Source: Ostreococcus lucimarinus
Lineage: Eukaryota
Direction: 5' to 3' (one strand)
Length of the DNA: 64,000 nucleotides
NCBI GenBank assembly: GCA_000092065.1
Contig: CP000582.1
Positions 1 through 64,000 of this stretch are shown here, piece after piece. How positions within the stretch are numbered: the stretch's first letter is position 1; the number at the start of each line of letters is the position of its first letter. The notes under the pieces are model-generated. The model searched no databases and had not been told where the DNA came from. It saw nothing but the letters and a program-made list of their open reading frames with translations. Both the position numbers and the translations under genes were made by a program.

Positions 1-583
1 TTGCGAACCTTCTGTGAACACAAAGTCCGGTTTCCATGCGGCCTCTTCCAGAGAATCTCTACTAGCACAAAACACTATTTCAGGCAAGTTTTCAGTTTAC
101 GAAATTGGGCCTGCTGAAGGATGAAAGTTGCTGCTGCACAGTGTACGAGTAAGCTAAGTTCGTACTTTGTTCACATGTATCTATCTACACGTAGACTCAC
201 ATAGTAACAACTCTCATTTAGCGGGACTATATTGCTACATTTCGACATTTCGCTCACTGCGATTGCCAAGATTCTATAGCAGTAAGGCAAGTATACGCAA
301 TATTTAGGTTGACAAATAAATGTAAAACGTACATGCCCACAAACAATAGCGCCGCACCTCGACGTGGGTACTAGACATCTCTCTGAAGCGCAGTACAGGA
401 TTGAATCGCACCATCTACAGTACTGATTTGACCGTTCGCAAAAAAAAATAATGTGATATCGTTTACAACACTTCGTTGTTACCGTCGCCTTCCCACAAAA
501 AAATTTGAGGGCTTGACGACTCAATAGTGAGGTGCGCAGTGGTGTTTTCAAAGTCATGGAAACATATATGTGGCAACATAATT

Positions 584-1868
584 TCACATCTTATCACGAT
601 TAAAGCTGTATTTTTTATCTAATTTGCTTACGTCCTCGAATGAAAAGGTGTTCATTTCATCGCCGCTGCCTTCTAAGAGTACTCTGAGTGAGCCTCCTGA
701 CGCATCCACGCTTATTACCGAACCGATACAACCGGCATTCTCTCCTCGTATAACTTTTATAGAAGCGCCAATGGCCTAGCTTACGCGTCAGACAAGATAG
801 AAGGCAGTGAGGACCTCTTACAGGAATTACTGTGCGTAGATGATCAGTCGATACTTTGGCTGAATTGAAAGGACCGATTCCCTCTAGCGTCGCCATCCCT
901 TTGTAAACGTTTGTGACAATGTACTTCTGTTTTGATTGCTCTCCCGGCGCGCAATAAATACGCATGATAGTTCCAACTAAGTGACTCTTGGCGAGTTGTT
1001 AGACACATGCCACCTTTTAAACTCACTTAGTCTCACCTGCTCCATCTGCGAAAGTTTCTAGAAAGAAAGGTAAGGGGAGTGCATTTCACACAATCACGTT
1101 GAAAGTCACCTCTTTGCGAGTTAAATCCATGTTAAAGCCAGTCTGCTGAAGTTTTAAGCCCGTAGGCTCATGCTGCTCAGGTTTTGCCGGTACTGCTCCT
1201 CGTTTCACCTGCCTCTCAATAAGCTGTGTTTGTTTGTGTGTTGGAACGAAAGATAAAATGAATCTTCAATTTGATTTACCTTTTCTTGCTTTCGCGCCGA
1301 TCCGTCATCCTCATGTGTTCGCTTTCGCGCCACAGCTCCTTGAAAAATCTTGCTCTCAGCATGCAAATATGTTATGAAAATCCCCTTATCGGTCTCGTCT
1401 ATCTCACAAACACCTTCTGCGACAAGGTGATGGACAAATTCAGTAAGGCTCGTCCAACGTGTCGCTGACCATGAGCATGTTAGACTGTGTAGATATGATC
1501 TTCAAAGAAGTCACCATTCATATGCACGTGCGTCTTGTTCGCTATCAACTCGTTGTAAACCTTGTTAGCTGCCACGCGTGAGTTGCGGTGGCTTAAATGA
1601 AGTCAGCAGTGAAAAAAGCTTTGGAACGATTGTCTTACTTTAATGAGAGCTCTGAGATGAACGCTGTCTTGAAGCGCGAAGAAAAGCCATCGACAACCTT
1701 TTTTTGATTCTGAGCAAAAACGGCGAGCTGGCGAACGTGCGCTGGTGAAGAGCAGTGGCACTTAAAACCGTTCTCGTCTCGGCACTGTTTCTCACACAGT
1801 TGACAATACCAACGGAGGCGTTGAAGGCCTTTCGACTTCAGTTGGTTTGATAACGATTTGGCGCTCAT
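584..1868 (-). CDS. KIN17: DNA/RNA-binding protein KIN17 homolog; multi-exon gene with at least 6 short introns. Exons resolved: 1639..1868, 1515..1591, 1281..1464, about 822..1223 (contains further introns), 584..775.
   Basis: Exon 1 encodes ...KSKGLQRLRWYCQLCEKQCRDENGFKCHCSSPAHVRQL, the KIN17 C2H2 zinc-finger signature. Spliced exons then give ELSL-NHRNSRVAANKVYNELIANKTHVHMN-ATRWTSLTEFVHHLVAEGVCEIDETDKGIFITYL, then ...EVTFNVI, then ...KYIVTNVYKGMATLEGIGPFNSAKVSTDHLRTVIP, then ...AIGASIKVIRGENAGCIGSVISVDASGGSLRVLLEGSGDEMNTFSFEDVSKL*. These are collinear with the KIN17 winged-helix and tandem SH3-like domains. Introns 1592..1638 (47 nt), 1465..1514 (50 nt), 1224..1280 (57 nt), 776..821 (46 nt) carry GT..AG and branch sites such as TCTAAC. 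Confidence 0.7.
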
Positions 1869-2098
1869 TTTAGCGTTTCATGAAACCATAGTTCAATGAG
1901 CAAACGCCCTCGCCACTTTCGCACTACGTGCTGTGTAGTAGCGACTGACCGGAATTTCCGGACTGGACCCCTCAAAATATCAAACTCACCTCGACAACGT
2001 CATTACGTGAAGACGTCATTACGTGCCGCTACACCGCAGCTTCATTAGTTGAGAAAACACGTTAAGAAAACACTTTAGCGCCTATCCATTGAAGACAG

Positions 2099-3210
2099 AT
2101 GGCGGTTCGAATGTTGCAATACGGCGACGAGCGAGCCTCGCGTGTTGACGACGTCGGCGGCGACGGTGGCGCTTTTCCTGAACGACGGCATATCGAAACC
2201 GGGGGCTCCCCAGCGTCGTTGGCTCAAGATTCGACACGTATAAGCCCGCATGGTGCCGTGTCGACATCGATCATAGATACAAAGGAAATATCCGTCGTTC
2301 AAAGTGATTTGCGGCTCGCTCGGTCTCAGGTAAGTTTTTTGTTGCTGTGAGCTTGTGTCTTCGACTGAGTCTCGTCTCTATCTAGATAATCACACCAGAG
2401 ACCAGGGCAAAACAACAAAAACAGCTCCAAGATGCGATCGACGGCAAGCTATACCCTCAGAAACATCTTACTGATCTGAAGGGAGGGAACACCCACGCCC
2501 AATACATCAAATATGCGCCGGTGGGTGCTCGAGAGCGAGTAATTAAAGTGCAGCAGCTACAACAAGACCCCTTGAGTCCACCAGCATTCCGCCTAAAAAA
2601 GGTTTGAAGCTTGTGGAGTGTTTCTGTTTCACATCTGAGATTTTCGATAGGCTCCTAGTGAAGCAAAGCCCACTGCAGTCGCAGTCGTTCAGAGTCCTCC
2701 ACGCAAAGTAACCGAAGAAGATAAAGAGGCATGGCGGATTCCTCCGTCAATATCGAATTGGAAAGTACGTCGAACTTTGTGTGAAGTTTATACCTTCTCA
2801 ATATTCTACTTAGAATTCGAAGGGCTACACTATACCCTTAGATAAGCGCCTTGCAGCAGATGGCCGAGGGTTAGTCGATGTGAAAATTAATGATAACTTT
2901 GCAAAATTTTCTGAGGTATCTTTACTATTGCATCGTCACTTCGGACGTGTTTGAATTGATTCATAGGCACTGTATGTTGCCGAACAATCTGCACGCGTTT
3001 CAGTTGAGACACGTGCAAATGTGCAAAAACAAGTGGCACTGCAGGAACAGATTTCGAGGGAACAAACTATTCGGCAAGTAGCGGCTCAGGCCCTTCGTGA
3101 TCAAAATGTAGAGAGCGAAGGTCTAGAGGAAAAGGTGAGTGGCATGCGAACACTACAACCTTTTATTTGACATCAAACTACAGTTAAGTCACAAGCGAAT
3201 GAAAAAATGA
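2099..3210 (+). CDS. SNW1: SNW-domain splicing factor (SKIP/Prp45/SNW1 homolog). Six exons: 2099..2329, 2386..2601, 2651..2764, 2814..2915, 2967..3134, 3184..3210. Protein about 285 aa; the C-terminus looks short, so the 3' end may be incomplete.
   Basis: Spliced translation gives ...YIKYAPVGARERVIKVQQLQQDPLSPPAFRLKK / APSEAKP...EAWRIPPSISNWK / NSKGYTIPLDKRLAADGRGLVDVKINDNFAKFSE / ALYVAEQSARVSVETRANVQKQVALQEQ. This is the SNW domain including the eponymous SNWKN motif. Five introns of 56, 49, 49, 51 and 49 nt all have GTAAGT/GTACGT/GTATC donors and AG acceptors, and all are phase-consistent. Confidence 0.75.
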
Positions 3211-3242
3211 GTTGATCATTTTAGAGTTTGAAGCTTTCATGT

Positions 3243-5231
3243 TCAGAGCCTCTCCAGTGGTTCAATCCCTAACAATGAGAAAGTCAATTTCATTGTATAT
3301 AGTGTCCGCTCACACAGATAAATTCTACTTTCTTCATTGTCTCCACCTATTACTTTGCATTCCGCATAGAAGTTGTTGAAGGTACTACAAAGCGTGTAAA
3401 GGTACTCGCAGAGCTTTGAAGGTGCTAAGTCTTGTAGCGTTGTCAGTAGAGCATCTTGAAACTTGATAATCTGAATAGCTAAGAGTCGCTCTTCCTCGTG
3501 ACTGATACTGAATTGATCAGGTCGTCCTGCAAAGGAAGATTTTTGTAATATTGTCGCAACCCGCGCGTGCGAGTACTGCAGATACATAGCCGTGTTTCCC
3601 TTTAGGTCTAGCATTCTATCAAACGAAAATGTGTAGTTCGTCAGCCGATTGTTCTGAAGGTCAGCATATTTCACTGAACTCACACCTAGCACTTTGGATG
3701 CGTGCTTTATTTCGTCAGTAGTGAGATTTGTACCCTTTTCTTCTAAGAACTTAAAACATCGTTCTTCGGCCTCATCTAGTAAAGACTTCAATTTGACTGT
3801 TTCACCAGATCTCGTACGTAGACGTTTTCCATCTTCACCTAAAACAACACCAAAACCAACGTGCTCTAATGCCACTTGTGCGTCCCCCCACCCTGCTTCG
3901 TTCGCAGTTTTAAAAATTGCTTTGAAATGTTTGTGCTGCCCTTGATCTGTTACGTAAATGATTTTATCCGCCTTTTCGCTCATGATTCTGTGACGTACTG
4001 CCGCCAAATCTGTCGATGCATAGTTGAAACCCCCATCACTTTTGCGACAAATTACTGGGGTATCATCAGACTCAGTGAAAATGCAAAGCGCACCAGCATC
4101 TTCCACGATTAACCTTTTAGATTGAAGCTCATCAAGTACCGATGGGATCATATCGTTGTAGAAACTTTCTCCCTTCTCGACTATTCGGATTTTTAATCGG
4201 TCGTAGATCGTCTGAAACTCAGCTCGGCTTGCACTGCAGATTTGCCGCCACATATGTGCTGTTTCTGGATCATACGACTGAAGCTTGACGACCATATCTT
4301 TTGATTTTGCCTTGAAATCATCGTCAACATCGAATTTCTGCTTAGCTTGCTTGTAGCAAGCTTGCAGATCACTTACACTCGAGTCCGGTGATATGCCATT
4401 TTCCTTCATGAACTGAATCAACATTCCAAACTGAGTGCCCCAATCACCAACATGGTTCACGCGAGTGGTGGTATAACCACAGAATTCGAAAACATTGCAG
4501 AGAGTATCACCAATTATAGTGCTACGAAGATGACCGACATGCATTTCCTTTGCAATGTTTGGGGAAGAAAAGTCTACCAAAACGTGCCTTTTGATAGTAG
4601 GACCCAACTCTGCACTTTTGGTTTCTCTAAAAAGTTCCGAACGTATGTAGTTATCGGACAGGCGAAAGTTTATGAACCCAGGTCCGGCAATGGTGATGGA
4701 ATCAAACATTTCCCTTTCAGATATTCCGGCTACGATTTCATCAGCGACGTCACGCGGACTGCGAAAGCTAGTTTCCCCAGCTTTTGCAAGTGCAGAAAAA
4801 ATTTGCATAGCACTACTACTCTGGAAGTCGCCCAGCGAAGTATTAGCGCATTCCGCAACATCTATCGGTTTGTCGTAGTCAGGAAACCGCTCACGCACGG
4901 ACGACTCAACCATCCCTCTAAGCGTGCCGAGGATAGTATGTTCCGTCACACTAGCTTCTGCTGAACACTGTCGCCGCACGGCGCCTGGTCTTCGACGCAC
5001 GCCGCCAGTTCTTCGGCGCACAGCAGTCTGCCTTCCGGATTCAACGTGAATTCTCATATAATTCGATTGAAACGCTACATTTCGTAGCAAGCGGGCTGCG
5101 TAAACCATCGCAGACGACAACCCGGTGTTTCGGCCACGGCGCGGGGTTGACGCCAGGGCTATCCTCCTTGTTTTCTTCGATATATTCTTTTGCGTTTTTG
5201 GTTCAAATTTACAGCTGATGCTCGTAATCAA
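3243..5231 (-). CDS. RARS: Arginyl-tRNA synthetase (class I); single exon as an ORF. The true start codon is uncertain; the N-terminal about 60 aa look like a presequence or extension.
   Basis: A 662-aa ORF with the class I HIGH motif (MHVGHLRSTIIGD), NHVGDWGTQFGMLI, and a DALR anticodon-binding region (...TAMYLQYSHARVATILQKS). An internal MVYAARLLRNVAF.. looks like a mitochondrial-type presequence, so the gene may be dual-targeted or use an alternative start. Confidence 0.9.
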   Translation of the reverse strand: MITSISCKFEPKTQKNISKKTRRIALASTPRRGRNTGLSSAMVYAARLLRNVAFQSNYMRIHVESGRQTAVRRRTGGVRRRPGAVRRQCSAEASVTEHTILGTLRGMVESSVRERFPDYDKPIDVAECANTSLGDFQSSSAMQIFSALAKAGETSFRSPRDVADEIVAGISEREMFDSITIAGPGFINFRLSDNYIRSELFRETKSAELGPTIKRHVLVDFSSPNIAKEMHVGHLRSTIIGDTLCNVFEFCGYTTTRVNHVGDWGTQFGMLIQFMKENGISPDSSVSDLQACYKQAKQKFDVDDDFKAKSKDMVVKLQSYDPETAHMWRQICSASRAEFQTIYDRLKIRIVEKGESFYNDMIPSVLDELQSKRLIVEDAGALCIFTESDDTPVICRKSDGGFNYASTDLAAVRHRIMSEKADKIIYVTDQGQHKHFKAIFKTANEAGWGDAQVALEHVGFGVVLGEDGKRLRTRSGETVKLKSLLDEAEERCFKFLEEKGTNLTTDEIKHASKVLGVSSVKYADLQNNRLTNYTFSFDRMLDLKGNTAMYLQYSHARVATILQKSSFAGRPDQFSISHEEERLLAIQIIKFQDALLTTLQDLAPSKLCEYLYTLCSTFNNFYAECKVIGGDNEESRIYLCERTLYTMKLTFSLLGIEPLERL

Positions 5232-5338
5232 ACTATTTTGTAGAGTATCTTTGATTTATAACGAGCGGCCTCGATTATGTCCAGTAACGCTAAAAAACGT
5301 GCGAGGCGCCAAGGACGAGCATCACTTCGAAGCGCTTC

Positions 5339-5729
5339 ATGGATCCGCTTTCCCCTGCGATTACGTTCTTCGACAAAGATGGCAAAGGCCGAACAAGTTA
5401 CATCGGTAGTCTAGTGCCAGATAAGCTGTTTTCTCCGATCCCAGGCCTTTGGTTCACCAACCAAGGCTCAGAGGTAACTCGTTCCAACGAACAAGCAAAA
5501 AACCTTTCGTTAGACAATAAGTCAGGTGTTGGAGCGACTGATGGATGCATACGAGAAGAATCCATATCCAGTACAAAACGAACTATGCGCACTCGCTAGA
5601 GAACTGAACGCGCCCGATTCACAAAAGGTAGGACTGTTTGGGCAATAGACGATAAGCCTTCTCTCACATTTTCAGATCGAGTCATTCTTCCGAAATATGC
5701 ACATGCGTTCGCAGCTTAGCTCTCAGTAA
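5339..5729 (+). CDS. Small 3-exon gene (100 aa) with a degenerate homeodomain-like C-terminus. Exons 5339..5473, 5514..5627, 5676..5729.
   Basis: Spliced product is ...TISQVLERLMDAYEKNPYPVQNELCALARELNAPDSQK / IESFFRNMHMRSQLSSQ*. The pattern L..L...Y..NPYP...EL..LA.EL......QI..FF.N.R resembles homeodomain helices 1-3 (KNPYP ... IKIWFQNRR), with Trp replaced by Phe. Introns of 40 and 48 nt are GT..AG and phase-consistent. The identity is weak. Confidence 0.3.
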
Positions 5730-5902
5730 GCACTGGTCTAAAGATCCTGAGATGAAATAACTACTCCTGGATTACCATATACTTTTTTTTGTAATCACAG
5801 ATCGTGAAAAATTGTATACCAGCCAACTTCAAGCAGCAGCGCATGGAAATTTCATCTAAAAAGTCTATGCGCCAAAATAACTGTGCTCGTGGTGTGCTGC
5901 TG

Positions 5903-7570
5903 TCATACATTTTGTAGCATTAAATCTTGTATATCTCGAAGGAGCTCTTTCACTACTCCTCTATCCGGCAAGCCGTGAGCAAGTCCATATATAGGCGCCT
6001 TGCCTCCGGGAATCTTATCAAGGGTCCGTGATGTTTGAACAGCTTGTTTCAGATCATCAATCAAAGCATCAACAGACGAAATATTCGCTGGAGTTATACA
6101 AAAGTGAAGTGCGCTTGGATTCTGTAAAACAGCAAGTCTCCAACCTTTTGAAGATAATATATCATTGAGCACATAAACGTTGTTTGTTCGATCAGTTGTA
6201 CGCCACGCAACTACCATGGTTGCGTGTCGCCCAATCAGCTCCAAACCGTCCGTATCTGCCACCGCTTTACGGAGCTTAATCGCACTCTCAATTATTTCGT
6301 GTGCTACTCTTGAATATCCTTCGCGCCCCATATGTAACATGGCAGCCCACGTCTGTGCAATTAAACCTCCAGACCGTGAACCAGCAGGGGTTGGAGAAAT
6401 GTAGAGACCTCCTGTCCAGTCAGCAACTGAAGTATACTGAAACTGACGCAATACAGATGTTGAATACAGCACCACCGATGAACCTTTTTGTGCGTAGCCG
6501 TACTTATGCGTGTCTAAACTCATAGATGTAACACCTGCAAGTGAAAAATCAAATTTTGGGACGTGACTCTCAATCTCGCGCCCACTCAAGAACGGTAGGA
6601 TAAAGCCCCCCAAACAAGCATCAACGTGTAAGCAACACCTTTGACCTAGTGCTATATCAGAGAGCTCCTCGATCGGATCTATCACCCCATGAGGGTAAGT
6701 TGGGGCTGATGCGTATATCAAAATTGTCCGACGACTGAGTGCACGTTTTACAGCAGCCACGTTCATTTGACCATGTTCATCTGTGGGAACGCGCACGATG
6801 TTTATTTTGAAATATTCAGCTGCCTTGTACACTGCAGCGTGCGCAGAAACTGACACGATCCTATAAAAACTGTTTGTCATGATCAGCACTATTTATTTTA
6901 TAACTCAAACGTACATTTCTGGTCGAGAGATATGCTTGCTGTAGCACATAAAATCACGAGAAGCCCTGATTGCCGTAAGAATGCTTTCTGTGCCACCTGA
7001 TGTCACAGCACCACAAATTTCTGAATTGCTATCATTCGACACCAACATGCTGGTCATACTGACAACTTCAGACTCCATTCGTGCGACGCTAGGGAACGCA
7101 TCACCATGAAGTGGATTCGTATGGGCGAAATTACAGTACATCGAATTGCAGAGCTCGCGATGGGTGAGCTCCGTTGCGTATACTGTGCCGGTCATTTTTG
7201 AGGTGTGAAACAAGTGCTTACAGTCGTGTCCTTTGAGTTTATCTGCTTGTTTTAGAATCTCATGAATAGATTGACCCTCGCATGGCAAGTCTTGAGTCCT
7301 GTGTACCGGCAAAACTCCTGACTTCAAACCACTTTCAACTTCTGATAGTATTTTCTCTTTAGAACGCGCCACGAGATTCCGCACACCCGGTAGACTTCGC
7401 GCCAATCGAAAGAGCTTCTCCACATCTTGTCTTTGAGTTCTAAGTAATCCGTCGAGGATCTTGCACACGCCCGTAGCGAGAATATAGATCAGGAGTCCAC
7501 AAACCAACAATATTGGACTGACTCCACGTTCAAGGAGCGGAAACAAAGTTTGAAAAAAGTACCCGCACAC
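5903..7570 (-). CDS. SGPL1: Sphingosine-1-phosphate lyase (PLP-dependent group II decarboxylase family). Two exons, 6915..7570 and 5903..6860, separated by a 54-nt intron (6861..6914).
   Basis: The upstream exon has an N-terminal transmembrane segment and ...GGTESILTAIRASRDFM. The downstream exon has ...SVSAHAAVYKAAEYFKINIVRVP...DTHKYGYAQKGSSVVLY...WTGGLYISPTPAGSRSGGLIA. The THKYG motif carries the PLP-lysine. The spliced junction RPEM|IVSVSAHAA matches the SPL consensus (human TPEIVAPQSAHAA). Donor GTACGT, acceptor TATAG. Confidence 0.85.
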
Positions 7571-7947
7571 GTTGACTGTGACGTAACATTAGATGGCATG
7601 AACAGGACGAAGGAAAACTAGGTGGCTTACGATGCAGAACACTTGCGCGAACTACTAAAACTATCATCGTAGTTGTAGCGGGCCGGCGCCTTCCAGTTAC
7701 ACAGTTACTGTTTCTCAGTTTCAGAGGCGACTGCAAAAGTATGCTTATGTCTACAGCTACATATGATATAGACCCATAGAGTAGTCGTAGGAAAGCTAAA
7801 CCCTCCTTCTCCCACCCCCGAGCGATAGAGGTAGTCGCTATAGGCTAGAGCTAGTACGCCTTCGTTCAGGAAGCTGTATCATTGCACGAAGCAATCAGAC
7901 GCGCAGTTTGTGGAGAGACCTGAAAGCCATCGCGCGCCGTTCTCGAC

Positions 7948-8413
7948 ATGGGCGCCAACCGTTCTGCATCTGAGGTCCGAAAGTTGGCTGAAGCTCCGTT
8001 AAACTTTGGCAAGGGCTCCCGCGCTTGTCTTTATTGCAAGCTAGTTCAGACGTACGAGCAGGTAAGTTGCTCACATACATTCGTTGTCTACTGAGTAACT
8101 GGACAATTTAAGTTCATCGACAACGGGTGCGGAAACTGTGTTACTTTGAACATGAAGGGGGACAAGGATCGTGTATCTGAACTAACAACGTCAAATTATT
8201 CTGGGTACGATGATCAGTCGCTTCTCCATTCTACACATTGAATATTCCTCAGGATGGTGTCACTATTAGATGGACGCGCGTCCTGGGTCGGCAAATGGCT
8301 AAGACTAGGTACTTGTGCTGAATGTTGAGACTCTCCTGGCTGATCACGCAACAGATACCTGTGTTCCTGGTTGTTATGCCCTTAGTTTGCATAGTTCTAC
8401 GTCCATTCGATGA
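7948..8413 (+). CDS. SPT4: Transcription elongation factor SPT4 (DSIF small subunit). Four exons: 7948..8061, 8113..8204, 8253..8308, 8355..8413.
   Basis: Spliced product is MGANRSASEVRKLAEAPLNFGKGSRACLYCKLVQTYEQ / FIDNGCGNCVTLNMKGDKDRVSELTTSNYS / G MVSLLDGRASWVGKWLRL / D TCVPGCYALSL... This is collinear with the SPT4 zinc ribbon (RACLLCSLVKT..FEYDGFENC..LQMKG...DSWVSKWQR..KPGVYAVSV). Introns of 51, 48, 46 and 46 nt (GTAAGT, GTACGA, GTACTT donors) are phase-consistent. The last exon and stop are tentative. Confidence 0.7.
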
Positions 8414-8511
8414 TTTGGATCTTGCTGATTTTGAATCACACTTGTATTCTACATCATCAGCACTCGTATGCGTCACATTTCGATAGCAAGTCTTGGAGAA
8501 CTGCACGAGGA

Positions 8512-8550
8512 CACACACACGCACACACGCACATACACACACGGACTTGT
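8512..8550. repeat. CA-rich simple repeat (imperfect (CA)n / CACACG) in the SPT4 3' region
   Basis: The sequence gacacacacacgcacacacgcacatacacacacgg is visible directly. It gives rise to the spurious C/V-rich ORF 8249..8569 on the minus strand. Confidence 0.6.
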
Positions 8551-8565
8551 AGAACTCAGTACGCA

Positions 8566-9335
8566 TCAAATGAAGCTACGCGCTTGCATTTGCATAAGAT
8601 TGAGCATATTAAGGAGTCCATTAGTCCGAGACGGCGTCAGAGCCGTTTTTAAACCTAGTTCCCCAAGGAATTCCGGTTTCACTTCTGCTATGTCTTGTGG
8701 TGAATTTCCACTCAAGCCTTTAATAAGCAGTGCCGCTAAACCTTTCGTGAGCTGAGAATCTGACTCCGCTTCGTAATAGACCAAACCTCCTCTGAAAGAA
8801 GGCACTATCCAAACCTTCATACGCTTAAAAATAGTCATGAAAAAGTGCGTTTAACGCGTACCTGCGACACACACCCCGGAACCTGCAAAAGTATCAGAGT
8901 TGGCCATTCAGTTGTATGCAGTACATACCTTGTAACGATCATCTAGAGCTTCCTGTTGATACGAATATAATTCCGATCGAGAATATCGAAAACGAACTCA
9001 CGGTGGATAATGGCTTCAGGGCCTTTGCCATGAACAAAAGTTGCCGGTATCTTTGCATGGGGTCAGGAACCTAGACGAGCCTGGAAAGTGAACCTGTGAT
9101 AACGTCGAAAGTAACGTGCCCATACCGCTTGAAATGACTGAACCAGCGCTGATAGGCTCTCCGGCATACTTTCGCGGTCTATTGCCTTAACTCTCGTCAA
9201 GTATGTGCGTAAACGTGCGTGTGCCGTATGTCGACACCTAAAGCGAGCGAAATTCGTGTTCGGAGTGGCTGTGGTTTGGTTCGTGCTCACACGTGTCGTC
9301 AACATGGACATAGACACCCCTAGTCGCCGGAACAA
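8566..9335 (-). CDS. SUFE: SufE-type cysteine desulfuration / Fe-S assembly protein with an N-terminal organellar presequence. Multi-exon: last exon 8566..8817, several small exons up to the start at 9335. Internal exon boundaries are approximate.
   Basis: The terminal exon gives VWIVPSFRGGLVYYEAESDSQLTKGLAALLIKGLSGNSPQDIAEVKPEFLGELGLKTALTPSRTNGLLNMLNLMQ, collinear with E. coli SufE (SQVWIV...GDSDAAIVKGL...MTPQDI...LTPSRSQGLEAMI). Upstream mini-exons encode ...EALDDRYK / VPGCVSQ. VPGCVSQ carries the conserved SufE active-site Cys (E. coli GCQSQ|VWIV). Exon 1 (MFRRLGVSMSMLTTRVSTNQ...) looks like a transit peptide. Introns are 47-55 nt, GT..AG. Confidence 0.65.
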
Positions 9336-9519
9336 GCAACGTGGCTATCCAGCACCCGCGTTCGCGCGTGTGTGTGTGGCTGGAATACGGCAGGGAGTGG
9401 GCAGAAAGAACGTTTTAGAAAAACAGATAGGCATCACTTTTCCACAGTATTACAAAAGCGGAGACAACAAAACATTACATTCGTGCGACGGAACGAAGCT
9501 CGTCGCCAGTCTGATGTGG

Positions 9520-11110
9520 CTAAATTCCTTCTTTTTTATTCGAAACGCTTGGGAACATCGTCATCGCCGTTGCTTCGTCGCTCCGTGGAGTATGTGTTTG
9601 CGGCAGACCTGTGGCCGATATCGGTAAATCATGACTCTTCTCAGAGCTCGGTGTGTTCTCCATAATAGAGATCGTCGAGCTCGGGATATCATCTCGTACA
9701 ACCATACTTTGTTGACGACGCAGAGCCGCGACGTGACGCTCATTCTCGTATTGAGATTTATCAAGGCTGGCTGAGAAGCCCTTTTCGCTCTTTTCGCTAA
9801 TATGCTCGACGTCAACACTGACATTACGAGTATTAGTCGAATCACGTGGTACTTCGTGGAAAGGCACACTGGGTTTGCAGGTCATCTTCGACAGGTTTTC
9901 CAAAAGATGTGCTCGAACCCCTTCAAGATATTCGCGAGTATTTTGATTCTCCATGTTGCTCGGTTGGATATGCAGTGTGTGAGTTGGGCCAAAATATTCT
10001 GAGTAGTCGTTTTGTGGCATAGCATCTACCAGTTCTCGATCAAGTAAGCAACCCGTTTCGTATGCCCAGCATCTGGCTACGTTCCGTATCGTGTAACCAC
10101 CGCCCCCAAGTACAAGTAAAGGTACGTTGAACGTAGTCATGTATTTGAGGCACTCTGCGTGACCTTTGATGGACAGATTGAAACAACCCAAACGGTCTCC
10201 AGAAAGAGAGTCTGCCCCAGATTGAAATACAACTGCATCGGGCTGATAGATCTCCATGACTTTTGACATCAACGGCTTGTAGAGAAGCTCGTAGCTTTCA
10301 TCATCTATTCCATCCTTTAGGGGTACGTTGACACTATAGTACTTGCCAGCATGTTGGCCGATGTCCTGCAAGTGCCCAGTCCCTGGGAAATATTCGCCGA
10401 ATTTGTGAAACGAAACCGTCATTACTCTGTCTGTCGTGTAAAACGCTTCTTCAACCCCGTCACCGTGATGAATATCTATATCAATGTACAAAACCCGCTG
10501 ATGTTGCTTGAGTAACTCCAATATCGCAAGTACAATATCGTTAACATAGCAAAACCCACTTGCTTCACTCTTTTTTGCGTGATGAAGCCCGCCAGACCAA
10601 TTTATGACAGTTTCTGATAGTCCATGATTCAAGCGGACAGCCCCTCCAACAGAGCCGCCTGTGTACAGTTGGCAGAAGCGGAACAGTCCGTCAAATACCG
10701 GGCAGTCCTCAGCAACATTGAACCTCTTCAACTGGCGCATGTGTTCATGCTGATTATCAGGGGTGACAAGGCGTAGAAATTCAATGTATTCGTCGCTATG
10801 AAATTGCGTCATGTCATCGGCTTGCGCGGGCGTGGGTTGAAACACCTACACGTGGAGAGTCAAGATCATGGAACACGTGATTTTCAACGGCTAGTCCACC
10901 GCTATCATCGCAACAACGTACCTCCATGTCTTTGTACAAATCGTAGTGTAAGAGCAGATTATGTGTCATTCTCATACGGTGCGGTTTCATTGGATGTCCC
11001 TACGAACGTAACAATCAGAAGCTGTTGCGTGATCCCTCTTCGTTTCTCACCTGTCCGTAGTAGAAGTTTCCCACTTCTTGGTCATAAAAGTATGCAATTT
11101 TCTTCTTCAT
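9520..11110 (-). CDS. RPD3: Class I histone deacetylase (RPD3/HDAC1-2 type). Three exons: 11051..11110, 10922..10999, 9520..10845; about 488 aa.
   Basis: Spliced product is [20 protein letters not shown] / [26 protein letters not shown] / [31 protein letters not shown]...[29 protein letters not shown]...[32 protein letters not shown]. This is canonical class I HDAC including the catalytic [10 protein letters not shown]. Introns 11000..11050 (51 nt, GTGAGA) and 10846..10921 (76 nt, GTACGT) are phase-consistent. The track ORF 9520..10845 starts at a GTG that is really the exon 3 acceptor boundary. Confidence 0.9.
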
Positions 11111-11385
11111 CGCTGTCCCAGAATGATCCCTACGATATGGCGTTGCGTGTGCGTTCGCTCTCCAGGTTGCGTCCAGTAGTCGCGCGGCTGCGTTTCGCAG
11201 TTCTTCGGGCGAGAACCTTTTCCAGTTTGACTTGCGCGAAGCGCGAAACATAGCTTTCAAATAATCTATATATTGTATCTTTAGAGGCCGCTGACAAATT
11301 CAGCTCCAGTTGGTGTCTACAGTTGCCAGGTCGAGCACGTCGCGCTTCATACGTCGAGTACGCACATTTGTCCTCGTATGGGCCA

Positions 11386-11910
11386 ATGTTGATCGCGCGG
11401 GGTGCATTTTTCGGGTTTGCGGGTGCGACATTTTGTCTAGTACTATCATGTACGTCTACAATCGTGCTTTGATTTGATAACGAAACTTACTAATACTTCT
11501 GACGCCTAGGTTTGGGTGCTGCGTATGGTACGTCGCAAGCTGGGATCGGGCTGTGCAGAGGATCCGCAAAACGTCCGTCCGTCACTATAAAAGCGATAAT
11601 ACCAGTTGCCATGGCTGGTGTTCGAGGGATTTATGGACTAGTTCTGAGCATAATCATCTTAGCAAGTGCTACAAGTGCTGGGGAAAGCTACTCTGAATTC
11701 AGTGGTCTACTGCATCTATGTGCAGGCGTTTGTTGTGGTATGGCGCAGTTCGCGAGCGGAATTACAGTTGGAGTAATCGGTGAGAGCTCAACGCAAGCTA
11801 TTGTCACAAGACCAAGGCTGTTTGCACCCGCCATTTTGATTCTCATTTTCTCCGAAGCTCTTGCACTGTATGGACTGATTTCTGGTATGATTCTTGTGCA
11901 AACTAGCTAG
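11386..11910 (+). CDS. VMA3: V-type H+-ATPase 16-kDa proteolipid subunit c. Two exons, 11386..11434 and 11510..11910, with a 75-nt intron.
   Basis: Spliced product is [32 protein letters not shown]...AIIPVAMAGVRGIYGLVLSIIIL...AGVCCGMAQFASGITVGVIGESSTQAIVTRPRLFAPAILILIFSEALALYGLISGMILV. This is collinear with V-ATPase c ([27 protein letters not shown]...) and includes the essential TM4 Glu in IFSEALALYGLI. The donor GT at 11435 splits the Cys codon (t|gt). Confidence 0.85.
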
Positions 11911-12032
11911 CAAAATGAAATGCAGCAGCGCGGCATTATACGGAAGTGCGAGGAAACGCTTTCAACTAAATCACTGCAGACTAGTCGTCCCCTGATCTTG
12001 CATGCTTAGATTCTGCATACTTGACGGCACGT

Positions 12033-13901
12033 CTATTTGCTACTAGACGAAAGCTCTTCACTCAACTCATCTTTACTTATAAAACGTGCCACGGCTGCAA
12101 ATCTTAACAAGCTTGGCGTTGCCCGAAAAAGTGTAGGTGTAAAAATCAGACTTAGGGCTGTAGTTCCGAGGAGTAGAAGATAGAGCTTTCTCTCAACAAG
12201 GTTTGCACCAGAGGCTCTTGAAAGCAAAACGAAAGACAATTCACCCACTTGTGCGAGAGATACCCCAACTGTAAAACTAGTGTACAAATTATACCCGAAC
12301 GCCCGCACTACTACTGCGATCAAAGTTGTCTTAAATATAATTACGGCGAAAACTGACATGACCAGCACGTCCAAGTGTAACCATAGGAAATATGGGTTCA
12401 TGATAAGTCCAATCGATGTTAGAAAAAGCGCCGTAAAGATGTTACGAAAGGGTTCGAGACTATGGAGCGTCTGATCGGCGTAAGGCGTCGCCGACACCGC
12501 GACGCCAGCGACGAAAGCACCCAGTTCCATGGAAAGTCCTAGACGCTCCGAGGCACAGGCTACGATCAAGCAAAACGCAACACCCGTTAATTGATAACTC
12601 TCGTCACTGTGAGCTGCTACGAATCTGAATATTCGTTTAGTGATAATTCCAGAAAGGAGTGTAAATACTAGCACAAATATTATCATCTTCACAACAACGC
12701 CCGCAAAGCTCCAAAGTGTGGAGCCCTGGCTACTAGCAAGAACTGGTATAAGTGCGAACAACAAGCCTATAGTGCAGTCCTGCAAAATCAATGTCCCCAT
12801 TGTGATTTGTCCACAGAGCGTTCGGAGATTGTCTCTTTCTATCAAACACTTACCGACGACAGCTGTCGAACTCACGGAGAGAAAGGCACCGACAAATATT
12901 CCTTCTTTGGCAGATGCACCGGCAAAGTCACTCACTACACCGCAAACGAGCATCGAAAGAAGCATTTGAAGAAACCCACCATATACGGCCACACTTTGCA
13001 CTTGTCGAAGTTTCGTGATGTCAAACTCTAGACCAAGGCCAAACAGAAGAAAAATTATACCAAATTGGGCAAAGGTCTCAACTTGAACTAGTTCTACTAT
13101 CATGCCAAACCCACCAGGACCAACTAGTGAACCCGCAACAAGATAACCGGTGATTAGCGGCTGTTGTAAAAGGGCAAACAAAGAACCACCAGCAGCAGCT
13201 GAGCAGAGCATAATGACAAGGTCATTTATAAGTCTTAAATCTTGTTGTAGTTCCATCGTTCCCCGCTTTGGATTGGATATCACGAACTCGTTGTCGGCGG
13301 CATCGACTAAGCGGTCAACGTCTTCGGAGTTTTCCTTGTTCGCTCCAAACGCACGATCTATATCGCGTTTAACACCGACGAGCTGCGTCAGCAACGTGGT
13401 TTCTCTTCTGTTTGCCTGTTGACTATCTTCTGCCCCCTCCATACTCAACTGTTCCAGAGCTTTTTCTGCCTGGATATGTGTCTTTGTTTCTCCAACTGTT
13501 GCTTCATTTCGTTGTGTTGATACGCTCTCCACAACTTTATGAGATGCGTCGTCCTTCAGGTCTCTGGTGGCATCGTCAGAAGGTTCCGTAGCTACTTCTC
13601 CTCCGCGTGGCCTGTGAAGTCTAATGACAGTCTCCAGTGTTCCGCCTTCACTTCGAACGGTATTACTGAAACTTCTCCCTGCACCAGTTGCTGTTCCATG
13701 TACCGCCGTCTCCTCGTCTTCGAACTCTTTTTGTAAAAGTGTGTTGAATTGGGCCGCGATAGTCTTGTTGAAGACTCGCTCCTTGTCGGTATCCGCGGCA
13801 GCGAGTTCACTGTCCAGCAACTGACGGGCAAACGTACCACGTCCGTGTGCGCACGCCGGAAGCACTAGTACGACGATGAAACACAAACGCCAACATTGCA
13901 T
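12033..13901 (-). CDS. Cation/H+ antiporter of the CPA2 (Kef/KEA, TMCO3-like) family with signal peptide and N-terminal coiled-coil region
   Basis: A single ORF. The C-terminal two thirds is a Na+/H+-exchanger-type membrane domain (LVAGSLVGPGGFGMIVE...FGLGLEFD...GAFLSVSSTAVVGKCL...). The N-terminal about 300 aa are charged and coiled-coil, as in TMCO3. The best start candidate is ATG at 13901 (MQCWRLCFIVVLVLPACAHG, a signal peptide). The track ORF extends to 14198 through probable 5' leader. Confidence 0.8.
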   Translation of the reverse strand: MQCWRLCFIVVLVLPACAHGRGTFARQLLDSELAAADTDKERVFNKTIAAQFNTLLQKEFEDEETAVHGTATGAGRSFSNTVRSEGGTLETVIRLHRPRGGEVATEPSDDATRDLKDDASHKVVESVSTQRNEATVGETKTHIQAEKALEQLSMEGAEDSQQANRRETTLLTQLVGVKRDIDRAFGANKENSEDVDRLVDAADNEFVISNPKRGTMELQQDLRLINDLVIMLCSAAAGGSLFALLQQPLITGYLVAGSLVGPGGFGMIVELVQVETFAQFGIIFLLFGLGLEFDITKLRQVQSVAVYGGFLQMLLSMLVCGVVSDFAGASAKEGIFVGAFLSVSSTAVVGKCLIERDNLRTLCGQITMGTLILQDCTIGLLFALIPVLASSQGSTLWSFAGVVVKMIIFVLVFTLLSGIITKRIFRFVAAHSDESYQLTGVAFCLIVACASERLGLSMELGAFVAGVAVSATPYADQTLHSLEPFRNIFTALFLTSIGLIMNPYFLWLHLDVLVMSVFAVIIFKTTLIAVVVRAFGYNLYTSFTVGVSLAQVGELSFVLLSRASGANLVERKLYLLLLGTTALSLIFTPTLFRATPSLLRFAAVARFISKDELSEELSSSSK

Positions 13902-14231
13902 GCTGCAAGCACGACTGTGCGCAGCGCTCGAGCGTGCAATTATTCCGCGGAAACCTGAACGACACAAGCGATCGTCGAAATTTTCGACTCGGAGACGAAA
14001 GTAGATTTTCCACAGAGAAAAATATAGAGACAAGTGAGCCATTAACATTATACTAGTATAAAATCCGCGAAATATAGCATAATTCCGCGTAATATATGAA
14101 AATCTATATCTACGTGAACCATGATCGCACCCTTTCCTTTCGCAAGAAAACCTTGGTACATTTAGATCATGATATACATCGGCGGCCTTCACACCCACGC
14201 CTTGTGTGAAACATAGGTAATTCTTTTACAC

Positions 14232-15197
14232 ATGATCGTACGCTGCCACGGTCCGCCAGCGTCACGTGTATTCTCACGACTTGGACGTATTCGTACGGCT
14301 CGAACGAGGACGGCTTTGAAGGGAGTAAGAGCCTTAGACGCGGCGCAGCCTTTTGACGGCGAGAACAAGCAACGGATGAGGGAACATAAAATAAAGTTGA
14401 AAATTGGCATTATAGGCTTCGGCAACTTCGGGCAATTTCTTTCGAAGCACTTCGTCGATCAAGGACATACAGTGATAGCTACATCGCGAGGCAACTATTC
14501 AGACATAGCCAAAGATCTGCGAGTTAGATTCTACCGAGATGCCGATGACTTTTGTGAGGAGCATCCAGACGTTGTGGTTGTCTGCACGAGTATACTGTCT
14601 ACTGACGCGACTCTGAGGAACTTCCCTCTACAGAGACTCAAAAGAAGTACTCTTTTTTGTGATGTGCTATCAGTGAAACAGTTTCCAAAGCAACTTTTCC
14701 AGCAACTCTTACCACCTGATTTTGATATATTGTGCTTGCACCCGATGTTTGGTCCGGATAGCGGCAAGCACGGTTGGAGAGACTTGCCTCTCGTTTTCGA
14801 TAAGGTTCGAATTGGGACCGAACCTTGCAGAGAAGAACGCTGCGCGAGACTCCTTGGAATTTTTGAGGCTGCTGGCTGTCGAATGGTGGAGATGTCGTGT
14901 GAAGAACATGATCGCCAAGCGGCCTCTTCTCAGTTCATAACCCATACAGTGGGCCGAATGCTCGGTACGATGGAGCTTACAGAAACAACGATTAGCACGA
15001 AGGGTTTTGAATCACTCCTATCACTTGTCGACAATACCTACAACGATTCGTTTGAACTCTATTATGGGTTATTCATGTATAACAAAAATGCAACTGCTGA
15101 GCTTTCTCGACTTGAGCTTGCATTTACAAAAGTGAAGGGTGAGTTATTCGATCGTCTGCATGAACGCATACGAAACGATATATTTGAGGAAAGTTGA
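14232..15197 (+). CDS. TYRA: Arogenate/prephenate dehydrogenase (TyrA family), NAD(P)-dependent, with a possible N-terminal targeting extension
   Basis: A 321-aa ORF with a Rossmann motif (KIGIIGFGNFGQFL) and TyrA catalytic-region motifs (HPMFGPDSG, SQFITHTVGRMLG). An alternative internal start is at MREHKIKL (about 14376). Its stop at 15197 lies 17 bp from the convergent IleRS stop at 15215. Confidence 0.8.
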   Translation: MIVRCHGPPASRVFSRLGRIRTARTRTALKGVRALDAAQPFDGENKQRMREHKIKLKIGIIGFGNFGQFLSKHFVDQGHTVIATSRGNYSDIAKDLRVRFYRDADDFCEEHPDVVVVCTSILSTDATLRNFPLQRLKRSTLFCDVLSVKQFPKQLFQQLLPPDFDILCLHPMFGPDSGKHGWRDLPLVFDKVRIGTEPCREERCARLLGIFEAAGCRMVEMSCEEHDRQAASSQFITHTVGRMLGTMELTETTISTKGFESLLSLVDNTYNDSFELYYGLFMYNKNATAELSRLELAFTKVKGELFDRLHERIRNDIFEES

Positions 15198-15214
15198 GAG
15201 GATTTGCATATTAT

Positions 15215-18200
15215 TTAACACTGGCGATCGCTCCAAGAGAGACAAACCGTTGCTCCATTGAGGGAAATGTCTTTCATTTCACCGCGAAATAATTCGCCAG
15301 CGACAGTGCAGTATTCACGTGCACTTAAAATAGCCTCGATCTCGTCCACTTTCGAAGAACCTTGCACACTGACACTATCCATTTTGATCTTTGGTCGAAC
15401 AACGCTTATATTCATACAAAGTGCCGATGATATCTCAAAATTGTCCCGGCCAAACACAACGTGTCCGTCATCTTTCTCTATGGTTGGTATGCAACCTAGA
15501 GACTTAGAAATATAGTCACCTTGAGAGTCCAGCATTTGGTGGATGAATTCTTCGTCGCCGTCTCCCGTAATAGTGTAAAGCACTTGAACTTGATCGTTTG
15601 TACGAAGTCCAGCACTTTTACGTAGCTTTTGGACACGGTTCACAAGCAGGCGAGCAGATGCTGAGAACAAAATAGAACTGTCGACGCTTAGATCCAGTAT
15701 GACCATACCTCCATCGTCCACTGTAGCATAAGCTACGTTAGCATCCTCTTGATGATTGAAATGATACTTAACGATGATATCCGAAGAAGTAAGTTCATGA
15801 CCTGCAATTACGGTTGACTTGCCACTCTGAAAAGTCGCAATTTTGAACGGATCCCATGATTTGATTTCTTGTGAAATTTCTTTCATGGACTTGCCTACTC
15901 GTTTACCCAACGCGGCAAAATTAGGTTCGGCTTTTAGCGTCGCAAACTTTGCCGGGTCGGAGCTCACCTCCACACGTCTCACATTCAGCTCATCTCTCAA
16001 GTATGATAGAAGTGCGTTCTGCGAGTCCTCAAGAAACTCAGTGTCAGAGTCGACAATCGTTATTGCTGATAAAGGCATTTTCAGTGGCTTTCCGGTACGT
16101 TCGCGTACAGCTCGAACGGTCTCTATCACAGCCTGCATCTTTGAGACGGAGCTCTCGATGCGAGGGGAGGAGCTTTGATTGAACCGAGGGAATTCACAGA
16201 GGTGAATACTTTCCTCTGATTCTGGCAGACAACGGCGTAAGTTCTGGTACATATTTTCCACAAAGAAAGGTGTGAACGGAGCCATTGTCTTGCATATAGT
16301 GAGAAGGACGTTGAACAACACGTCCAGGGCACATCTTGACTCGTCCCCGCCGTCTTTTCCTTTCAACCTACCCCGGTTGTAACGAACGTATACATTAGTC
16401 AACTGACTTATAAAAGAAATCAGCCTTGGCACAACGGTGTACAACCTGTAGCTATGCATCTCTTCGGTGACAAATTGTACGAGCGAGTTGGTTGAAGACA
16501 GTATCCATATATCGAGCACGTTTTTTGACGTCGGCTCTCCTTCACTCGGTGTAAAAGGGATCGATGCGGTTTCCTCAAGAAGACGAACGTTTTGCACGAG
16601 AAAGCGATACGCATTGTACCAAGGTAAGAAGACATCCTTCAAGACTCCAAAAACACCCTCCTCTTTGAACCTGAGAGGTTCAGCTCGCACAACAGGACTA
16701 TCAATCAGATATAAGCGAAGAGCATCTGCTCCGTACTTGTCTAAGATGGTGTTCGGATCAGGATAATTCTTCAGTGACTTGGACATCTTCTTCCCGTCTG
16801 AAGCCAGTACCAGACCATTGCAAATCAAATTTTTAAACGCAGGTTTGTCGAACAAAGCAGTTGAAAGCACCATCAGAGTATAGAACCAACCTCGGGTCTG
16901 ATCTAGACCCTCTGCTACAAAGTCTGCTGGAAAAGCGCTTTCAAACCTTTCTTTATTCTCAAACGGATAGTGTTGTTGGGCATATGGCATACTTCCACTT
17001 TCGAACCAACAATCAAAAACATCTTCGACGCGACGAAGTGGTGGGAACTCTGGACCGCGACTCGATGGTATTTCAAGATGGTCAATGAAATGACGATGTA
17101 AGTCGGTCACAACTTTCCCAGTTAGTTTCTCAAGCTCTGCAATTGAACCCACCACAATAGTCTCATCACCAGATGGAGAGGACCACACAGGTATGGGTGT
17201 CCCCCAATATCGATTTCTAGATATTGACCAATCATGTGCACTTTCAAGCCAGTTGTGGAAACGTTTTTCTTTCACGTATGTCGGCACCCACTCAGTTTGC
17301 AAATTGTTTGCGACAAGTCGCTCTTTGATCTCCTCTACTTTCACAAAAAACGAGGCCACTGCCCTGTAGATGAGAGGCGTTCTTGAACGCCAGCAGAAAG
17401 GGTAAGAGTGCACAATTCTCGCATTATCAATCAGACGACCACATTCTTTCGCCTGCTGAATTAGTAGTTTATCAGCATCTTTGATGTACATGCCTATGTA
17501 CGGTTGGGCCGCTGGTTCCATAAAACACCCATTCGCATCCACCGGGTCAGGAAGCGCGTCATCTTTTTGGAGAACATTATTTTCAATGCACACACGATAA
17601 TCATCTTCACCATACGCGGGAGCTTGATGCACAACACCCGTCCCTGAGTCATCTGTCACATAAGAATCACAACACACAGTGAACGCTTTTGGTCCCAAAG
17701 AACCCTCAAACCAGTCAAATATCGGTTTATACTTCAAACCTGAAAGTGAACGACCACTGACTGATTTTAAAATGCACCACTCATCGTTTAGAACCTTAGT
17801 AATTCCCTTGCTTTTTTTTGTTGCATGAGGTAAGCTTTCCATGCGAGCCTCGGCCACGATATAAACATTGCCTTCTGGGTCCTTAAGGTAAACGTATTGT
17901 AATTCTGGATTGACACATAGCGCTGTGTTTGACGGAAGCGTCCATGGAGTTGTTGTCCACGCTACAAGCGACGCTCCAAGTTCACAGCCAACGACTGGAA
18001 ACGCAATCTGCGCAGAATATGATTTCACAATACCAAGCTGAAATAGACGAGCTTACCATAACCGCTGGGTCAGACACATCTCTGTAGTCCAGGCCAGCCT
18101 CAAAGTTTGATAGGGGGGTGTTACAGGCAGTAGAATATGGCATAACTTTAAATCCCTTGTAAATCTACCGAAGCGTTTTAAAAATGGGCTACATCATCAC

Positions 18201-18992
18201 GTGAAGGAAGTTAATACCAGTTTTTTATCGTCCAATGACTTGAAAACCCACCATATGCTTTCCTGCGCAACGCAATAAGAACATGCTACTTGTACTACCA
18301 GAAGACGTACCATGAAGTTTGGATCCATCGTTTTGTAATCATTTTCGAAGTCGATCCATCGGCCTATTCTTTTAACTGTTTTCTCCCACTCTGCAGAATA
18401 CCGAAGGACAATACTTCTACACTCTTCGTTGTAGTTTCCGATACCCATTTTAAGAACGTCTTCTCTCCCACCAATTTCTGAAATTTGACAGTGTGAATAC
18501 GATGTTCGTATTTTCAGAAACAAACGCACTTAATTTTTTGTCTATCTCATGCTCCACCGGTAGGCCGTGGCAGTCCCAGCCGAAGCGTCTCACGACGTGC
18601 TTCCCAGTTGTAGATGCAAATCGGGTCACGATATCCTATAATCGGATGAAACTGCTGTCGAACACGTCCCAAGCAACACAAACCTTGATGGTACCCGCCA
18701 AAAGGTGGCCATAGTGAGGAAGACCAGTCGCAAACGGAGGACCATCGTAGAAGACAAACCTGTAGAAATCAGTCAAGCAGTTGAAGTTTGAGAGGAGAAC
18801 GAGACTTACTCGGGTTTGCCCTCAGTGCGGCGTAGCTGTTCGCCAAACGCATCAATGTCGTCCCATAGTTTCAAGATGCGTAGCTCCTACGTCGAGTGCG
18901 TGAATTTGGCGCAGTTTACAGCGTTTCGTTGGGTCTCGCACTTCGTCGGGAAAAGAGTATTGCTGCCCTTCGACGACCTCATATAACGTCAT
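15215..18992 (-). CDS. IARS1: Isoleucyl-tRNA synthetase (cytoplasmic type), 8 exons: 18942..18992, 18810..18886, 18684..18759, 18530..18635, 18311..18477, 18218..18262, 18057..18164, 15215..18007. About 1140 aa.
   Basis: Spliced N-terminus is [17 protein letters not shown] / [26 protein letters not shown] / [25 protein letters not shown] (the HIGH motif) / [36 protein letters not shown] / [55 protein letters not shown] / [15 protein letters not shown] / [36 protein letters not shown] / [11 protein letters not shown]... followed by the KMSKS motif (KMSKSLKN) in the 2.8-kb terminal exon. Seven introns of 48-55 nt (GTGCGA, GTAAGT, GTTTGT, GTGCGT, GTACGT, GTATTA, GTAAGC donors) are all phase-consistent. 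Confidence 0.9.
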
Positions 18993-19347
18993 TCTGGGCG
19001 ATGACGCAGAAAGCTCCTTTGAAAGCTGCTGTCGAAGTTTTCGTCGTCTTGAAGCCGTGCCGCTTCGTGAGGAGGGCTTTGTGTACACCGCGTTGAGGTT
19101 TTGGCCCTTCCGAGGTATTTATTACTGTTCGTATTTTTCGACTTGTAGCCACAAATCTACATGGTATAGCCTGAAAACGCCATCATGAAAAAACAACATC
19201 CTTCGTACTTACACAGAAAATCCATCTTCTTCACCCACACACCGCGAACTAACTATAGTAACTAGTACAGTACAGATCTACCTGTTCTGTGCCTGTAACA
19301 CGCGCGCGCCCGCCGCCACACCTGTCGTCAGCGAGGGACGACGAGCT

Positions 19348-20532
19348 ATGGGCGATACGAGCATGGTGCTGGAGCGCGCATCGCAAGATTTGATGAAACT
19401 AGAACTCGCTGGTATCATCACACCGCAGGAACGTAAGCATATATTTTCAACGCGCTCCAAACATGAGAATTCGCTGGCACGGCAGCGTGGTTCCAGTGAA
19501 CGCGCTTTTCTTGCATACAGTTCGTATGAGCTCGCTCTTGAGACTACGCTGCGGCTACGAATGAGAAAGAGCCGACATCACGCTCTCGCATCGACAGTCC
19601 AACAGCACGTACGCCGAGTCCTGGGTCGCGCTGTTCGTCAAAATACTTCGAGCCTTCATCTCTGGTACGTATTTGTACAGTACTGCGAGAAGCATGGTAG
19701 CAACAAATTATTATCTCGTGTGCTTGCGAAAGCGCTGAGATATCACACCGACAGCGTTGGACTTTGGTTGTATGCCGCAACCTTCGAGTTTCAGAAAAAC
19801 CTCAATGTGAATGCTGCTCGAGCTATCTTGCAACGTGCGCTGCGAAACTGCGCCGAAAAAGGCGACATCTGGTTAGCTTACTTCAAGATGGAAATTATGT
19901 ATGCGAACGTCATCAAGTCTCGGAAAGCGGCGCTACTATCCCAAAGTTTGACCGAAGCGACTGAGAGTAGCAAGGGTGGGATCCAACTGAAGGTTGAAGA
20001 TGGCGCGATTGCATTTCTGGTCTTTCACAAGGGCGCGTCTCAACAAGAACGAGATTCAAACTTGTGCCTGAGGATGCTCTGTGCTGCCATGGGCCTACAT
20101 CACGCTAGTACACTAATCGAGCGCATGCTCGCATCACGCATAGCATACGAGCAAGAGACAGCTACGGTAGCAAATTTTATTCTTCATAAGAAACGAACTC
20201 GTGCTACTTATCGCAGCTTGCATAAGTTGCTTAGTACGCGCGACGTATCAGCGCACATGGTGAACCAACTTCATGCCCTCCGGCGGACCCTGGAAGAATC
20301 TGAACTCAGCACCAGTACCTGGAGTAAATTATCTTTCCTATTAAAACGTGTCCATTATTCGGTGGAAGAAAAAGCCTTGCAAATGTTGAACAAGGCGCTC
20401 GTACTGCATTCGCTTGGTGTGGACACAAGATTTTCAAAGAGGCAGGGCGCACACGCAATGATAACATGTTTCAACTTTGAAGAACACGAATTTCTACAAA
20501 AAGGGCACTTTTTCAGTGCCCGAATGTATTGA
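19348..20532 (+). CDS. UTP6: U3 snoRNP / SSU-processome protein UTP6 (HAT-repeat protein)
   Basis: A 394-aa ORF. Its N-terminus LERASQDLMKLELAGIITPQERKHIFSTRSKHENSLARQRGSSERAFLAYSSYELALETTLRLR is collinear with yeast Utp6 ([47 protein letters not shown]). It is followed by HAT repeats (LWYVFVQYCEKHG, LWLYAATFEF, DIWLAYFKMEIMY). Confidence 0.7.
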   Translation: MGDTSMVLERASQDLMKLELAGIITPQERKHIFSTRSKHENSLARQRGSSERAFLAYSSYELALETTLRLRMRKSRHHALASTVQQHVRRVLGRAVRQNTSSLHLWYVFVQYCEKHGSNKLLSRVLAKALRYHTDSVGLWLYAATFEFQKNLNVNAARAILQRALRNCAEKGDIWLAYFKMEIMYANVIKSRKAALLSQSLTEATESSKGGIQLKVEDGAIAFLVFHKGASQQERDSNLCLRMLCAAMGLHHASTLIERMLASRIAYEQETATVANFILHKKRTRATYRSLHKLLSTRDVSAHMVNQLHALRRTLEESELSTSTWSKLSFLLKRVHYSVEEKALQMLNKALVLHSLGVDTRFSKRQGAHAMITCFNFEEHEFLQKGHFFSARMY

Positions 20533-20625
20533 CTCATAAATAACCACCGCTTATACCTACCATCTGAAACAGAATCACATTGCAGAAGTTGGAAAATAAG
20601 AGTCGTGCAGTCACGTGTTACCAGT

Positions 20626-23600
20626 TCAACATCGGTACTTCAGTTCCTGTGTTCGACATATCGATGTGGGTACTCCGTAAATTATGGGTGCCGCTCCAAC
20701 AAGGTACTTTAGCTGACACGCGTATCGTGCAACTCGTACAGCATCACTCGCACATTGGAACTCCGGAGATTCGTTCATAGAGTACGATAACCACTGCTCT
20801 AGCAATCGCGAAGAGAACCTATCAATGTCGCGATCAGTGACGTCCCACATATTAGCTATCACGATGGGAGCGCCAGCAAGTAGATATAGCATAGAGATAC
20901 TAGATAGTGATGAACACTCCATAATATCATATACACCACTCGAACAGCCCATTAATACCGTTGCAGTACAAATTGAAGCATCCTGGAAGGAGCCCGTCTT
21001 CAAAATATCTTGTCCTCCACCATGACCGAAATAAAGGTAGAAATCAAAGCTCTGGAGTGATTGGATCAATTCACTTGCGGTAGGCGACGTTCCGCTGACA
21101 CCATCCCACCCTGCTTTTGTCAGCAAAGGTTCAAGCTGTTGCTGTGTGCCGAGTAGATCGCCAGTCGGATTCAAAACAAAAAAAGTACTACTAATATTCT
21201 TTGCATGTCTTGTGTTGCTCTGGAAATCAGCGATACTTTGAGCGATAGCAACTGAGGGCGTTCTATATATGCGCTGATTATTTAAAGAATCAAGAGATTC
21301 CCAGGTGAAATGTCGCGTGACATCGTCAAGTGAAACAATGACAGCACTCCGCTGCAAAAAGCAACCAGCATTTGTCAGAGAAGTAGTTCTCTTCAGTTCA
21401 GCCAGATATTTCCGCGCAAAAGTGACCATGTCAGCAACATGTTCGCACGTGGATATTTTCTGTAACACGCTTTGTTTATCAGAAGATAAAACTAGGCACA
21501 CTGGAGCTGATTTATGTTCGCATGGATTCAACAGAAGAGACGAAAGTGCGAGCCTGAACTCGTCGTCTGTCATGCAATCTAAGCCATGGATAAGTAGCCG
21601 GAGCAGCTGCGAAGCTGATGCAACAAGCTGTAAATCTAGCTTTGATGCAAGAATCCGAAGTCTAGACATGAGTTCATCGTATAAATCTCGAAGTTGTTGT
21701 TGTTGCTGCAGCACTAAATCACCAAGTAATAGAACCCTCCACGCACCAAGTACGTCTATGTCAAGTTGAGAAAGTATCTTGCGGAGGCTAGCATCAAGTT
21801 GAAGTCGCTTTTCCCACCAGACAATTTTTGAACTTCTGCTGTCCACCGAAGTAGGTAGATTTTTCTGTTCTTTGATGATCCGTGAAAAGTTATGAAATAT
21901 TTCGCTAAGAAATGGGTTGGCGATTTGAACACAAAGCGCAGATCCGTCGACGCCACTTACTCTGGAGATGATCAGTTTGTCGCGGCGATTATCGTTGTCG
22001 GTGTGAGTGCACTTCACTATCCCTATTGTCAGCACCGGTGAACCCGTGATCGCTGTCTGTCGACATTTTTCTCCCAAGGCATTGTCTACACCAGCAAGTT
22101 CAGCGATTTCTTCACGAGATACTTGAAGACACTGGACTGCAGACGCAAACTGAGGAAATTGATCGCATTTCATCTTTCTCATCTTCCGAACGAAAGCCTC
22201 GTCGCACTGTAGCCACTTGACGGTTTTGAGCGTCAGTAAAGCTAGATACTGACTCCTTGTGACTGCTCCGTAGCAAGTTTGTAATCCGCTTGCTACTTTA
22301 CAGGGACTTTGTGTGTGATCAGAAATCATCAACGACAGAAGTCTCGACTGTAGTTCCCAAAGGATGATAGGAGTGTCACGACATCGCCATAACAGCTCCA
22401 TTACTTTGTTTCTCATTTCTATGGACATGCACACTGCGGGAGAGCGTGAATCCAAGCCCGGGCGAGGCATATCAAGTGGAAGGACTATTGAAAAGTCAAG
22501 CTTCAGTTCACATGAAAGTGAGAGAGCAACCAAAATTGGCTCATAATTCCGACAATCTTTCAACAGAGCCCCCAGGAGTGAAAATGATGTATCTGTATCT
22601 GGATCGTCCGAAGGTGTTAGAACTCCAAGATATAATAGCCTCGCATAAATTGAGCGAAAAGGACCCAACAACGAGGCACAAAGTGAGTGTTGTAAATGGT
22701 CAACATGCGCATTCACCTGACACCCACGTGACTCTGCCCTTCTATGCACAACGGCAGATATTTCGGCTATGGTTTCTCTAACTCGTGATATGTTCGTACC
22801 ACGAAACTCGGACTTATGCTCGTTTTCACAACACGAGCACTCTATGATTGAAGATAAAACCTTCGCATACACGTCCATCCTGGTATCGAAGATACTTTCT
22901 TGCGTTCTTCGGAAAAGGGCTCCATCGATAACCTCATGATAAGTCAAAAGCTCATCTCTAGCTTCTGTCAACCTTCCAAGTCGTTGATAAGTACCCGCCT
23001 TGCGTAAGTGTACAGCTCCTTGCAACGCATGCGAGCATACTCGGCGAGATAATTTCAAAGCTTCATCAAATGCGTGCAGGCTGGAAGACACCATGCCTAT
23101 CTCAGCGCAGATAGTTGCTTTCGTGCAGAGCGCTGATATGTAAGTCCCGACCACAAAAAAGTAGGAAACTTTTGGATCACATATACTTGCTTCTCCAGTT
23201 ACCTCTTTCACCGAGTCATGGTAGGAGCTGAGGCAATTTCGCAGGGAAGAAAGAGCAATTTCCACATAAGAGAATGCCTCGCTAATATGTCCTCTTTCTG
23301 CAGCAACACCTGCTAGAAGAAGTTTGGATCTCCCCTGATGAGCGCTACACGTTTTGGATATGCGTCTCTGCCACGGACGATGTCTATGAAGCGATAGTAG
23401 TAGACATGGCGCCGGAATTGGTGCCAGAAGAATAGCAGCAACATGGCTTGTTGTCTCCGGACAAATGAAATGTCTTAGCCTGTTTGATAAATGAGTAGAA
23501 CCTAAGGTATTCAACTTCTCGCAAATGTCTTGTATAGCTTCGAACATGCGTCGAACACCGTCTGAACTTTTTGCATTCAAGTGCTCTTCAAACACGCGAC

Positions 23601-25878
23601 AAAATTTTTCCAACTCGTGCAAACTGATTTCTTCCTGGATAAACATTTGTGCATGTTTAAAAGCTCCGCTTTCGTTGATGCTGATCAAAGCTAACGCAGT
23701 ACGACATGCGAACTCAATTGAAACCGCTAGGCGCAAGTATTCAGCATCAATTGCGCGCGCAACTTTCAGTAAGACATCATGATACACTTGTATTATTCCC
23801 GACTGTCCACACACCGCACATGCGCGGGTACGACACTGTCCAGATCCATGCGACACAGGAGGGAACATAACTTGGAGAAGATCAGAAACAGCTGCGATAT
23901 GCGCTGAGCTATAATTAATTCGCAACTTTTGCCAATCACTGAGCACTTCGATTGCGAATGTGAACAATGCGCTTTTCAACTGATGCCTCAAACACATGGA
24001 AATATTTGAACTGTCCCAAAATAGACATTCCTCAATAATTCTGATCAATATCTCGACAGTTTTCTCACGCTCTACTAATTGGGGAATGAAAGGTTTGAAT
24101 GTTTCCTTGTTTCCTGCAAAGCTGGTTGAGATTTCGGCATAAAGTACCAATATTGCTTTGAAAGGCATTTCAGACGTTCCGTAGTGATGCGATTCACTTA
24201 ACAAGAGTTTGACAGCATTTTCTTTTGACGTTTTGTGCAAGTGGTGGAATAGAGTTTTGATTCGACCATGTCTTTCGCCGCTTGTGTTGACTTCATTTGC
24301 TTCGAAACCACCCAAATGATCGCAACACCGCAAAGTTGTCCTGTAAAGTGCCTCTGCGGCTTCTTGGTGTCCTGTCTCGGCGCACTTCTGTGCAAGCGTG
24401 TGGATAGATCTACGTGTGGCTAAAGTATTGAAGCCATTCAAAAGCACGAGTTGACTCAAGGTGTGCATCGCAATCGAATCGTGTGTGAACTTGTGTTCCA
24501 AGTTATTCGTCTCGAGCTGAATGGCAAGCAGAGCGTTTGATAAGCATAGACTTGGCAATGCAGCACAGAAAGCATGGGGTGTTGTATCAATTTTCAGGCT
24601 ATACTCTGCAAGCTGCGCTCCGATTATAGCGAACTGTCGTATTTGGCATAAGAAGTCTGCGGTGCAATTCAAGTCTGCAGCACCTGCATCATATGCAAAG
24701 CGTTGGACTTCTCGTGCAAGTAAACAAAATGTGTGAAACAAATACTGAGGGTGGTCCAATTCTAATGCTCGTGAAAGCTCAACATTTGCGCACGCCAGTT
24801 CGCGCGACAAAACATTCTGATTGGACCGCAGAGTAAAATGAAGTGCAGTTTTTAGGGTCACAAGAAGCCAAGGTTCAACAGCACTTGGCAACATCGTATC
24901 AAGAAGTCGGAGGGCCTCAGCTTGAGTATCTGTTTTAACCGCTTGCTGCATAAGCTGCTTATAAATTGAAAAGAGCATGTCTTGCGTCATAAGCGCTTGC
25001 ATACGCGTCAAAGTTTCTCTTGAGATATCCTTGGCGCTACTATAGCATACAAGTTTCGTCGAAACTTGGAGCAAATATTCTTTGTTAAAGGTAGAGTTTT
25101 CCAGACAAAAGAGTATGACTTGAACAAATTTCTGCCGCGTATACATGGCCTCAGAAGAATTAGTCAAGCCTGATATCACGATGAAAGCTTTCAAGGCACT
25201 GTTTGTAAAACTGCGAACATATTTATCGGCGAAATCCCCAGACTGAGCAAGAACAAGTTTGAGGACAGGCTGCATGATGTTTGATACCTGTAGATAACCG
25301 TCCACCAGAATTTCCCTTCTATCTGGACTTGCTATCAGCGCGCTGATCAAATTCAAAACCAATCCAATAACCATCGTCACAAAAAGTTTATCTCCTCGTC
25401 GTTCGCCACAAATTTTCTCTACTTGAGATAGATCAAAGTTCTCAGTGCGCAACTGTTGAAAAAGATCTTTGAGTAACGCCCAGCAGTTGTGGATTGTCTT
25501 GTCATTTTCATGTAACGCGGCTAATCTTCGGATCAAAGTATATCGCAGACCAGAAATATTATCATCGTCGCCAGGTTTTCTCAACACCCAGAGCACATCA
25601 CACAGTTTTTCAGCAGCTGCCAAAAAACGTTGACGCTGTGACTTTGATTGTAGCGAAGTGCCAGCCAATAGCTTCAACGTGTCTTGTACTGCAGTAAACA
25701 TGTCTTGCATAAGATGATCTGATAGTGTCTGCAACTGCGATCGGTCTACTCTGATGAGTAAGTTGCAAGCTTCTGTAGTGAGAGCCTCAAAGTTCAGACA
25801 AGCTTTTCCGTATTCTGCTTGAGTGTGCGCGGCGGAATACTGACGGACAAGCCTTGCTATCTGTGCGTGCGAGTCCAT
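20626..25878 (-). CDS. ESP1: Separase (Esp1/ESPL1, peptidase C50), single 5.25-kb exon
   Basis: A 1750-aa ORF. It has a long helical (ARM/TPR-like) N-terminal region and a C-terminal caspase-like C50 domain with the catalytic His (FYLYFGHGGGQD) and Cys (LMGCSSGVYD) dyad. Confidence 0.8.
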   Translation of the reverse strand: MDSHAQIARLVRQYSAAHTQAEYGKACLNFEALTTEACNLLIRVDRSQLQTLSDHLMQDMFTAVQDTLKLLAGTSLQSKSQRQRFLAAAEKLCDVLWVLRKPGDDDNISGLRYTLIRRLAALHENDKTIHNCWALLKDLFQQLRTENFDLSQVEKICGERRGDKLFVTMVIGLVLNLISALIASPDRREILVDGYLQVSNIMQPVLKLVLAQSGDFADKYVRSFTNSALKAFIVISGLTNSSEAMYTRQKFVQVILFCLENSTFNKEYLLQVSTKLVCYSSAKDISRETLTRMQALMTQDMLFSIYKQLMQQAVKTDTQAEALRLLDTMLPSAVEPWLLVTLKTALHFTLRSNQNVLSRELACANVELSRALELDHPQYLFHTFCLLAREVQRFAYDAGAADLNCTADFLCQIRQFAIIGAQLAEYSLKIDTTPHAFCAALPSLCLSNALLAIQLETNNLEHKFTHDSIAMHTLSQLVLLNGFNTLATRRSIHTLAQKCAETGHQEAAEALYRTTLRCCDHLGGFEANEVNTSGERHGRIKTLFHHLHKTSKENAVKLLLSESHHYGTSEMPFKAILVLYAEISTSFAGNKETFKPFIPQLVEREKTVEILIRIIEECLFWDSSNISMCLRHQLKSALFTFAIEVLSDWQKLRINYSSAHIAAVSDLLQVMFPPVSHGSGQCRTRACAVCGQSGIIQVYHDVLLKVARAIDAEYLRLAVSIEFACRTALALISINESGAFKHAQMFIQEEISLHELEKFCRVFEEHLNAKSSDGVRRMFEAIQDICEKLNTLGSTHLSNRLRHFICPETTSHVAAILLAPIPAPCLLLSLHRHRPWQRRISKTCSAHQGRSKLLLAGVAAERGHISEAFSYVEIALSSLRNCLSSYHDSVKEVTGEASICDPKVSYFFVVGTYISALCTKATICAEIGMVSSSLHAFDEALKLSRRVCSHALQGAVHLRKAGTYQRLGRLTEARDELLTYHEVIDGALFRRTQESIFDTRMDVYAKVLSSIIECSCCENEHKSEFRGTNISRVRETIAEISAVVHRRAESRGCQVNAHVDHLQHSLCASLLGPFRSIYARLLYLGVLTPSDDPDTDTSFSLLGALLKDCRNYEPILVALSLSCELKLDFSIVLPLDMPRPGLDSRSPAVCMSIEMRNKVMELLWRCRDTPIILWELQSRLLSLMISDHTQSPCKVASGLQTCYGAVTRSQYLALLTLKTVKWLQCDEAFVRKMRKMKCDQFPQFASAVQCLQVSREEIAELAGVDNALGEKCRQTAITGSPVLTIGIVKCTHTDNDNRRDKLIISRVSGVDGSALCVQIANPFLSEIFHNFSRIIKEQKNLPTSVDSRSSKIVWWEKRLQLDASLRKILSQLDIDVLGAWRVLLLGDLVLQQQQQLRDLYDELMSRLRILASKLDLQLVASASQLLRLLIHGLDCMTDDEFRLALSSLLLNPCEHKSAPVCLVLSSDKQSVLQKISTCEHVADMVTFARKYLAELKRTTSLTNAGCFLQRSAVIVSLDDVTRHFTWESLDSLNNQRIYRTPSVAIAQSIADFQSNTRHAKNISSTFFVLNPTGDLLGTQQQLEPLLTKAGWDGVSGTSPTASELIQSLQSFDFYLYFGHGGGQDILKTGSFQDASICTATVLMGCSSGVYDIMECSSLSSISMLYLLAGAPIVIANMWDVTDRDIDRFSSRLLEQWLSYSMNESPEFQCASDAVRVARYACQLKYLVGAAPIIYGVPTSICRTQELKYRC

Positions 25879-26247
25879 CCCGACTGTGGTACTCTACTCG
25901 CGCATATCTAACTCCATTCTTTTCTCTTTTTCGCTGCTTCCTTTCAGCAGTGACGGCGTTGCCCGAGAGCTGTTTTTTTGAATTCCCTCGCTTGCTCTGG
26001 TGCGCGCTCTCGGCGGTTATCTCTCTCGTTCGAGAGCCGGTGCTTACTGGCGTGAGAACATATATTAACAATCTCTAGTACTATATATTGTATATTTCCA
26101 CTTTTTCGGGTAAATCATGTTATCTCCGCTTTAGTAAAAAAGAGGAGCACATCCACCTGCCATACATATAATGTGGCAAGATATGTCAAACTTTGCCTTT
26201 CTACGTTGGGATTTTGAATCGCCTGTTTTCGAGTAAATTGAACGATA

Positions 26248-26879
26248 TCAAACGGTGTACCGATCCTTTGCCCTACGCTCCAGTCGAATGGCATCATCGT
26301 GTACCATGTACCCGATTTTCTCACTTTCAGGGATGTCCAAAATGTCTTTCAAATGTCGACCAATAGCTACCTGTTCAGGTTCGCTTGACGCTGTCTTTGT
26401 CCACAAGGCGATTCGATGCTGCTTCTGCCGCACACTGATGACGGCTCCGCAAACTTCGGTGGTTTCACTGAATTGCTCGCCAATCATACACAAAAGAAGA
26501 TTCAACCAACTTTCGTCAAGCTCTTCCCCATCTTTCTGCTTTGGGACATAATATGTCCATTTGCCACCTTTTGCGCATGTCTCATCTTCCCACTTTGGCT
26601 CGATGCCCTCCTTGAACAAATGAAAATCCGTACCCATGATTAATTTGGAAGGTGTAAGGATGTTGTTGTACAGACACCAAAAGTCTTCCACAGTGTTGAA
26701 AGTATATACACTCCGAAGTGTTTGTCCCCATGTGGTCTGCTTCTGGCGACTGTGTGCTTCATCATCAATTCGGAATAACTAATTTGATGGAATGTGACTC
26801 ACCCGTTTGGATTATCAAACCACAAAGTCCACGTGTGTTCGAGGGGGTGCTTCGTCATTTGTTTGAAACCCTCGCTCAT
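26248..26879 (-). CDS. EIF4E: Translation initiation factor eIF4E (cap-binding protein). Two exons, 26803..26879 and 26248..26749, with a 53-nt intron.
   Basis: Spliced product is [57 protein letters not shown]...GGKWTYYVP...WLNLLLCMIGEQF...CGAVISVRQKQHRIALWT. This gives the canonical cap-binding Trp residues (HPLQ..WxLWF, EDFW). Donor GTGAGT at 26802, acceptor CACACAG at 26750. The track ORF 26799..27089 over-extends the 5' end. Confidence 0.9.
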
Positions 26880-27220
26880 GTTCGCTCTCGGGTTCGCACG
26901 AGCCCGGGATATTTGACGATATATGTGTACGCGCGCGTGGCGTAGCGGTCTACGTAGCTGTAGAGCGTTCCTGAGCAAACACGGGGTGCGGCGAGCGCAA
27001 GTGTCGGATCTTCCCGAGAAGGGACATACACGACCTGCGTTGCCAACTCTTTTTACACCACACTCTGTACTCAAACGTGAACTCCTCACAACTGATTAGG
27101 GTTTCATCGAAGTGTTTATTTTACACAAATAATAAAAATAAATAAACGAAGAGAGACGCGTCGCGAACCCACGCACGGTTCGCTCGTAGTTCTGCATCGC
27201 CGTGCAAACACACGCGCGAG

Positions 27221-30200
27221 ATGTCGCCGGGCGACGAGGAGTTCGTGCCGCTGGGTGAAGTCGAGGATGACTTGGTCACTTTCGACGAGGAGGTGAGCTT
27301 TCGCTGTACATCAAACAATTCCAGCAATGACGGTCGTTCACTAACAGGCGGCAATGGTGACTCAAGATGAGCAGAAAGCAGAGCTATTGGAATTAAAAGC
27401 GGAGGGAGAACTTCCACTAGATCAGCTACTTCTTCGATACGGAATTCAGCACGCGATTGATAAAGGGGGCAACACGAAGCAAGAGTCGAGGGAAACAGGG
27501 GCAGCTCGACAACCAACAGTTTCCTTGCGCTCCTTAAAAGTGGAGCCCCAGGCAGTAGCTGACAATACTGTTGCGTACAACGAAGCGGTATCCATCGCAG
27601 CTGAAATCACCAGTGAAGAGAACATAATACGTAGCTTCGAAAAGTTGTTGCACAAGACGGAATCGACAAAACCACTCCCACATTTTCCAGAGCCAACGAA
27701 AACGAAAAGTCACTGGCTTCACACGTTGGAGGAAATGTCTTGGCTTTCAGGCGACTTTTCGCGAGAGCGAAAATGGAGGTAAGGAATTCTAAAACCCGAC
27801 AATCTCACGTTTTAAATAAATAATTGACGCTAGGAAACGTTCGGCTTTGAAGGTGGCAACAACACTTTCAAAAATTCGTAAACGAGAAGTTCAAACCGAC
27901 ATGAAAAAGGCACACGAAGAATTAGTACTAGCCCGTAAGACGGCAAAAGCAATCGCAGGGTCTATTCTCACATTTTGGAACAAGGCTAACAAGGTATGCT
28001 TCGAAATTTGCCGCTTTTTTATCAACTCAGATGGCGTTTAGGTATTGTCGTTGCAACGCCAAGCAGCCGACGCACAAGCGCAGAAGATGAAGCTCGACGC
28101 ACAGTTAGGTATAAAACTTACACCTGTCAGAAATTTCACGCCTTACATATCAGTAGATGAGCTCGTCAAGGTCACAGAAGCCTACTCAGCGCGACTCGCC
28201 GCAAAGTTGAATACAAATCAGCCTTTTCCTTGCTACGGTGGAAACGTACGCACAGAGCAAAAACATAACATTGAACCTTCTATTGGCAGTGGATCAAACC
28301 TTTCTGTTCAGACTAGGAGTAACTGTTCTTCTACTGATATACTAGACTTTTCATTGCTCAAACATAGTTTACGTGACTATCAGCTGGAGGGTGTCAGGTG
28401 GTTAAGAAATTGCTATATCAATAATTTGAACGTACTATTGGCAGATGAAATGGGCTTGGGTAAAACTATTCAGACTATCGCTCTTCTTTCTATGCTCGCG
28501 ACCGAGTTTGGAAACTGGGGACCACACTTGATTGTTGTACCCACATCTGTTATGCTCAACTGGGAGGTTGAATTTAAGAAGTGGTGCCCAGCTTTGAAAG
28601 TGTTCACCTATTTTGGTTCTGTTCGCGAGAGGCGTTTGAAGCGGCATGGGTGGAGTAAGCCGAATAGTTTCCACGTTTGCATAACTTCTTATCGCATTGT
28701 TACTCAGGATCAGAGTATCTTTCGACGTAAAAATTGGGAGTATCTAATACTGGATGAGGCCCACATGATAAAGAATTGGCGATCACAGCGTTGGCAAGTA
28801 CTCTTAAATTTTAGTACGAAGCGTAGGCTCTTGATCACTGGCACTCCACTGCAGAATGAATTGATGGAACTGTGGGCGCTGATGCACTTTCTGATGCCAG
28901 ACTTATTTGGATCTCACTCTGAATTCAAAGACTGGTTTGCGAATCCAATGAGTGCTATGGTGGACGGCACTCAGTCGGTAAATGAGTTGATAGTTACCCG
29001 TCTACATTCTATCCTCCGACCATTTATTTTGCGTAGGTTGAAAATGGACGTCGAAAAGACGCTTCCAGAGAAACACGAACACATCGTGAAATGCGTCCTA
29101 TCCCGCCGGCAAAGGCGCCTGTACGAGGAGTACATATCCTCTAACAACACACTCAGGACACTAGCAAGCGGGAACGTCATGGGTGTGATGAACTGTCTCA
29201 TGCAGCTTAGAAAGGTTTGCAATCACCCAGACTTGTTCGCCGGAAGGCAGATATGTAGTCCATTTGATGTGAAACATGTATGTTGGCTATCATATTTCGT
29301 GTTGCTCACGAGTGCGCGCCTCAAATCGGCAAGATGCGGGATTAATCTTCGACTCAGTGGACCAAATGTGGCCGGCAATGGAAAAGAATTGAACCGCTAT
29401 AGATCGCGAGATCGAATTGAAGAACAGCATAATGTCGGCACTTCTTTCATGGAAAATATCGTGCTTCCATTATCAGAAGTACGAGCCGAACGCACAACAT
29501 TTCAAGCGACAAGTCTATCATTTTATGCCGCTCAAGCTCTACTGTCCAATATCACGGCACATACACGTTACGCAACAACTATATTCCCCAAAACAAAACA
29601 TCTATCACAGTTCGGTAGAATTGGCCAATTAGCTTGGTTTGAAGACTCAGCTGTCATAGATAATTTGATTCGCTTCACATTTATTATCCCAAATGTGAGA
29701 TCAACAACGCCATCCGTATGGTCTCTCAATGAATCAACACACTCTAGTGGTGGTCGATTTGAAGAATGCGCTCTCGGTCTTATGGCCCCAATCAGGAAAT
29801 TCGTCGCCAGGCAAAGTATGTTCGTTCCAGATAAACGCTTAGTACAGTTCGATTGCGGTAAATTGCAGATTTTGGCAACACTACTCCGAAAGCTGAAACA
29901 GGACGGTCACAAAGCATTGATATTCACCCAAATGACAAAAATGCTGGATGTATTAGAAGCATTTCTGAACTTGCACGGCTACACATATTGTCGCCTTGAT
30001 GGTAGCACCGGTGCTGAGCAGCGCCAGTTACTCATGCAACGGTTCAATAGCGATAAAAGACTTTTTGTCTTTATTTTGTCAACACGTTCCGGCGGATTTG
30101 GTATCAACTTAACAGGAGCAGACACCGTTATTTTTTATGATTCTGATTGGAATCCGGCGATGGACCAGCAAGCTCAAGATCGCTGCCATCGTATCGGTCA

Positions 30201-30588
30201 GACGCGGGAAGTGCATATTTACCGTTTGATAAGCGAAGGGACAATTGAAGAGAGTATACTTCAGAAAGCGGTCCAGAAACGTGAATTAGACAACATGGCG
30301 ATCCAATTGGGCAATTTCAATACGACGTCATTCAGTACACAGCAGGCACATTCGCAACAACATGCTGTCTCTGGTGAGACTTTGGAAAATGAGGCTATGT
30401 TTGAGCAAAAAAGATTTGAACGAATACATGATGTTGCAGCGCTAGGGGAGAGCGCTGCCGCCCACACGACTGAAAATACTGTAGACGAACACTACAAATC
30501 ACAACTACAGAGTGAAGATACGTTTGACCTGCAAGCACTCTTACCAGTTGAAAAGTATGCGCTCCTCAAGTGCGCTGCACAAAGTTGA
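27221..30588 (+). CDS. SWR1: SWR1/SRCAP-type SNF2 ATPase (H2A.Z exchange). Four exons: 27221..27292, 27348..about 27778, about 27833..27993, 28042..30588 (the middle boundaries are +/-1 nt). About 1070 aa.
   Basis: Exons 2-3 encode an HSA domain (KSHWLHTLEEMSWLSGDFSRERKW-R-KRSALKVATTLSKIRKREVQ...TFWNKANK). Exon 4 has the SRCAP/Swr1 helicase core (LRDYQLEGVRWLRNCYINNLNVLLADEMGLGKTIQTIALLSMLATEFGNWGPHLIVVPTSVMLNWEVEFKKWCPALKV...DEAHMIKNWRSQRWQVLLNF), split by the long insertion typical of the Ino80/Swr1 subfamily before the C-lobe (HKALIFTQMTKMLDVLE...RLDGST...QDRCHRIGQTREVHIYRL). Intron 1 has a perfect CACTAACAG branch/acceptor. Confidence 0.85.
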
Positions 30589-30699
30589 GTGTGAGAAACC
30601 GATGCGAGAGTGTGAGAAACTCTCAGAGTGATGCTTCGATCCATGTCACTTTGAGAGCTCGAAGCTCGAGTTTTATCTCTCAGAGTTTTCAAGATATGC

Positions 30700-31850
30700 T
30701 TTGAATTACATATAACTATAAATGGTTTCTATATGTACCCAAAGATGTTCACTGTTCTACTGAGGTTCTGGACAAAAGTAAAATATATATCTCCATGGAA
30801 AATACCAGTAATCACTTACCTGATCTGTTCATATTCAATCTCCCGTTGTAGACGGCGCTGGCGGATTTTCCGCGGAGTTTTGGTTTCTGGACTTCCCATT
30901 TTCCTTGTTCCCTGTCGCAGAGAGAAGCGTTAGATACAATCCAATATTTTTGCGAGTCTGGCCTACCTCTAAAGCATGTGAGTATCTAGCCGTAGAAAAT
31001 TGGTAGCTAGATTCGTAGACGCCAGCGTTCAATCGTTCCTACATATCGTTTCTCAAATTCGCGCCGTCATAACCTGGAGTAAGGCATACCAGCAACTCAT
31101 TTTCAATACTCGAGTCCAAACGCGCCGCCACTTGAGCCTTGTTTTCACGAAAGTTAATATTCGTATGCAAATTGTGTGCGCGAGAGACTTTACCTTACTT
31201 TCCGCTCTCGCATCGCGCTGTGTATGTCGTGCTGGCATTGTTTGGATTTTTTCCCTAAAGTCAGAGTAAATGAACTCGTCACGAACCAGTTGCACCTGAC
31301 TCACCTCCCAACTTTTTCTAATTTCCTTGAACGTATGAGTAGCTGAGTCAACTTTGTCAGACGTTGCTTGCTCTTGTGAACTAGAAACTTTGGCCTAATC
31401 CGCTTATCACGATCCTGTTCAAACGTTTCGGAATTTACTCACCAATGTCTCAGAGAAGAGTTTATCTGTTCCAGAGCTTCCGCATATTTGGGACTGAGTT
31501 CCGTCTTCTCCCACAACTTTGAAGGCATATGTGAACGCTCTACAGTCTTTGTGTATAGGTTGAGGATGCCTAGTTGAGTAAGTGAATTTCAGAACTTCAC
31601 AGTTCGCTAAGAGTAGCTCACCACACTCTTCTCGAATCGTCGCGTACTGACTGTTTGAAAGTGGACAAGAACTTCGGTTGCACATTCCAGTCAAGCTAAA
31701 TTCATTCCGACAAAAATTGGACGTCTCTGATGTAGCCCTATAGCTACATTGTCCATGGTTAATGATCTGTGTTATAGTATGGATGACGGGAAGAGTAGGA
31801 TCAAAAGTATCGTGCGGGCGCACCTGCCAAACTACTTCGTCACTTTGCAT
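30700..31850 (-). CDS. MAK16: MAK16 (60S pre-ribosome / nucleolar protein, L28e-Mak16 family). Multi-exon with at least 6 short introns. First exons are 31824..31850 and about 31610..31766. The 3' end (about 30700..30840) is approximate.
   Basis: Spliced product is MQSDEVVWQ / [49 protein letters not shown] / [42 protein letters not shown] / [29 protein letters not shown]... / ...[14 protein letters not shown]... This is collinear with yeast Mak16 ([109 protein letters not shown]...LERLKSGVYGD). Introns are 48-58 nt with GTGCGC/GTGAGC/GTGAGT donors. Confidence 0.7.
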
Positions 31851-32029
31851 GGCTTTCGCCAAAGAGGAGAGAGAAGCGCGCGCAGCGGTAGGCTTATATA
31901 TATTCGACGGTATCGACCGATCGGCCAGCGAGCTTCGCTTGTCGTCGAAGATTGACTCGCCAGTACAACCTGCACTCAAAAGACGAGAACGTGCGCGGCG
32001 GCGGAACTAGGAAAAGTATTTTGTCCTTG

Positions 32030-32160
32030 TCATCTGATTGGACTAGGCACTTTAGTGATCGTAACCTAGGCACTAAAGTGCCTAGGTTACGATTCAAATA
32101 GCTTTATATTATATTGTTATATGTATGATATGATATGATATCATATCATACATATCGTGG
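32030..32160. promoter_or_regulatory. Divergent promoter between MAK16 (-) and glutathione reductase (+), containing two nested palindromes
   Basis: At 32042..32100 the sequence ctaggcactttagtgatcgtaacctaggcactaaagtgcctaggttacgat forms a perfect 13-bp stem (gtaacctaggcac / gtgcctaggttac) around a taaa loop. It also forms an overlapping alternative hairpin (ctaggcactttagtg / cactaaagtgcctag). It is followed at about 32120..32152 by the AT-rich palindrome tatgatatgatatgatatcatatcatacata, centred on GATATC. Confidence 0.4.
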
Positions 32161-32253
32161 TACCACGTGTATGTTTTGTGGAGCCTCGACGGCGCGGTGT
32201 GGCCGACCAGGTATGTTCTTTGTCTTTCACGCGGCCGAACTTGACGCATTCGA

Positions 32254-33914
32254 ATGTTAGTCGCTAAACTATCATCACAAGGATTTAATCTCGTTCGTTT
32301 TCAAAAACGGACGGCGCTCCGGGTCGTCGCTTCTGCGAAAAATACGGAGGGTGCCCGCGTGATGCGTACAGCGGCCGTGAGGGGAGCTTCCTCAGAACAT
32401 GGTTTCGACTACGATATTTTCGTCATCGGTAAGTCATACTTTCACATCGCGCGTTTCTAAATCGAATGAATATTGGTAGGTGGGGGATCTGGCGGAGTTC
32501 GCGCGTCGCGAATGGCTTCAAGCGCGGGTGCAAAAGTTGGACTCTGTGAAATGCCTTACGACCCAATAAGTTCAGATAGGACTGGTGGGCTCGGCGGCAC
32601 TTGTGTAATTCGAGGTTGCGTTCCGAAGAAACTATTCGTCTTTGGAAGCGGATTTTCTGCCGATTTCGAAGACGCAAGTGGATTCGGATGGGTGTTGAGT
32701 GAACCCAAGCTAGACTGGAAGAGGCTACTCGACGCAAAATTGAAGGAAACAGAGCGTTTAAATGGGATTTATGAAAGGTTACTTGATGGTTCAGGTGTCA
32801 CATCCTACGTAGGCGCTGGGAAATTATTGGACAATCACACAGTCGAGATAACTGGACAAGAGGTACGAGAAGTTTTTTTCTCTAAACGTGTGCGTGTTGA
32901 AAATGAATATAGGGCTCAAAGGAAAGCGTGACTGCGAGAGATATCCTCATCGCCACCGGGGGGAGAGCTTATGTGCCCGACATCCCTGGTGCAGAGCTTG
33001 GCATAACGTCGGATGAAGCCCTAAACTTGACCGAGCTACCGAAGAAAATGGTGATAGTGGGTAGTGGTTACATTGCAGTCGAGTTTGCTGGTATTTTCGC
33101 TGGACTTGGCGTGGAAGTCGACTTGGTTTATCGTCAAGCCCTTCCTCTTAGAGGCTTTGACGATGATATACGCAGCACAGTCTACTCTAACTTGAAAGAG
33201 AGAGGAATTAATCAAATTTCTAGCTGTCAACTCGTCAGTTTGGACAAACAGTCGGATGGTCGGTTGTTGTTAAGAACGTCTACTGAAGAATTAGAAACGG
33301 ATGTAGTTATCTTTGCGACAGGAAGGATACCAAATACAACTAGACCGAAACTTGGGCTAGAAAGTGTGGGGGTCGAACTTTCTGCAACGGGTGCCATAAA
33401 AGTGGATGAATACAGTAGAACTACGGTGAGCAATATATGGGCTGTTGGTGATGTTACCGATAGAGTCAATTTGACACCGGTTGCGCTTATGGAAGGGATG
33501 GCCTTTGTAGACACAGTCGTAAGGGGTAATCCGACTAAACCGGATTATGAGAATATACCATGTGCAGTATTCTCTCAACCGCCCGTTGCGACCGTCGGTT
33601 TATCAGAAAACGATGCGATTATGAGGGGGGTTCGATGCGATGTTTTCATGTCTTCTTTCACTCCGATGAAATATTCTCTCTCTGGGCGTAAAGAGAAAGC
33701 TCTGATGAAACTGGTAGTTGATTCAGTCAGTCAAAGGGTATTAGGTGTGCACATGGTAGGCCCCGATGCGGCAGAAATACTTCAAGGTTTCGCAACAGCT
33801 CTGAAATGTGGAGCTACCAAGCAGCACTTCGATCAGACTGTTGGTATCCATCCCTCTAGTGCTGAAGAGTTCGTGACAATGCGTTCGTTGACGCGGACAG
33901 TGGGGGGCGAATAG
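32254..33914 (+). CDS. GSR: Glutathione reductase (FAD/NADPH disulfide oxidoreductase) with N-terminal presequence. Three exons: 32254..32428, 32480..32862, 32913..33914.
   Basis: Spliced product is [25 protein letters not shown]... (a presequence) ...[32 protein letters not shown]...[14 protein letters not shown] (the redox-active CxxxxC) ...EITGQE / [60 protein letters not shown]... then the C-terminal dimerisation-domain His region. Introns 32429..32479 (GTAAGT) and 32863..32912 (GTACGA). Confidence 0.9.
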
Positions 33915-34151
33915 GATGTAGGTAAGAATCATGGGCAGCGTTCTCAAGCATCAGGCAAGTACGCACGTTAGTCACACGCGAATTCATCATGAACAACCAA
34001 AGGAAAATCATTTGTCGCTTTGGCTCCATAGTCATGTATCGGCTCTACACTCATATTTAGTTTTAATACGACAACGAATCTAAATACCAGTCAAGCCTAC
34101 TCTCGCTGAACGAGAAAATCATCTGTTTTCGCACAGCATACTCGTAATATA

Positions 34152-35066
34152 TTAGCCAAACAGCACATTCAACGGATCAACTCTAGGAACAATCGACGTA
34201 ACCTGAGCATATTTATGTTCAGAATACTTTTCATGAATTGCTTGAAACTGATCTGGCTCATAAGCCATCATATCGGCATGAAGGATGTCGATGCACTGTC
34301 GCAATTTTGGTGTGTCTAAATCTACCAAGAACGGTATAATTTGTGGCTTTTCTCTACACAAGTAAAATTCTGCAAGGACAGTAGCTGCGGCGGCAATAAC
34401 CGCGGGAGGAAATTGCAGAAAAACACTTCGCATCAGCGTTACTTCAGACAAAAATGATGCCAAATGTGAGCACAACTGATCCGCTTTGATTTTCGATAGA
34501 TAAATTGTGAGAAATGTTTTCGTCGTCGTCAGCGTGACAGAGAAATCCAAACATTTTAATATGATTCGTTCCATCTCGATAATCTGAGATCGATCGTACG
34601 AGTTATCTGTTATAAAGCACAACTCTTCGATCTGTGGTGCATAGATTTCCTCATATTTTGCGGCTATGAATACGCATGTTATCCCCAACAACTGAAGTTT
34701 TGAACGACTTATTGGTAGCTGTTGCAAACACATATCCGTGTACGCCACGCTTAAAAATAGTGTTTCGGGTACGAGCTTATACTCTTCTGCAACTTCTATC
34801 ATCCAATCGACTAAAATACGTCTCATACTCATACTGATATCTGGGGAAGAAAGCCCAAGTTTGCTGGGAGGTTCCCGCTGCGACTTCAGAAGGTTGATGT
34901 AAATATCGTCTACAGTTGAGAACTTGTTAGACATTCTAACGTTATTCCCAGTCAGAGATGCCGCGGATACATCTTTGGCGTATCCCTGGCTCGCGCTCTT
35001 GTGAACCTGGTCTTCGGACGCAGAAGTTGATGGTGCTGAACCTGCTAATTTTGAGCTCTCTTTCAA
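34152..35066 (-). CDS. A/B-type cyclin (cyclin box plus C-terminal fold). The 5' end is probably incomplete; one or more upstream exons are expected.
   Basis: The ORF has the cyclin-box signature MRRILVDWMIEVAEEYKLVPETLFLSVAYTDMCL...LQLLGITCVFIAAKYEEIYAPQIEEL. The track start at 35066 is a TTG, not ATG, and no destruction box is seen. The initiator Met therefore probably lies in an unmodelled upstream exon. Confidence 0.75.
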   Translation of the reverse strand: MKESSKLAGSAPSTSASEDQVHKSASQGYAKDVSAASLTGNNVRMSNKFSTVDDIYINLLKSQREPPSKLGLSSPDISMSMRRILVDWMIEVAEEYKLVPETLFLSVAYTDMCLQQLPISRSKLQLLGITCVFIAAKYEEIYAPQIEELCFITDNSYDRSQIIEMERIILKCLDFSVTLTTTKTFLTIYLSKIKADQLCSHLASFLSEVTLMRSVFLQFPPAVIAAAATVLAEFYLCREKPQIIPFLVDLDTPKLRQCIDILHADMMAYEPDQFQAIHEKYSEHKYAQVTSIVPRVDPLNVLFG

Positions 35067-35519
35067 AAGAAAGCGGTTTGTGCTCGAGTTCGTGACATCG
35101 CGTAGTATTGTCAGGTGTCCCTAATTGAGAGCAAAACATGAGAAGATGCGGTTTTGCGTTGTTTTAACATCCGTACCGATTCGTCCACTACACCAGGAAC
35201 CATGTCGCGCCACGAGACTCCGTTTTTTTGAATTTGCCGACTTTCACTGCGACTGGCGAACGGTAGAGGGACCGCAGAGCGACGAAGGAGCGACGAAGGA
35301 GCGATCGTAGATCGTAGATTGCGTCCTCTGCAAGACCGCAAATGTCTTAAGGAATCGAGCTTGTGTAACGTGTTGCGATGTGAGTCGTCTGCGATTTTGA
35401 ACGGCGGGGTTCGTTTCGTTCCCAGCACGGAAAAATTTATATATCGCCCCTTTAGAGAGTACCTACACACATGACGAGTCATGAACCGTGGATATATACG
35501 TATTTTACACCGTTTAGTT

Positions 35520-36086
35520 CTAAAAGTTTGATTCTACAACATCTACGAGGTACTTACTAATGCTAATTTGCTCGCCTTTGCTTGCCTTGCGTTTGTGTTC
35601 ATCGACCATCTTCTCGTGCCAGCCCCTCTTCCTGCTCAACGCCGTATCACCCGCCGCGCCTCTCATAGGAATCGCAACCAGGTTCGACATACCGAGCACA
35701 CCATCGCCGTCCATTTTGCTATTCTTGGACATGTTTTGAGACATCTCTCTGTGTGTCTTCAAGTTGTGCATGAAACGTTGAAGTTTGTCGAGCGCGTCTG
35801 TGATGTGTGCGGCTTCATCAGGCTCGAACGTAAACTCCGGATCGAGTGCGAGTTGTATCATCTCGGTACACGATTGAACCCAGCGTGACTTTACACTCAC
35901 GTTGTCGAAAGCTGCTCCAAGGCTTCTCCGATGAGTTGGTAGAGAGGCTTCAACATTATCTGGAATCGCTGGAGTCACGTGTCTCCTGGAATCGCTGGAG
36001 TCACGTGTCTCCTGGAGCCCGGACGATACGTGAAGAGCATCACCGAACGGATCGTCGAAGGGATCATCGTCGCACTCGTCTTCCAT
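35520..36086 (-). CDS. Hypothetical acidic 188-aa protein encoded inside the TIR element. No recognisable domain.
   Basis: The ORF exactly fills the space between the two TIRs. Its reading frame passes through a 26-bp tandem duplication (35960..36011), which is read in two different frames (ETRDSSDS | RRHVTPAIP). The ORF is therefore either recently frameshifted or fortuitous. Confidence 0.3.
   Translation of the reverse strand: MEDECDDDPFDDPFGDALHVSSGLQETRDSSDSRRHVTPAIPDNVEASLPTHRRSLGAAFDNVSVKSRWVQSCTEMIQLALDPEFTFEPDEAAHITDALDKLQRFMHNLKTHREMSQNMSKNSKMDGDGVLGMSNLVAIPMRGAAGDTALSRKRGWHEKMVDEHKRKASKGEQISISKYLVDVVESNF
35960..36019. repeat. 26-bp direct tandem duplication (ctggaatcgctggagtcacgtgtctc x2 plus a partial third copy)
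   Basis: Two perfect copies at 35960..35985 and 35986..36011 are followed by ctggagcc. The unit length is not a multiple of three, so the duplication shifts the frame of the enclosing ORF. Confidence 0.8.
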
Positions 36087-36445
36087 CCGACCATCGCCCG
36101 CACGCGCGACGACAACTGGCGCGACAGGCGTGGAAAAGACACGAGGCGAACGTGTTTTTCACCAAGGTAGGAATACTCTATTGTAGATGGCACTAAACGG
36201 TGTAAAATACGTATATATCCACGGTTCATGACTCGTCATGTGTGTAGGTACTCTCTAAAGGGGCGATATAAATTTTTCCCCCCGAACGCGTTTTTTGAAC
36301 GCGCCGGGGTTTAGCGAAACGCGATGGCGCAACCGTCGCGTTCGCGCGCCCGCCAGTGCGCGGTGCGGCCGCGGCCGCCCGCGGGTGCGCGTGAGTAGTT
36401 CGAGGTGATTCCGACGCGTCGCGTCCGCACGTCGTCGCGCGCCGA

Positions 36446-38239
36446 ATGCCTCGCACGTGCGTGTGCACGAACCCGAACTGCGACAAAGATGTCGAGCGAT
36501 TCGCGTTCCAACTCGGCAAGCACTGGAAAGACGACGTGCTCAAATCGATTCTATCGAGTCTCAGACCCGGAGCGGATGCTGATGACGTAGAAAAATACTT
36601 TTTGCGCGCGATGACGAAGCCCGATGGTGTTCGAGTGTCCTCGCAGCACTTCTTCTGGTACCATTTAGCATGGTCTCGAGGAGACCGCCCGAAGCTGGTC
36701 TTCAAAGATGGCGCGCACGTCCGGCCGACGTACATGCTCCATTCGAATCGGCCGACGTACGCGGGCGAACGAATCGTCGATCCGGCTCGTGTAGAATGTT
36801 TATCACCGCGCGAGACGCGTCTGCGCGTGAAGGCGCCGGCACGGGCGCCCCTTTCAGAGATTTCAAATTTGAATGAGGACGACGTGCATGCGACACAAGC
36901 TGGTGTCAGAGTTGGGATTAAACGGCGACGATCTGCTCCTGCGGCAATTTGCTCGCACAATCGCGCGCAAAACATGTCTTTGAACTCGTTTGAACGGGGA
37001 AGGCCGGGGGAAGAGACGTGCCGCGTGCAAGAAGGGACTATCCACAAGTTACGCTGTGATGAGTTGAAGTTGAGCGAGGCGCTGCGGGAAGAGCGTCAGC
37101 ACGCAGACGACGCGCGCGAGGACGTTCGTTTGCTCACGGAAGAACTTGAACGTATTCAAGAAGAAATGCACGACCAGGATCGAAAATCCTCGTTCGTAAC
37201 TATGCGATACTTGCGGGCGACGAGAGCTAGTGATAAGCAAATCAAAGCGCTTACTGGGTGGCCAACTTTGAAAACATTCGATGCTTTGTGGCGTTTCGTC
37301 AACGCGGGCGACCGCAATGCGACGCAAAACTTGTCGATTGTCAAACGAAAATGGAGGGGCGATTCGACGAGCGCGACGGGTTCGCATGGAACGGTCGTTC
37401 CGCGGAAAAAGAGCTTCAAATGGGAAGATGTATTTTTGGCGTGGTGGATGAGAGCGAAGATGGACTTGACCGCGGATCAACTTGCATACTTCGTCGGAAT
37501 ACACAAATCGACGCTTACACGTGCGCTACATCAAATGACATCATTTTTAACGGTTTTTATACGTGCTTACGGTGGCGACCCGATCGATCCCGAATGGATC
37601 CAGATGACAACAGGGGAGGATTGGAAAGAAGCATACGGGCAGAAACCTTATGAGATTATCGACGTGACTGAAGTGCCCATGGAGACTCCAGATGACCCAT
37701 ATATGCAGCGTTTGTTTTACAGTCATTATAAGAAGCGCTACGTGTGCAAATTTCTTGGCGCCTGTCACTCAAATTGTCTTGCCGCTTTCTGTTCAGTTGG
37801 GTTCCCTGGATCCATTTTTGACAATGAAATTTGCTTTGCTGGAAAGGATCATCCGATGCTTAATCATGCGGTACACCGAGCCAGCATCCGCCGGAGGACG
37901 TTCACAGACGAGAACGACGAAAATGTAGTCGTTCCCGAAACAATTGCAGCTGATCGTGGCTTTTGCGAAGGGTTGAATAGACAGTTTGAACGGGATGCGT
38001 TCAGGCTTGTGCACCCTGCGTTTTCAAGAGGCAAGAATGTGGCCTTCTCCAAGGAGGACATTCTCGACACCAGGGCGCAAGCATGTCGCCGAGTGCTAAT
38101 TGAAAATGCTTTCGGTCGCGTCAAGACGATTTGGAAGCGTATGCGCGGTCCAATAGCTATCTCCAAGCTGAAATCGGTGCATCAGGAGTGGCCAATAATA
38201 TTTTTCCTAGCGCTAGATTTACAAGCTTCGCTAAGGTAG
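36446..38239 (+). CDS. PIF/Harbinger-type DDE transposase (DDE_Tnp_4) with a long Cys-rich/coiled-coil N-terminal extension. GC about 60%.
   Basis: A 597-aa ORF, real ATG at 36446. The C-terminal half has an HTH plus the Harbinger catalytic triad context: YEIIDVTEVPMETP (D1), IAADRGFCEGL (D2), VLIENAFGRVKTIWKRM (E, the VENxFGxLK motif). The N-terminus has CVCTNPNCDKD and a charged coiled coil (ELKLSEALREERQHADDAREDVRLLTEELERIQEEM). It is strongly GC-enriched relative to flanking host genes. Confidence 0.75.
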   Translation: MPRTCVCTNPNCDKDVERFAFQLGKHWKDDVLKSILSSLRPGADADDVEKYFLRAMTKPDGVRVSSQHFFWYHLAWSRGDRPKLVFKDGAHVRPTYMLHSNRPTYAGERIVDPARVECLSPRETRLRVKAPARAPLSEISNLNEDDVHATQAGVRVGIKRRRSAPAAICSHNRAQNMSLNSFERGRPGEETCRVQEGTIHKLRCDELKLSEALREERQHADDAREDVRLLTEELERIQEEMHDQDRKSSFVTMRYLRATRASDKQIKALTGWPTLKTFDALWRFVNAGDRNATQNLSIVKRKWRGDSTSATGSHGTVVPRKKSFKWEDVFLAWWMRAKMDLTADQLAYFVGIHKSTLTRALHQMTSFLTVFIRAYGGDPIDPEWIQMTTGEDWKEAYGQKPYEIIDVTEVPMETPDDPYMQRLFYSHYKKRYVCKFLGACHSNCLAAFCSVGFPGSIFDNEICFAGKDHPMLNHAVHRASIRRRTFTDENDENVVVPETIAADRGFCEGLNRQFERDAFRLVHPAFSRGKNVAFSKEDILDTRAQACRRVLIENAFGRVKTIWKRMRGPIAISKLKSVHQEWPIIFFLALDLQASLR

Positions 38240-40336
38240 ATTCCGCGTCTCGCACGCGTCTGTAACCCTGTGTAAAGTACATTTGTGATTGTTCTCTTTT
38301 TCATATACGTCGAAATACTCCCTGAGAAGTGTTGATGGCTTGTTTCGCGACCACATCGCGCTTACATCAGGTGCAACTTCAGGGAGCTCCAAATCACCGT
38401 CACCGCGAGTGTCCACAGTGCATCGTCGCTTTGCGCGCCCAGCTTCGAATCGATTAAAGTCAATGTTGCTAAGAGGATTTTTGCGATTCATCGGATCCCC
38501 TTCGCCACTCGTGCCGAACCACTCACTTTCGAGCGACGTGCATGGATCAGCTGGTCGTTGCAACTTGGCAAAATACCAGAGCGCTGCGATGACATGGATG
38601 CACCCTCCGAAGTCTCCGCCCGCTCCCGCCTTGCACGCGCACGTCCCACGCTCGACACTGACGACATGGTCATGGACATGTTCATTCGTTTCTTCGTCGA
38701 TGCACCCATACTTGCATAACAAGCATACAGCGACGGCATAACGCTCTGCTTTGAGTGATGCCGGAATACCAACTCGGAACCACACGCGGAAGTGAGTTTG
38801 CATCCACGGATGCCCCACGTGCGCAAAACGAATCGGAAGGGGCGTCCGGGCGTGTATTCGTGCGTATCCTTGTCGATACGCTTTGGATCGAACCGGGTCG
38901 CCGTAAACGGACATCCCCGCGAGCCACGTCGTGATGATGTCCTCACCCATAAGCGGTGACGTCTCGCGGAAAAGCTCAACGTCAGTGCTCCACACTTCAG
39001 CATCCATTGGTGCGTCCAGATCGGGATCTAGCTCAGGGAATTGCGTCACCGGAAGATGAAAATGATGAACCAAATATGTATGAAGACTTTTCCCTTCTGG
39101 ATCCTGGACGTCGCCGTCGACGTCGATATCTAGCTCCTCGTACCGACGCTCAAGCTCCATCCTCTGTATGACCTCTGAGATGATGACATCTTTGTCCCGA
39201 ATATCCTGACATCCGCGGCGGCGATCGTTCCTACGCACGTTCAGCCAACGTATTAAATCCGATTTGGAGTTGTCCTCGACTCTCTTTTCCGGTAAAACGG
39301 CGCCTTTGATGAGATACTTGGGGATTCGTCTCGCCCGTGTTTCACCATGTCTAAAAAGGGCAGCCACTGCAACCAATTCAACGGGTTCGTGAGTATCCGC
39401 ATCGCGCAAACCTAAAGCGAATTCTTCGTTTTCTGAGTGATTTGCGTTGAATATGGTTGCGTCATTGAGCCAGCGTCTCTCTTTCGTCCGCATATCGTAC
39501 ACGATTGCTCGCTCAAAGCCCGCCAGGCTTTCCTCAAGTTTGAGAATTTGCGTGTCCTCATCACTCGCGTCGACGACGTCCTTCTTGACGAGGTATTTCA
39601 CAAAAGAGCGGATACTGAGAGTCTCTGCACTCTGTATGCACGCTACAATGGCTTTCAGAGCCGTTTGGGGTCCAAGTCCGGGAACTTTCCCCTCCCTGTA
39701 ATCACACCCGCTCGCCGCCGCCCACAAGCGCATGGCGGCGTCGCCGTGCATGCACATGAGCTCCGCAACTGTGTTCACCTCGTTCGTGTCTACCGGCATC
39801 CTCAGGTTGTTTCTGTTAAAAACGTTGCACTTTAACGTCGAAACGCTCCAAGACACCTTGTGGACGACCTTGGCGCACCCGAGCACCACTGCATCTGTGT
39901 CATCCGTCAACACGAAATCAACGAGACCACTCGACTCCATGTACTTCAACTGGTGATCTGATTCGTTTGGCGCCACGACGTACACGAATCCACGCTTCCG
40001 CACTTCATTCAGTATCCGAGGCAAATAACATCGTTCGAATTTTTCACCTATCGTACCTGCTCGCTTCGCGTGCGTCTCCTTCTTGTGTGCAGTCCTCGCA
40101 CCGTCGAAAACAAGGACTGGGAAGACACCTGCATTCACGAGCTTCGTAGCGCGCGAAATGACCGTTTCTACAGACGAATCCAGTTTATCCTGAACAGAAC
40201 CAGTTTTTCGCATCGCCCACCCCTGGTGTATCCAGATGTTTGCGTCTACCCCCGCTTTCGCGTTGGCGAACTCGCCGCCGATGGACGTGCGGACGACCGC
40301 ATCGTCGAACGCTTTCCACCCTGCGTCGACGCCCAT
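38231..40336 (-). CDS. XPG/FEN1-family structure-specific nuclease (XPG-N, XPG-I, H3TH) fused to a C-terminal SWIM-type zinc finger. GC-rich, convergent with and overlapping the transposase 3' end by 9 bp.
   Basis: Product is MGVDAGWKAF...AGVDANIWIHQ (XPG-N), VFDGARTAHKKETHAKR, VVAPNESDHQLKYMESSGLVDFVLTDDTDAVVLG (XPG-I with acidic catalytic residues), GCDYREGKVPGLGPQTALKAIV (helix-3-turn-helix), ... CLLCKYGCIDEETNEHVHDHVVSVERGTCACKAGAGGDFGGCIHVIAALW (a CxC-x9-CxH SWIM pattern). The ATG at 40336 gives the canonical MGV start of XPG-family proteins. The track start at 40354 is a TTG. Confidence 0.7.
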   Translation of the reverse strand: MGVDAGWKAFDDAVVRTSIGGEFANAKAGVDANIWIHQGWAMRKTGSVQDKLDSSVETVISRATKLVNAGVFPVLVFDGARTAHKKETHAKRAGTIGEKFERCYLPRILNEVRKRGFVYVVAPNESDHQLKYMESSGLVDFVLTDDTDAVVLGCAKVVHKVSWSVSTLKCNVFNRNNLRMPVDTNEVNTVAELMCMHGDAAMRLWAAASGCDYREGKVPGLGPQTALKAIVACIQSAETLSIRSFVKYLVKKDVVDASDEDTQILKLEESLAGFERAIVYDMRTKERRWLNDATIFNANHSENEEFALGLRDADTHEPVELVAVAALFRHGETRARRIPKYLIKGAVLPEKRVEDNSKSDLIRWLNVRRNDRRRGCQDIRDKDVIISEVIQRMELERRYEELDIDVDGDVQDPEGKSLHTYLVHHFHLPVTQFPELDPDLDAPMDAEVWSTDVELFRETSPLMGEDIITTWLAGMSVYGDPVRSKAYRQGYARIHARTPLPIRFAHVGHPWMQTHFRVWFRVGIPASLKAERYAVAVCLLCKYGCIDEETNEHVHDHVVSVERGTCACKAGAGGDFGGCIHVIAALWYFAKLQRPADPCTSLESEWFGTSGEGDPMNRKNPLSNIDFNRFEAGRAKRRCTVDTRGDGDLELPEVAPDVSAMWSRNKPSTLLREYFDVYEKENNHKCTLHRVTDACETRNLP

Positions 40337-40672
40337 ACGCACCAGAATTTGCAAACACGGCTACAACTCGATCAGAAATACATTTTGTCACCTGTTCATG
40401 TGCCTCCGCGATGCCCGACGCGCGTGCGCGCCACGACAGCAGCGTGAAAGTGACGGGGATGCGCGACGGGCCGAGCGAGTTCAAAAAAAGGACGAAAGGG
40501 CACCGGATTCGAGGTTTTCGTCGACAGTGGGTCATGACGAGTCACAAACGTTCGACTTAAATATGTAAAATGATAGGAAAACCTTAATGCAATGGGTCAT
40601 AATAGCTGAATATATATGGTTTCTCGTCGTAATGGACAAAAGTTGCTTTCATAAAAATAAGGATGTAGTTGT

Positions 40673-40789
40673 TACTGAGAGTGGGGTTCGAACCCACGCA
40701 GTCAATGACTACCAGAAATCTCACCAGTTTTTTCGGTGAAGCTTATTCGCACTTGAGTCTGGCCCCTTAGACCACTCGGGCATCCCAGC
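40673..40789 (-). tRNA. tRNA-Leu (anticodon CAA) with a 33-nt intron in the canonical position 37/38
   Basis: Minus-strand read is GCTGGGA-TG-CCC-GAGTGGTCTAAG-GGG-G-CCAGA-CTCAAG-[tgcgaataagcttcaccgaaaaaactggtgagat]-T-TCTGG-TAGTCATTGACTGC (long type-II variable arm) -GTGGG-TTCGAAC-CCCAC-TCTCAGT-A. The acceptor stem pairs with two G-U wobbles. D-loop GAGTGGTCTAAG is typical of Leu/Ser tRNAs. The T-loop is TTCGAAC. There is no encoded CCA. Confidence 0.85.
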
Positions 40790-40993
40790 ATGCGCAAAGT
40801 GTACAGCTCGCCGAACAAGTACTGTTGTCCCCCCCCATACTGCAGAAAAAAAGTATGGACTCTCATACATCCATGTGACTGACGCGCACGTTCTTACTCG
40901 TTCTTACTGAGTTCATCTTCGCAATGTATGGAGGCCGAAGAGTAATTATATTTTGTAGTTGAGCGCGGTTTTCTGTTCCATCAACGAATATCG

Positions 40994-42454
40994 CTAATCA
41001 AAAAAGCTATGGCTGATTGCGTCTAGTGCACTGATACGATCTTCTCGTTTGGGTGTGAGTAGCGCTGTCGCAAGCGCCCATCCCGCACCTTGTGCTGCGT
41101 CAAGTAAAGCCTCTCCCCTACAGCTTGAGCTCACGACCACACGATCATGTGTTCGCCACTCACTCAGATCATAACGATGGCGAGCAACTTCGTTCTTGAA
41201 TGTTAGTAAGCGTTCAGAATCACGGAGATACGGGAAACATAGCTGTAGCATGACGATACCCACGCTGAACATGTCGAATTTTCCAGGTTGATATATTTCC
41301 CAAAGTTCACTTAAATTGTCTGCAGTTGGTTGTGGTGCAGTCGAAGGAAGCAAATATATATCATCTGCAGAGCAGTATCTAGGGTCGGCTGGTCCTTCAC
41401 CGGGAACATAGTTTTTAGGAACTCCCAAGCACTGAGCAGCGGCACCCAGGTCGATGAACACAACTCCACCTTCTTCTGAGAAAACTATATTATCTGGCTT
41501 GATGTCTCGATGTACAATACCCACCGAATGTAAACTCTCCAAATTCTTCAGAATCGAACGCAGAACGAGTTTTATCATCTCACACTCAGTTGTACTTTGT
41601 GAAAGATTGTAAGCTTTGCGAGTAATTGTTTCGAGTGTTTCAGGTTTACGCAATGCTTCCCCAAGAGTAACCGAGCCACAGTATTCCCACATTAGCCAAA
41701 GGCCAGCTGGTAGCGTACCGTTGTAGATCTGACCTTCTTGACGCTGATCTATTTCGCAACAGCCGAAGAATCGAGCACACGATCCCTTCGCCAACTTGTG
41801 AACTGCCTCGTTCAGCTCAAGCTCTGCGTCTAAGAGCTCAGTCGCACCATACACATTTCTTTTTGCACATTTTAACACGACATCTCTTTCCTTCCACGTA
41901 CCACGGAACACAGTGCCAAAACTACCTTCACCAAGTGGTCCTGATTTTGATATTCGTATATCCTCGGGCTGCACGCCAACCGTTCGACGCAAGACAGCTG
42001 GACTATTCAACCTTTCATTTCGCTTCTTTTCCCAATAAGAGGCCATGTCTTCAGATTCTATCGAAAAAGTCTCAGGTCGTGAAAACGTGAGCTTGACTTG
42101 CACACTTTTTTGAGTAGATATGAAGGAGATGATGTCGTCGAAGTACACACCACTACAACCCGTCAAAGCGACGTTGTTTATTTCAATCGCATCAATAATA
42201 TCACCCACCGAAATAATACCACAATCAGCCGCGTGACTTCTTGGAGAGATGTCGGCAACATAAGCACCCTTATCGTCGTTCTGTGGCTGCAAAATTAAGC
42301 CCAAAGGCCTCTTCAGCGTCGTTTGAAATGACTCTTGTCTTGAGGAACCGCACGTTACACGTTTTCTACCACTGGACAACTTTTTGTTTTTCAACTGTAC
42401 TTTTTTCGATGTCGCCGCATTTACAATAGCGACTAGTGCTAAGCTGCGATTCAT
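40994..42454 (-). CDS. Ser/Thr protein kinase with N-terminal presequence-like region and a PDZ domain. Divergently transcribed from the PKS gene.
   Basis: A 486-aa ORF. The N-terminus is basic and Ser-rich (MNRSLALVAIVNAATSKKVQLKNKKLSSGRKR...). A PDZ-like segment follows (LGLILQPQNDDKGAYVADISPRSHAADCGIISVGDIIDAIEINNVALTG). The kinase domain has GEGSFGTVFRG (the Gly loop), VLKCAK (VAIK Lys), HRDIKPDNIVF (catalytic loop) and DLGAA (DFG variant). Confidence 0.85.
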   Translation of the reverse strand: MNRSLALVAIVNAATSKKVQLKNKKLSSGRKRVTCGSSRQESFQTTLKRPLGLILQPQNDDKGAYVADISPRSHAADCGIISVGDIIDAIEINNVALTGCSGVYFDDIISFISTQKSVQVKLTFSRPETFSIESEDMASYWEKKRNERLNSPAVLRRTVGVQPEDIRISKSGPLGEGSFGTVFRGTWKERDVVLKCAKRNVYGATELLDAELELNEAVHKLAKGSCARFFGCCEIDQRQEGQIYNGTLPAGLWLMWEYCGSVTLGEALRKPETLETITRKAYNLSQSTTECEMIKLVLRSILKNLESLHSVGIVHRDIKPDNIVFSEEGGVVFIDLGAAAQCLGVPKNYVPGEGPADPRYCSADDIYLLPSTAPQPTADNLSELWEIYQPGKFDMFSVGIVMLQLCFPYLRDSERLLTFKNEVARHRYDLSEWRTHDRVVVSSSCRGEALLDAAQGAGWALATALLTPKREDRISALDAISHSFFD

Positions 42455-42646
42455 CTGCGACCGGGTGCACGCGTGGATCGAAAAGCGAGCAACTGTTCAG
42501 CTGTTTTTTGCATCTTACGTTGAGGAAGGGAGGTTTCGCGGGTTCGCTTAGTTTCTTAGTCGTCTTTTCCGTCTTGTCGAAGTGCTCGACGTTAAGTAAT
42601 TTAATATATTTGACATCAGAAATAAATATTTATTTCTTGTGATATA

Positions 42647-45600
42647 GTGACATATGACATCGTATTACAACGTTTTACCCCCACTTCGCAAGGACCGACC
42701 ACCCCATATCCATGTGCTATAAAAGCTAACTCAAAATGGAAGCTCGTACGTCTGAAACGCTTGGCGCTCGAGCGTTTCCGATGTCCGATGTTAACGCGCC
42801 ACAAACCGGAGAGCGTTCAGAATGGTACGCCCCGAAATGAATCACGAATGAGCAATCTAGACACACGCGCTATGTCGAACCCTTACTTTCAGGTCGGGCG
42901 ATGGGACTGCACGGACGAGCTCGAGGGGTGTCAATTCTCCGCGCCACATACGTCGGTGTCAGTTCCTAATTTCGAAGAGATTCAGACCCTTCACTACACC
43001 TGCGTGTATGAAGTGGCGATCACGTGTACACAGCGGCATGATATGCATAACGATGAGTTCGCGCATGTACTTAGTTCTGTCATCGAGCTCGCAAATCGCG
43101 TTGACCTGACACGACTTAGGCAACATCACTCCATAGATAACTTTGCCACACACGTTCTCACTTTTCGGTTCATTCTGGACCTGTTGAGGCAAACTTATCA
43201 GGAATACATCAAAGGAAGCATAGAAAATAATTCGTTTGAGCATGTCGAATTTACTTTCAACAATTGCATGGATGGTACGCACGGAATGGCAACATGCTTT
43301 AAACCGAATAAAAAGCATAGTCACCTTTGTTACATTTTGGATATTTCGCAGGCAGAAAGAAGTTGCAATGGTCGTACTGATGACACAAAATGCGTGCACG
43401 ACAAAATTACTATGAACGATCGCGTTCTTTCCGCGGCTAAGATCCCAGACAACGCAGTGAATAAACAATTCAGTGCTAGTATACTCAATGATGTGTATGG
43501 TTTCGATTCAAGTCTGTTCCATATTTCTCAGTCGGAAACCCTCTGCATGGACCCACAACAACGACTATTACTTCTTGCAGCAGCAGACTTATACCTGAGT
43601 AACACACGTGTTTGTCAACACGACGACTCCTTCTGCGTGCACGTCGGTGTATCGTGGAATGACTTTGAGGAAATTCGCAGAAAGTATAGTGCAGACTTTT
43701 TCTCCACTTATGATTCGACGGGAACATCAATAAGTGTCGCATCGGGTAGAATTGCGTATTATTTTGATTTCAAAGGGTGTGCTGTGACGATTGATACGGC
43801 TTGTTCATCATCTTTGGTTGCGTTGCATCAATCCATGTACGCAGCTGGCTCGCTCCGTGAATCAAGTGCACTTGTATGTGGCATCAACTTGATTTTGACA
43901 ACCACGATGACACATCGATTTCAGCTTGCTGGAATGATGTCTTCAGAGCATCGATGTATGACATTTGATGCACGCGCGGATGGCTACGTCCGGAGTGAGG
44001 CATGCAACATCGTACTCTTACACTTCAATGGCTTCACAAAAACTCATAGGAATGTACTGCGGCATGACGTTCATATGTCATGCGTCGTCAATCAAGATGG
44101 AACATCAACTGGACTTACGGCACCTAATGGAACAGCTCAGCGGAACCTGATGAATGAGTTACTATCGGACGTTTATAACCCTTCAAAACACGTTGGTGCT
44201 AAAATACATGCCCACGGCACAGGTACGCCTCTTGGGGATCCGATAGAGGTGTTTGCTATCAATTCTGCCCTCTCGTTTTCGTCACTGTGCAGGCTGTATG
44301 TGTCAGAAAAGTCGATGCGAGGGCACACAGAACCTGCTTCAGGTCTATGCAGCACCATACTTGCTTTCGTATCAGGTGCACAGTGCAAGCTACATGGTCA
44401 ACCACATTTACAGCAGTTAAACAATCATATACTAACATCGGTTGATGAAAGTATTTTTCAGCGTTCACTGCATTCCAGTTTTCCCTTAACTTCTATGGCG
44501 AGTGTCACCACAGTAAGCTCCTTCGCGTTCCAAGGGACGAACGCAATGGCTTCACTGACATATATCGACAAATGCAGTATTAGAGTGATTCGCAACACGT
44601 CAGGTCTGAGATCTTTGGTCAAGTTGGAGACTGAATCCCCTGTAAGACTCCCGTACACATTTTCTTGCCTTAGCATCGTCAATGGGAAAATGATACAGCT
44701 AACTTCAATGATTCACGACAAAACATTGAAGCGACTTTTGGATCATCGTGTAGCTGATATGCATCTTATGCCAGCCACAGGCCATCTTGAACTTGAAAGA
44801 GAGCTCACGAAGTGCGCTCTCGTAAGGAATGAACCATATCTTCTGACAAAGATCGCATTTATGCTGCCTCTCAAGCTTGATGAAAGCAATCAACTTATCA
44901 CAGAGATGAACACACATGGTCGCTTACGCGTTGGATGTGGCTCTGGCATATCCAATTACTGGTGTAGTACTGCACGACTTCAAATACCAGTAGGACGTGC
45001 CTGGTGCACGGACCGTACTTTTTATCTGACTAGTAAACTCGTTTCTCGGCGTTTCAAAGGTGCGACCGCAACAATAGCAGGGACGACGCCAATTCTCGAT
45101 TCACAAAATGTCGTGAATCCGTGTATCCAGGATGCGAGTCTACAATGCTCTGCATACGTCTTGAACACGTCAGCTTTCGCATCTGATACAACCTACATGG
45201 ACTGCGTATCGTTACTTAAGCTACCAACAACAATTCAAGACGTCATAGTTGTTAATCAGACAGGAAAAATACTTGTTAGATCGACGCATGTTGACATGTT
45301 GCAGAAGACGCAGCATGTGACTGAAAGTAATAACTCTGTCACAAGTAACTCTTCGAGTAACAATAAAACGCAGACATGGATACATCGTTTACTGTGTAAA
45401 GTATCAACCGTACGGATGAAAGCTGGCTTACGCACTCGCACATGCTTGGAACTCGCGAGATTGTTGTACCACGCGAGACAACAAAGAGTGCTGATATCAA
45501 ATATGCAAAACTTGCGTGAAGTAGGCAGTTTACATGCTCCAGAACTGATGCCCATCATGCGCGAAATGGGTCGTAAGTCAATGCAAGATATTAATTCGGC

Positions 45601-48600
45601 TAGTGCCTCTCTTTGCGCGGTTGCGCTGCTGCAGGCTTGCGGCGCTCGTGCGCGCGTTTCCGGCGCCCACGTGCGTGCAAACGACATCGTCCACGAGGAC
45701 GCTTCGGCCGCGCCCGCAGTCTGTGGATCGTGCGTGCGCGCCACCGTGCAATCTTCCGCGCAGGAACGCAGCGAGCCATTGGTGCTGAGTGTCGCGAGCG
45801 CCCCGCACACCGCGCCAGCCCGAGCGTTGCGATCGATCGCCGCCGGGGCGTCGATCGCCGGGGCGCTGTGCGTTGAGCGGCTGCTTCCGGCGTTCGGTCG
45901 CCGGACGCCCGCCGCGTCGCGCGACGGCGCGGCGACGACCACGGCGTCGCCGGCACCGAAAGTCTCGAGCGTGTTCGTGACTGGCGGTCTGGGCGCGTTG
46001 GGTCAGACTTCGGCGGCGTGGTACGCGCATCGAGGCGTTCGCCACGCCTACTTGACTGGTCGCCGCGGGCGCGGAGAGTCCCTTCTGCTGCGATGGTCGT
46101 CGCGCGGCGGTACCGACGTGAGCGCATTGCACGTGCTTCGCGTCGACGCGTGTGCGACCGACGAGGCGTCGTACGGCGGTGCGCGCGCGCACGCGCGCGT
46201 GCGCGCACACGGCGTGCTGCACGCGGGCGGCGTGCTACGCGACTCTTTGACTGCTCGCCAATCCGCGTCGGCCCATCGATACGTGTGGTCGTCCAAAGTA
46301 GTGTCCGCGCACGCATTGCTCCGCCAGTGCGTCGGCGTCGAGCGCGGCGCGCGTCACATCGCGCTGTTCTCGTCGGTGGCGGCGCTGCTGGGGAGTCCAG
46401 GGCAATGCAACTACAGCGCGGCCAACGCCGCGCTGGACGCGCGAGCCGCACACGAGTGGTGCCGCGGGTACGCGGTGCAATCCGTGCAGTGGGGCGCGTG
46501 GGACGGCGCGGGAATGGCGCTGACAAACGCGTCTGTACTCAGGAACGCGCGCACGACAGGCATCGGCGTGCTCGATCCGCAAGCCGGGCTCGGGGCCGTA
46601 CACGTCGCGCTTCAGGGCGCATCAGTGACGGGTCGCTGGCGGGCAATCCAAGGCGTCCTGGCCGTCGTCCCGTTCCAGTGGTCCGTGCTCGCGCGCGCGC
46701 AGCGCTCGCGCGCGCTGATTGCGGAGTACCGCGCGGAGTCGGCGCGGTCGAGCGCTCCAGTCGCCGTCCATCCGGGCGCCGAGGAAGACGCGGCGCGCGA
46801 TGTGTCAGATGAGAGCGTGCGGCAGATCGTGGCCTCCGCCGTGACGCGCGCGCTCGGCAGAGACGTGTCGGTGGACGCGTCGCTCATGGAAGAGGGCCTA
46901 GACTCGCTCGCGGCGGTCGAGCTCGGAGGGGCGTTACAAAAGGAAACGGGCGTGAACATGCCGGCCACGCTGGCATTTGACTACCCGACGATCACCGCGA
47001 TATCTGGGTACCTGAAGGGTGCGATGCTGGCGCGATCGCGTGCGCGCCAATCGAGCGGCGCGGCGTCCAGCGCCGCTCGCACGCGCGCCGCGAGCGGCGC
47101 GGTCGCGCATTCGCGCGACTCGATGCCAGGTATTGCATCCAACGCGCGCGAAATCTTGGGTCTTGCGCCCGTTGTTATGGCCATCAGACGGAGCGTGCGA
47201 CGACTCGACGCGGATGATCGAGAGCCAAAGCCTGCTCGACATGGCGGCTCGGCGTTGTTTTCATCGTTCGTGAGGTGCGTCATGGCAGAGCGAGCCTCTG
47301 AAGATCGCTTCGACACGCCATCGTTGGGCAGGCAGCCGAGCGCGACAGCGCGCGTGGTCTCCTTGACGAAAGCCAGAGATTTCACTACACAAGCTCTCGA
47401 CAGCATGCCGAAATGCAACGAGATTGAGCTGAGCGTCGTCAGCGCTGTGTCGAGTAAGGCATCAGGCGCGCACGATGCCGTGCGTGTGAACAACATGCGA
47501 CATGCGTGCGGCGAAGTGTGTGATCCACAAAGCTCAAAATCGCACGAGTTCGTCGCTCGGCGTCTTGTGCAGTTTGGGTACTTCATCGAGCGCAGCTTGT
47601 TTGACGGGGAGCAGTTCTCCGTAACGGCGCACGAGGCGCGGTTGATGGACCCGCAGCAGCGCGTGCTCCTGGAGAACGCGCTCGCCGCGACGAGTGCGAC
47701 GCCGCACAGCGCGCCGAAGCCAGCCACAGCCGTGTCCGTCGGCGCTTGGACGTCTCAGTACGCAGACATGTGCCGCGTGTACGAGCCAACGCCGGGGCCG
47801 TACTCTGGCGTTGCTTCCGCCTTGAGCGTGCTGTGCGGTCGCGTATCGTACACGTTTGGTATGCGTGGCCCGTCCGTGTGTGTCGACACCGCGTGCTCCT
47901 CCTCGCTCGTGGCCGCGCATGTTGCGAGCTCTCACTTGCGCGATGGATCGTGCGAGGACGCCCTCGTCGCCGGCGTGAGCGTGAACGTCGGCATCGGCAC
48001 CTTCCTCGTGGCCACCGCCGCGAGCATGCTATCGTTCGATGGTCGGTGCAAAACCTTGGATGCCAGCGCCGACGGTTACGCCAAGGGCGAGTGCTGCGTG
48101 GTCCTGCGCGTGTCGGTGGACGGGGCGAGCGCTGGAGCGCCCAAAGCGCCCGATCTTCCAAACGCCGAGTCTCCCTCTCTCGCTCTTCTCGAACAGACCG
48201 GTGTGAACCAGGATGGACGGTCGAGCTCGCTCACCGCACCAAACGGGCCGTCGCAGCAGGCACTCGTGGCCGATGCGCTTCTCCGCTCGGGGCTGCACGG
48301 CGACGCGCTCGGCAGGCTGGAGATGCACGGCACGGGTACTTCGCTGGGAGATCCGATAGAGGTCGGCGCCGCGCTTGAGGTTCTCGCGCCGCCGACGCGC
48401 GCGGACCGGGCGCCGTCCAGGGGCCCCGCGCTCACGCTTGAGGGCGTGAAGCCACGCGCTGGCCACTGCGAACCAGGGGCTGGCGCGGTTGGGTTGCTGT
48501 TTGCGATGGCAAACTTGACGGAGCGAGCCGTCGCGTCCCTCGTCCACCTGCGCCAGCTCAACCCTCACGTCGAGGCCGCGACGCGCCGAAACGCACCGTC

Positions 48601-51600
48601 GCCGCATGCGCGCGCGCCGGTGCTCGCGCGACAAGGCATGCCGCGACCGGATGACGGCGCGTCTGAGGCTGGAGCAGCGGACGCTGCTCGAGCGCGCGTG
48701 CGGCGATCCGGCGTGAGCGGCTTCGCGTTCCAGGGCACAAACGCGCACGCAATCATGGCCCGGGGACCCGGACAGGCGACTGCGCCCGGGTACACGGGAA
48801 GCACGCACACGGCGGCGCGTGCGTGGGAGCGTCAGCGCCACTGGTGCGCGCCAGAACGGCACTGCCTCATCGAGTCCGTGCGCGCTCTGCATCCTCGCGA
48901 GGGAGACTCGAGCGCGTTGGCGCGGTCGTGCGTGCGCCTGTGTCGGTCCGCGTCGCTCGCTGGCATGCTTGATCACGCCGTCGGGCTCCGGACGCTGCTA
49001 CCAGGCACAGCGCACGTCGAGATATGTCGAGCCATGGCGGGCGCGCTGGCAGACCAGCCGCTCGCCGACATCTCGCTGTCGCACGTATCTTTTGCAGCGC
49101 CCCTCGAGCTTCGAGCGCCGACGACCGACGTGCTGTGCGACGTCACGCCGCAAGGCGTGGCCCGCGTGGGCGTGCGCGTGTCGTCGTCCTCTGCCGCCGC
49201 GCCGTTCCTCGCGGGCGCGCTCAGCCGCAGAAGCGCCTCAAGAATTACTGCGTCTCCGGCGCACCTCTCGCGAGGACCGGCGATGCCCGCGCTGGACGTG
49301 CAGCCTTGTGTTCACGGCGCGAGCTGGCTGCGCTCGTCGCAGCGACGAGGCCCGGGCGCGGAGCACCGCGTGTACGGCGACATACGCGCGCGTCAGATGT
49401 CCACGCTGTCGGCTGCGGCGTATCACTCGCCGCCCGCAGTGCTCGATGCCGCGCTGCACGCGCTCAGCGCGTGCGCGCCGCCGCCGGGTAGCGATGCGAC
49501 AGAAGAGAGCCCGCACGTCCCGGCCACGATCGGCGGCGTCCGCACGCGAGGCGGGCACTCGGACATATACCGCGCCCGGTTCGCGCTCGCGACGGCTCCG
49601 CCTGAGCGCGGGGAGCGGAACGCGTCCACGCGCAGATCTCGTCACCACCTGTGGGACTGGTCGAGTCTTTCGGCGGCGCATCGAGGGTGCGTGGTGCACG
49701 CGCTGGAGTCTCGACGACTCGGTGGCGCCGCGGTCGTGCGCTCGCGAGCACAACAGCGCTCGAGGGCACCGCCGCCGCGTCGCGCGGCCGCGCCGCGTGT
49801 GCTTTATGGAGTCGGGCAACAGCGCGCGTGCGGCGCGGCGGATGGCCAGGGCGCGCGTCGACGCTCAACCCTCAACTCGCAGTGCTTTGTGGACGACGCG
49901 TCGCACCGCCGCGAGCTGATGGAGACCCACGCGTCACCATCGATCGCGCAAGGCAGCACGCGAAGCAGCACGCGCGCCTCTCTTTGCGCGGTTGCGCTGC
50001 TGCAGGCTTGCGGCGCTCGTGCGCGCGTTTCCGGCGCCCACGTGCGTGCAAACGACATCGTCCACGAGGACGCTTCGGCCGCGCCCGCAGTCTGTGGATC
50101 GTGCGTGCGCGCCACCGTGCAGTCTTCCGCGCAGGAACGCAGCGAGCCATTGGTGCTGAGTGTCGCGAGCGCCCCGCACACCGCGCCAGCCCGAGCGTTG
50201 CGATCGATCGCCGCCGGGGCGTCGATCGCCGGGGCGCTGTGCGTTGAGCGTCTGCTTCCGACGTTCGGTCGCCGGACGCCCGCCGCGTCGCGCGACGGCG
50301 CGGCGACGACCACGGCGTCGCCGGCACCGAAAGTCTCGAGCGTGTTCGTGACTGGCGGTCTGGGCGCGTTGGGTCAGACTTCGGCGGCGTGGTACGCGCA
50401 TCGAGGCGTTCGCCACGCCTACTTGACTGGTCGCCGCGGGCGCGGAGAGTCCCTTCTGCTGCGATGGTCGTCGCGCGGCGGTACCGACGTGAGCGCATTG
50501 CACGTGCTTCGCGTCGACGCGTGTGCGACCGACGAGGCGTCGTACGGCGGTGCGCGCGCGCACGCGCGCGTGCGCGCACACGGCGTGCTGCACGCGGGCG
50601 GCGTGCTACGCGACTCTTTGACTGCTCGCCAATCCGCGTCGGCCCATCGATACGTGTGGTCGTCCAAAGTAGTGTCCGCGCACGCATTGCTCCGCCAGTG
50701 CGTCGGCGTCGAGCGCGGCGCGCGTCACATCGCGCTGTTCTCGTCGGTGGCGGCGCTGCTGGGGAGTCCAGGGCAATGCAACTACAGCGCGGCCAACGCC
50801 GCGCTGGACGCGCGAGCCGCACACGAGTGGTGCCGCGGGTACGCGGTGCAATCCGTGCAGTGGGGCGCGTGGGACGGCGCGGGAATGGCGCTGACAAACG
50901 CGTCTGTACTCAGGAACGCGCGCACGACAGGCATCGGCGTGCTCGATCCGCAAGCCGGGCTCGGGGCCGTACACGTCGCGCTTCAGGGCGCATCAGTGAC
51001 GGGTCGCTGGCGGGCAATCCAAGGCGTCCTGGCCGTCGTCCCGTTCCAGTGGTCCGTGCTCGCGCGCGCGCAGCGCTCGCGCGCGCTGATTGCGGAGTAC
51101 CGCGCGGAGTCGGCGCGGTCGAGCGCTCCAGTCGCCGTCCATCCGGGCGCCGAGGAAGACGCGGCGCGCGATGTGTCAGATGAGAGCGTGCGGCAGATCG
51201 TGGCCTCCGCCGTGACGCGCGCGCTCGGCAGAGACGTGTCGGTGGACGCGTCGCTCATGGAAGAGGGCCTAGACTCGCTCGCGGCGGTCGAGCTCGGAGG
51301 GGCGTTACAAAAGGAAACGGGCGTGAACATGCCGGCCACGCTGGCATTTGACTACCCGACGATCACCGCGATATCTGGGTACCTGAAGGGTGCGATGCTG
51401 GCGCGATCGCGTGCGCGCCAATCGAGCGGCGCGGCGTCCAGCGCCGCTCGCACGCGCGCCGCGAGCGGCGCGGTCGCGCATTCGCGACGTACAACCATTA
51501 CTCAGCTCCCTCGTCTACGTCTATCATACGTTCCGCATGAAGTCAGCCGACGAACGACTCTTGGCATTAGCGGTCAATATTCTCACGAGCTTAGACACTT

Positions 51601-54600
51601 TAGCTCTGCGGGACCTTCGACCAGTAACTTTGAGGGAGTCCTCTTTGTTCGCATTCATAACTCCACCAAGCCCTTACCCGTGCATCCATATTTCATTGGC
51701 AACTTTTTGCGTTGTGACGAACTCGAGTTCGGCTTGTTTGGCGCACCGCACAGCGAATGGACTACTCTGGACGCGCGGCAGATTCTCTTGATTGAGAGTG
51801 TACACACTATCCAGCTGAACAACAGTTCAGACGTTTCATTGCGCACTCTAGAGACGACGGCTGTTCTTGTTGGAGCACAAGCGGTAGATTCAACTGACGA
51901 GCATAGCGTTGAGATACAGTACAACGCCTACTCTGGCGTTGCTTCCGCCTTGAGCGTGCTGTGCGGTCGCGTATCGTACACGTTTGGTATGCGTGGCCCG
52001 TCCGTGTGTGTCGACACCGCGTGCTCCTCCTCGCTCGTGGCCGCGCATGTTGCGAGCTCTCACTTGCGCGATGGATCGTGCGAGGACGCCCTCGTCGCCG
52101 GCGTGAGCGTGAACGTCGGCATCGGCACCTTCCTCGTGGCCACCGCCGCGAGCATGCTATCGTTCGATGGTCGGTGCAAAACCTTGGATGCCAGCGCCGA
52201 CGGTTACGCCAAGGGCGAGTGCTGCGTGGTCCTGCGCGTGTCGGTGGACGGGGCGAGCGCTGGAGCGCCCAAAGCGCCCGATCTTCCAAACGCCGAGTCT
52301 CCCTCTCTCGCTCTTCTCGAACAGACCGGTGTGAACCAGGATGGACGGTCGAGCTCGCTCACCGCACCAAACGGGCCGTCGCAGCAGGCACTCGTGGCCG
52401 ATGCGCTTCTCCGCTCGGGGCTGCACGGCGACGCGCTCGGCAGGCTGGAGATGCACGGCACGGGTACTTCGCTGGGAGATCCGATAGAGGTCGGCGCCGC
52501 GCTTGAGGTTCTCGCGCCGCCGACGCGCGCGGACCGGGCGCCGTCCAGGGGCCCCGCGCTCACGCTTGAGGGCGTGAAGCCACGCGCTGGCCACTGCGAA
52601 CCAGGGGCTGGCGCGGTTGGGTTGCTGTTTGCGATGGCAAACTTGACGGAGCGAGCCGTCGCGTCCCTCGTCCACCTGCGCCAGCTCAACCCTCACGTCG
52701 AGGCCGCGACGCGCCGAAACGCACCGTCGCCGCATGCGCGCGCGCCGGTGCTCGCGCGACAAGGCATGCCGCGACCGGATGACGGCGCGTCTGAGGCTGG
52801 AGCAGCGGACGCTGCTCGAGCGCGCGTGCGGCGATCCGGCGTGAGCGGCTTCGCGTTCCAGGGCACAAACGCGCACGCAATCATGGCCCGGGGACCCGGA
52901 CAGGCGACTGCGCCCGGGTACACGGGAAGCACGCACACGGCGGCGCGTGCGTGGGAGCGTCAGCGCCACTGGTGCGCGCCAGAACGGCACTGCCTCATCG
53001 AGTCCGTGCGCGCTCTTCATCCTCGCGAGGGAGACTCGAGCGCGTTGGCGCGGTCGTGCGTGCGCCTGTGTCGGTCCGCGTCGCTCGCTGGCATGCTTGA
53101 TCACGCCATCGGGCTCCGGACGCTACTACCAGGCACAGCGCACGTCGAGATATGTCGAGCCATGGCGGGCGCGCTGGCAGACCAGCCGCTCGCCGACATC
53201 TCGCTGTCGCACGTATCTTTTGCAGCGCCCCTCGAGCTTCGAGCGCCGACGACCGACGTGCTGTGCGACGTCACGCCGCAAGGCGTGGCCCGCGTGGGCG
53301 TGCGCGTGTCGTCGTCCTCTGCCGCCGCGCCGTTCCTCGCGGGCGCGCTCAGCCGCAGAAGCGCCTCAAGAATTACTGCGTCTCCGGCGCACCTCTCGCG
53401 AGGACCGGCGATGCCCGCGCTGGACGTGCAGCCTTGTGTTCACGGCGCCATCAGACGGAGCGTGCGACGACTCGACGCGGATGATCGAGAGCCAAAGCCT
53501 GCTCGACATGGCGGCTCGGCGTTGTTTTCATCGTTCGTGAGGTGCGTCATGGCAGAGCGAGCCTCTGAAGATCGCTTCGACACGCCATCGTTGGGCAGGC
53601 AGCCGAGCGCGACAGCGCGCGTGGTCTCCTTGACGAAAGCCAGAGATTTCACTACACAAGCTCTCGACAGCATGCCGAAATGCAACGAGATTGAGCTGAG
53701 CGTCGTCAGCGCTGTGTCGAGTAAGGCATCAGGCGCGCACGATGCTGTGCGTGTGAACAACATGCGACATGCGTGCGGCGAAGTGTGTGATCCACAAAGC
53801 TCAAAATCGCACGAGTTCGTCGCTCGGCATCTTGTGCAGTTTGGGTACTTCATCGAGCGCAGCTTGTTTGACGGGGAGCAGTTCTCCGTAACGGCGCACG
53901 AGGCGCGGTTGATGGACCCGCAGCAGCGCGTGCTCCTGGAGAACGCGCTCGCCGCGACGAGCGCGACGCCGCACAGCGCGCCGAAGCCAGCCACAGCCGT
54001 GTCCGTCGGCGCTTGGACGTCTCAGTACGCAGACATGTGCCGCGTGTACGAGCCAACGCCGGGGCCGTACTCTGGCGTTGCTTCCGCCTTGAGCGTGCTG
54101 TGCGGTCGCGTATCGTACACGTTTGGTATGCGTGGCCCGTCCGTGTGTGTCGACACCGCGTGCTCCTCCTCGCTCGTGGCCGCGCATGTTGCGAGCTCTC
54201 ACTTGCGCGATGGATCGTGCGAGGACGCCCTCGTCGCCGGCGTGAGCGTGAACGTCGGCATCGGCACCTTCCTCGTGGCCACCGCCGCGAGCATGCTATC
54301 GTTCGATGGTCGGTGCAAAACCTTGGATGCCAGCGCCGACGGTTACGCCAAGGGCGAGTGCTGCGTGGTCCTGCGCGTGTCGGTGGACGGGGCGAGCGCT
54401 GGAGCGCCCAAAGCGCCCGATCTTCCAAACGCCGAGTCTCCCTCTCTCGCTCTTCTCGAACAGACCGGTGTGAACCAGGATGGACGGTCGAGCTCGCTCA
54501 CCGCACCAAACGGGCCGTCGCAGCAGGCACTCGTGGCCGATGCGCTTCTCCGCTCGGGGCTGCACGGCGACGCGCTCGGCAGGCTGGAGATGCACGGCAC

Positions 54601-56623
54601 AGGTACTTCGCTGGGAGATCCGATAGAGGTCGGCGCCGCGCTTGAGGTTCTCGCGCCGCCGACGCGCGCGGACCGGGCGCCGTCCAGGCCCCCCGCGCTC
54701 ACGCTTGAGGGCGTGAAGCCACGCGCTGGCCACTGCGAACCAGGGGCTGGCGCGGTTGGGTTGCTGTTTGCGATGGCAAACTTGACGGAGCGAGCCGTCG
54801 CGTCCCTCGTCCACCTGCGCCAGCTCAACCCTCACGTCGAGGCCGCGACGCGCCGAAACGCACCGTCGCCGCATGCGCGCGCGCCGGTGCTCGCGCGACA
54901 AGGCATGCCGCGACCGGATGACGGCGCGTCTGAGGCTGGAGCAGCGGACGCTGCTCGAGCGCGCGTGCGGCGATCCGGCGTGAGCGGCTTCGCGTTCCAG
55001 GGCACAAACGCGCACGCAATCATGGCCCGGGGACCCGGACAGGCGACTGCGCCCGGGTACACGGGAAGCACGCACACGGCGGCGCGTGCGTGGGAGCGTC
55101 AGCGCCACTGGTGCGCGCCAGAACGGCACTGCCTCATCGAGTCCGTGCGCGCTCTTCATCCTCGCGAGGGAGACTCGAGCGCGTTGGCGCGGTCGTGCGT
55201 GCGCCTGTGTCGGTCCGCGTCGCTCGCTGGCATGCTTGATCACGCCATCGGGCTCCGGACGCTACTACCAGGCACAGCGCACGTCGAGATATGTCGAGCC
55301 ATGGCGGGCGCGCTGGCAGACCAGCCGCTCGCCGACATCTCGCTGTCGCACGTATCTTTTGCAGCGCCCCTCGAGCTTCGAGCGCCGACGACCGACGTGC
55401 TGTGCGACGTCACGCCGCAAGGCGTGGCCCGCGTGGGCGTGCGCGTGTCGTCGTCCTCTGCCGCCGCGCCGTTCCTCGCGGGCGCGCTCAGCCGCAGAAG
55501 CGCCTCAAGAATTACTGCGTCTCCGGCGCACCTCTCGCGAGGACCGGCGATGCCCGCGCTGGACGTGCAGCCTTGTGTTCACGGCGCGAGCTGGCTGCGC
55601 TCGTCGCAGCGACGAGGCCCGGGCGCGGAGCACCGCGTGTACGGCGACATACGCGCGCGTCAGATGTCCACGCTGTCGGCTGCGGCGTATCACTCGCCGC
55701 CCGCAGTGCTCGATGCCGCGCTGCACGCGCTCAGCGCGTGCGCGCCGCCGCCGGGTAGCGATGCGACAGAAGAGAGCCCGCACGTCCCGGCCACGATCGG
55801 CGGCGTCCGCACGCGAGGCGGGCACTCGGACATGTACCGCGCCCGGTTCGCGCTCGCGACGGCTCCGCCTGAGCGCGGGGAGCGGAACGCGTCCACGCGC
55901 AGATCTCGTCACCACCTGTGGGACTGGTCGAGTCTTTCGGCGGCGCATCGAGGGTGCGTGGTGCACGCGCTGGAGTCTCGACGACTCGGTGGCCTCACGA
56001 CGAATTCATTTTATCATAGCTTTACGTCTACGCAGGCATATAAGTTGGCTCATATTCCACGGCCAGACATCCTATCGCAGTCTTTCACTTCAATGAAGAC
56101 TATAAATGCTGTCGACAAAGCTAGCAGCACATTTACAGAACGCAGTAGTGATGCGATGGAAATTGTTAACGCCGTGCAACGCGAGATTTTGGAAATTTTA
56201 TCAACATTAACGACCAGTCCTGTAAGTTTAGATGATACACTTGCGAGCCACGGATTGGACTCACTGGGCATTGCATATTTTTTTATTCAAGTTGGCAAAC
56301 GGTTCAATGTTGAAGTGACTGTTGACAGTCTTGGCACGAACACCACAGTCAGTAGTATAGTGCATCAGATATCACAGATGCTTAGTGCAAGGGTGATTTT
56401 CCTACACACCAAGGACCTGGTGCGCGAGCGAAAAGCCGACAGCTCCTCAAGAAGAGGAAGGAGCACTGCGATCACATCGATGGTGTCTGCATACCGTCGA
56501 CACTTGCAGTCAACTGAATTCGAGCCCAAAGCCTGTTTTGCAAGAGGCGTACTTGCTTGCGCAATATTTACTATATTTATCATTGCGTACGGATATCACG
56601 CACACAGATTCGACATGTTTTAG
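42647..56623 (+). CDS. Giant type I modular polyketide synthase, 4658 aa, lacking acyltransferase in every module and lacking a terminal thioesterase. Domain order: N-terminal unknown domain, KS0, DH-like, KR, ACP, KS, DH-like, KR, ACP, KS (N-terminally diverged), KS, DH-like, ACP.
   Basis: A continuous reading frame with four ketosynthase domains. Each has the Cys active site (DTACSSSLVA), the first His (AHGTGT / MHGTGT) and the second His (RGHTEPASG / AGHCEPGAG). Two ketoreductases have Rossmann FVTGGLGALG and the catalytic motif GQCNYSAANAALD. Three carrier domains carry the phosphopantetheine Ser (EEGLDSLAAVEL x2, SHGLDSLGIAYF). There are DH-like segments (LDHRVADMHLMPATGHLE; LDHAVGLRTLLPGTAHVE). 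No GHSxG acyltransferase motif and no TE domain are present. The first ATG in frame is about 42786; the track start is GTG 42647. Internal composition is about 70% GC versus about 45% for the N- and C-terminal parts. Confidence 0.85.
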   Translation: MTYDIVLQRFTPTSQGPTTPYPCAIKANSKWKLVRLKRLALERFRCPMLTRHKPESVQNGTPRNESRMSNLDTRAMSNPYFQVGRWDCTDELEGCQFSAPHTSVSVPNFEEIQTLHYTCVYEVAITCTQRHDMHNDEFAHVLSSVIELANRVDLTRLRQHHSIDNFATHVLTFRFILDLLRQTYQEYIKGSIENNSFEHVEFTFNNCMDGTHGMATCFKPNKKHSHLCYILDISQAERSCNGRTDDTKCVHDKITMNDRVLSAAKIPDNAVNKQFSASILNDVYGFDSSLFHISQSETLCMDPQQRLLLLAAADLYLSNTRVCQHDDSFCVHVGVSWNDFEEIRRKYSADFFSTYDSTGTSISVASGRIAYYFDFKGCAVTIDTACSSSLVALHQSMYAAGSLRESSALVCGINLILTTTMTHRFQLAGMMSSEHRCMTFDARADGYVRSEACNIVLLHFNGFTKTHRNVLRHDVHMSCVVNQDGTSTGLTAPNGTAQRNLMNELLSDVYNPSKHVGAKIHAHGTGTPLGDPIEVFAINSALSFSSLCRLYVSEKSMRGHTEPASGLCSTILAFVSGAQCKLHGQPHLQQLNNHILTSVDESIFQRSLHSSFPLTSMASVTTVSSFAFQGTNAMASLTYIDKCSIRVIRNTSGLRSLVKLETESPVRLPYTFSCLSIVNGKMIQLTSMIHDKTLKRLLDHRVADMHLMPATGHLELERELTKCALVRNEPYLLTKIAFMLPLKLDESNQLITEMNTHGRLRVGCGSGISNYWCSTARLQIPVGRAWCTDRTFYLTSKLVSRRFKGATATIAGTTPILDSQNVVNPCIQDASLQCSAYVLNTSAFASDTTYMDCVSLLKLPTTIQDVIVVNQTGKILVRSTHVDMLQKTQHVTESNNSVTSNSSSNNKTQTWIHRLLCKVSTVRMKAGLRTRTCLELARLLYHARQQRVLISNMQNLREVGSLHAPELMPIMREMGRKSMQDINSASASLCAVALLQACGARARVSGAHVRANDIVHEDASAAPAVCGSCVRATVQSSAQERSEPLVLSVASAPHTAPARALRSIAAGASIAGALCVERLLPAFGRRTPAASRDGAATTTASPAPKVSSVFVTGGLGALGQTSAAWYAHRGVRHAYLTGRRGRGESLLLRWSSRGGTDVSALHVLRVDACATDEASYGGARAHARVRAHGVLHAGGVLRDSLTARQSASAHRYVWSSKVVSAHALLRQCVGVERGARHIALFSSVAALLGSPGQCNYSAANAALDARAAHEWCRGYAVQSVQWGAWDGAGMALTNASVLRNARTTGIGVLDPQAGLGAVHVALQGASVTGRWRAIQGVLAVVPFQWSVLARAQRSRALIAEYRAESARSSAPVAVHPGAEEDAARDVSDESVRQIVASAVTRALGRDVSVDASLMEEGLDSLAAVELGGALQKETGVNMPATLAFDYPTITAISGYLKGAMLARSRARQSSGAASSAARTRAASGAVAHSRDSMPGIASNAREILGLAPVVMAIRRSVRRLDADDREPKPARHGGSALFSSFVRCVMAERASEDRFDTPSLGRQPSATARVVSLTKARDFTTQALDSMPKCNEIELSVVSAVSSKASGAHDAVRVNNMRHACGEVCDPQSSKSHEFVARRLVQFGYFIERSLFDGEQFSVTAHEARLMDPQQRVLLENALAATSATPHSAPKPATAVSVGAWTSQYADMCRVYEPTPGPYSGVASALSVLCGRVSYTFGMRGPSVCVDTACSSSLVAAHVASSHLRDGSCEDALVAGVSVNVGIGTFLVATAASMLSFDGRCKTLDASADGYAKGECCVVLRVSVDGASAGAPKAPDLPNAESPSLALLEQTGVNQDGRSSSLTAPNGPSQQALVADALLRSGLHGDALGRLEMHGTGTSLGDPIEVGAALEVLAPPTRADRAPSRGPALTLEGVKPRAGHCEPGAGAVGLLFAMANLTERAVASLVHLRQLNPHVEAATRRNAPSPHARAPVLARQGMPRPDDGASEAGAADAARARVRRSGVSGFAFQGTNAHAIMARGPGQATAPGYTGSTHTAARAWERQRHWCAPERHCLIESVRALHPREGDSSALARSCVRLCRSASLAGMLDHAVGLRTLLPGTAHVEICRAMAGALADQPLADISLSHVSFAAPLELRAPTTDVLCDVTPQGVARVGVRVSSSSAAAPFLAGALSRRSASRITASPAHLSRGPAMPALDVQPCVHGASWLRSSQRRGPGAEHRVYGDIRARQMSTLSAAAYHSPPAVLDAALHALSACAPPPGSDATEESPHVPATIGGVRTRGGHSDIYRARFALATAPPERGERNASTRRSRHHLWDWSSLSAAHRGCVVHALESRRLGGAAVVRSRAQQRSRAPPPRRAAAPRVLYGVGQQRACGAADGQGARRRSTLNSQCFVDDASHRRELMETHASPSIAQGSTRSSTRASLCAVALLQACGARARVSGAHVRANDIVHEDASAAPAVCGSCVRATVQSSAQERSEPLVLSVASAPHTAPARALRSIAAGASIAGALCVERLLPTFGRRTPAASRDGAATTTASPAPKVSSVFVTGGLGALGQTSAAWYAHRGVRHAYLTGRRGRGESLLLRWSSRGGTDVSALHVLRVDACATDEASYGGARAHARVRAHGVLHAGGVLRDSLTARQSASAHRYVWSSKVVSAHALLRQCVGVERGARHIALFSSVAALLGSPGQCNYSAANAALDARAAHEWCRGYAVQSVQWGAWDGAGMALTNASVLRNARTTGIGVLDPQAGLGAVHVALQGASVTGRWRAIQGVLAVVPFQWSVLARAQRSRALIAEYRAESARSSAPVAVHPGAEEDAARDVSDESVRQIVASAVTRALGRDVSVDASLMEEGLDSLAAVELGGALQKETGVNMPATLAFDYPTITAISGYLKGAMLARSRARQSSGAASSAARTRAASGAVAHSRRTTITQLPRLRLSYVPHEVSRRTTLGISGQYSHELRHFSSAGPSTSNFEGVLFVRIHNSTKPLPVHPYFIGNFLRCDELEFGLFGAPHSEWTTLDARQILLIESVHTIQLNNSSDVSLRTLETTAVLVGAQAVDSTDEHSVEIQYNAYSGVASALSVLCGRVSYTFGMRGPSVCVDTACSSSLVAAHVASSHLRDGSCEDALVAGVSVNVGIGTFLVATAASMLSFDGRCKTLDASADGYAKGECCVVLRVSVDGASAGAPKAPDLPNAESPSLALLEQTGVNQDGRSSSLTAPNGPSQQALVADALLRSGLHGDALGRLEMHGTGTSLGDPIEVGAALEVLAPPTRADRAPSRGPALTLEGVKPRAGHCEPGAGAVGLLFAMANLTERAVASLVHLRQLNPHVEAATRRNAPSPHARAPVLARQGMPRPDDGASEAGAADAARARVRRSGVSGFAFQGTNAHAIMARGPGQATAPGYTGSTHTAARAWERQRHWCAPERHCLIESVRALHPREGDSSALARSCVRLCRSASLAGMLDHAIGLRTLLPGTAHVEICRAMAGALADQPLADISLSHVSFAAPLELRAPTTDVLCDVTPQGVARVGVRVSSSSAAAPFLAGALSRRSASRITASPAHLSRGPAMPALDVQPCVHGAIRRSVRRLDADDREPKPARHGGSALFSSFVRCVMAERASEDRFDTPSLGRQPSATARVVSLTKARDFTTQALDSMPKCNEIELSVVSAVSSKASGAHDAVRVNNMRHACGEVCDPQSSKSHEFVARHLVQFGYFIERSLFDGEQFSVTAHEARLMDPQQRVLLENALAATSATPHSAPKPATAVSVGAWTSQYADMCRVYEPTPGPYSGVASALSVLCGRVSYTFGMRGPSVCVDTACSSSLVAAHVASSHLRDGSCEDALVAGVSVNVGIGTFLVATAASMLSFDGRCKTLDASADGYAKGECCVVLRVSVDGASAGAPKAPDLPNAESPSLALLEQTGVNQDGRSSSLTAPNGPSQQALVADALLRSGLHGDALGRLEMHGTGTSLGDPIEVGAALEVLAPPTRADRAPSRPPALTLEGVKPRAGHCEPGAGAVGLLFAMANLTERAVASLVHLRQLNPHVEAATRRNAPSPHARAPVLARQGMPRPDDGASEAGAADAARARVRRSGVSGFAFQGTNAHAIMARGPGQATAPGYTGSTHTAARAWERQRHWCAPERHCLIESVRALHPREGDSSALARSCVRLCRSASLAGMLDHAIGLRTLLPGTAHVEICRAMAGALADQPLADISLSHVSFAAPLELRAPTTDVLCDVTPQGVARVGVRVSSSSAAAPFLAGALSRRSASRITASPAHLSRGPAMPALDVQPCVHGASWLRSSQRRGPGAEHRVYGDIRARQMSTLSAAAYHSPPAVLDAALHALSACAPPPGSDATEESPHVPATIGGVRTRGGHSDMYRARFALATAPPERGERNASTRRSRHHLWDWSSLSAAHRGCVVHALESRRLGGLTTNSFYHSFTSTQAYKLAHIPRPDILSQSFTSMKTINAVDKASSTFTERSSDAMEIVNAVQREILEILSTLTTSPVSLDDTLASHGLDSLGIAYFFIQVGKRFNVEVTVDSLGTNTTVSSIVHQISQMLSARVIFLHTKDLVRERKADSSSRRGRSTAITSMVSAYRRHLQSTEFEPKACFARGVLACAIFTIFIIAYGYHAHRFDMF
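43500..44570 (+). other. PKS domain: KS0 (ketosynthase, host-like 45% GC codon usage)
   Basis: Product is MDPQQRLLLLAAADLY...AVTIDTACSSSLVALHQSMYAAG...HAHGTGTPLGDPIEV...MRGHTEPASG...SFAFQGTNAMASL. Confidence 0.8.
45607..47119 (+). repeat. PKS repeat unit R1 copy 1 (KR-ACP coding unit, about 1.51 kb, about 72% GC)
   Basis: Begins ctctttgcgcggttgcgctgctgcaggcttgc. It is more than 99% identical to 49980..51486. It contains the KR (FVTGGLGALG ... NYSAANAALDA) and the ACP (GLDSLAAVEL). Confidence 0.85.
47183..49321 (+). repeat. PKS repeat unit R2 copy a (KS + DH-like coding unit, 2139 bp)
   Basis: Runs from catcagacggagcgtgcgacg... to ...gccttgtgttcacggcgc. It encodes IRRSVRRLDADD...MDPQQRVLLENAL...VDTACSSSLVAAHVASSHL...EMHGTGTSLGDPIEV...RAGHCEPGAG...GFAFQGTNAHAIM...LDHAVGLRTLLPGTAHVE...PALDVQPCVHGA. 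It is followed by a 658-bp tail (49322..49979) before R1 copy 2. Confidence 0.85.
49980..51486 (+). repeat. PKS repeat unit R1 copy 2 (KR-ACP)
   Basis: The same sequence as 45607..47119, displaced by 4373 bp. It carries a handful of substitutions (for example PAFGRRTP becomes PTFGRRTP). The many spurious overlapping long ORFs on both strands here (for example 46018..46812 equals 50389..51183) are GC-richness artefacts. Confidence 0.85.
51487..51928 (+). other. Diverged, host-like (about 48% GC) segment inside the PKS repeat array. It encodes an alternative version of the KS N-terminal subdomain.
   Basis: In frame it gives ...CDELEFGLFGAPHSEWTTLDARQILLIESVHTIQL...TAVLVGAQAVDSTDEHSVEIQYNA. This parallels the GC-rich copies (...EARLMDPQQRVLLENAL...TAVSVGAWTSQYADMCRVYEPTPGP) at protein level, but shows no nucleotide identity. 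Confidence 0.6.
51929..53448 (+). repeat. PKS repeat unit R2 copy b (5'-truncated; corresponds to 47801..49321)
   Basis: Identity starts at tactctggcgttgcttccgccttgagc. The first about 620 bp of the unit are replaced by the diverged 45%-GC segment 51487..51928. Confidence 0.85.
53449..55587 (+). repeat. PKS repeat unit R2 copy c (full 2139-bp KS + DH-like unit) fused head-to-tail to copy b
   Basis: The junction ...gtgttcacggcgcc|atcagacggagcg joins the end of copy b directly to the start of the unit. It is followed by a partial tail 55588..55990, which matches 49322..49722. It differs from copy a by a few substitutions (RRLVQFGY becomes RHLVQFGY, SRGPALT becomes SRPPALT, GGHSDIY becomes GGHSDMY). 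Confidence 0.85.
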
Positions 56624-56726
56624 TTACCAACGTCACGGCGGTAGGCTCATTGCCCTTGTAATTCAACTCCGTTCTCAAAAAGTTGTCTGTTAAGTACTTT
56701 GAGCACTGTTCAGCTCTCACCGCTGA

Positions 56727-56792
56727 CTCCCGACAGGAGTTAGCTAAAACTCCTGACAGGAGTTAGCTAAAACTCCTGACAGGAGTTAGCGA
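56727..56792. repeat. Three tandem 22-bp units, each containing a short hairpin (ctcc[c/t]g-a-caggag), between the PKS stop and the next gene
   Basis: The sequence is gactcccgacaggagttagctaaaa ctcctgacaggagttagctaaaa ctcctgacaggagttagcgaaagg. The arms ctcctg/caggag pair across a 1-nt loop. It lies 104 bp after the PKS stop and ends 4 bp before the downstream GTG/ATG. Confidence 0.6.
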
Positions 56793-56798
56793 AAGGTG

Positions 56799-57677
56799 AT
56801 GCCGAGGCGCACATCATTAGCCAACGGCAGCTCGCTGTACGACGGGTTGCGATTTAAGTCGAGCGGGTTCAAGCGTTCGGGCAGGAAAGTGAACTTTTAC
56901 ACGTGTAGTACGATCGACGACTCGGACAGAAACGCGTCCTCGACGGGGAGATGCACGTTCGAGGCGGAGATCCGGCACAGAGCCGCGACGGACGAGTACT
57001 TCATCACCAAGTACGTCGGCCATTCGTTCGGTTGCACCGCGCTCTCGCCCCACATCGACGGGGAAACGCGAGCCGAGCTCGTCGATGACGTGCAAATGCA
57101 AGCCATATCCCTGCAACGAGGTCGCGTCGCTGTACAATCGTGTATCGATTACGTGTTCCGGCGCTACTCGTACGTCGTCGACGAAGCGCCGGCTGCGTCG
57201 TTACTTCAGTGCGTGCGGCGACGAAGTTCGGTGGCCACTCGCAGAGAGGCTCTTAAGCGCTTCGCTCAGACGAAAGTGCGATCGAAATTACAGGGCGAAC
57301 TCATGACCTGCATCGCGCACTCGCGCCAAGTCATAACCTCGTTGAGCCTGACCGAACGCCCGACGTCACGCGACATTCGAAAGTATTATCATGTGTTCGG
57401 ATTGCTGCACACGCACTGCAGTCGTCTTCCGGAGTTCGACTCGCTCGCAACCGTATGGATGGCCGCAGATACGACTAGCAGCGCCGCGCTCATTCATGCG
57501 CTCGAGCTCGGCATCAAAAAATTCGACAACGCACTGCGCACCGTTCGCCCCGCGACTGCCTCACAAACTGAAGCCTTGCACAACGCTCACGGCCATCTTC
57601 CTCCTTACGATCTCAGTGAAGCCGAGGCGTTGACGGCTCTTCGTAGTATAGCGCGTTCTGCCCAAACACGTTCGTAG
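56799..57677 (+). CDS. Hypothetical 292-aa protein with a GHSFG (GxSxG) nucleophile-elbow motif. Candidate alpha/beta-hydrolase or discrete thioesterase immediately downstream of the TE-less PKS.
   Basis: YFITKYVGHSFGCTALSP gives a hydrophobic strand followed by G-H-S-F-G, as in type II thioesterases and lipases. The rest has no recognisable similarity by eye. GC is about 56%, intermediate. The real ATG is at 56799; the track start at 56796 is GTG. Confidence 0.4.
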   Translation: MPRRTSLANGSSLYDGLRFKSSGFKRSGRKVNFYTCSTIDDSDRNASSTGRCTFEAEIRHRAATDEYFITKYVGHSFGCTALSPHIDGETRAELVDDVQMQAISLQRGRVAVQSCIDYVFRRYSYVVDEAPAASLLQCVRRRSSVATRREALKRFAQTKVRSKLQGELMTCIAHSRQVITSLSLTERPTSRDIRKYYHVFGLLHTHCSRLPEFDSLATVWMAADTTSSAALIHALELGIKKFDNALRTVRPATASQTEALHNAHGHLPPYDLSEAEALTALRSIARSAQTRS

Positions 57678-58074
57678 CGAAGCTTCTTTGTTAAAGATGT
57701 CAAACATCGTTAACTATGTCATCTTTCCATAGTTTAAACCTCGTTTGCCTTTTTCACCATCAAGCGAAGCGAACCTATTGGATTTCACAACCCTCGTTGA
57801 CGTGTCACTTGAGGTCCAGCTCAGCTCGCCGTCATCGTCAGGACGCGGAAGAATCACACTGCGTTGCGCGCTGACCGGACTTCAAGAGCAAGAACAAAAT
57901 TGGTCGCTAATCCACAGCCAGTGCAACGATAGCAGTACAGTTCCTCTCTTCCGACAGCTCTGGTGTGTTTCCCAGCTCATGCCTGGCTCAGAGCCGCCGC
58001 CCACCATGGACCGGACGGACATAGCCACGTCTAGAAAACTCAGCCCGGAAGGCACGAGTCAAGGCGACCGTGAA

Positions 58075-61000
58075 ATGATGAGCTGGAGCCTTGCTTACGC
58101 GAGCAGGATACTACATACTCGAAAAAAATCGAAAGGGAAGCGCAAGTTCACATTTCAAGTGCGTGCTTTTATTACTTCATATTTTTTTCCTTAAATGTGC
58201 CGACAGCCAGTTGCCGACCAGCTTACAGCGATCAATATCGCCCCGTATCCTGACAGTGCGTTTGATCTCAATGTGCGACAACAGGCATTCGGTACTTGTC
58301 TACAACACGCCTTGCTTCACTGGCAGGAATTATGTTGCTCAAACGACTTCAACAGTTTCGCAGCAAAGGCTTCTATCAGGTGCCTCAGTCTACCTCAGCT
58401 CATTTTACACAAAAAGGAAGTAATGGGAGCTCTTTTGAATGGCATTAGATCAGGAAAATGCTATTCTCTTGAAGCGCTCTTTCATTGTCTCGTTGCCATA
58501 GCGAAAGATCTTGGTGCTAGCTTTGTCACATATTTTCCACTTTCAGTTGAGGCAATCACTTGCTGTCTGGAAGGAACTATGGAATTGGACGCGAACCACG
58601 TGGAGTCGGCGTTTCGGTGCCTCGCTACGCTCTGCACATTACTATGGCGGTCAGGCAAAGTTACAATGCTGCATATTTTAGAGTGTACGCGGCATATTAG
58701 AAACCATCCAAAGCAACATGTGCGCAAACTAGCAGCCCAAGCGGTTGCTCCGGCTGTACGAAGTTCGACTAATGAAATCATCTTAGCTAGTGTCAGAAAT
58801 CTCATCATGGAACACTCTATACTGTGTGAGTCAAGTCAGCAGGAACACAGGATAGAAGCAACGACATTCATGTTACACTACATTGCTGTTGGTCATGCGA
58901 GCGCGCTTCACTCAAAGTCGGACAGCGTGCTGAGAGCAGTTTTCGATCCAGACTTCGTACCTGAGGTACGGGGAACTGTCCGTCTAGTCATAGTTCAGAA
59001 CTTACTTGTTTCACTTGATGCATCTCTACCCAAGAGCGCCTTCAAAGAACTATGGAATTCATTTTTACATGTTATCAGTTCTTGTGCTGCTCAAGTGGGT
59101 AACAAGAACATATCAGAAGTCATGTACTTATCTGAGATAGCTATATCCATATGTTCTACAAGGTTCGAATTGTGTACAGATAGCTACAATAAGCTTTCTG
59201 ATTTCGTACACGCTTACTTCTTGTTTTGTACAACCAGTGCAAAACCAGTTGAGCAATCAAGTGTCACTACTTTTGTGCGGCTGCTGGCGGCACTTTCTTC
59301 ACGTAACGAGTTCAAAGCAATGCCAGTGTTAACATCTTTTCCTTGGTGTGATCTGATACGGACTATTGACAACTCTTCGATTACGCTGATACTAAGGGTG
59401 CTGATACAAAACATTGAACTGGGATGCGTCACAGCTCATTACATGAGTGAAGCCTTACTGATAGATTCGTCGCACTTGATTTTTCTTAGAGGATTCGAAA
59501 ACTCTTTAATGTTGGGCAAGATTATTCAAAAGGTGGCAGAATTTTCGAAGGATTTACACTCGAAGTTGATGCGAATCGACGATGCACTCTTGAAGTGGCA
59601 CTTCGAGTGTAAGCTGACATCGCTTGATTTTAGTGAAATATGGTCAACTCTCCAAATTTTACCGTATTTTGCCGACACTCGACTGGTGCAGAGCGTCATT
59701 ACTACCATGGTCTCATATGTCAAGCGTTCAAAAGAGGCAAGTGTGGATCAAAATGCCCTTTCCAGTGGTGCATCGGCTCTTCTCATGTCTTCACTTGAAG
59801 CTGATATACTTTGTCGAGAACTTGATACATCTTCAAATTGCAAGTTCTCGTTTGAACTTATTCGTTTCACTCTCTCATGTCGTATTTCTTCGCCGGCTGT
59901 GTGGTCTTCGTTAGCACGTCTAACTTCTTTGATTATACGGCGAGCCGATGAAATACCAGCCGAACTTATGCCAAGTGATCTGACAGAATGCATACGATCC
60001 CAAAATCGTCTTTTAAGGGTTTCTGTTCTTGAGTATTTAGCGATTATTGCAAACAATCATATGGGCATGTCACCCAAGTCGACTGAGTGTGTTACAGCCT
60101 TTTTGTATATGAACAGGTTGTCTCGTGATAGTGGAAGTATACTCGAATATTCCAGGAAGAGTATCAATTTGATCAGATCCTTGACTCGGAAACTCAGCGA
60201 CTTTGATGCCTCTGATCACGTTGCGGTGTTGAATATGGCTCTGGGAGCGTTGTATCTTCGTTTCAATCCACTATGGGATCCACTTGTAGAACTGATTGGT
60301 GTCTTGAGTGGATCCGATTCTACAGCGCTTCAGTTATTACAGGCAGAAATCCTTCGAACCAAGCAGGAAGTAATTGCTGACCACGATGTCCAAGAAACGA
60401 TTATTTTGTTCCCCACCGACAGCGATCAGACACGTGATGAAGTTTGTGAAGCTCTCAATCCTCAAGAGCGGAGTGTAGAACAGTCTCAACGTTTACAGCT
60501 GTTGATTACGTCTCTGCAGTACTGCACACTTATGGACCAAACTTTTGTACTTGATCTCTTTTTGGATGTTTATTCAGTCTGCCGTAGAAATGAATATAGA
60601 TATGTTGCTACACGGTATTCAGGCATAATTTTAGCTCTCTTAAAGCTTATGCAGAGTAAAGATGAGGTTCGTTCTCTCCTTCTTCGGACAAAATTAGATG
60701 CGCATCAGTTATACGAAGGCGTTTTCACAGCTTTGAAAGCTTTAGTGGGTGATGACAACGCGAACTTGGCATCAGAAGCGCTGAAGTGTATGGGCCTTTT
60801 GAAGTTAGATTATCTCCCTAATATTAGAGTTTCGCAACTATGCTTGCTGACGGATGTTCAGTCAGTGAAGCGCGCGTTAACTTCAATACAATTCGAAGAA
60901 GGTTCAGAGGATTCTGAAGTTTCACATGAGTTTCCTAAGATCCAAGAACGGCACCGGGAGGATGTCATCAGTATCATAGTAAGCATCCTGTCAAAATATA

Positions 61001-64000
61001 TTCTCTCAGGGAAAACTTCATTTAGCTCACTAAAGTCGATCATTTTGAGATGGTTCAGCTGTTTGAGATGTGCTGAAATGGAACCATTTATACATGGGCT
61101 GTTTGTACCCTTGATGAGACCTCATGAAATCAGACTACGTCATGGTACTACTGTATTCTCTACTCAAGCGATAAACTCAGCGATATCAGAAGCTTCACAT
61201 GGTACCTTGATCGCATTGATGTCACAGCTGCGAGAAGTGCATAAAGCGGTACCAATGCATTTGAGAAACTCCACGGATCTTATTCTTTCGGTGATGTTCC
61301 AAATTTTCATGAGAGCATGCAAGCGTCAAGATATCCAAAATGATGAGTTGCTTCGACTTAAAATCTTGCGGTCAAATTCGCTTCGGATGATTGCGCGCAT
61401 TATACCGATTGTGAAGTTCGAAGGTATAGAGCGCCATTGGCTCGATGCGAGTGAATGTTTGATAAATACTGTTAAGGGCTTGGAAAACGAATGCTCCGGC
61501 TCACAAGAACCCGCAGTGCTGTGCCTGCTTTCTTCAATCACACAACGTGTAGATCTCATCAAACTCCTCGAAACTCCCACCGGTCACAAACTTCTCGAAT
61601 ATGTTTTCGCTGTATTGAGCAGCCCAAAGACATCTGAACCATGTAGAAGAACAATTTTGAGCATGATCACCATGCTCCTCAACTCCGTAAATTCTGAGTT
61701 GGGTAATGATTGCACTGTCGCAAATCTGTCCGAAAAAATCGCTGCAGGCGTTCGTATGTCACTTATAAACGAGCTAAAACGCGGAAGAATACCGACATCA
61801 AAGCAATTTGGCGAAGATATGCTCTCTGAAATTCAGATTCTTGAACAATTAAGCAAATTTGAACGCTGCAGTCCGTGGAATATTTGTATGTTCAAAGATG
61901 TGTTAGAGATGGCGTGTACGAAACGTCTGAACAGTGGAAAACGTACTGAGTTGCTCGTTATGTTAAACTCTATACTTTCAGCACTATCTTTGGATGAGCA
62001 ACTCAGACGTGAGTCAGTTGAGAGGTTAGCATTTTTATATGCGACATTGAGAGCACCGTGCTCTAGGAGAGCATTGTTAGATCTCTTCAAAGCACTCGAT
62101 TATTCGCAAGACGGATATAGAGTTCGCATACTTCATGATTTGAATGCTTACTTGGATGGGCGCATTGGCGAAGTGGATCACGGTAGAAGAATTCGGGCAT
62201 ACGCCAAGTTGCAATCACGCTGGGGTGGAGAAGATGAAACATCAATGCAACTGTGGATTTATAACTCGCTGCATGATATATGTTCAAATGACAGCATTCT
62301 TCGTAATTCTGCAAAACTATTGATATATCGGTGTTTGGAAGTTGGTTCAACAGCGTCCTACAACTTCCAGCATGGGCCAAGTTCACGGCTAGTGGTGAAC
62401 ACTGTGTTGCCCTGGGTCGCAGAGCTACTCGGTAGACGGGACCCTCTTATTCGCAATTGTGGTATAGAACTATTAAGATATGCGGTGGTCCGAGGGCATA
62501 TTCTTGATTTTTGCTGTTTGTGTGATCAGAATGAAGAAGTCGATGTATTTCTGAACCTGTGCCACATCCAATCTCACAGGAGAGCCCGGGCAATACGACA
62601 ACTGCATGCGCCTGAAGTTTTAAGCTCTGTGGAGCCCAGACTATATTGGACGTATGTGATTCCTCTTTTCATGGTGTTTTTGGGCGATCCAAGTGCAGAT
62701 GTCGCAGCTACGGCCGTAGATGCTTTGGGTCACACGGTAAAAATACTCGAGTCTGCGGAATATGTCAAGGTTATTTGCCGCCTGTTGCACCTTGCGCACA
62801 GGGCCTCAGAATTACAGAAATTTCATCTGCGCGGTGCGACTTGCATGCTAGAAAATTTGAGAACACACTATGAACCTTACGGCGATTTTGATGATCGGTT
62901 AGTTCGCCGTGGTGAAGCGGCAGATTTGGGGGCTTTATATTCCACTGCACTTCCACTGGCACAGGCATGTATTACTTTGAGACGTGACGCTCAAAGTAGC
63001 GAACAAGGCTCAAGTCAATATCTACAGACAAGTGCAATTTCATGTGTTTCGAGTATGTTGGCACTTTTTGATCATGAAAAATCCGAAGCAGGGACACTTT
63101 GTATGCTCAAGTTCATCATCGAAAACATGAGCAGTCGGTCAGAGAAGTTGCGCGATAATGCAATGACAGCTCTCAAGTTCATTTCAATCAAATTGGGCGA
63201 AAGGCACTTGCCGTTGATCATTCGTGTTCTGCGAAATGGACGGACAACAGGCTTCCATCTCCATGTTCTCGGCAAAGCGATTCATGTGTTAGTGAGTAAC
63301 TGTGTGAACATGTCTCCAGAAATCGCCACAGTCGTTTTTGTGGAAATTGTTCCTACCCTGCAAGCAAATCTCTTCGGAAGCGCGCGAGATCGTATGGATT
63401 CAAAATCTACCAAACCCGTTGTTGAGGCTAAACCAAGTTATTCCTTGAAAACCATAAGCTTAATTGCCGCACTTTTGAAGGACGGAGATTCTTTGATCAA
63501 GTTTGTTCGTACATTTGTTAGGATGCTACCAGAGTCACCAGACAGCAGAAGTCAAAAGAATTTCGAGCTAATTTTACACGCTTTACATGAAGGATTGTTG
63601 CGAAATGCAAGTCTAGGGGTTCAAAATCTTACTTATCTTGCTGGTTCGCTCGTTGAAGAATACATCACTTCCTCCACCGTGGATACCGATTGTGATACGG
63701 ACACAAGTTTGCTTGCGTCAGAGTATTGTGTGAAAATTCATCAATTCGCAATCAGTTTACTATATGATGCACTCAAGTGTGCGGAAAAATTGCGTGATGA
63801 AAGACTTCCATGTGAAAGCGACCTCGAGGCTTTGAAAACGACGATCGCTTTGATGATGCGATGCTTGCTGAGCACGTCATATGAAGTACAGGTCGGGGCA
63901 ACGCGCATCTTAGCAAAACTTTTACGCTCCGGCTTGCTCGCGAAAGAAATTTCCGCAGAAAACTTAACTAAACGGATTATTCGTACACTTAAGTCGTGCA
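58075..64000 (+). CDS. UTP20: UTP20 (DRIM; SSU processome HEAT-repeat protein), partial. Exon 1 58075..58158, 48-nt intron, exon 2 58207..>64000. It continues beyond the window end and is not in the ORF track because it has no stop in the window.
   Basis: Spliced N-terminus is MMSWSLAYASRILHTRKKSKGKRKFTFQ / PVADQLTAINIAPYPDSAFDL...LLHWQELCCSNDFNSFAAKASIRCLSLPQLILHKKEVMGALLNGIRS..SLEALFHCLVAIAKDLGASFVTYFP. This is collinear with yeast Utp20 (SSFKARIDDLKIEPARNL...FDQWKEINLSAKFTEFAAEIEHDVQTLPQILYHDKKIFNSLVSFI..SLQPLLDLLAQFCHDLGPDFLKFY). The conserved DVFLNLCHIQSHRRARAIRQL block (yeast DFFTNVNHIQLHRRQRAIKRL) is also present. More than 1930 codons are read by eye without an in-frame stop. Confidence 0.8.

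Follow-up and report, generated by a model that had tools for sequence, protein, structure and literature searches.

The locus considered here lies in a 64,000-nucleotide stretch of Ostreococcus lucimarinus DNA (contig CP000582.1; the window in what follows), where a foldback structure of about 850 bp stands directly before a transposase gene, and the question is what this structure is and what it owes to its neighbour. A sequence-only reading had proposed three possibilities: a non-autonomous derivative mobilised by the neighbouring transposase, the true 5' end of a larger composite element, or an unrelated nested insertion. The comparison of many copies favours the last of them. With a probability of about 0.88, the structure is a non-autonomous, internally deleted member of an Ostreococcus Mutator-like (MULE) cut-and-paste family, nested in an unrelated PIF/Harbinger-like transposon. 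The proteins of the window match O. lucimarinus CCE9901 entries exactly, on chromosome 2 and in a known transposon-rich region. A giant PKS ORF begins at 42647, ~6 kb downstream, and between 34 and 42 kb Rfam identified a tRNA and ARAGORN none.

The boundaries of the element were set by comparing flanks across many copies, with the break invariably at GGAAAAATTT.../...AAATTTTTCC, so that the true ends are GG...CC and the MULE spans 851 bp (35429..36279, coding orientation on the minus strand). The end proposed earlier is thus correct, whereas the start, given as 35430, was 1 bp off. The inverted repeat that had been described as 88 bp and ~98% identical is indeed present. The terminal inverted repeat (TIR) on the ORF 3' side is 90 nt long (35429..35518) and its outer end adjoins host DNA (...CCCAGCAC); the one on the ORF 5' side (36192..36279) is the 88-nt short form, minus one TA, and its outer end adjoins the Harbinger leader. 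According to the measurement, the two arms of the window are 86-90 nt long and 97-98% complementary, the sole difference being a 2-bp TA indel near the outer end; in loci L001, L002 and L003 both arms are of the 90-nt form and 100% identical to each other. Exactly two occurrences of a 47-nt arm core are present in the window, against none expected from 100 shuffles, and no tandem subrepeats were detected by TRF inside either arm. Two distances had been misjudged: the GC-rich leader of the neighbouring gene begins at 36280 immediately, and not 10 bp further on, and the transposase ATG (36446) is 166 bp past the element end. Neither is the whole interior one ORF, since the ORF occupies only 567 of the 673 internal bp; between it and the TIR lies a 5' untranslated or subterminal region (36087..36191, minus strand), recognised by its match to the 5' end of a longer relative, L060.

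Far from being confined to the window, the TIR is present at many other places, and the search for further copies that the sequence-only reading had suggested returned many. In marine metagenome contigs, the terminus GGAAAAATTTATATATCGCC is invariant across copies and is followed by 28 distinct 15-nt flanks, and a 24-mer of the TIR core matches 34 metagenome stretches. No match to this core was found in viral contigs, and there was no sign of a prasinovirus-borne copy. L002 and L003 contain the same MULE (853 bp, ~99.6% identical) with flanks different from those of the window, and copies are found at many sites without a Harbinger nearby. Examination of the flanks for target-site duplications (TSDs), also proposed earlier, gave a positive answer for other copies and a negative one for the window. 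A 9-bp TSD could be read at L006 (CTCTTGACG), at the site common to L005, L014, L028 and L037 (CTCTCAGAA) and in L061 (AACGCGTTT, the two copies lying on a single 531-kb contig); the TSD at L013 is of 8 bp, and several paired copies have none. Around the window MULE, the left flank ...CCCAGCAC (...TTCCCAGCAC) and the right flank CCCCGAACGC... form no direct repeat. Because of this missing TSD, the insertion of the window copy cannot be read directly and a secondary deletion has to be invoked. Derivatives with deletions were observed at shared flanks (221 bp in L004/L030 and 268 bp in L034), and in L014 a solo TIR remnant of 65 bp remains between the TSD copies. The earlier claim of recent activity is supported, though not by the TIR identity from which it had been deduced: what speaks for it is that ~99.6% identical copies occupy different loci, that presence or absence varies between assemblies, and that deletion derivatives and remnants occur at shared sites.

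The interior of the element was then related to a transposase. ORF188 (188 aa, 35520..36086, minus strand) is the exact sequence of XP_001416425.1, an O. lucimarinus 'predicted protein', and consists of the first ~33 and the last ~146 residues of the family Ulp1-MULE transposase, with no catalytic domain. Its residues 43-180 align with residues 512-648 of protein P0035 (55% identity, E 3e-46), and its N-terminus matches that of P0044. A Pfam search of ORF188 gave no match, and its alignment to P0035 falls only outside the PF10551 region (P0035 aa 122-220). Together with its relatives, ORF188 forms a nested series of 34 proteins with common N- and C-termini. At the junction of the internal deletion lies an exact 26-bp tandem duplication (35960..36011; TRF 2.2 copies, 100% match), as had been reported, although its effect is the opposite of the frame scrambling first attributed to it. 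By shifting the frame, the duplication joins the N- and C-terminal pieces of the transposase into a single ORF, intact from ATG to stop; when one 26-mer is removed, the N-terminal frame ends in ...DSSDSR and a stop codon. Likewise, in L007 the 26-mer is single and the frame is broken, while the duplication is present in the window, L002, L003, L028 and L037.

The assignment to the MULE superfamily passes through P0035, which carries a PF10551 MULE domain (44.7 bits, cutoff 27.6) plus PF21056; P0003 is 71% identical to it over the full length of P0003. Pfam searches of the L022 ORF and of P0003, P0012, P0030 and P0033 gave no informative match, so the MULE link is made via P0035 only. P0044 carries a Peptidase_C48 domain (PF02902, 67.6 bits), which the window copy is without. 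Because P0044 overlaps the N-terminus of P0035, the protease and the MULE DDE domain appear to be fused in one ORF; the full-length family protein would be of ~1,360 aa and would read, in order, an acidic N-terminus, a zinc-finger-like region, Ulp1/C48, MULE DDE, a SWIM-like motif and a C-terminal tail. The 5' end of L060, environmental Ostreococcus DNA, is 98.9% identical to the window element over 277 bp spanning the TIR, the leader and the ORF start, and continues into an open 784-aa ORF that runs off the contig. The P0035-type loci L040-L049 were considered as the autonomous element and rejected: a frameshift interrupts them, the counterpart of P0044 residues 269-622 is missing, and no 5' TIR could be detected. 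None of the loci fetched contained an intact autonomous element bounded by both TIRs; such a copy may still exist.

The neighbour of the MULE is of another superfamily. Copies elsewhere and an empty allele delimit a 5'-truncated PIF/Harbinger-like element (36280..40598, plus strand) composed of a leader, a DDE_Tnp_4 gene, a convergent XPG/SWIM gene and a 3' TIR. The transposase gene (36446..38239, plus strand, 597 aa) gives PF13359 DDE_Tnp_4 at 65.8 bits (cutoff 24.8) and is the exact sequence of XP_001416176.1 (OSTLU_119558). The second ORF (38231..40336, minus strand, 701 aa as called) has XPG_N and XPG_I nuclease domains and a C-terminal SWIM-like zinc finger, the SWIM match being weak; no Myb match was found in it. 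A pattern search allowing up to 3 substitutions located the 3' TIR, CCTTAATGCAATGGGTC, at 40582..40598 and no 5' partner in the window. The Harbinger TIRs, 17 bp long (GACCCATTGCAYTAAGG), are unrelated to the MULE terminus, and 16 of their 17 positions pair in L002 and L061. The Harbinger unit is found in L002, L004 and L061 with 99.1-99.8% identity and other flanks, and L061 holds a complete element with both TIRs at 2849-8153. A 3-bp TSD was sought in four AT-rich palindromic flanks (L002: TATAATA|...|TATTATA), which revealed no unambiguous direct repeat.

Comparison of the Harbinger copies supports the nested insertion. In the complete ones (L002, L061, L030/L035 and L042), the Harbinger has its own TIRs and holds the MULE 102 bp inside its 5' end. 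At the window, the nonamer CCCCGAACG (36280..36288), in the Harbinger leader and with the same junction in L002 and L041, is probably the surviving copy of the 9-bp MULE TSD; L042 shows the partner copy, ...GTGCCCCGAACG|MULE, on the 5' side of the Harbinger. Among the copies, the leader has been struck by MULEs at two separate sites 5 bp apart. The MULE also occurs in both orientations at the same junction in two lineages, on different contigs and from different samples, mostly short-read metagenome assemblies. An empty allele, L051, shows that the window insert is 35429-40598, with its right boundary at 40598/40599. Two candidate structures were rejected around this insert. The stretch 35334-35428 (GACC...TAAGGAATC) had been considered as a diverged Harbinger 5' end, but the same stretch is found in L051 and is host DNA; the 64-77 bp in place of the insert (L051, L056 and L057; starting with GACCC) had been considered as a Harbinger-type MITE, but no other copy exists in any fetched locus and it was taken to be host sequence.

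These data bear on the other two readings of the foldback. That it might be a Tourist-like MITE or another non-autonomous Harbinger derivative, moved by the neighbouring DDE_Tnp_4 transposase, is suggested by the fact that the MULE adjoins the transposase leader in every Harbinger copy seen and by a 12-mer, CATGACGAGTCA, common to the MULE TIR and the Harbinger 3' subterminal region. Considered as a common transposase-binding site, however, this 12-mer was rejected, since 3 of 100 shuffles also reach 3 matches. The MULE copies occur at many sites without a nearby Harbinger and generate 9-bp TSDs rather than 3-bp TWA duplications, the termini of the two elements (GGAAAAATTT... versus GACCCATTGCA...) are unrelated, and the interior is homologous to a MULE-domain protein and not to Harbinger; mobilisation by the neighbour is already largely refuted and hardly credible. 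A somewhat different proposal is that MULE and Harbinger form one functional composite, with the foldback as real 5' end and 35429-40598 moving as a unit. Relative to the empty allele, the insert does run exactly from the outer end of the MULE to the 3' end of the Harbinger, so that the description as the 5' terminus of a larger element is adequate for the window allele, and the MULE-leader junction is identical at two Harbinger loci and in a lineage whose leader is only ~86% identical. Against it, complete copies have a separate Harbinger 5' TIR, which lies 102 bp outside the MULE and pairs at 16 of 17 positions with the 3' TIR, the ends of 35429-40598 are unrelated and have no flanking TSD, and the truncated form, from MULE end to Harbinger 3' end, is found at the window locus only. 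A composite moving as a unit is highly improbable.

It is also very unlikely that ORF188 is a real selected protein, for example a truncated-transposase regulator, or that the nested segment is invertible and works as an orientation-dependent switch on the Harbinger transposase. The form with the frame-restoring duplication is found at >=3 loci (that is, at least three) and in two sequence backgrounds, but one random indel in three would do the same. Values of dN/dS among close ORF188 copies are 0.44-0.54, but these come from 15-33 substitutions, with weak power, include history inside functional transposases and are accompanied by one value of 1.17. Several independent deletion derivatives are in frame and the exact ORF188 protein is present on many contigs, but in-frame derivatives are favoured by discovery, the searches having used called proteins, and ORF188 has no known domain. 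As for a switch, two lineages do show the MULE in either orientation at the one junction, but no recombinase gene is present: neither a serine nor a tyrosine invertase was found adjacent to the MULE, whose neighbours are DDE_Tnp_4, XPG and cyclin. In its most developed form, ORF188 would be a selected 'mini-transposase' modulating the Ulp1-MULE family in trans, while flipping of the segment in the Harbinger leader would alter expression of the Harbinger transposase; this is an unlikely conjecture which, if true, would give a minimal eukaryotic genome a regulatory module made of one transposon inside another.

For the non-autonomous MULE nested in a Harbinger, the following course of events is proposed. 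A microhomology-mediated internal deletion, with CCAGCG on both sides, would have removed nearly all of the transposase gene and left two ~90-bp TIRs, the 5' leader, and 33 N-terminal and 146 C-terminal codons out of frame. Slippage may later have duplicated 26 bp at the junction and rejoined the frames into the 188-aa ORF. The resulting element would not be self-mobile and would need the family transposase in trans, giving 9-bp target duplications. It would then have inserted in the GC-rich 5' leader of the PIF/Harbinger, at a site that the family struck at least twice, and the MULE-free ancestral Harbinger site is predicted to read ...TTCGCACCCGAACGCGTTTTTTGAACGCGCC.... Harbinger transposition may have carried the MULE along to where it now lies, with a cyclin gene on one side and a tRNA/kinase on the other. 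Judging from the empty allele and the complete Harbingers, the window copy would be without TSD because a later deletion beside the MULE end took the 102-bp 5' terminus of the Harbinger together with ~64-77 bp of host DNA. The interior is also flipped with respect to the remaining Harbinger copies, and the simplest cause would be that the 90-bp inverted repeats recombined with each other. Ordinary known mechanisms suffice for this history and a new one is unneeded.

The element is in many respects comparable to the maize Mu1-type derivatives of MuDR and to MULEs in general. It shares with them long TIRs (~90 bp here), 9-bp TSDs, an internal deletion, a presumed dependence on the family transposase in trans, and a coding relic homologous, in the present case, to a PF10551-bearing protein. 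Mu elements prefer GC-rich 5' regions of genes. In contrast, the TIRs are shorter than those of MuDR, and the element differs from Mu1-type derivatives in that its relic is an in-frame N+C fusion ORF, its host is a prasinophyte picoalga and its window copy is without TSD. In plants, Ulp1/peptidase C48 domains are a feature of the Kaonashi (KI) MULEs (Hoen et al. 2006, summarised in PMC6117577). By domain content, P0044, the long relative of the window MULE family with its Peptidase_C48, resembles them, but here the protease is apparently fused upstream of the MULE DDE in the same ORF and the window copy is without it. A preprint (bioRxiv 10.1101/2025.04.21.649811) reports MULEs, flagged by automated annotation, beside the giant PKS genes of BOC1, an outlier region of low GC and many TEs, in Ostreococcus tauri and further Mamiellales. 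They share genus, chromosome compartment and neighbourhood with the present family, and in the available text of the preprint no description was found of the TIRs, deletion series, Harbinger nesting or frame-restoring duplication of the window family.

The neighbour, for its part, agrees with PIF/Harbinger transposons by its DDE_Tnp_4 transposase, its short 17-bp TIRs and its two genes, but its second gene encodes an XPG/FEN-like nuclease with a SWIM-like finger and not the usual Myb/SANT-like protein. The likeness of the MULE to Drosophila Foldback (FB) elements is superficial: one fifth of its length consists of inverted repeats, which may promote inversions, but the arms of FB are built of short subrepeats in long tandem arrays and the arms here are of unique sequence. 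The KP repressors of the P element likewise result from an in-frame internal deletion of a transposase on a widespread non-autonomous copy, but KP retains the DNA-binding domain whereas ORF188 retains only 33 N-terminal residues and the C-terminal tail.

For the annotation of O. lucimarinus, it follows that the 'predicted protein' XP_001416425.1 is a transposase relic within a non-autonomous MULE, and that OSTLU_119558 belongs to a Harbinger whose 5' end is lost at the window locus. The locus would exemplify several ordinary processes side by side: a deletion series left by abortive gap repair, slippage that restores a frame, repeated strikes within one 5-bp interval, a nested element that travels as a passenger, and deletion next to an element. 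The MULE family is well delimited, with its TIR, TSD and deletion series and a candidate long form now on record; it has been active recently, and assemblies are polymorphic for it. In the low-GC outlier region of Ostreococcus chromosome 2, which is being actively studied, it is usable as a structural-variation marker.

The 851-bp element at 35429-36279 is bounded by inverted-repeat arms (35429-35518 and 36192-36279; 86-90 nt) with 97-98% complementarity, and the near-perfect TIRs of the sequence-only reading are real. The arms differ solely by one TA unit of a (TA)n stretch close to the outer end, neither arm contains subrepeats, and a 47-nt core of the arm occurred exactly twice in the window (0 expected from 100 shuffles). 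Between the arms, a 188-aa ORF (ORF188; 35520-36086, minus strand) runs from ATG to stop and matches exactly XP_001416425.1 of Ostreococcus lucimarinus CCE9901. The 26-bp tandem duplication announced at 35960-36011 is an exact repeat of CTGGAATCGCTGGAGTCACGTGTCTC. It had been thought to scramble the frame, and the reverse was observed: after in silico deletion of one copy, the frame starting MEDECDDDPFDD... stops at ...DSSDSR*. To the left of the element, the adjacent host DNA (35277-35319) contains a pair of short, perfect tandem repeats: (GAGCGACGAAG)x2.5 and (GATCGTA)x2.4.

The search for other genomic copies of the TIR was positive. A 24-nt TIR core matched 34 stretches of marine metagenome contigs, all of which share the terminus GGAAAAATTTATATATCGCC; the flanks diverge precisely at this terminus and 28 distinct 15-nt flanks were counted. 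The comparison loci (L numbers) are for the most part contigs assembled from short-read metagenomes of mixed Ostreococcus populations, and target-site duplications (TSDs) were read only where both ends fell on one contig or one site. They measured 9 bp in L006 (CTCTTGACG), at the site common to L005, L014, L028 and L037 (CTCTCAGAA) and in L061 (AACGCGTTT, both copies on one 531-kb contig), and 8 bp in L013 (TCGGATCG). This is the TSD length of the Mutator superfamily. The TSDs sought at the flanks were found for these other copies and not for the window copy, where none surrounds either the Mutator-like element (MULE) or the 5.2-kb unit to which it belongs. The same sites hold different derivatives in different samples: a full-length MULE in L007 versus a 221-bp derivative in L004 and L030, a 268-bp derivative in L034, and in L014 a solo 65-nt TIR fragment flanked by both TSD copies. 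Full-length copies at different loci are ~99.6% identical. Taken together, copy number, TSDs, derivatives at shared sites and this identity indicate a recently active cut-and-paste family.

In four copies, one TIR has its terminal 35-36 nt directly duplicated (L004 11474-11508, L061 3805-3839, L065 204-238 and L005 8586-8621, the last with CAGAA, part of the TSD, as spacer), which looks like a recurrent product of repair or aberrant transposition. Truncated solo TIR fragments (first 62 or 83 nt) were detected in L015 (13-74), L017 (449-510), L018, L023 and L025. Such fragments lie in tandem ~300 bp apart immediately upstream of an RCC1-repeat host gene, whose annotated 600-aa ORF begins within a TIR fragment; its 5' end or promoter may have been supplied by the MULE remnant.

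The origin of ORF188 was analyzed through a diverged MULE copy (L022, ~80% identical) which encodes a 339-aa version of it. A search with this ORF retrieved 34 metagenome proteins that share an N-terminus, MEDECDDDPFDDPFGDALHVSSGLQ, as well as a C-terminus, ...THRRSLGAAF...RKRGWHEKMVDEHKRKASKGEQIS, and make up a nested deletion series. One member, P0003 (439 aa), matches P0035 (649 aa) with 71% identity along the whole of P0003. P0035 contains the MULE transposase domain PF10551 (44.7 bits, Pfam cutoff 27.6), is also above the Pfam threshold for PF21056, and its residues 512-648 align directly to residues 43-180 of ORF188 (55% identity, E 3e-46). P0044 (784 aa) begins with the ORF188 N-terminus and carries a Ulp1/Peptidase_C48 domain (67.6 bits). 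Its final 73 residues overlap the initial 72 of P0035 at 66% identity; this overlap and the shared termini point to an ancestral protein that combined, in roughly 1,360 aa, a Ulp1 protease and a MULE transposase. Ulp1 domains are likewise reported in the Kaonashi MULEs of plants (PMC6117577). The contig encoding P0044 (L060) begins within the TIR and is 98.9% identical to the window MULE over 277 bp. This match, TIR included, reveals that a long form sharing this end is present in the environment; no intact autonomous element was recovered among the loci compared.

Conservation of the internal ORF was compared between copies. Three contigs with different neighbours encode an identical ORF188 protein, and an unrelated 233-aa ORF (MADTELMSLGEL...) between the same TIRs in L006 and L020 shows that internal content differs among copies. 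The L006 variant (1366-2499, 1134 bp) shares the 90-nt TIRs and the final ~115 internal bp; the L020 variant starts at 3317, the contig ending within the element, and the 5' TIR, flank and inner start at L032 3317 are the same as in L020. This ORF family (27 metagenome proteins) is conserved over its full length down to 45% identity, contains no Pfam domain, and may represent either a gene captured in the manner of a Pack-MULE or an accessory gene.

Multiple alignment of the copies placed the internal-deletion junction where N-side ...GACTCCAGCG is fused to C-side ATTCCAGATAATG..., with a CCAGCG microhomology seen in the longer L022 copy. In L007 the junction carries a single 26-mer and the N-terminal frame meets TAA. 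In the window, L002, L003, L028 and L037 the 26-mer is present twice, bounded by CCAG, and the frameshift caused by this doubling lets the N-terminal fragment continue into the native C-terminal frame. Other deletion junctions were observed in L013, L022 and the proteins P0012, P0015, P0028 and P0030. The dN/dS of ORF188 was 0.44-0.54 between the window and close copies (15-33 substitutions), 1.17 versus L022 and 0.27 versus the P0035-type copy. These values fit relaxed constraint together with an inherited transposase history, and a function of ORF188 is neither proven nor excluded.

The adjoining 597-aa protein, an exact match to XP_001416176.1 (OSTLU_119558), is a PIF/Harbinger enzyme (DDE_Tnp_4, 65.8 bits). 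Its unit (36280-40598: leader, transposase gene and convergent XPG_N/XPG_I and SWIM-like ORF) was found again in L002, L004 and L061 at 99.1-99.8% identity with different flanks. The second gene (38231-40336, minus strand; 701 aa) encodes XPG_N and XPG_I domains (FEN1/XPG-type nuclease) and a C-terminal SWIM-like CxCx10CxH motif, whereas the usual second gene of PIF/Harbinger is Myb-like. It overlaps the transposase gene by 9 bp, its product is 99.7-99.9% identical in every full copy (L002, L004, L061), and it could represent an unusual accessory gene of such an element. The 12-mer CATGACGAGTCA occurs in each MULE TIR and again in the 3' subterminal region of the Harbinger (35470-35481, 36229-36240 and 40533-40544), a sharing that is not statistically compelling (3/100 shuffles reach 3 hits).

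The Harbinger of L061 is complete, with 17-bp TIRs GACCCATTGCACTAAGG and CCTTAATGCAATGGGTC at 2849 and 8153, and holds the MULE 102 bp inside its 5' end, between perfect copies of the 9-bp TSD. In a more diverged lineage (leader ~86% and MULE ~68% identical to those of the window), L041 carries a long MULE at the identical leader position, ...TTTATCC|CCCCGAACGCG, and the Harbinger 5' side of L042 reads ...GTGCCCCGAACG|MULE. Taken together, both junctions imply that a second MULE insertion, with TSD CCCCGAACG, hit the leader 5 bp away from the first one. The right junction of the window (36279|36280 CCCCGAACG) belongs to the second insertion type. In L002 the left junction shows the first type and the right junction the second, giving an apparent 14-bp repeat that we attribute by inference to recombination between alleles. 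Both MULE orientations relative to the leader are present in both lineages (one in window/L001 and L042, the other in L002/L004/L061 and L041), opposite orientations being seen between contigs and not within a clone; inversion through recombination between the 90-nt arms would be the simplest explanation.

Among contigs encoding the exact cyclin protein, L051 lacks the insert and has a kinase-cyclin distance of 1 kb. It matches the window up to 35429 and resumes from 40600, with 77 unrelated bp between, so that the insert is 35429-40598, from the MULE outer end to the Harbinger 3' terminus. L056 and L057 contain a 64-bp version of this filler, which has no other occurrence in the fetched loci, and the window contains no Harbinger 5' TIR. 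In the most economical order of events, a Harbinger already carrying the MULE would have transposed into ...TTA|ATAATAGC..., and a single deletion from the MULE end would then have taken away the 5'-terminal 102 bp of the Harbinger together with 64-77 bp of neighbouring host DNA. The Harbinger at this locus is no longer excisable by its own transposase. The cyclin-kinase interval is a structural-variation hotspot: L056 (1-964), without insert, departs from the window (beyond 40615) right after AATAGCTGAATATATA into sequence absent from the window.

The ORFs around the MULE are eukaryotic in kind (cyclin, glutathione-reductase-like, XPG, kinase, giant PKS). XP_001416425.1 and XP_001416176.1 share one 895,087-bp record, taken to be chromosome 2, and the GC content of ~45% places the window, by inference, in its low-GC outlier part. 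This compartment is reported in a preprint to be transposon-enriched in Mamiellales, and giant PKS genes of O. tauri to be often flanked by MULEs (10.1101/2025.04.21.649811). The window PKS is a single ORF (42647-56623, plus strand; 4,658 aa, modular with KS, KR and PP-binding domains). About 10 kb of its interior, especially 45000-56000, has ~70% GC versus the ~45% background and contains repeated modules that are nearly identical; alignments of L001 and L051 fall there in several alternative registers, suggesting that module copy number varies between assemblies. Directly outside the Harbinger 3' end lies an intron-containing tRNA gene (40673-40789, minus strand; Rfam RF00005, 42.4 bits), overlooked by ARAGORN in bacterial mode. 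At the other Harbinger locus (L035 5715-5934, L061 1785-2004), an 86%-similar copy lies ~850 bp beyond the 5' end of the Harbinger.

Three origins had been proposed for the element. Mobilisation of a derivative by the neighbouring transposase is wrong, the features of Harbinger-derived MITEs being absent from the MULE, as are those defining the Foldback elements of Drosophila. The 5' end of a larger composite describes the truncated window allele (insert 35429-40598) and nothing beyond it. The third proposal, an unrelated nested insertion, is right. The family shows all the defining features tested for a non-autonomous MULE (long TIRs, 9-bp TSD, derivation from a PF10551 protein, catalytic domain lost); the missing TSD of the window copy is the sole exception, which the MULE-adjacent deletion would explain. 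MULEs have already been reported, in general terms, in the low-GC outlier compartment of Ostreococcus (10.1101/2025.04.21.649811), and the window MULE adds a new and well-characterised member to this already known element type.

Follow-up and report, generated by a model that had tools for sequence, protein, structure and literature searches.

Harbinger-like transposons are widespread, and PIF/Harbinger elements in the strict sense combine a DDE_Tnp_4 transposase with a Myb/SANT partner in a second ORF, short terminal inverted repeats (TIRs) and an AT-rich target, with a 3-bp TWA target site duplication (TSD). For the ISL2EU branch of the PHIS (PIF/Harbinger-ISL2EU-Spy) superfamily, described as an animal group (PMC9179366), the published features are a 2-bp AT TSD and a YqaJ protein as ORF2 (PMC4482050, PMC4122938, PMC9179366), and such a nuclease-bearing second ORF is the rule in this branch (PMC4482050). 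A transposase combining THAP, helix-turn-helix and DDE parts and a target of the form A/AT/T also characterise ISL2EU. The precedent for an XPG nuclease in a transposon is AcademX, in which an Academ-type transposase, the XPG nuclease and a Cys8 finger form one protein and the TSD measures 3-4 bp (PMC7165386). Literature searches returned no report of an XPG-bearing Harbinger/ISL2EU element, nor of ISL2EU in Ostreococcus, and the family described below may already be catalogued in Repbase or Dfam.

The locus belongs to Ostreococcus lucimarinus CCE9901, a very small marine green alga, and was analysed within 64,000 nucleotides of DNA (the window), situated in a low-GC stretch of an 895-kb contig, probably chromosome 2. 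The island found there is most probably one copy of a cut-and-paste DNA transposon that carries two genes between TIRs, belongs to the PHIS superfamily and comes nearest to ISL2EU in its organisation. Two long convergent ORFs overlapping by 9 bp (36446-38239 on the plus strand and 38231-40354 on the minus strand) had been recognised in the initial annotation, and this arrangement stands; the island had been drawn at 36290-40560, and the true unit runs from 36280 to 40598. Both ORF products are exactly matched by O. lucimarinus proteins, and within the 64-kb window each ORF and the TIR occur only once. The features, in window coordinates, are as follows.

36192-36277, no strand: arm of an unrelated 86-nt inverted repeat, abutting the truncated left end at the site of the missing left terminus
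36280-40598, plus strand: transposon body as it stands in O. lucimarinus, 4319 bp; the full-length element has 4411 bp, of which about 95 bp at the start (left TIR) are missing here
36446-38239, plus strand: transposase gene, 597 aa, XP_001416176.1, OSTLU_119558 (Pfam, relatives, exact protein match)
37655-38185, plus strand: DDE_Tnp_4 catalytic domain, residues about 404-580 (Pfam)
38231-38239, no strand: stop-proximal overlap of both ORFs, 9 bp, kept in all close relatives
38231-40336, minus strand: accessory nuclease gene, 701 aa, XP_001416426.1 (Pfam XPG_N and XPG_I, exact protein match)
38234-39184, minus strand: C-terminal conserved domain of the nuclease protein, residues about 385-701, kept in relatives of 20-28% identity and common to ISL2EU YqaJ proteins
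38594-38641, minus strand: SWIM-like zinc-finger motif CxCx10CxH (C566, C568, C579, H581), followed by PCTSxxxxW
39347-40336, minus strand: EXO1-like XPG/FEN1-family nuclease domain, residues about 1-330 (phmmer, Foldseek, motifs)
40525-40581, minus strand: subterminal right-end sequence including GTGACTCGTCATGACCC, conserved among the right ends of many loci
40582-40598, minus strand: right TIR GACCCATTGCATTAAGG, the sole TIR copy in the window
40673-40789, minus strand: tRNA-Leu(CAA) gene with intron, Rfam 42.4 bits (context, outside the element)

The plus-strand gene had been read as a DDE_Tnp_4 (Harbinger) transposase, and the domain was confirmed by Pfam with an E-value of 4.5e-18 over residues 405-580. 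The DDE triad consists of D406, D503 and E553, is invariant in five relatives and aligns with that of an ISL2EU transposase (BLASTP 3e-14). With this intact D-D-E triad of the DDE_Tnp_4/IS5-like type the protein belongs to the PHIS superfamily, but the element is not a classical Harbinger. The N-terminus holds a conserved THAP-like motif, C7x4C12...S65xxH68, in which the third Cys is replaced by Ser, and no Pfam THAP match was obtained there even at an E-value of 10. Further along are a KRRRSAP stretch, a coiled coil at about 200-250 and a helix-turn-helix (HTH) at 341-361, for which the Pfam matches lie below threshold only. A sequence relative of the transposase was not found in the PDB.

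The minus-strand ORF encodes 707 aa when read from an in-frame TTG (40354) and 701 aa when its start is the ATG at 40336; the annotated protein begins at the ATG and carries the label "Exodeoxyribonuclease I". The Pfam matches exceed the cut-offs for both XPG_N (6e-12) and XPG_I (4e-15), and these two domains, together with the conserved acidic metal-binding residues (D32, D78, E125, D127, D146, D148 and D212), place the protein in the XPG/Rad2-FEN1-EXO1 family. The motifs VD(32)A, FD(78)G, E125-S-D127, D146-T-D148 and CD(212)Y can be aligned with their EXO1 counterparts. Human EXO1 was the best sequence match of phmmer against the PDB (8.7e-12, with the acidic motifs aligned), and it was also the best structural match in Foldseek (E 3.5e-16, TM 0.74). 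However, the element nuclease differs from human EXO1 in a shortened helical arch, in the lack of the EXO1 C-terminal region, in the attached SWIM-like domain and in the position of its gene inside a transposon. The C-terminal domain is probably an adaptor or a DNA-binding module.

The mobility of the family was apparent from metagenomic relatives, in which both genes lie between 17-bp TIRs (GACCCATTGCAYTAAGG; query form GACCCATTSCAYTAAGG) at differing genomic sites. Homology to the window by blastn is restricted to 36280/36282-40598, with identities of 93% for locus L007, 88% for L118 and L088, and 71% for L008. The full-length element of L007 occupies 612-5022 (4411 bp) with a TIR at each end, and its flanks contain unrelated genes without similarity to the window, which we take from the translated flanks to be coatomer gamma and BOP1. 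The 17-bp TIRs are present at both ends in six copies (L007, L008, L018, L023, L030 and L092), and in L007 and L008 they enclose both genes. In a scan of metagenomes 58 ends proved genuine, and 47 different flanks adjoined them; one 110-kb contig carried two separate insertions. The forms found were full-length elements, deletion derivatives of about 1.6 kb and a 211-bp MITE. What looks like a fold-back in L009 is not an assembly palindrome but a further right end that differs in sequence from the first. Viral contigs contained neither a genuine TIR nor any relative of the transposase or the nuclease. The family is thus mobile, now or recently, in marine Ostreococcus-like populations.

The copy in the window is damaged at one end. 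The relatives have the bounding TIRs and AT-rich targets expected of the PHIS superfamily, and in the window the right TIR alone survives. The left terminus has been lost to another repeat, the 86-nt inverted repeat whose partner arm is found at 35433-35518 (the segment between the arms, 35519-36191, is a putative inversion), and the left TIR is also missing in two environmental contigs that are 99% identical to the window. A 17-nt inverted repeat (36224-36240 / 40533-40549) had to be discarded as the TIR of the element, as its left member belongs to the arm of this unrelated repeat. Although both genes are intact and the catalytic motifs complete, the copy is without its left terminus and therefore probably unable to move by itself.

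The insertion target is AT-rich. The flank consensus is TAATA/, and the element is inserted into a palindrome of the form TAATA/GACCC...GGGTC/TATTA (slashes mark the junctions). The 3-bp TWA TSD that a Harbinger element would have left was absent, with 3-bp direct repeats in none of the six complete copies and flanks that are inverted-symmetric. Models in which the TIR is extended outward were rejected on the same six copies, whose flanks point to a TSD in the form of a 2-bp palindrome, TA or AT: TA with termini G...C fits 6/6 copies, and AT with termini A...T, the ISL2EU type, fits four of them. Locus L070 is homologous to the window on the tRNA side as far as the TIR and no further, and this half-empty site slightly favours the AT reading or one without a TSD (Spy type). 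The empty site would be expected to read TAATTA under an AT TSD or none, and TAATATTA under TA. Among the recovered loci a complete pair of occupied and empty sites was not found, and L021, a candidate empty site for L077, merely shared a 70-bp palindromic mini-repeat.

The second protein provides the link to ISL2EU. A profile of its C-terminal domain matched the YqaJ protein P0209 at 1.2e-5 (hhalign probability 97.9%, E 4e-13) over roughly 200 residues common to both proteins. P0209 consists of an N-terminal SWIM-like domain and a YqaJ exonuclease, and its gene faces a THAP+HTH_Tnp_4+DDE_Tnp_4 gene in convergent orientation, inside a pair of inverted repeats of ~270 bp with 99% complementarity; this locus (L012) is a canonical animal ISL2EU element. 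The SWIM-like domain does not point to MULE transposases, from which such fingers are otherwise known; its homologue is the domain at the N-terminus of a YqaJ protein from ISL2EU. Because of this homology, and judged by architecture, TSD length and this one profile match, the element is an ISL2EU-like variant with an EXO1-type nuclease in place of YqaJ. The element and ISL2EU both have a TIR-bounded pair of convergent genes; the transposases are of the DDE_Tnp_4 type, accompanied here by an HTH-like stretch and a THAP-like zinc-type motif near the N-terminus; the second proteins unite a 5'-3' nuclease with the homologous SWIM-like domain; and the target is short, AT-rich and palindromic, with a duplication that is probably 2 bp long. 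The element differs in that the nuclease is of the XPG/EXO1 type and N-terminal, whereas that of ISL2EU is YqaJ (PD-(D/E)XK) and C-terminal; in a THAP motif undetectable by Pfam; in an N-terminal part of the transposase of about 400 aa including the coiled coil; in the 9-bp overlap of its two genes; and in its host, a green alga. Since animal ISL2EU elements fuse the SWIM-like homologue to YqaJ, of the lambda-exonuclease type, the nuclease module has been swapped for a non-homologous one on the opposite side of the common SWIM-like domain. The pairing of transposase and nuclease had been proposed as a new combination, which holds for the nuclease type and the host group; a nuclease-carrying Harbinger-like transposon as such is not new.

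Other origins of the gene pair have to be weighed against this ISL2EU-like reading. That the nuclease belongs to the host had been raised at the outset; it would then be a normal DNA-repair gene, the EXO1 of the alga, which simply stands beside a transposase gene, and both its annotated name and a nuclease domain most like EXO1 speak for it. However, the gene is enclosed by the TIRs and has moved along with the transposase to unrelated sites, the 9-bp overlap is kept in close relatives, the C-terminal domain is shared with an ISL2EU ORF2, and homologues are very few and patchy in distribution. Whether the two ORFs always occur together had been posed as a check, and they do so in close relatives and in the four distant relatives tested: the XPG + SWIM-like proteins P0077, P0207, P0090 and P0128 (20-28% identity) each have a convergent DDE_Tnp_4 gene downstream. 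Because the ORFs share TIR-bounded copies at unrelated sites and always co-occur, the host gene is rejected as a highly improbable explanation, and the reference annotation "Exodeoxyribonuclease I" is corrected to a transposon gene. The same pairing bears on the proposal that a classical PIF/Harbinger element, unrelated to ISL2EU, captured the nuclease as passenger cargo. The match of the transposase to Pfam DDE_Tnp_4, a Harbinger-type domain, and the undetected THAP domain would suit such a capture, and the element resembles strict PIF/Harbinger in its two ORFs, AT-rich target and short TIRs. Yet no Myb/SANT match emerged when both long ORFs were scanned with Pfam, and the only second long ORF with a family match codes for XPG_N + XPG_I; no complete copy has the 3-bp direct TSD; and the roughly 200-residue domain is shared with the YqaJ ORF2 of a canonical ISL2EU element. 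A pairing that persists down to 20-28% identity indicates an ancient selected partnership and not cargo, so that capture is very unlikely. Least credible of all is an AcademX transposon: although this is likewise a DNA transposon encoding an XPG-family nuclease and a cysteine-rich zinc finger (PMC7165386), its transposase superfamily is unrelated, and its single large Academ-type protein with Cys8 and TSDs of 3-4 bp contrast with the DDE_Tnp_4 transposase, separate convergent nuclease gene and CxCxnCxH finger found here. It is excluded because of the transposase family.

A reading that concerns only the fate of the copy is that the O. lucimarinus pair is a domesticated, immobile relic that now serves the host, for instance by taking part when the low-GC outlier region recombines or is rearranged. 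Consistent with it are the left TIR absent from the window and from the two nearly identical environmental contigs, the intact state of both ORFs, a transposase that is 100% identical across five samples, and clusters of 144 and 114 member sequences. Moreover, an 87%-identical lineage (L131) has the element beside the same tRNA, in the same neighbourhood, which would suit an old, immobilised copy that may have been co-opted. Both genes are also under purifying selection, with dN/dS of 0.19-0.31 for the transposase and 0.13-0.20 for the nuclease, and they keep the same lengths between the lineages compared, at 62-68% identity. However, active transposons likewise show purifying selection between element lineages, and sister copies 88-93% identical to the window have complete TIRs and differing flanks. 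The non-autonomous relatives L034 and L127, at other sites, have ends 91-98% identical to those of the window, which fits recent activity supplied in trans, and a host function is indicated by none of the results. Domestication is therefore regarded as unlikely, and a copy of a mobile ISL2EU-like element is preferred.

With regard to mechanism, the domain content and the YqaJ/XPG exchange lead us to infer a role of the nuclease in 5'-strand processing during transposition. The transposase would bind the ends and make the 3'-OH cuts, the SWIM-like domain would tether the nuclease to the transposase-DNA complex, and the nuclease would process the 5' (non-transferred) strands. It might cleave these strands, as TnsA does beside TnsB in Tn7, or it might resect the broken ends and so channel the donor site into homology-based repair. 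It is conceivable, though doubtful, that XPG- and YqaJ-type ISL2EU elements are both served by a two-enzyme transposase, in which the DDE enzyme cuts 3' and a SWIM-tethered 5' nuclease cuts or resects 5'. Bacterial Tn7 combines the DDE enzyme TnsB with TnsA, a separate nuclease of restriction-enzyme fold. The likeness would consist in a DDE enzyme plus a separate nuclease potentially handling the 5' strands at the ends, but TnsA has no sequence relationship to the element nuclease, and the analogy is one of mechanism only.

If this were true, the two-enzyme transposase would be a eukaryotic counterpart of TnsA/TnsB, the swap between unrelated nuclease folds on a shared adaptor would amount to natural evidence for an obligatory 5'-nuclease activity, and AcademX would have reached the same solution independently. 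The exchange suggests that ISL2EU-like transposition needs a 5' nuclease: as the same putative adaptor is joined to a quite different 5' nuclease, it can be argued that the transposon requires the nuclease activity rather than one specific protein. Two natural versions of the nuclease can now be compared by experiment, and Ostreococcus, a genetically tractable minimal eukaryote, gains a defined family of TIR transposons that comprises both autonomous and non-autonomous elements.

The neighbourhood of the element deserves a separate comment. The adjacent tRNA-Leu gene was correctly recognised in the initial annotation and lies 74 bp from the right TIR; its long variable arm, its CAA anticodon and its intron of about 34 nt identify it, and because of the intron ARAGORN misses the gene while Rfam detects it. 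The idea of tRNA-targeted integration found no support, since an AT-rich palindrome defines the target and, of ~40 insertion loci, only 2 (the window/L131 locus and L028) have a tRNA no more than about 200 bp away. The base composition was likewise revised. The island, thought to have about 60% GC, measured 53.5% over 36290-40560 (51.8% and 53.3% for the ORFs), with values of 0.59-0.62 in 300-bp windows at its two ends only. The surroundings do have about 45% GC (45.4% in the flanks) and the contrast is real, but it amounts to only ~8 points; GC3 is 0.56-0.58 in the island versus 0.41-0.43 in neighbouring genes. Because the sequence is that of O. lucimarinus, and Mamiellales other than Bathycoccus (Ostreococcus included) have a mean GC above 59% with low-GC outlier regions (PMC3491373), the atypical part is the ~45% GC background itself. 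The TIR family bears on the rearrangement of the hypervariable low-GC outlier chromosomes of Ostreococcus.

The GC-rich island that had been flagged at 36290-40560 is a DNA transposon, of which the window copy spans 36280-40598, and both genes within it are its own. The features in question are:

36446-38239, + strand: transposase ORF, 597 aa, Pfam DDE_Tnp_4 (4.5e-18)
38231-40354, - strand: nuclease ORF, 707 aa from an in-frame TTG, Pfam XPG_N and XPG_I
40336, - strand: ATG start of the nuclease ORF, giving 701 aa
40673-40789, - strand: tRNA-Leu(CAA), Rfam, with a long variable arm and a ~34-nt intron

The two long ORFs were found to be convergent, with a 9-bp overlap of their 3' ends, and their reading as a DDE_Tnp_4 transposase and an XPG-family nuclease was confirmed by Pfam, all as the initial annotation had proposed. 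Through exact-sequence look-up, the transposase was identified as XP_001416176.1 (OSTLU_119558) of Ostreococcus lucimarinus CCE9901, the nuclease as XP_001416426.1, annotated as 'Exodeoxyribonuclease I', and the neighbouring kinase as 'probable STN7' of O. lucimarinus CCE9901; the three genes lie on one 895,087-bp contig. The transposase retains the catalytic residues D406, D503 and E553 and has an HTH-like stretch at 341-361. Its N-terminus carries a THAP-resembling motif (C7x4C12...S65xxH68) that lacks the third Cys, and no THAP was detected in the protein by Pfam. The nuclease retains D32, D78, E125, D127, D146, D148 and D212 in acidic motifs that align with human EXO1. Purifying selection acts on both genes; dN/dS lies at 0.19-0.31 in the transposase and at 0.13-0.20 in the nuclease.

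In a collection of 5.8 billion proteins, the homologues were few and all belonged to the same gene pair, at 62-99% identity; the transposase always has 597 aa, the full-length nucleases have 700-707 aa, and the 9-bp overlap is always kept. The co-occurrence of both ORFs thereby holds in every close relative, and it extends to the four distant XPG+SWIM-like relatives of the nuclease examined (P0077, P0207, P0090 and P0128), all with a convergent DDE_Tnp_4 gene directly downstream; a long coiled-coil N-terminus is also present in one of these four transposases. At the nucleotide level, the window and L007, a contig with a 93% identical copy, are homologous over 36280-40598 only, and no similarity to the window was found in the L007 flanks, whose translations we read as those of coatomer gamma and BOP1/Erb1. 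The search for element termini was successful: the terminal inverted repeat (TIR) GACCCATTGCAYTAAGG stands inverted at 612-628 and 5006-5022 of L007, enclosing both genes, and likewise at both ends around both genes in a second contig, L008. To these, further copies were added when JGI metagenome contigs were scanned once with the TIR pattern and then filtered by extended similarity to the element ends, with a yield of 58 genuine ends and 47 distinct flanks. The full-length copies among the scanned ends are L021, L118, L088 and L131; internally deleted derivatives of about 1.6 kb that keep both TIRs (L018, L023, L092), a MITE of 211 bp (L030) and a 110-kb contig with two separate insertions (L057, L077) were also found. 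No copy was present in the viral contigs searched. At synonymous sites, the window (36446-40336) and L007 (870-4778) have diverged by 0.25 across the transposase gene and by only 0.10 across the nuclease gene, an inequality that hints at recombination between element lineages and a mosaic structure.

The insertion site is strongly patterned. Among the 47 distinct flanks beside GACCC, position -1 is A in all 47, position -2 is T in 45, position -3 is A in 40, position -4 is A in 35 and position -5 is T in 31, and both flanks of a copy mirror each other (TAATA/GACCC...GGGTC/TATTA, slashes marking the element boundaries). The anticipated Harbinger-type target-site duplication (TSD) of 3 bp, TWA, did not hold up, as a 3-bp direct repeat occurs in none of the six complete copies. 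A 2-bp TA fits all six, and AT fits four of them if the termini are moved by one base; the sole difference between the TA, AT and no-TSD readings is the empty site that each predicts. The single partial empty site recovered, L070, matches the window in its tRNA-side flank as far as the TIR boundary and differs from there on, which slightly favours the AT or no-TSD reading. Back-to-back element ends with a TA-rich spacer of 4-5 bp (e.g., GGGTC TATAA GACCC) are frequent, as at L009 4366-4517 and in L029, L076, L092, L106, L119 and L127, and the element seems to insert repeatedly beside existing ends.

In the window the right TIR alone is present (40582-40598), and the element lacks roughly its initial 95 bp; leftwards from 36279 there follows an unrelated repeat with inverted arms of 86 nt, one at 36192-36277 and its partner at 35433-35518. 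The same truncation is found in the 99%-identical environmental contigs L003 and L021. The window copy is probably unable to move itself; its genes are intact and it could provide proteins in trans, and non-autonomous relatives with ends 91-98% identical to its own are located at other sites (L034, L127).

The 86-nt arms, 97% complementary, bound an 845-bp unit (35433-36277) that encodes a 188-aa ORF (35520-36086, - strand) without a Pfam match. The interior of this unit is reversed in L003 and L021, two independent contigs otherwise 99% identical to the window, owing either to a polymorphic inversion or to an assembly error. Since the arms recur elsewhere (L021 238-469 and L057 6934-7399), they constitute a separate repeat family, which adjoins the transposon at its missing left terminus. 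The sequence CATGACGAGTCA is common to the arm (35470-35486) and the conserved subterminal right end (40533-40549), and it could be a putative common protein-binding site or a product of chance. Beyond the right TIR, the DNA of L021 (1-7159) is quite different from that of the window, where the tRNA and the 'probable STN7' kinase follow from 40599 on; the breakpoint of this rearrangement sits exactly at the element end.

The N-terminal half of the accessory protein is an XPG/FEN1-family nuclease with a shortened helical arch, closest to EXO1 (phmmer against PDB, 8.7e-12; Foldseek with a model of pLDDT 78, E 3.5e-16, TM 0.74). When 1.84 billion representative proteins were searched exhaustively, full-length relatives were recovered at 20-28% identity, with the C-terminal ~300 residues in common too. 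The alignment of these relatives reveals a CxCx10CxH motif, with C566, C568 and C579 invariant and H581 in at least 90%, and a conserved PCTSxxxxW motif downstream of it. Pfam SWIM has a sub-threshold match at the CxCx10CxH motif (13.3 bits versus a cut-off of 19.6), and Foldseek against PDB returned no match. The SWIM finger suggested for this gene is reasonably supported as a SWIM-like motif.

A profile of the C-terminal domain matches P0209, the YqaJ protein of a canonical ISL2EU, at 1.2e-5, and hhalign aligned the two over 196 columns (probability 97.9%, E 4e-13). P0209 has 562 aa: its N-terminal part aligns with the C-terminal domain, finger and downstream motif included, and its C-terminal part is the YqaJ exonuclease. 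Its gene is convergent to a THAP+HTH_Tnp_4+DDE_Tnp_4 transposase gene on a 528-kb contig, and the pair is flanked by ~270-bp inverted repeats, 99% complementary. This convergent arrangement matches the architecture published for ISL2EU, namely a DDE/HTH/THAP transposase, a YqaJ-exonuclease second ORF and a 2-bp AT TSD at A/AT/T (PMC4482050, PMC4122938, PMC9179366). Between the Ostreococcus transposase and the P0209 partner, 338 residues can be aligned (3e-14), and the catalytic triads coincide. From the domain shared with P0209, the aligned transposases and the pairing with DDE_Tnp_4 genes, the element is best regarded as ISL2EU-like within the PIF/Harbinger-ISL2EU-Spy (PHIS) superfamily, with an EXO1-type nuclease in place of YqaJ.

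The element resembles ISL2EU in its organisation and probably in the 2-bp length of its TSD, but differs in nuclease type and in that a THAP is not detectable; its nuclease lies N-terminal to the shared domain, whereas the YqaJ of ISL2EU lies on the C-terminal side. The superfamily-level features of PHIS are present, while the Myb-like ORF2 and TWA TSD that define classical PIF/Harbinger are absent, as are the defining features of AcademX, transposons in which an XPG nuclease and a zinc finger are fused to an unrelated transposase (PMC7165386). ISL2EU has been described as an animal group (PMC9179366), and the literature searched contained no report of ISL2EU in Ostreococcus or of an XPG nuclease in a Harbinger-like element. 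The element that encodes P0209, a complete canonical ISL2EU at L012 7360-11516 on the same low-GC 528-kb contig (ENA ERZ25068803), has ~270-bp TIRs, a SWIM-like+YqaJ ORF2, a THAP/HTH/DDE transposase and a possible upstream SAP-domain exon, and is a useful comparison reference.

For the ISL2EU-like element we infer the following mechanism. The transposase presumably binds the ends and makes 3'-OH ends. The occurrence of two unrelated 5' nucleases on one conserved domain, in two branches, suggests that this domain serves to dock the nuclease on the complex of transposase and DNA, and that what is selected would be the processing of 5' strands. Such processing might consist of cleavage of the non-transferred strand, as performed by TnsA in Tn7; alternatively, breaks might be resected, with a homologous copy then serving as template for repair of the donor site. 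AcademX would represent another such case, reached independently.

The gene beside the element is indeed a tRNA-Leu, as its long variable arm, CAA anticodon and ~34-nt intron indicate; both this gene and its L131 orthologue are detected by Rfam and missed by ARAGORN in default mode. In L131, 87% identical, the element adjoins the same tRNA-Leu, and relative to it the window lacks 17 bp next to the TIR. Integration targeted to tRNA genes, which this location had brought to mind, is not supported, because among about 40 insertion loci only L028, besides the window/L131 locus, lies within about 200 bp of a tRNA.

As regards composition, the island is richer in GC than its flanks (53.5% versus 45.4%), but the ~60% of the initial annotation was too high; the two ORFs have a GC3 of 0.56-0.58, as against 0.41-0.43 for the kinase and cyclin genes nearby. 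Mamiellales other than Bathycoccus, Ostreococcus included, have a mean GC above 59%, and their outlier chromosomes have lower-GC sub-regions (PMC3491373). It is therefore the 45% background that is unusual, and the GC of the element falls between this background and the genome mean. Judged by its size, the contig is probably chromosome 2, the big outlier chromosome, and the element is of interest to transposon biologists and to students of Mamiellales outlier chromosomes. Far more pronounced as a GC island than the flagged one is a single unbroken ORF of 4658 aa (42647-56623), polyketide-synthase-like as read from its translation, whose core (~45.5-56 kb) has 68% GC against 45% in the flanks and which holds long, nearly identical internal duplications.

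Follow-up and report, generated by a model that had tools for sequence, protein, structure and literature searches.

The second open reading frame (ORF2) of PIF/Harbinger-ISL2EU-Spy (PHIS) transposons encodes a Myb/SANT protein or, in ISL2EU, a YqaJ exonuclease (PMC4482050, PMC9179366), and both the role of the second ORF of PIF/Harbinger elements and the cutting of the second strand were explicitly left open by the survey of this superfamily (PMC4482050). In AcademX, an XPG nuclease is fused to the transposase and to a Cys8 finger in one polypeptide (PMC7165386). Here we describe, in a 64,000-nucleotide stretch of Ostreococcus lucimarinus CCE9901 DNA (hereafter, the window), a gene for an XPG-family nuclease with a SWIM-like finger (XPG-SWIM), which lies next to a transposase gene (Table 1). 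This gene is probably the second gene of a ~4.4-kb cut-and-paste PHIS transposon, in which it would encode an accessory 5'-strand nuclease; an XPG ORF2 is a partner type not described for the Harbinger-like superfamily in the searchable literature. The element resides in Ostreococcus and related picoalgae.

Table 1. Features of the XPG-SWIM locus and its surroundings (positions in the window).
Feature	Position	Strand	Details
851-bp unit	35429..36279	.	86-90-nt inverted repeats at 35429-35518 and 36192-36279
ORF188, inside the 851-bp unit	35520-36086	(-)	
Window transposon copy, body	about 36283..40598	(-)	homology to complete copies L007 and L004
DDE_Tnp_4 (PIF/Harbinger-type) transposase	36446..38239	(+)	597 aa, XP_001416176.1
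XPG-SWIM ORF (transposon ORF2)	38231..40336	(-)	701 aa, XP_001416426.1
Four-stranded sheet, SWIM-like finger and its helix	38552..38839	(-)	aa ~500-595
Putative zinc ligands C566, C568, C579, H581	38594..38641	(-)	CxC-x10-CxH
Family-specific, mostly helical middle region	38852..39436	(-)	aa ~301-495; no Pfam family
H3TH region	39587..39700	(-)	aa ~213-250; G220-L-G222-PQTA, from EXO1 alignment
XPG_I domain	39701..39991	(-)	aa 116-212; E125, D127, D146, D148, D212
XPG_N domain	40058..40336	(-)	aa 1-93; D31, D78; K85 and R92 on gateway helix
Right terminal inverted repeat GACCCATTGCATTAAGG	40582..40598	(-)	single occurrence in window
Intron-containing tRNA gene	40673..40789	(-)	Rfam; 75 nt outside right terminus

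The XPG-SWIM ORF, the limits of which had been placed exactly by the first-pass annotation, runs from an MGV start to a stop codon with no internal stops. Its translation is identical to RefSeq XP_001416426.1 (A4RSV6 in UniProt), publicly labelled 'Exodeoxyribonuclease I'; the frame is uninterrupted and RefSeq models one 701-aa protein, which removes the earlier concern that two genes had been read as one. Both folds are thus carried by one chain, with the XPG and SWIM-like halves in a single ORF, and distant homologues retrieved with a C-terminal query, without the XPG part, still present XPG_N and XPG_I at their N-termini. The middle region contains the conserved motifs MVxGxxL, RDPDGxSLHxYL, FPxLDP and GYxRI.

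In the nuclease half, Pfam recognised XPG_N (E 6e-12; 46.3 bits against a gathering cut-off of 22) and XPG_I (E 4e-15; 56.4 bits against 24.9), followed by an H3TH in which GLGPQTALKAI lies opposite GIGLAKACKVL of EXO1, in agreement with the complete XPG fold (N, I and H3TH) initially proposed. When PDB sequences were searched by phmmer, human EXO1 was the top match (E 9e-12, aa 28-230), with GEN1, Rad2 and FEN1 ranking behind it. The carboxylates D31, D78, E125, D127, D146, D148 and D212 correspond to D30, D78, E150, D152, D171, D173 and D225 of EXO1, and gateway residues K85 and R92 to K85 and R92; the active-site roles of these EXO1 residues we take to be those given by structures 3QE9, 3QEA and 3QEB. 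The catalytic residues are also kept in the relatives P0039, P0031 and P0038. Because these residues are conserved and dN/dS is ~0.2, a pseudo-nuclease of the Mkt1 type was rejected, and the active nuclease suggested at the outset is supported. By sequence, the XPG-SWIM protein belongs to the XPG/Rad2 family of 5' nucleases, has an intact catalytic site and is nearest to EXO1. A full-length helical arch, or cap, of the FEN1/EXO1 type is absent, since D78 and E125 are separated by 47 residues against 72 in EXO1, and the arch is ~25 residues shorter than that of EXO1 in the Ostreococcus lineages. The spacing of 47 also occurs in P0002 and P0039, whereas deeper relatives have 69-74, and the short arch is therefore no family-wide argument about the substrate.

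The C-terminal module is the best-modelled portion of the protein and contains a PASL/PASM motif. Its CxCxnCxH signature, C566-x-C568-x10-C579-x-H581, is invariant in 12 relatives. The SWIM finger of the first-pass annotation stands as regards its CxC..CxH signature, but its spacing is x10, not x9, and its score lies under the Pfam threshold (14.4-17.1 bits against 19.6 for gathering with PF04434). Even at E<=1, PF04434 matched three of the 12 relatives and gave no match in the other nine; moreover, a profile search of PDB sequences returned no SWIM proteins, and Foldseek gave no matches. Each of these results speaks for another reading, quite unlikely in our judgement, in which the Cys/His pattern would form a family-specific zinc knuckle unrelated to SWIM, or bind no metal at all, and the C-terminal domain of this XPG nuclease would be novel. 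In a fold comparison, the predicted fold of the module resembles a solved SWIM domain, and the motif, its conservation and the modelled fold together support a SWIM-like assignment, at a score short of Pfam significance.

The transposase and XPG-SWIM genes are convergent (tail-to-tail), with 3' ends that overlap by 9 bp, and both ORFs of the element are intact and intron-less. DDE_Tnp_4 was matched with E-values of 4.5e-18 in the window, 9e-21 in L002 and 4e-32 in L023, and also in L031 and L032. Within the DDE triad, D503 and E553 are invariant, and the first D (IIDVTE motif) is conserved in all three sequences covering that part. Other features of the transposase were a coiled coil, a weak HTH_Tnp_4 match and, at the N-terminus, a conserved CxC-x4-C ... 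S-x-x-H motif; a Pfam search with the N-terminal 130 aa gave no match, THAP included. Pairs arranged in the same convergent, overlapping way were found in L001-L010 (the window family), in L002 (the 67% family), in the P0031 lineage and, at ~25% identity, on at least 10 contigs of the P0039/P0032 family. The proposed link of the nuclease to the adjacent transposase is thus supported by a multi-copy convergent pair, located inside terminal inverted repeats (TIRs) and kept at such divergence.

The complete element is ~4.4 kb long, and its TIRs, GACCCATTGCAYTAAGG, are preceded by TA. TIRs are present at both ends of the complete copies L007, L002, L023 and L025, and start with GACCC or GCCTA; in L007 and L002, GACCCATT(G/C)CNCTAAGG was identified at both termini, with TA flanking each, and the P0039 family has homologous termini (TA followed by GCCTATTTCCCTAAG) within ~190-bp TIRs. 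In the flanks, the repeated part is the dinucleotide TA only (AAAATA before and TATACC after the element in L007; TTATA and TATTAA in L002), which suggests a target-site duplication, unless TA belongs to the TIR itself. Mobility is indicated by the ~12 different flanks that adjoin this right terminus (window 40598) in the copies; a 99% identical copy lies next to MCM and PsbP genes, the counterpart neighbour of the window copy being an STN7-like kinase. In the window copy, only the right TIR is present: homology to L007 and L004 ends at about 36282, ~116 nt, with the left TIR among them, have been lost, and the 851-bp unit occupies the place of the left end. Given the missing left TIR, this copy may be unable to move, or may move only when mobilised as a composite. 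The 851-bp unit is a separate repeat family, of which a 222-bp version and solo arms also occur.

Purifying selection acts on both transposon genes. For XPG-SWIM, omega was ~0.20 at an unsaturated dS of ~0.32 and 0.19-0.26 between paralogous copies, with the lowest value, 0.10, in the SWIM block; for the transposase, omega was ~0.3.

These observations bear on whether XPG-SWIM could be a host gene, either an EXO1 paralogue or a domesticated repair factor, to which the transposase is adjacent incidentally. The RefSeq and UniProt annotation, the integrity of both ORFs and the lack of a left TIR in the window copy could be read in this way, as could the age of the insertion: in L008, the related genome in which the tRNA gene marks the sole orthologous locus seen, this tRNA-flanked locus also carries a copy, so that the insertion is old. 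However, the orthologous copy of L008 is decaying, having lost catalytic D78 (D78V), its 3' end with the C-terminal tail, and the transposase. Since a domesticated gene would not behave so, domestication, which the first-pass annotation had offered as an alternative, is disfavoured, and the multiple copies and TIRs weigh against it as well. Furthermore, the tail-to-tail DDE_Tnp_4 partner is always present, even at 25% identity, the gene lies inside the TIRs of complete copies that occur in ~12 different flanks, and divergence among paralogous copies is constrained by purifying selection, the pattern of active transposon lineages; with all this, we hold a host gene to be very improbable. An EXO1 orthologue or single-copy host gene was largely refuted by the TIRs, the transposase pairing, the copy number and the many flanks. 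On the other hand, a transposon-encoded XPG-SWIM might promote repair, not excision, through EXO1-like 5'-3' resection at the donor break or at the gapped insertion site; homologous recombination with a sister copy would then restore the donor element, making transposition effectively replicative. This proposal is compatible with the same conservation and linkage data as end processing, and agrees with EXO1 being nearest among solved relatives, with the YqaJ/lambda-exonuclease-type partner of ISL2EU, likewise a 5'-3' recombination exonuclease (PMC4482050), and with the speculation of the AcademH/AcademX authors on coupling to host repair (PMC7165386). We nevertheless regard it as unlikely: the host should own an EXO1, so that a dedicated copy is hard to justify unless targeted, and the omega of 0.10 in the SWIM module suggests specific tethering to a partner, not general resection.

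To our knowledge, all DDE enzymes nick the 3' ends of their element. If XPG-SWIM is the accessory nuclease of a cut-and-paste transposon, as we favour, the transposase would nick the 3' ends of the element, and the C-terminal module would hold the XPG-SWIM protein at the synaptic complex, filling the adaptor or DNA-binding place of the Myb/SANT protein in classical Harbinger elements. The nuclease would process the 5' (non-transferred) strand, where a cut at the single-strand/double-strand junction would free the element; alternatively, it might trim donor-flank 5' flaps after strand transfer. This would match the role proposed for the XPG module of AcademX and for the YqaJ 5'-3' exonuclease that ISL2EU ORF2 encodes. 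It is possible, though doubtful, that DDE_Tnp_4 and XPG-SWIM form an obligate two-enzyme transposase, by analogy a eukaryotic counterpart of TnsA/TnsB, with the DDE enzyme for the 3' strands and a SWIM-docked FEN/EXO1-type subunit for the 5' non-transferred strands. If this were true, the second-strand problem of eukaryotic DDE transposons would have been answered independently by XPG, in the present element and in AcademX, and by YqaJ in ISL2EU.

For the PHIS superfamily, XPG-SWIM would be a third kind of ORF2, after Myb/SANT and YqaJ, and, after AcademX, it is a second and apparently independent case in which a DDE transposon has acquired an XPG-family nuclease; this repeated recruitment of 5'-polarity nucleases points to a real mechanistic need. 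Ostreococcus species have tiny genomes and are transformable. The question is experimentally approachable, since the element is small, with two intact intron-less ORFs, in such a host. In addition, XP_001416426.1/A4RSV6 and many metagenomic '5'-3' exonuclease' calls are better read as transposon genes, a reannotation that bears on inventories of repair genes and on how the TE-rich outlier chromosomes of Mamiellales are interpreted.

Compared with known systems, XPG-SWIM shares XPG_N, XPG_I, H3TH, all seven metal-binding carboxylates and K85/R92 with EXO1, GEN1, FEN1 and XPG, but it is a mobile-element gene, and its C-terminal half is unrelated to the mismatch-repair interaction region of EXO1, being SWIM-like instead. 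In relation to SWIM proteins (ZSWIM8, MuDR/FAR1-type transposases, SWS1), the finger here falls below the Pfam threshold and is fused to an XPG-family nuclease, an architecture not found in the searchable literature. The combination of XPG, SWIM zinc finger and transposase was likewise not found there, so that the lack of precedent first claimed holds for this combination, but not for the union of XPG with a transposase, already present in AcademX (PMC7165386). Likeness to TnsA/TnsB of Tn7 is confined to the proposed logic, a DDE enzyme for 3' ends and a nuclease of another fold for 5' ends, as TnsA is a restriction-endonuclease-fold protein of a bacterial element, with no sequence or structural relationship.

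AcademX is also a DDE transposon with a captured XPG-family nuclease, a Cys-rich finger and short target duplications (PMC7165386); however, its transposase is of the Academ superfamily, its three modules form one polypeptide where separate convergent genes with DDE_Tnp_4 occur here, and its finger is Cys8 rather than CxCxnCxH (SWIM-type). With PIF/Harbinger, the element shares DDE_Tnp_4 and HTH_Tnp_4, two ORFs, short TIRs and AT-rich targets (PMC4482050), whereas its ORF2 encodes an enzyme with a zinc finger, Myb/SANT not being matched in Pfam, and its flanks are TA/TA instead of a 3-bp TWA target-site duplication. ISL2EU differs in its YqaJ/lambda-exonuclease fold, against XPG/FEN (PIN-like) plus SWIM here (no YqaJ matches in Pfam), in TIRs starting with GG, against GA/GC, in its target A-AT-T, against A-TA before and TA-T after the element, and in being reported only from animals, the present element coming from green picoalgae. 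In both, nonetheless, we find a two-gene DDE_Tnp_4-type transposon (~4.4 kb here, ~4.8 kb in ISL2EU), a second gene for a (here predicted) 5'-3' nuclease and not a Myb/SANT protein, flanks that suggest duplication of a dinucleotide, AT in ISL2EU and TA in the present element, and a Cys-rich module at the transposase N-terminus (PMC4482050).

An exact sequence match places the window in an 895,087-bp record of Ostreococcus lucimarinus CCE9901. The gene proposed in the first-pass annotation as an XPG-type nuclease joined to a SWIM finger corresponds exactly to a public record (XP_001416426.1/UniProt A4RSV6), and the adjoining ORF to XP_001416176.1/A4RSV5. Since that record matches the whole ORF, the protein has already been modelled as one intron-less chain, and the objection that two genes might be involved falls. 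XPG_N domains start at the initiator Met, so that the in-frame TTG located six codons before it has no bearing on the gene model. In Pfam, both XPG_N (aa 1-93, E 6e-12) and XPG_I (aa 116-212, E 4e-15) scored well over their gathering scores; among PDB sequences, the top match was human EXO1 (E 9e-12), followed by Chaetomium GEN1 (1.5e-9), yeast Rad2 (3.5e-7), and FEN1s. In the EXO1 alignment all metal-binding carboxylates are present (D31, D78, E125, D127, D146, D148, and D212), along with the gateway Lys and Arg (K85 and R92) and an H3TH motif, GLGPQTA; this upholds the claim of a complete XPG-family nuclease with its catalytic residues. The helical arch is ~25 residues shorter than in EXO1, with a D78-E125 spacing of 47 against 72; this short arch is common to two other Ostreococcus-type lineages, represented by the related proteins P0002 and P0039, whereas the spacing is 69-74 in deeper relatives.

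Features of the transposon copy and its borders in the window
Feature	Coordinates	Strand	Details
851-bp unit in place of the left end	35429-36279		Arms 35429-35518 and 36192-36279 (86-90-nt inverted repeats, 97% complementary)
ORF188	35520-36086	-	188 aa; XP_001416425.1; inside the 851-bp unit
DDE_Tnp_4 transposase	36446-38239	+	597 aa; E 4.5e-18; weak HTH_Tnp_4 match; coiled coil
XPG-SWIM ORF	38231-40336	-	701 codons; single open frame; start MGVDAGW; stop codon 38231-38233
tRNA gene with insertion (probably intron)	40673-40789	-	117 nt; Rfam 42.4 bits, E 1e-6

The C-terminal half is more divergent. When it was compared alone with 24,736 Pfam models, SWIM was the single family returned, covering profile positions 1-36 of 38 with a score of 14-17 bits against a threshold of 19.6 bits. 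The finger reads C566-A-C568-KAGAGGDFGG-C579-I-H581; thus the Cys/His pattern that had been claimed stands, with a spacing of CxC-x10-CxH rather than x9 and a score under the Pfam threshold. A full HMMER scan with aa 240-701, the protein without its XPG part, recovered 33 relatives among 1.84 billion representative proteins, of which even the distant members (25-31% identity) have kept an N-terminal XPG_N and XPG_I. An alignment of 12 such relatives, with a mean column identity of 22%, shows no variation at the three Cys and the His of the finger, in a PASM motif, or at an Arg, a Thr, and a Trp after the finger. An AlphaFold model was obtained for the C-terminal half only, from 15 sequences, a full-length run on 3 aligned sequences having reached a pLDDT of 36, too low for use; Foldseek returned no PDB match with E <0.1, and among PDB sequences a profile of the SWIM block matched proepiregulin alone, by chance. 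We conclude that this motif is probably a divergent SWIM-type finger, lying outside formal Pfam membership.

In the partner transposase, residues D503 and E553 are invariant. Its N terminus (36446-36700) bears a conserved CxC-x4-C ... LRP ... V-x-x-S-x-x-H ... WS motif, shared down to 26% identity, for which no Pfam family, THAP included, was matched; it may represent a zinc DNA-binding module, whether divergent THAP-like or of another kind. The two genes are convergent, and their stop-proximal ends share 9 bp (38231-38239) in the window family and 29 bp (positions 3082-3110 of locus L023) in the P0039 family; therefore, any transcripts would be mutually antisense at their 3' ends. Across the public record of the window protein, which reads 'Exodeoxyribonuclease I', and the metagenomic cluster members, the nuclease gene is labelled 'Exodeoxyribonuclease I', '5'-3' exonuclease', or 'exonuclease-1', and the transposase appears in IMG as 'uncharacterized coiled-coil protein SlyX'; the public labels of both transposon genes are misleading.

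The pairing of these genes is ancient. P0002 (67% identity) shows a gene layout identical to that of the window pair, and P0039 (736 aa, with XPG_N and XPG_I and a C-terminal half only ~25% identical) occurs on at least 10 contigs tail-to-tail with a DDE_Tnp_4 gene for 614 aa, and on these contigs ~190-bp terminal inverted repeats (TIRs) starting TA/GCCTATTTCCCTAAG are recognisably akin to that of the window family. Two further relatives, P0032 and P0031 (803 aa), likewise face DDE_Tnp_4/HTH_Tnp_4 genes. Between the window and an 88% identical family (dS ~0.32, unsaturated), omega was 0.20 for XPG-SWIM and ~0.3 for the transposase, and paralogous copies within one assembly (dS 0.04-0.13) gave 0.19-0.26; within XPG-SWIM, constraint is tightest over the SWIM block (omega 0.10 against the copy at L002). 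Such low values in both genes indicate that selection maintains both, with constraint on the nuclease no weaker than on the transposase.

A 4.35-kb copy with 99.5% identity (loci L001 and L003) adjoins MCM, SMP, and PsbP genes, not the STN7-like kinase, and the metagenome scan yielded 18 further loci. The right terminus (window 40598) is common to ~12 copies with unrelated flanks and nearly always reads ...ATA/GACCCATTGCAYTAAGG, and the complete copies L007 (4.4 kb) and L002 carry the inverted sequence at the opposite end, with TA flanking both ends; a 3-bp TWA duplication does not fit the flanks as read. The element region forms a GC island (53% against ~45% around). Abutting ends were observed at two loci: in L013 (~61-95) a left end is followed by TATA and a right end, as in a head-to-tail or circle-like junction, and in L002 (~88-240) two right ends stand head-to-head with TTATA between them; these could reflect insertion beside existing ends or joined-end intermediates. 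Some 55 nt inward from the right end (window ~40533-40549) there is a near-palindromic motif, TGACTCGTCA, itself part of CATGACTCGTCATG; the motif recurs in the 90-nt arms (window 36224-36240), with a further site in L002 (~215-235); it could be a protein-binding site.

The window copy is incomplete. Its match to complete copies ends at 36282, so that it lacks ~116 nt, the left TIR among them, and the TIR sequence occurs a single time in the window. The 86-90-nt inverted repeats found there were rejected as the left TIR, because the canonical left end of L007 and L002 differs from them and because the arms are found elsewhere as an independent repeat; the 851-bp unit is a separate repeat family. 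The protein cluster of ORF188 has 59 members, O. tauri proteins among them. A 222-bp version of the unit with most of the spacer gone (L003, 2817-3038) and solo arms (L007, 7032-7111; L008, 20421-20519) were also seen; in L001 a tandem duplication affects the first 35 nt of the arm, and in L003 the spacer beside the transposon runs opposite to that of the window, a difference that either an inversion between the arms or an assembly choice could explain. At L025 (1-145) a P0039-family element is joined to window-family left subterminal sequence, ...GTTCAAAAAACACGTTTGGTGAAG/TAGCC... (compare L007 ~14010-14045). This breakpoint lies no more than ~10 nt from the interruption of the window copy (36282), suggesting that breaks or insertions recur at a hot spot ~116 nt in from the left terminus.

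Beyond the right end, at 75 nt, lies the tRNA gene, whose anticodon-loop region reads CAA; it was found by Rfam, ARAGORN in bacterial mode having reported no tRNA in the window. The tRNA-plus-element junction also exists, with 87% identity, in L008, the orthologous locus of a related genome, and the insertion in the window is old. As a target of the element, tRNA genes were rejected, since among the other 11 loci a tRNA stands at the element end only in L008. Further along, an uninterrupted ORF of 4,658 codons (42647-56623, +) resembles a modular type I polyketide synthase, with large internal blocks repeated near-identically two or three times, and between 46 and 56 kb the GC content is 66-71%, compared with ~45% in the DNA around it.

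Of the roles first put forward for the nuclease, that of a domesticated repair factor is argued against by decay of the copy at L008, which has D78V and loses homology past residue 656, and a transposon-linked function is supported by the pairing of XPG-SWIM with a transposase within a TIR-bounded element present at many loci. Upon the observed domain content and co-inheritance of both genes, we infer a mechanism in which the DDE subunit would make the 3' nicks and carry out strand transfer, the XPG active site would cut or remove the 5' strand, and the C-terminal SWIM module would anchor the nuclease, either on the transposase or on subterminal DNA. The main rival, that the nuclease resects breaks and so channels their repair, is also consistent with the data; it fits the pattern of DDE transposons repeatedly acquiring 5'-polarity nucleases, as does the end-processing model, and the present data do not tell the two apart.

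The PIF/Harbinger-ISL2EU-Spy (PHIS) superfamily comprises PIF/Harbinger, ISL2EU, Spy, Pangu, and Nuwa; PIF/Harbinger elements have a TWA duplication and a Myb/SANT ORF2, and ISL2EU elements, reported only from animals, an AT duplication, a THAP-bearing transposase, and a YqaJ-exonuclease ORF2, the function of ORF2 in the superfamily being described as unknown (PMC4482050; PMC9179366). O. lucimarinus was among the 836 genomes of a PHIS survey and, across its text and supplements, is named solely in the screened list (PMC4482050). In the literature searched, which takes in neither Repbase Reports nor most subscription journals, XPG, 'SWIM zinc finger', and transposase were not found together, an absence that falls short of proof, and YqaJ with SWIM gave nothing relevant. 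The Ostreococcus element departs from Harbinger in its ORF2 and in flanks that do not fit a TWA duplication, and from ISL2EU in the type of its ORF2 nuclease and in its flanks and TIR starts; like ISL2EU, it couples a DDE_Tnp_4 transposase to a 5' nuclease.

Follow-up and report, generated by a model that had tools for sequence, protein, structure and literature searches.

Can a single reading frame in a eukaryotic nuclear genome encode a modular polyketide synthase (PKS) in which no module carries an acyltransferase (AT), and would such a gene be unusual? The question is raised by an ORF at 42647–56623 in the 64-kb stretch of Ostreococcus lucimarinus DNA analyzed here (the window), which a sequence-only reading had described as a single-ORF modular PKS. 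The ORF, which like all parts of the gene described below lies on the plus strand, comprises 4658 codons with zero internal stops in this sequence. From the ATG at 43043 its translation shows no difference from XP_001416177.1 (4526 aa; exact-sequence look-up), the product of an annotated single-exon CDS (43043–56623; also ABO94470.1 and UniProt A4RSV8) named "polyketide synthase [Ostreococcus lucimarinus CCE9901]", and three neighboring proteins are also exact matches to O. lucimarinus CCE9901 proteins. The domain order agrees with the entry for OluPKS1 in Table S2 of Shelest et al. 2015 (PMC4661987), where this protein (JGI 119561) is described as noniterative and predicted trans-AT, with the order KS-KR-ACP-KS-KR-ACP-KS2-ACP; JGI 119561 and XP_001416177.1 are equated here by architecture and KS count rather than by a direct identifier cross-reference. 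The finding of an AT-less PKS, as first stated, is thus already known, since GenBank/RefSeq and UniProt already carry an annotation of the gene and its architecture was published in 2015. The view that trans-AT modular PKSs are essentially bacterial and unusual in a eukaryote is also out of date. Integrated AT domains are missing from almost all of ~30 algal multimodular PKSs (Shelest et al. 2015, PMC4661987), and AT-less multimodular PKSs are likewise reported in Chlamydomonas from algal genome mining (PMC7073580) and in Prymnesium in the PKZILLA work, making this arrangement the norm among algal multimodular PKSs. The ORF is very probably OluPKS1, a nuclear, single-exon, four-KS modular type I PKS of the chlorophyte AT-less ("trans-AT") group, situated in the low-GC outlier region (BOC1, the candidate mating-type MT- locus) of the big outlier chromosome and built as a recombination mosaic.

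Domain content was assessed with two HMM libraries and a motif scan. Across the whole protein, Pfam detected ketoacyl-synt and Ketoacyl-synt_C four times each, KR twice, PP-binding three times, PKS_DH_N four times and PS-DH twice. Together with the motifs, this bears out the earlier count of four KS, two KR, three carriers and several DH-like segments, of which there are four, one truncated. DTACSSS, HGTGT and a second His are found in all four KS domains, GGxGxxG and the Tyr motif in both KR domains, GxDSL in each of the three ACPs and an HxxxGxxxxP-like motif in all four DH domains, with DxxxQ/H in DH1, DH2 and DH4. Acyl_transf_1, thioesterase (TE) and enoylreductase (ER) domains gave no Pfam match in the whole protein at E≤0.1, nor at E≤1 with the protein split into six segments. 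No AT or FabD family is among the best 25 NCBIfam families listed, and both GHSxG and AFHS are absent from the PKS protein. The earlier statements that no module holds an AT, and that TE and ER are missing, therefore stand. The refined order is [leader]-KS1-DH1-KR1-ACP1-KS2-DH2-KR2-ACP2-KS3-DH3(N-half only)-KS4-DH4-ACP3-[hydrophobic C-terminus]. Several KS...ACP modules (4 KS, 3 ACP, 2 KR and 4 DH) are thus combined in one polypeptide, as in other chlorophyte AT-less PKSs, and by Pfam at E≤1, the NCBIfam families listed and the motif scan none has an integrated AT. There is no AT in each module between the KS and the reducing domains, as there would be in a cis-AT modular PKS of the DEBS type. 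No AT, PPTase or TE was detected in the other scanned ORFs of the 64-kb window.

The ends of the gene are of low GC content. Upstream of the annotated start, the frame remains open for 132 codons (42647–43042; ATGs at 42788, 42848 and 42872) that have no Pfam match. This stretch contains no stops in the PKS frame versus six in each of the other two, and only 0.24% of shuffles stay open; the extension may be coding. The N-terminal domain of ~280 aa previously called unassignable was overstated, since its first 132 codons precede the ATG at 43043 and only ~80–170 residues are unassigned. In PDB alignments, ORF residue 279 falls at about residue 70 of the KS fold, so the fold of KS1 probably begins near residue 210–225. 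An AlphaFold model of the N-terminus with KS1, built on a 12-sequence alignment, has a pLDDT of 39, too low to be informative. KS1 itself (43487–44566; Pfam) is very divergent (32% identity to KS2 and ≤40% to anything else retrieved), with Cys/His/His present in motifs at aa 383, 523 and 555. DH1 follows at 44693–45466 (3' limit approximate), with HRVADMHLMP and DASLQ at aa 700 and 829 and a PKS_DH_N score of 24.6 bits, below the Pfam cutoff of 27. At the other end, a unique tail of 45% GC (55994–56623; Pfam, motif and hydropathy) carries ACP3 (56186–56365; PP-binding E=2.5e-8, GLDSL at aa 4536) and a hydrophobic C-terminal segment (56531–56599), and has no TE. The hydropathy maximum of the entire protein (KD 2.25) lies in this segment, at aa 4629, and the stretch after ACP3 stays open in only 0.9% of shuffles. 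The hydrophobic C-terminus is a possible tail anchor by prediction.

Between these ends, which have ~45% GC (GC3 0.43–0.49), the interior has ~70% GC (GC3 0.76–0.80) and consists almost wholly of 1.5- to 2.5-kb repeats that are 99.6–99.8% identical, with GC steps coinciding with repeat boundaries. Repeat A1 (45605–47115; 71% GC, GC3 0.80) is 99.8% identical to 49976–51486 and contains the Pfam matches for KR1 (45968–46504) and ACP1 (46829–47014). Repeat B1 (47180–49726; 68% GC, 99.6% identical to 53447–55993) comprises an ACP-KS linker, KS2 (47552–48766) and DH2 (48965–49585; PKS_DH_N at 33.7 bits plus a PS-DH match), as placed by Pfam and motifs. It is followed by an unrepeated DH-to-KR linker piece distinguished by its composition (49727–49975; 73% GC), whose junction is seen again in the metagenome fragments P0256, P0258, P0264 and P0267. 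The repeat map, Pfam and motifs then place repeat A2 (49976–51486), with KR2 (50339–50875), ACP2 (51200–51385) and three sites differing from A1, and, further downstream, repeat B2 (53447–55993), with a linker, KS4 (53819–55033), DH4 (55232–55852), no KR thereafter and ten sites differing from B1. Between A2 and B2 lie a unique segment of 50% GC (51487–51925), recognized by composition and by local alignment to the N-terminal region of KS2, and a partial copy of B, repeat B' (51926–53448), that is 99.7% identical to 47797–49320 and 54064–55587. The former contains an ACP-KS linker and the N-terminal part of KS3; the latter supplies the remainder of KS3 (domain 51716–52894) and the N-terminal half of DH3 (53093–53446). 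KS3 is therefore a chimera of low- and high-GC parts fused in frame, and our reading of the low-GC part is that it may be the relic of an older KS joined to a high-GC core. DH3 ends at the B'/B2 duplication junction, with a PKS_DH_N match and neither PS-DH nor DxxxQ/H. The metagenome protein P0266, in which the low-GC N-terminus of KS3 seemed to meet the high-GC KS core at a different junction, proved to be an artefact of a contig joined via the Illumina adapter GTGTGCTCTTCCGATCT (translated VCSSDL).

The variant sites of B' resemble B1 in its 5' part and B2 in its 3' part, and the repeat copies have 13 variable sites in total, too few to polarise for GC-biased conversion. Taken together, the repeats and the GC mosaic suggest that modules were recently duplicated and underwent gene conversion. 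A search for transposon ends at a 5.17-kb indel revealed no terminal inverted repeats. We found no mention of the mosaic in the literature and regard it as a modest side observation.

The window had been described as an ordinary, compact eukaryotic neighbourhood. The genes are indeed of eukaryotic housekeeping type, with a separase, SNF2, tRNA synthetases, a cyclin, a kinase, an XPG-like nuclease and a transposase as neighbours, but the setting is not ordinary, since the PKS lies in an outlier region of ~45% GC in a genome reported at 60% GC (PMC8557840). The interior of the PKS forms an island of ~70% GC within this region, which has been described as non-recombining. Given housekeeping-type neighbours and no MT or ECH domain found, the locus does not resemble a bacterial trans-AT (Piel-type) cluster. 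The downstream ORF at 56796–57677 was considered as a missing hydrolase or AT and rejected: it has no Pfam match at E≤10, no PDB match and an AlphaFold pLDDT of 39. Its GHSFG is the sole GHSxG in a six-frame translation of the window, where roughly one is expected by chance per 128,000 translated residues. The ORF has six relatives among 1.84 billion representatives, and the motif is not conserved: the most distant homologue has RHSYG instead.

From established PKS biochemistry, a route can be proposed for such an enzyme. A discrete malonyl-CoA:ACP acyltransferase encoded elsewhere would load the three ACPs. Modules 1 and 2 would each extend, reduce and dehydrate the chain, giving an expected 2,4-dienoyl intermediate; the KR domains look B-type because LRD stands at the LDD position. 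As the KS3/KS4-DH4-ACP3 end has no KR, it would add one or two ketide units that stay unreduced. Release without a TE could then occur through a trans hydrolase, by hand-off to another PKS or by spontaneous pyrone formation. However, the KS3-DH3(half)-KS4 segment is without a dedicated ACP and resembles a scar left by rearrangement; the enzyme may therefore not operate colinearly, or even operate at all.

The locus could accordingly be recently rearranged, decaying or dispensable, with the intact ORF reflecting only the youth of the rearrangements. We consider this unlikely, although it is the strongest of the alternatives. In its favor, KS3 lacks a partner ACP, a duplication junction cuts DH3 short, and no KR is available to provide DH4 with a substrate. 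Natural PKS null alleles occur in O. tauri (PMC5498103), and strong structural variation has been reported for BOC1 PKS loci. A 360-kb environmental contig (L008) also carries a shorter gene with two out-of-frame junctions; however, this is one contig, and its correctness is uncertain. In contrast, all 4658 codons are open, the catalytic motifs of KS, KR and ACP are intact in every copy, and assemblies from several samples reproduce both the 5' and the 3' junction of the reference type.

It is far less probable that a divergent cis AT is present but invisible to sequence profiles. Some 100–140 residues behind each KS, as well as the N-terminal leader, have no confident assignment, with only a weak KAsynt_C_assoc match (E=0.03–0.05). 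Yet after space is set aside for the rest of DH (its C-terminal half) and for the KR structural subdomain, every such gap is estimated to be too short for an AT of ~300 aa with linkers. The absence of GHSxG and AFHS also argues against a hidden AT, as does the easy detection of PF00698 in bacterial matches of the same searches.

A third possibility is that misassembly or contamination attached foreign DNA, bacterial or otherwise, to algal sequence and so created the high-GC interior. The 25-point jump in GC within a single ORF, and the richness of the high-GC part in Ala, Arg and Gly, as in actinomycete PKSs, could suggest this. However, the reading frame is maintained over every junction, including that between the low-GC KS3 N-terminus and its high-GC core, and with genome-wide GC reported at 0.60 (PMC8557840) it is the low-GC flanks, not the interior, that are the outlier. 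The nearest relatives of the high-GC KS domains are algal or marine. KS2 shares 66% identity with an O. tauri PKS, 71% with a PKS from a marine metagenome and ~50% with Bathycoccus, versus ≤40% for named bacteria among the matches listed. By nearest-relative identity rather than by a tree, KS2–4 group with chlorophyte KS domains, and KS1, at ≤40% to anything, is too divergent to place. OluPKS1-KS4 was included in the KS analysis of Shelest 2015 (PMC4661987), in which prasinophyte KS domains cluster together, and we read the discussion there as favoring AT loss within the algal lineage.

The two outer junctions are moreover found in independent marine metagenome assemblies. At the 5' side, independent assemblies yield 44-kb contigs that extend from the kinase across the low-GC part as far as ~45723 (118 nt into repeat A; k119 assembly), and P0265 covers the junction of the unique low-GC 5' part with A1. 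At the 3' side, contigs L009 and L010 start 127 and 141 nt inside B2 and span its junction with the tail. Within the gene, contig L015 covers the junction of A2 with the 51487 segment and continues up to 51834. For the internal junctions at 51925/51926 and 53447/53448 there were 0 exact matches in JGI metagenome contigs; contigs flanked by repeats are suspected to be too short for retention. The outer junctions and the algal KS relatives exclude the bacterial contaminant contig envisaged earlier, and a foreign interior is effectively refuted.

A PUFA-synthase-like enzyme making a polyunsaturated fatty acyl chain, as the sequence-only reading had also entertained, is scarcely credible: KS, DH and KR without ER and a partial NCBIfam PfaA match would fit, but the PfaA match (TIGR02813) reaches 226 bits against a cutoff of 1010 and arises via the KS domains only, the ACPs are single and not in tandem arrays, no AT/MAT is present, the DH domains fit PKS-type models, and PUFA and glycolipid synthases form a separate cis-AT clade in Shelest 2015 (PMC4661987).

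As an algal AT-less PKS, OluPKS1 can be compared with several known systems. The giant PKSs of Mamiellales BOC1 (O. tauri OtaPKS, Bathycoccus and Micromonas) are likewise AT-less, modular and located in a low-GC outlier region, and such giant PKS genes have been reported as a conserved yet structurally hypervariable feature of BOC1. KS2–4 are 66% identical to an O. tauri PKS and ~50% to Bathycoccus, figures that denote identity and not gene-level orthology. The tandem modules of the Bathycoccus PKS locus are near-identical too (99.3–99.8%), with GC above that of the flanks. OluPKS1 differs from other Mamiellales PKSs in being small (4 KS versus up to 14 or more) and in its low-GC, highly divergent first KS and last ACP. 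The 11-module chlorophyte trans-AT PKS of Chlamydomonas reinhardtii, PKS1, is also nuclear, AT-less and multimodular; it greatly exceeds OluPKS1 in size and, unlike it, includes a TE and a loading domain of adenylation type. Reducing domains are missing from its last modules, and a pyrone has been suggested to form spontaneously (PMC7073580); its knockout affects the zygospore wall, as cited in the PKZILLA work. The PKZILLAs of Prymnesium parvum are eukaryotic algal modular PKSs of trans-AT type as well, but they are of haptophyte origin, comprise dozens of modules and many KS0-containing bimodules, end in a TE and have a known product. Among solved structures, the best match for both KS types (E=1e-57 and 1e-80) is the Brevibacillus bimodule core 7ZMA of a bacterial trans-AT PKS, whose modules are also AT-less; we judge this match to be distant. 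The window contains no clustered trans-AT genes, beta-branching cassettes or MT domains of the kind that characterize bacterial trans-AT PKSs. Relative to the published OluPKS1 entry, the present analysis adds four DH domains (one truncated), a possible upstream extension, a hydrophobic C-terminus and the repeat and GC mosaic.

The mosaic also invites a tentative explanation, which we hold as possible rather than probable. Ongoing intragenic gene conversion and unequal recombination between modules might act as a private recombination hotspot, in which GC-biased conversion keeps the GC of the repeated modules level with the standard genome or higher, whereas the two unrepeated domains, the first KS and the last ACP, decay toward AT. 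If true, the structural diversity of PKSs on Mamiellales outlier chromosomes would be driven by concerted module evolution, and the PKS modules would constitute a natural experiment on GC-biased gene conversion.

The corrected domain map, with DH domains present and one truncated, a KS-KS scar, a KR-less last module and possibly a longer N-terminus and tail anchor, constrains prediction of the product, and natural disrupted or shortened alleles, if real, could tie the gene to a metabolite. The mosaic itself offers a testable case of concerted module evolution within a sex-chromosome-like, low-recombination region, and bears on the origin of PKS diversity and on GC-biased gene conversion in Ostreococcus.

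The polyketide synthase (PKS) gene occupies 42647-56623 (+) as a single ORF of 4658 aa, and both the ORF listing and the translation show zero internal stops, as the sequence-only reading had proposed. A Pfam search of the whole protein recovered the domains it had listed, namely four ketosynthases (KS; ketoacyl-synt/Ketoacyl-synt_C pairs), two ketoreductases (KR), three carrier domains (ACP; PP-binding) and dehydratase-like (DH) segments (four PKS_DH_N and two PS-DH matches). No acyltransferase (AT), thioesterase (TE) or enoylreductase family was found in the whole protein at E<=0.1, again as claimed, and no AT was detected when the protein was scanned as six segments at E<=1. AT and FabD models are likewise absent from the 25 NCBIfam families listed for this protein, and a motif scan found neither GHSxG nor AFHS. 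The same scan identified DTACSSS, HGTGT and the second catalytic His in 4/4 KS domains, GGxGxxG and the YSAAN tyrosine in both KRs, GxDSL in all three ACPs, and an HxxxGxxxxP-like motif in all four DHs; DxxxQ/H was found in every DH except DH3. In its refined form, the domain order runs KS1-DH1-KR1-ACP1-KS2-DH2-KR2-ACP2-KS3-DH3(half)-KS4-DH4-ACP3, in which KS1 shares only 32% identity with KS2 and at most 40% with any other sequence retrieved. These searches show an intact, motif-complete four-KS synthase lacking AT and TE, confirming the initial observation.

From the ATG at 43043, the ORF exactly matches XP_001416177.1 (ABO94470.1; UniProt A4RSV8), a single-exon "polyketide synthase" of 4526 aa. 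Shelest et al. (2015, PMC4661987) list three O. lucimarinus type I PKSs, one with 14 KS domains and two with 4 each, and the KS/KR/ACP order found here agrees with the OluPKS1 entry (JGI 119561) in Table S2 of that study, given there as noniterative and predicted trans-AT (KS-KR-ACP-KS-KR-ACP-KS2-ACP). The other four-KS enzyme, OluPKS2, was rejected as a match, since it begins with an AMP-ligase and has three KRs (PMC4661987). This is an already annotated, published gene of a known class. Integrated ATs are missing from almost all of the about 30 algal multimodular PKSs in that study (PMC4661987). The same AT-less point has been made for chlorophyte megasynthases (PMC7073580) and haptophyte PKZILLAs. 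Because AT-less PKSs are already published for algae (PMC4661987, PMC7073580, PKZILLAs), the architecture that had been regarded as unusual in a eukaryote is the norm for this group. The architectural part of the earlier interpretation stands, but its rarity claim does not, and the suggested PUFA-like chain is judged unsupported.

The ORF extends beyond the deposited gene model, with 132 codons (42647-43042) preceding the annotated start. This frame contains 0 stops, compared with 6 and 6 in the other frames, and stays open in 0.24% of shuffles. Since three in-frame ATGs (42788, 42848 and 42872) also lie upstream of 43043, the true start is uncertain; the upstream codons may be coding and the deposited model may start too far downstream. 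None of the homologues retrieved in the protein search spans this leader. The first ORF residue aligned to PDB structures is 279, which pairs with residue 70 of a KS chain, so we infer that the KS1 fold begins near residue 210-225. An unassignable N-terminal domain of about 280 aa had been noted; residues 1-300 indeed have no Pfam match of any kind in the segment scan at E<=1, but the proposed size was too large, given the 132 codons before the ATG and a KS fold from ~210-225. At the other end, 85 codons follow ACP3 and remain open in only 0.9% of shuffles. They include a segment at 56531-56599 (aa 4629-4651, ACFARGVLACAIFTIFIIAYGYH) with the 19-mer of highest hydropathy in the whole protein (aa 4629-4647, KD 2.25). 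Judged by its hydrophobicity, this segment may be a tail anchor, which, if real, would be unusual for a PKS.

Standard PKS biochemistry suggests how such an enzyme could work. ACP1-3 would be charged by a discrete malonyl-CoA:ACP transacylase encoded elsewhere and, as there is no loading domain, KS1 would take its starter from a separate donor. Modules 1 and 2 would each carry out condensation, reduction and dehydration, giving a dienoyl chain intermediate; the KR looks B-type because LRD occupies the LDD position. ACP3 would be common to KS3 and KS4, with no KR, so that the chain end would stay beta-keto and two rounds would yield a 3,5-diketo thioester. Release could occur through a trans hydrolase, by hand-over to another synthase, or by spontaneous pyrone formation, a route proposed earlier for Chlamydomonas PKS1 and its unreduced terminal modules (PMC7073580).

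The surrounding genes were described earlier as an ordinary compact eukaryotic neighbourhood. They are eukaryotic and include exact matches to O. lucimarinus CCE9901 proteins (an STN7-like kinase, XP_001416427; separase, XP_001416421; Utp6, XP_001416173). Among the other ORFs scanned in the window, housekeeping functions are represented by Arg- and Ile-tRNA synthetases, a Na/H exchanger, a histone deacetylase, SNF2, a cyclin and a disulphide oxidoreductase; the scan also showed an XPG-like nuclease and a DDE_Tnp_4 transposase, and no AT, PPTase or TE. The setting is not ordinary, however: the window outside the PKS has 44-48% GC against a reported Ostreococcus genome GC of 0.60, and BOC1, the candidate mating-type region on the big outlier chromosome, is defined by an abrupt 9-17% fall in GC (PMC8557840), so the window probably belongs to BOC1. 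CCE9901 is regarded as MT- (PMC8557840). Valiadi et al. (bioRxiv 10.1101/2025.04.21.649811) describe giant type I PKS genes as conserved across the BOC1 regions of Mamiellales and hypervariable in structure, and mark the PKS coding regions of O. lucimarinus BOC1 as elevated in CpG methylation and MNase coverage.

Adjoining the PKS is a 5.17-kb block (35430-40598, ~53% GC) with a presence/absence polymorphism. It carries the XPG-like nuclease (38231-40354, -), the Harbinger-type transposase (36446-38239, +) and, at its left end, an 86-nt inverted repeat (35433-35518/36192-36277); its ends have no terminal inverted repeats. Three independent 44-kb metagenome contigs lack the block and have 61 unrelated nt instead, whereas the environmental contig L008 retains it. 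Directly 3' of the PKS lies a lineage-restricted orphan ORF (56796-57677, +; 293 aa, 52-58% GC). A search of 1.84 billion representatives gave it only 6 relatives, and neither Pfam nor PDB gave a match. It was rejected as a hidden TE or AT, given the lack of such matches and a GHSFG motif that is not conserved.

Self-comparison of the sequence revealed three near-identical repeat families inside the PKS gene. Repeat A (45605-47115 and 49976-51486; 99.8% identity) encodes KR-ACP, repeat B (47180-49726 and 53447-55993; 99.6%) encodes linker-KS-DH, and B', a part of B (51926-53448, matching 47797-49320 and 54064-55587; 99.7%), encodes the KS core and the N-terminal half of DH. The gene reads U1-A-l-B-u-A-U2-B'-B-U3, where U1-U3 are unique low-GC segments. 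The repeats have GC 0.68-0.71 and GC3 0.76-0.80, compared with 0.445-0.495 and 0.43-0.49 in the unique segments and 0.45-0.46 and 0.41-0.45 in neighbouring housekeeping genes. In 30-codon windows, GC3 steps fall near 45605, 51487, 51926 and 55994, close to the repeat edges, so that composition changes where the repeats begin and end. This layout accounts for three oddities of the domain map. KS3 is a chimera of a unique low-GC linker and N-terminal part, in which LDARQILLIE replaces MDPQQRVLLE, with a high-GC repeat core. DH3 breaks off halfway, keeping only its N-terminal part, at the point where B' meets the second B copy, a junction with similarity of only a few bases, and KS4-DH4 lacks a KR, with the low-GC ACP3 directly next.

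Two readings of this mosaic can be offered. GC-biased conversion among the repeats may hold them GC-rich while the region otherwise decays towards AT, which fits the role proposed for such conversion in Ostreococcus, where equilibrium GC is 0.36 versus an observed 0.60 (PMC8557840). B' shares its 5' variants with the first B copy and its 3' variants with the second, a pattern consistent with conversion or recombination between copies, although the 13 variable sites in all are too few to test GC bias. Alternatively, the standard genome may have been the source of a recently imported high-GC cassette, which duplication and conversion later spread; the protein search found no close donor, with no relative above 71% identity. 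The same tendency for repeats to be GC islands is seen in Bathycoccus prasinos (OZ117185.1, 624874-653726), for which no type I PKS was given in Shelest 2015 (PMC4661987). There, at ~12.4-28.9 kb of the locus, the PKS is built from four or more ~4.2-kb modules repeated in tandem (99.3-99.8% identical), with 0.45-0.47 GC against ~0.36-0.37 in the flanks. A related metagenome PKS (L014) carries a 4168-nt tandem duplication of 99.66% identity.

As an alternative to the working scheme outlined above, the KS3-DH3(half)-KS4 segment could be a recent scar in an impaired or dispensable enzyme. Null alleles of PKS genes occur naturally in O. tauri (PMC5498103), and the environmental contig L008 (JGI 3300047157, Ga0494219_00130, 360 kb; locus 10001-19817) fits this view: 99.97% identical to the window over an 11.8-kb flank, it carries a PKS ~3.8 kb shorter with two out-of-frame junctions. 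In one, 44836 is fused to 45605 with one extra base; in the other, 49175/55442 is fused to 56238, and the shortened gene is split into ORFs of 688 and 2630 aa. Such a sequence could come from a naturally disrupted allele or from faulty assembly.

The composition break within one ORF is striking (~45% GC to 45604, ~70% over 45605-55993 with a short dip at 51487-51925, and ~45% onward to the stop), and a bacterial contaminant joined by misassembly had been named as one thing that would refute the earlier reading. At the 5' side, the 44-kb contigs hold the kinase and the low-GC start of the PKS, as fragments of 1025-1032 aa from 42647 cut at the contig edge; the k119 edge (~45723) falls 118 nt inside repeat A, at a point where a de Bruijn assembly would be expected to break off, and metagenome fragment P0265 spans this junction directly. 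At the 3' side, contigs L009 (k127) and L010 (k141) start 127 and 141 nt inside the second B copy and extend past the low-GC tail as far as the downstream genes, with 99.5-99.96% identity. The internal DH2-to-KR2 junction is covered by metagenome fragments P0256, P0258, P0264 and P0267, and 51486/51487 by contig L015. The junctions 51925/51926 and 53447/53448 have no exact match in JGI metagenome contigs and are supported by the reference assembly alone. L015 (ENA ERZ27284477 k141_662492) is itself chimeric through an Illumina adapter (GTGTGCTCTTCCGATCT) near position 408-422, seen as VCSSDL in its predicted protein P0266, and P0166 terminates in a similar adapter-like tail; such fragments call for caution as junction evidence. 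The best relatives of the high-GC KS are algal (66% identity with a PKS of O. tauri, 71% with one from a marine metagenome, ~50% with Bathycoccus), with named bacterial matches in the search table at 40% identity or less. Recurrence of the outer junctions in independent contigs, of some internal ones in metagenome sequences, and this algal affinity argue against foreign DNA.

Neither the GC island nor its coincidence with the repeats is mentioned in Shelest 2015, where "GC content" does not occur, or by Valiadi et al., where "gene conversion" and "GC-rich" are both absent. The additions to prior knowledge of this synthase are modest, comprising the repeat and GC mosaic, a refined domain map and a possible disrupted allele; the mosaic is the part that may be new.
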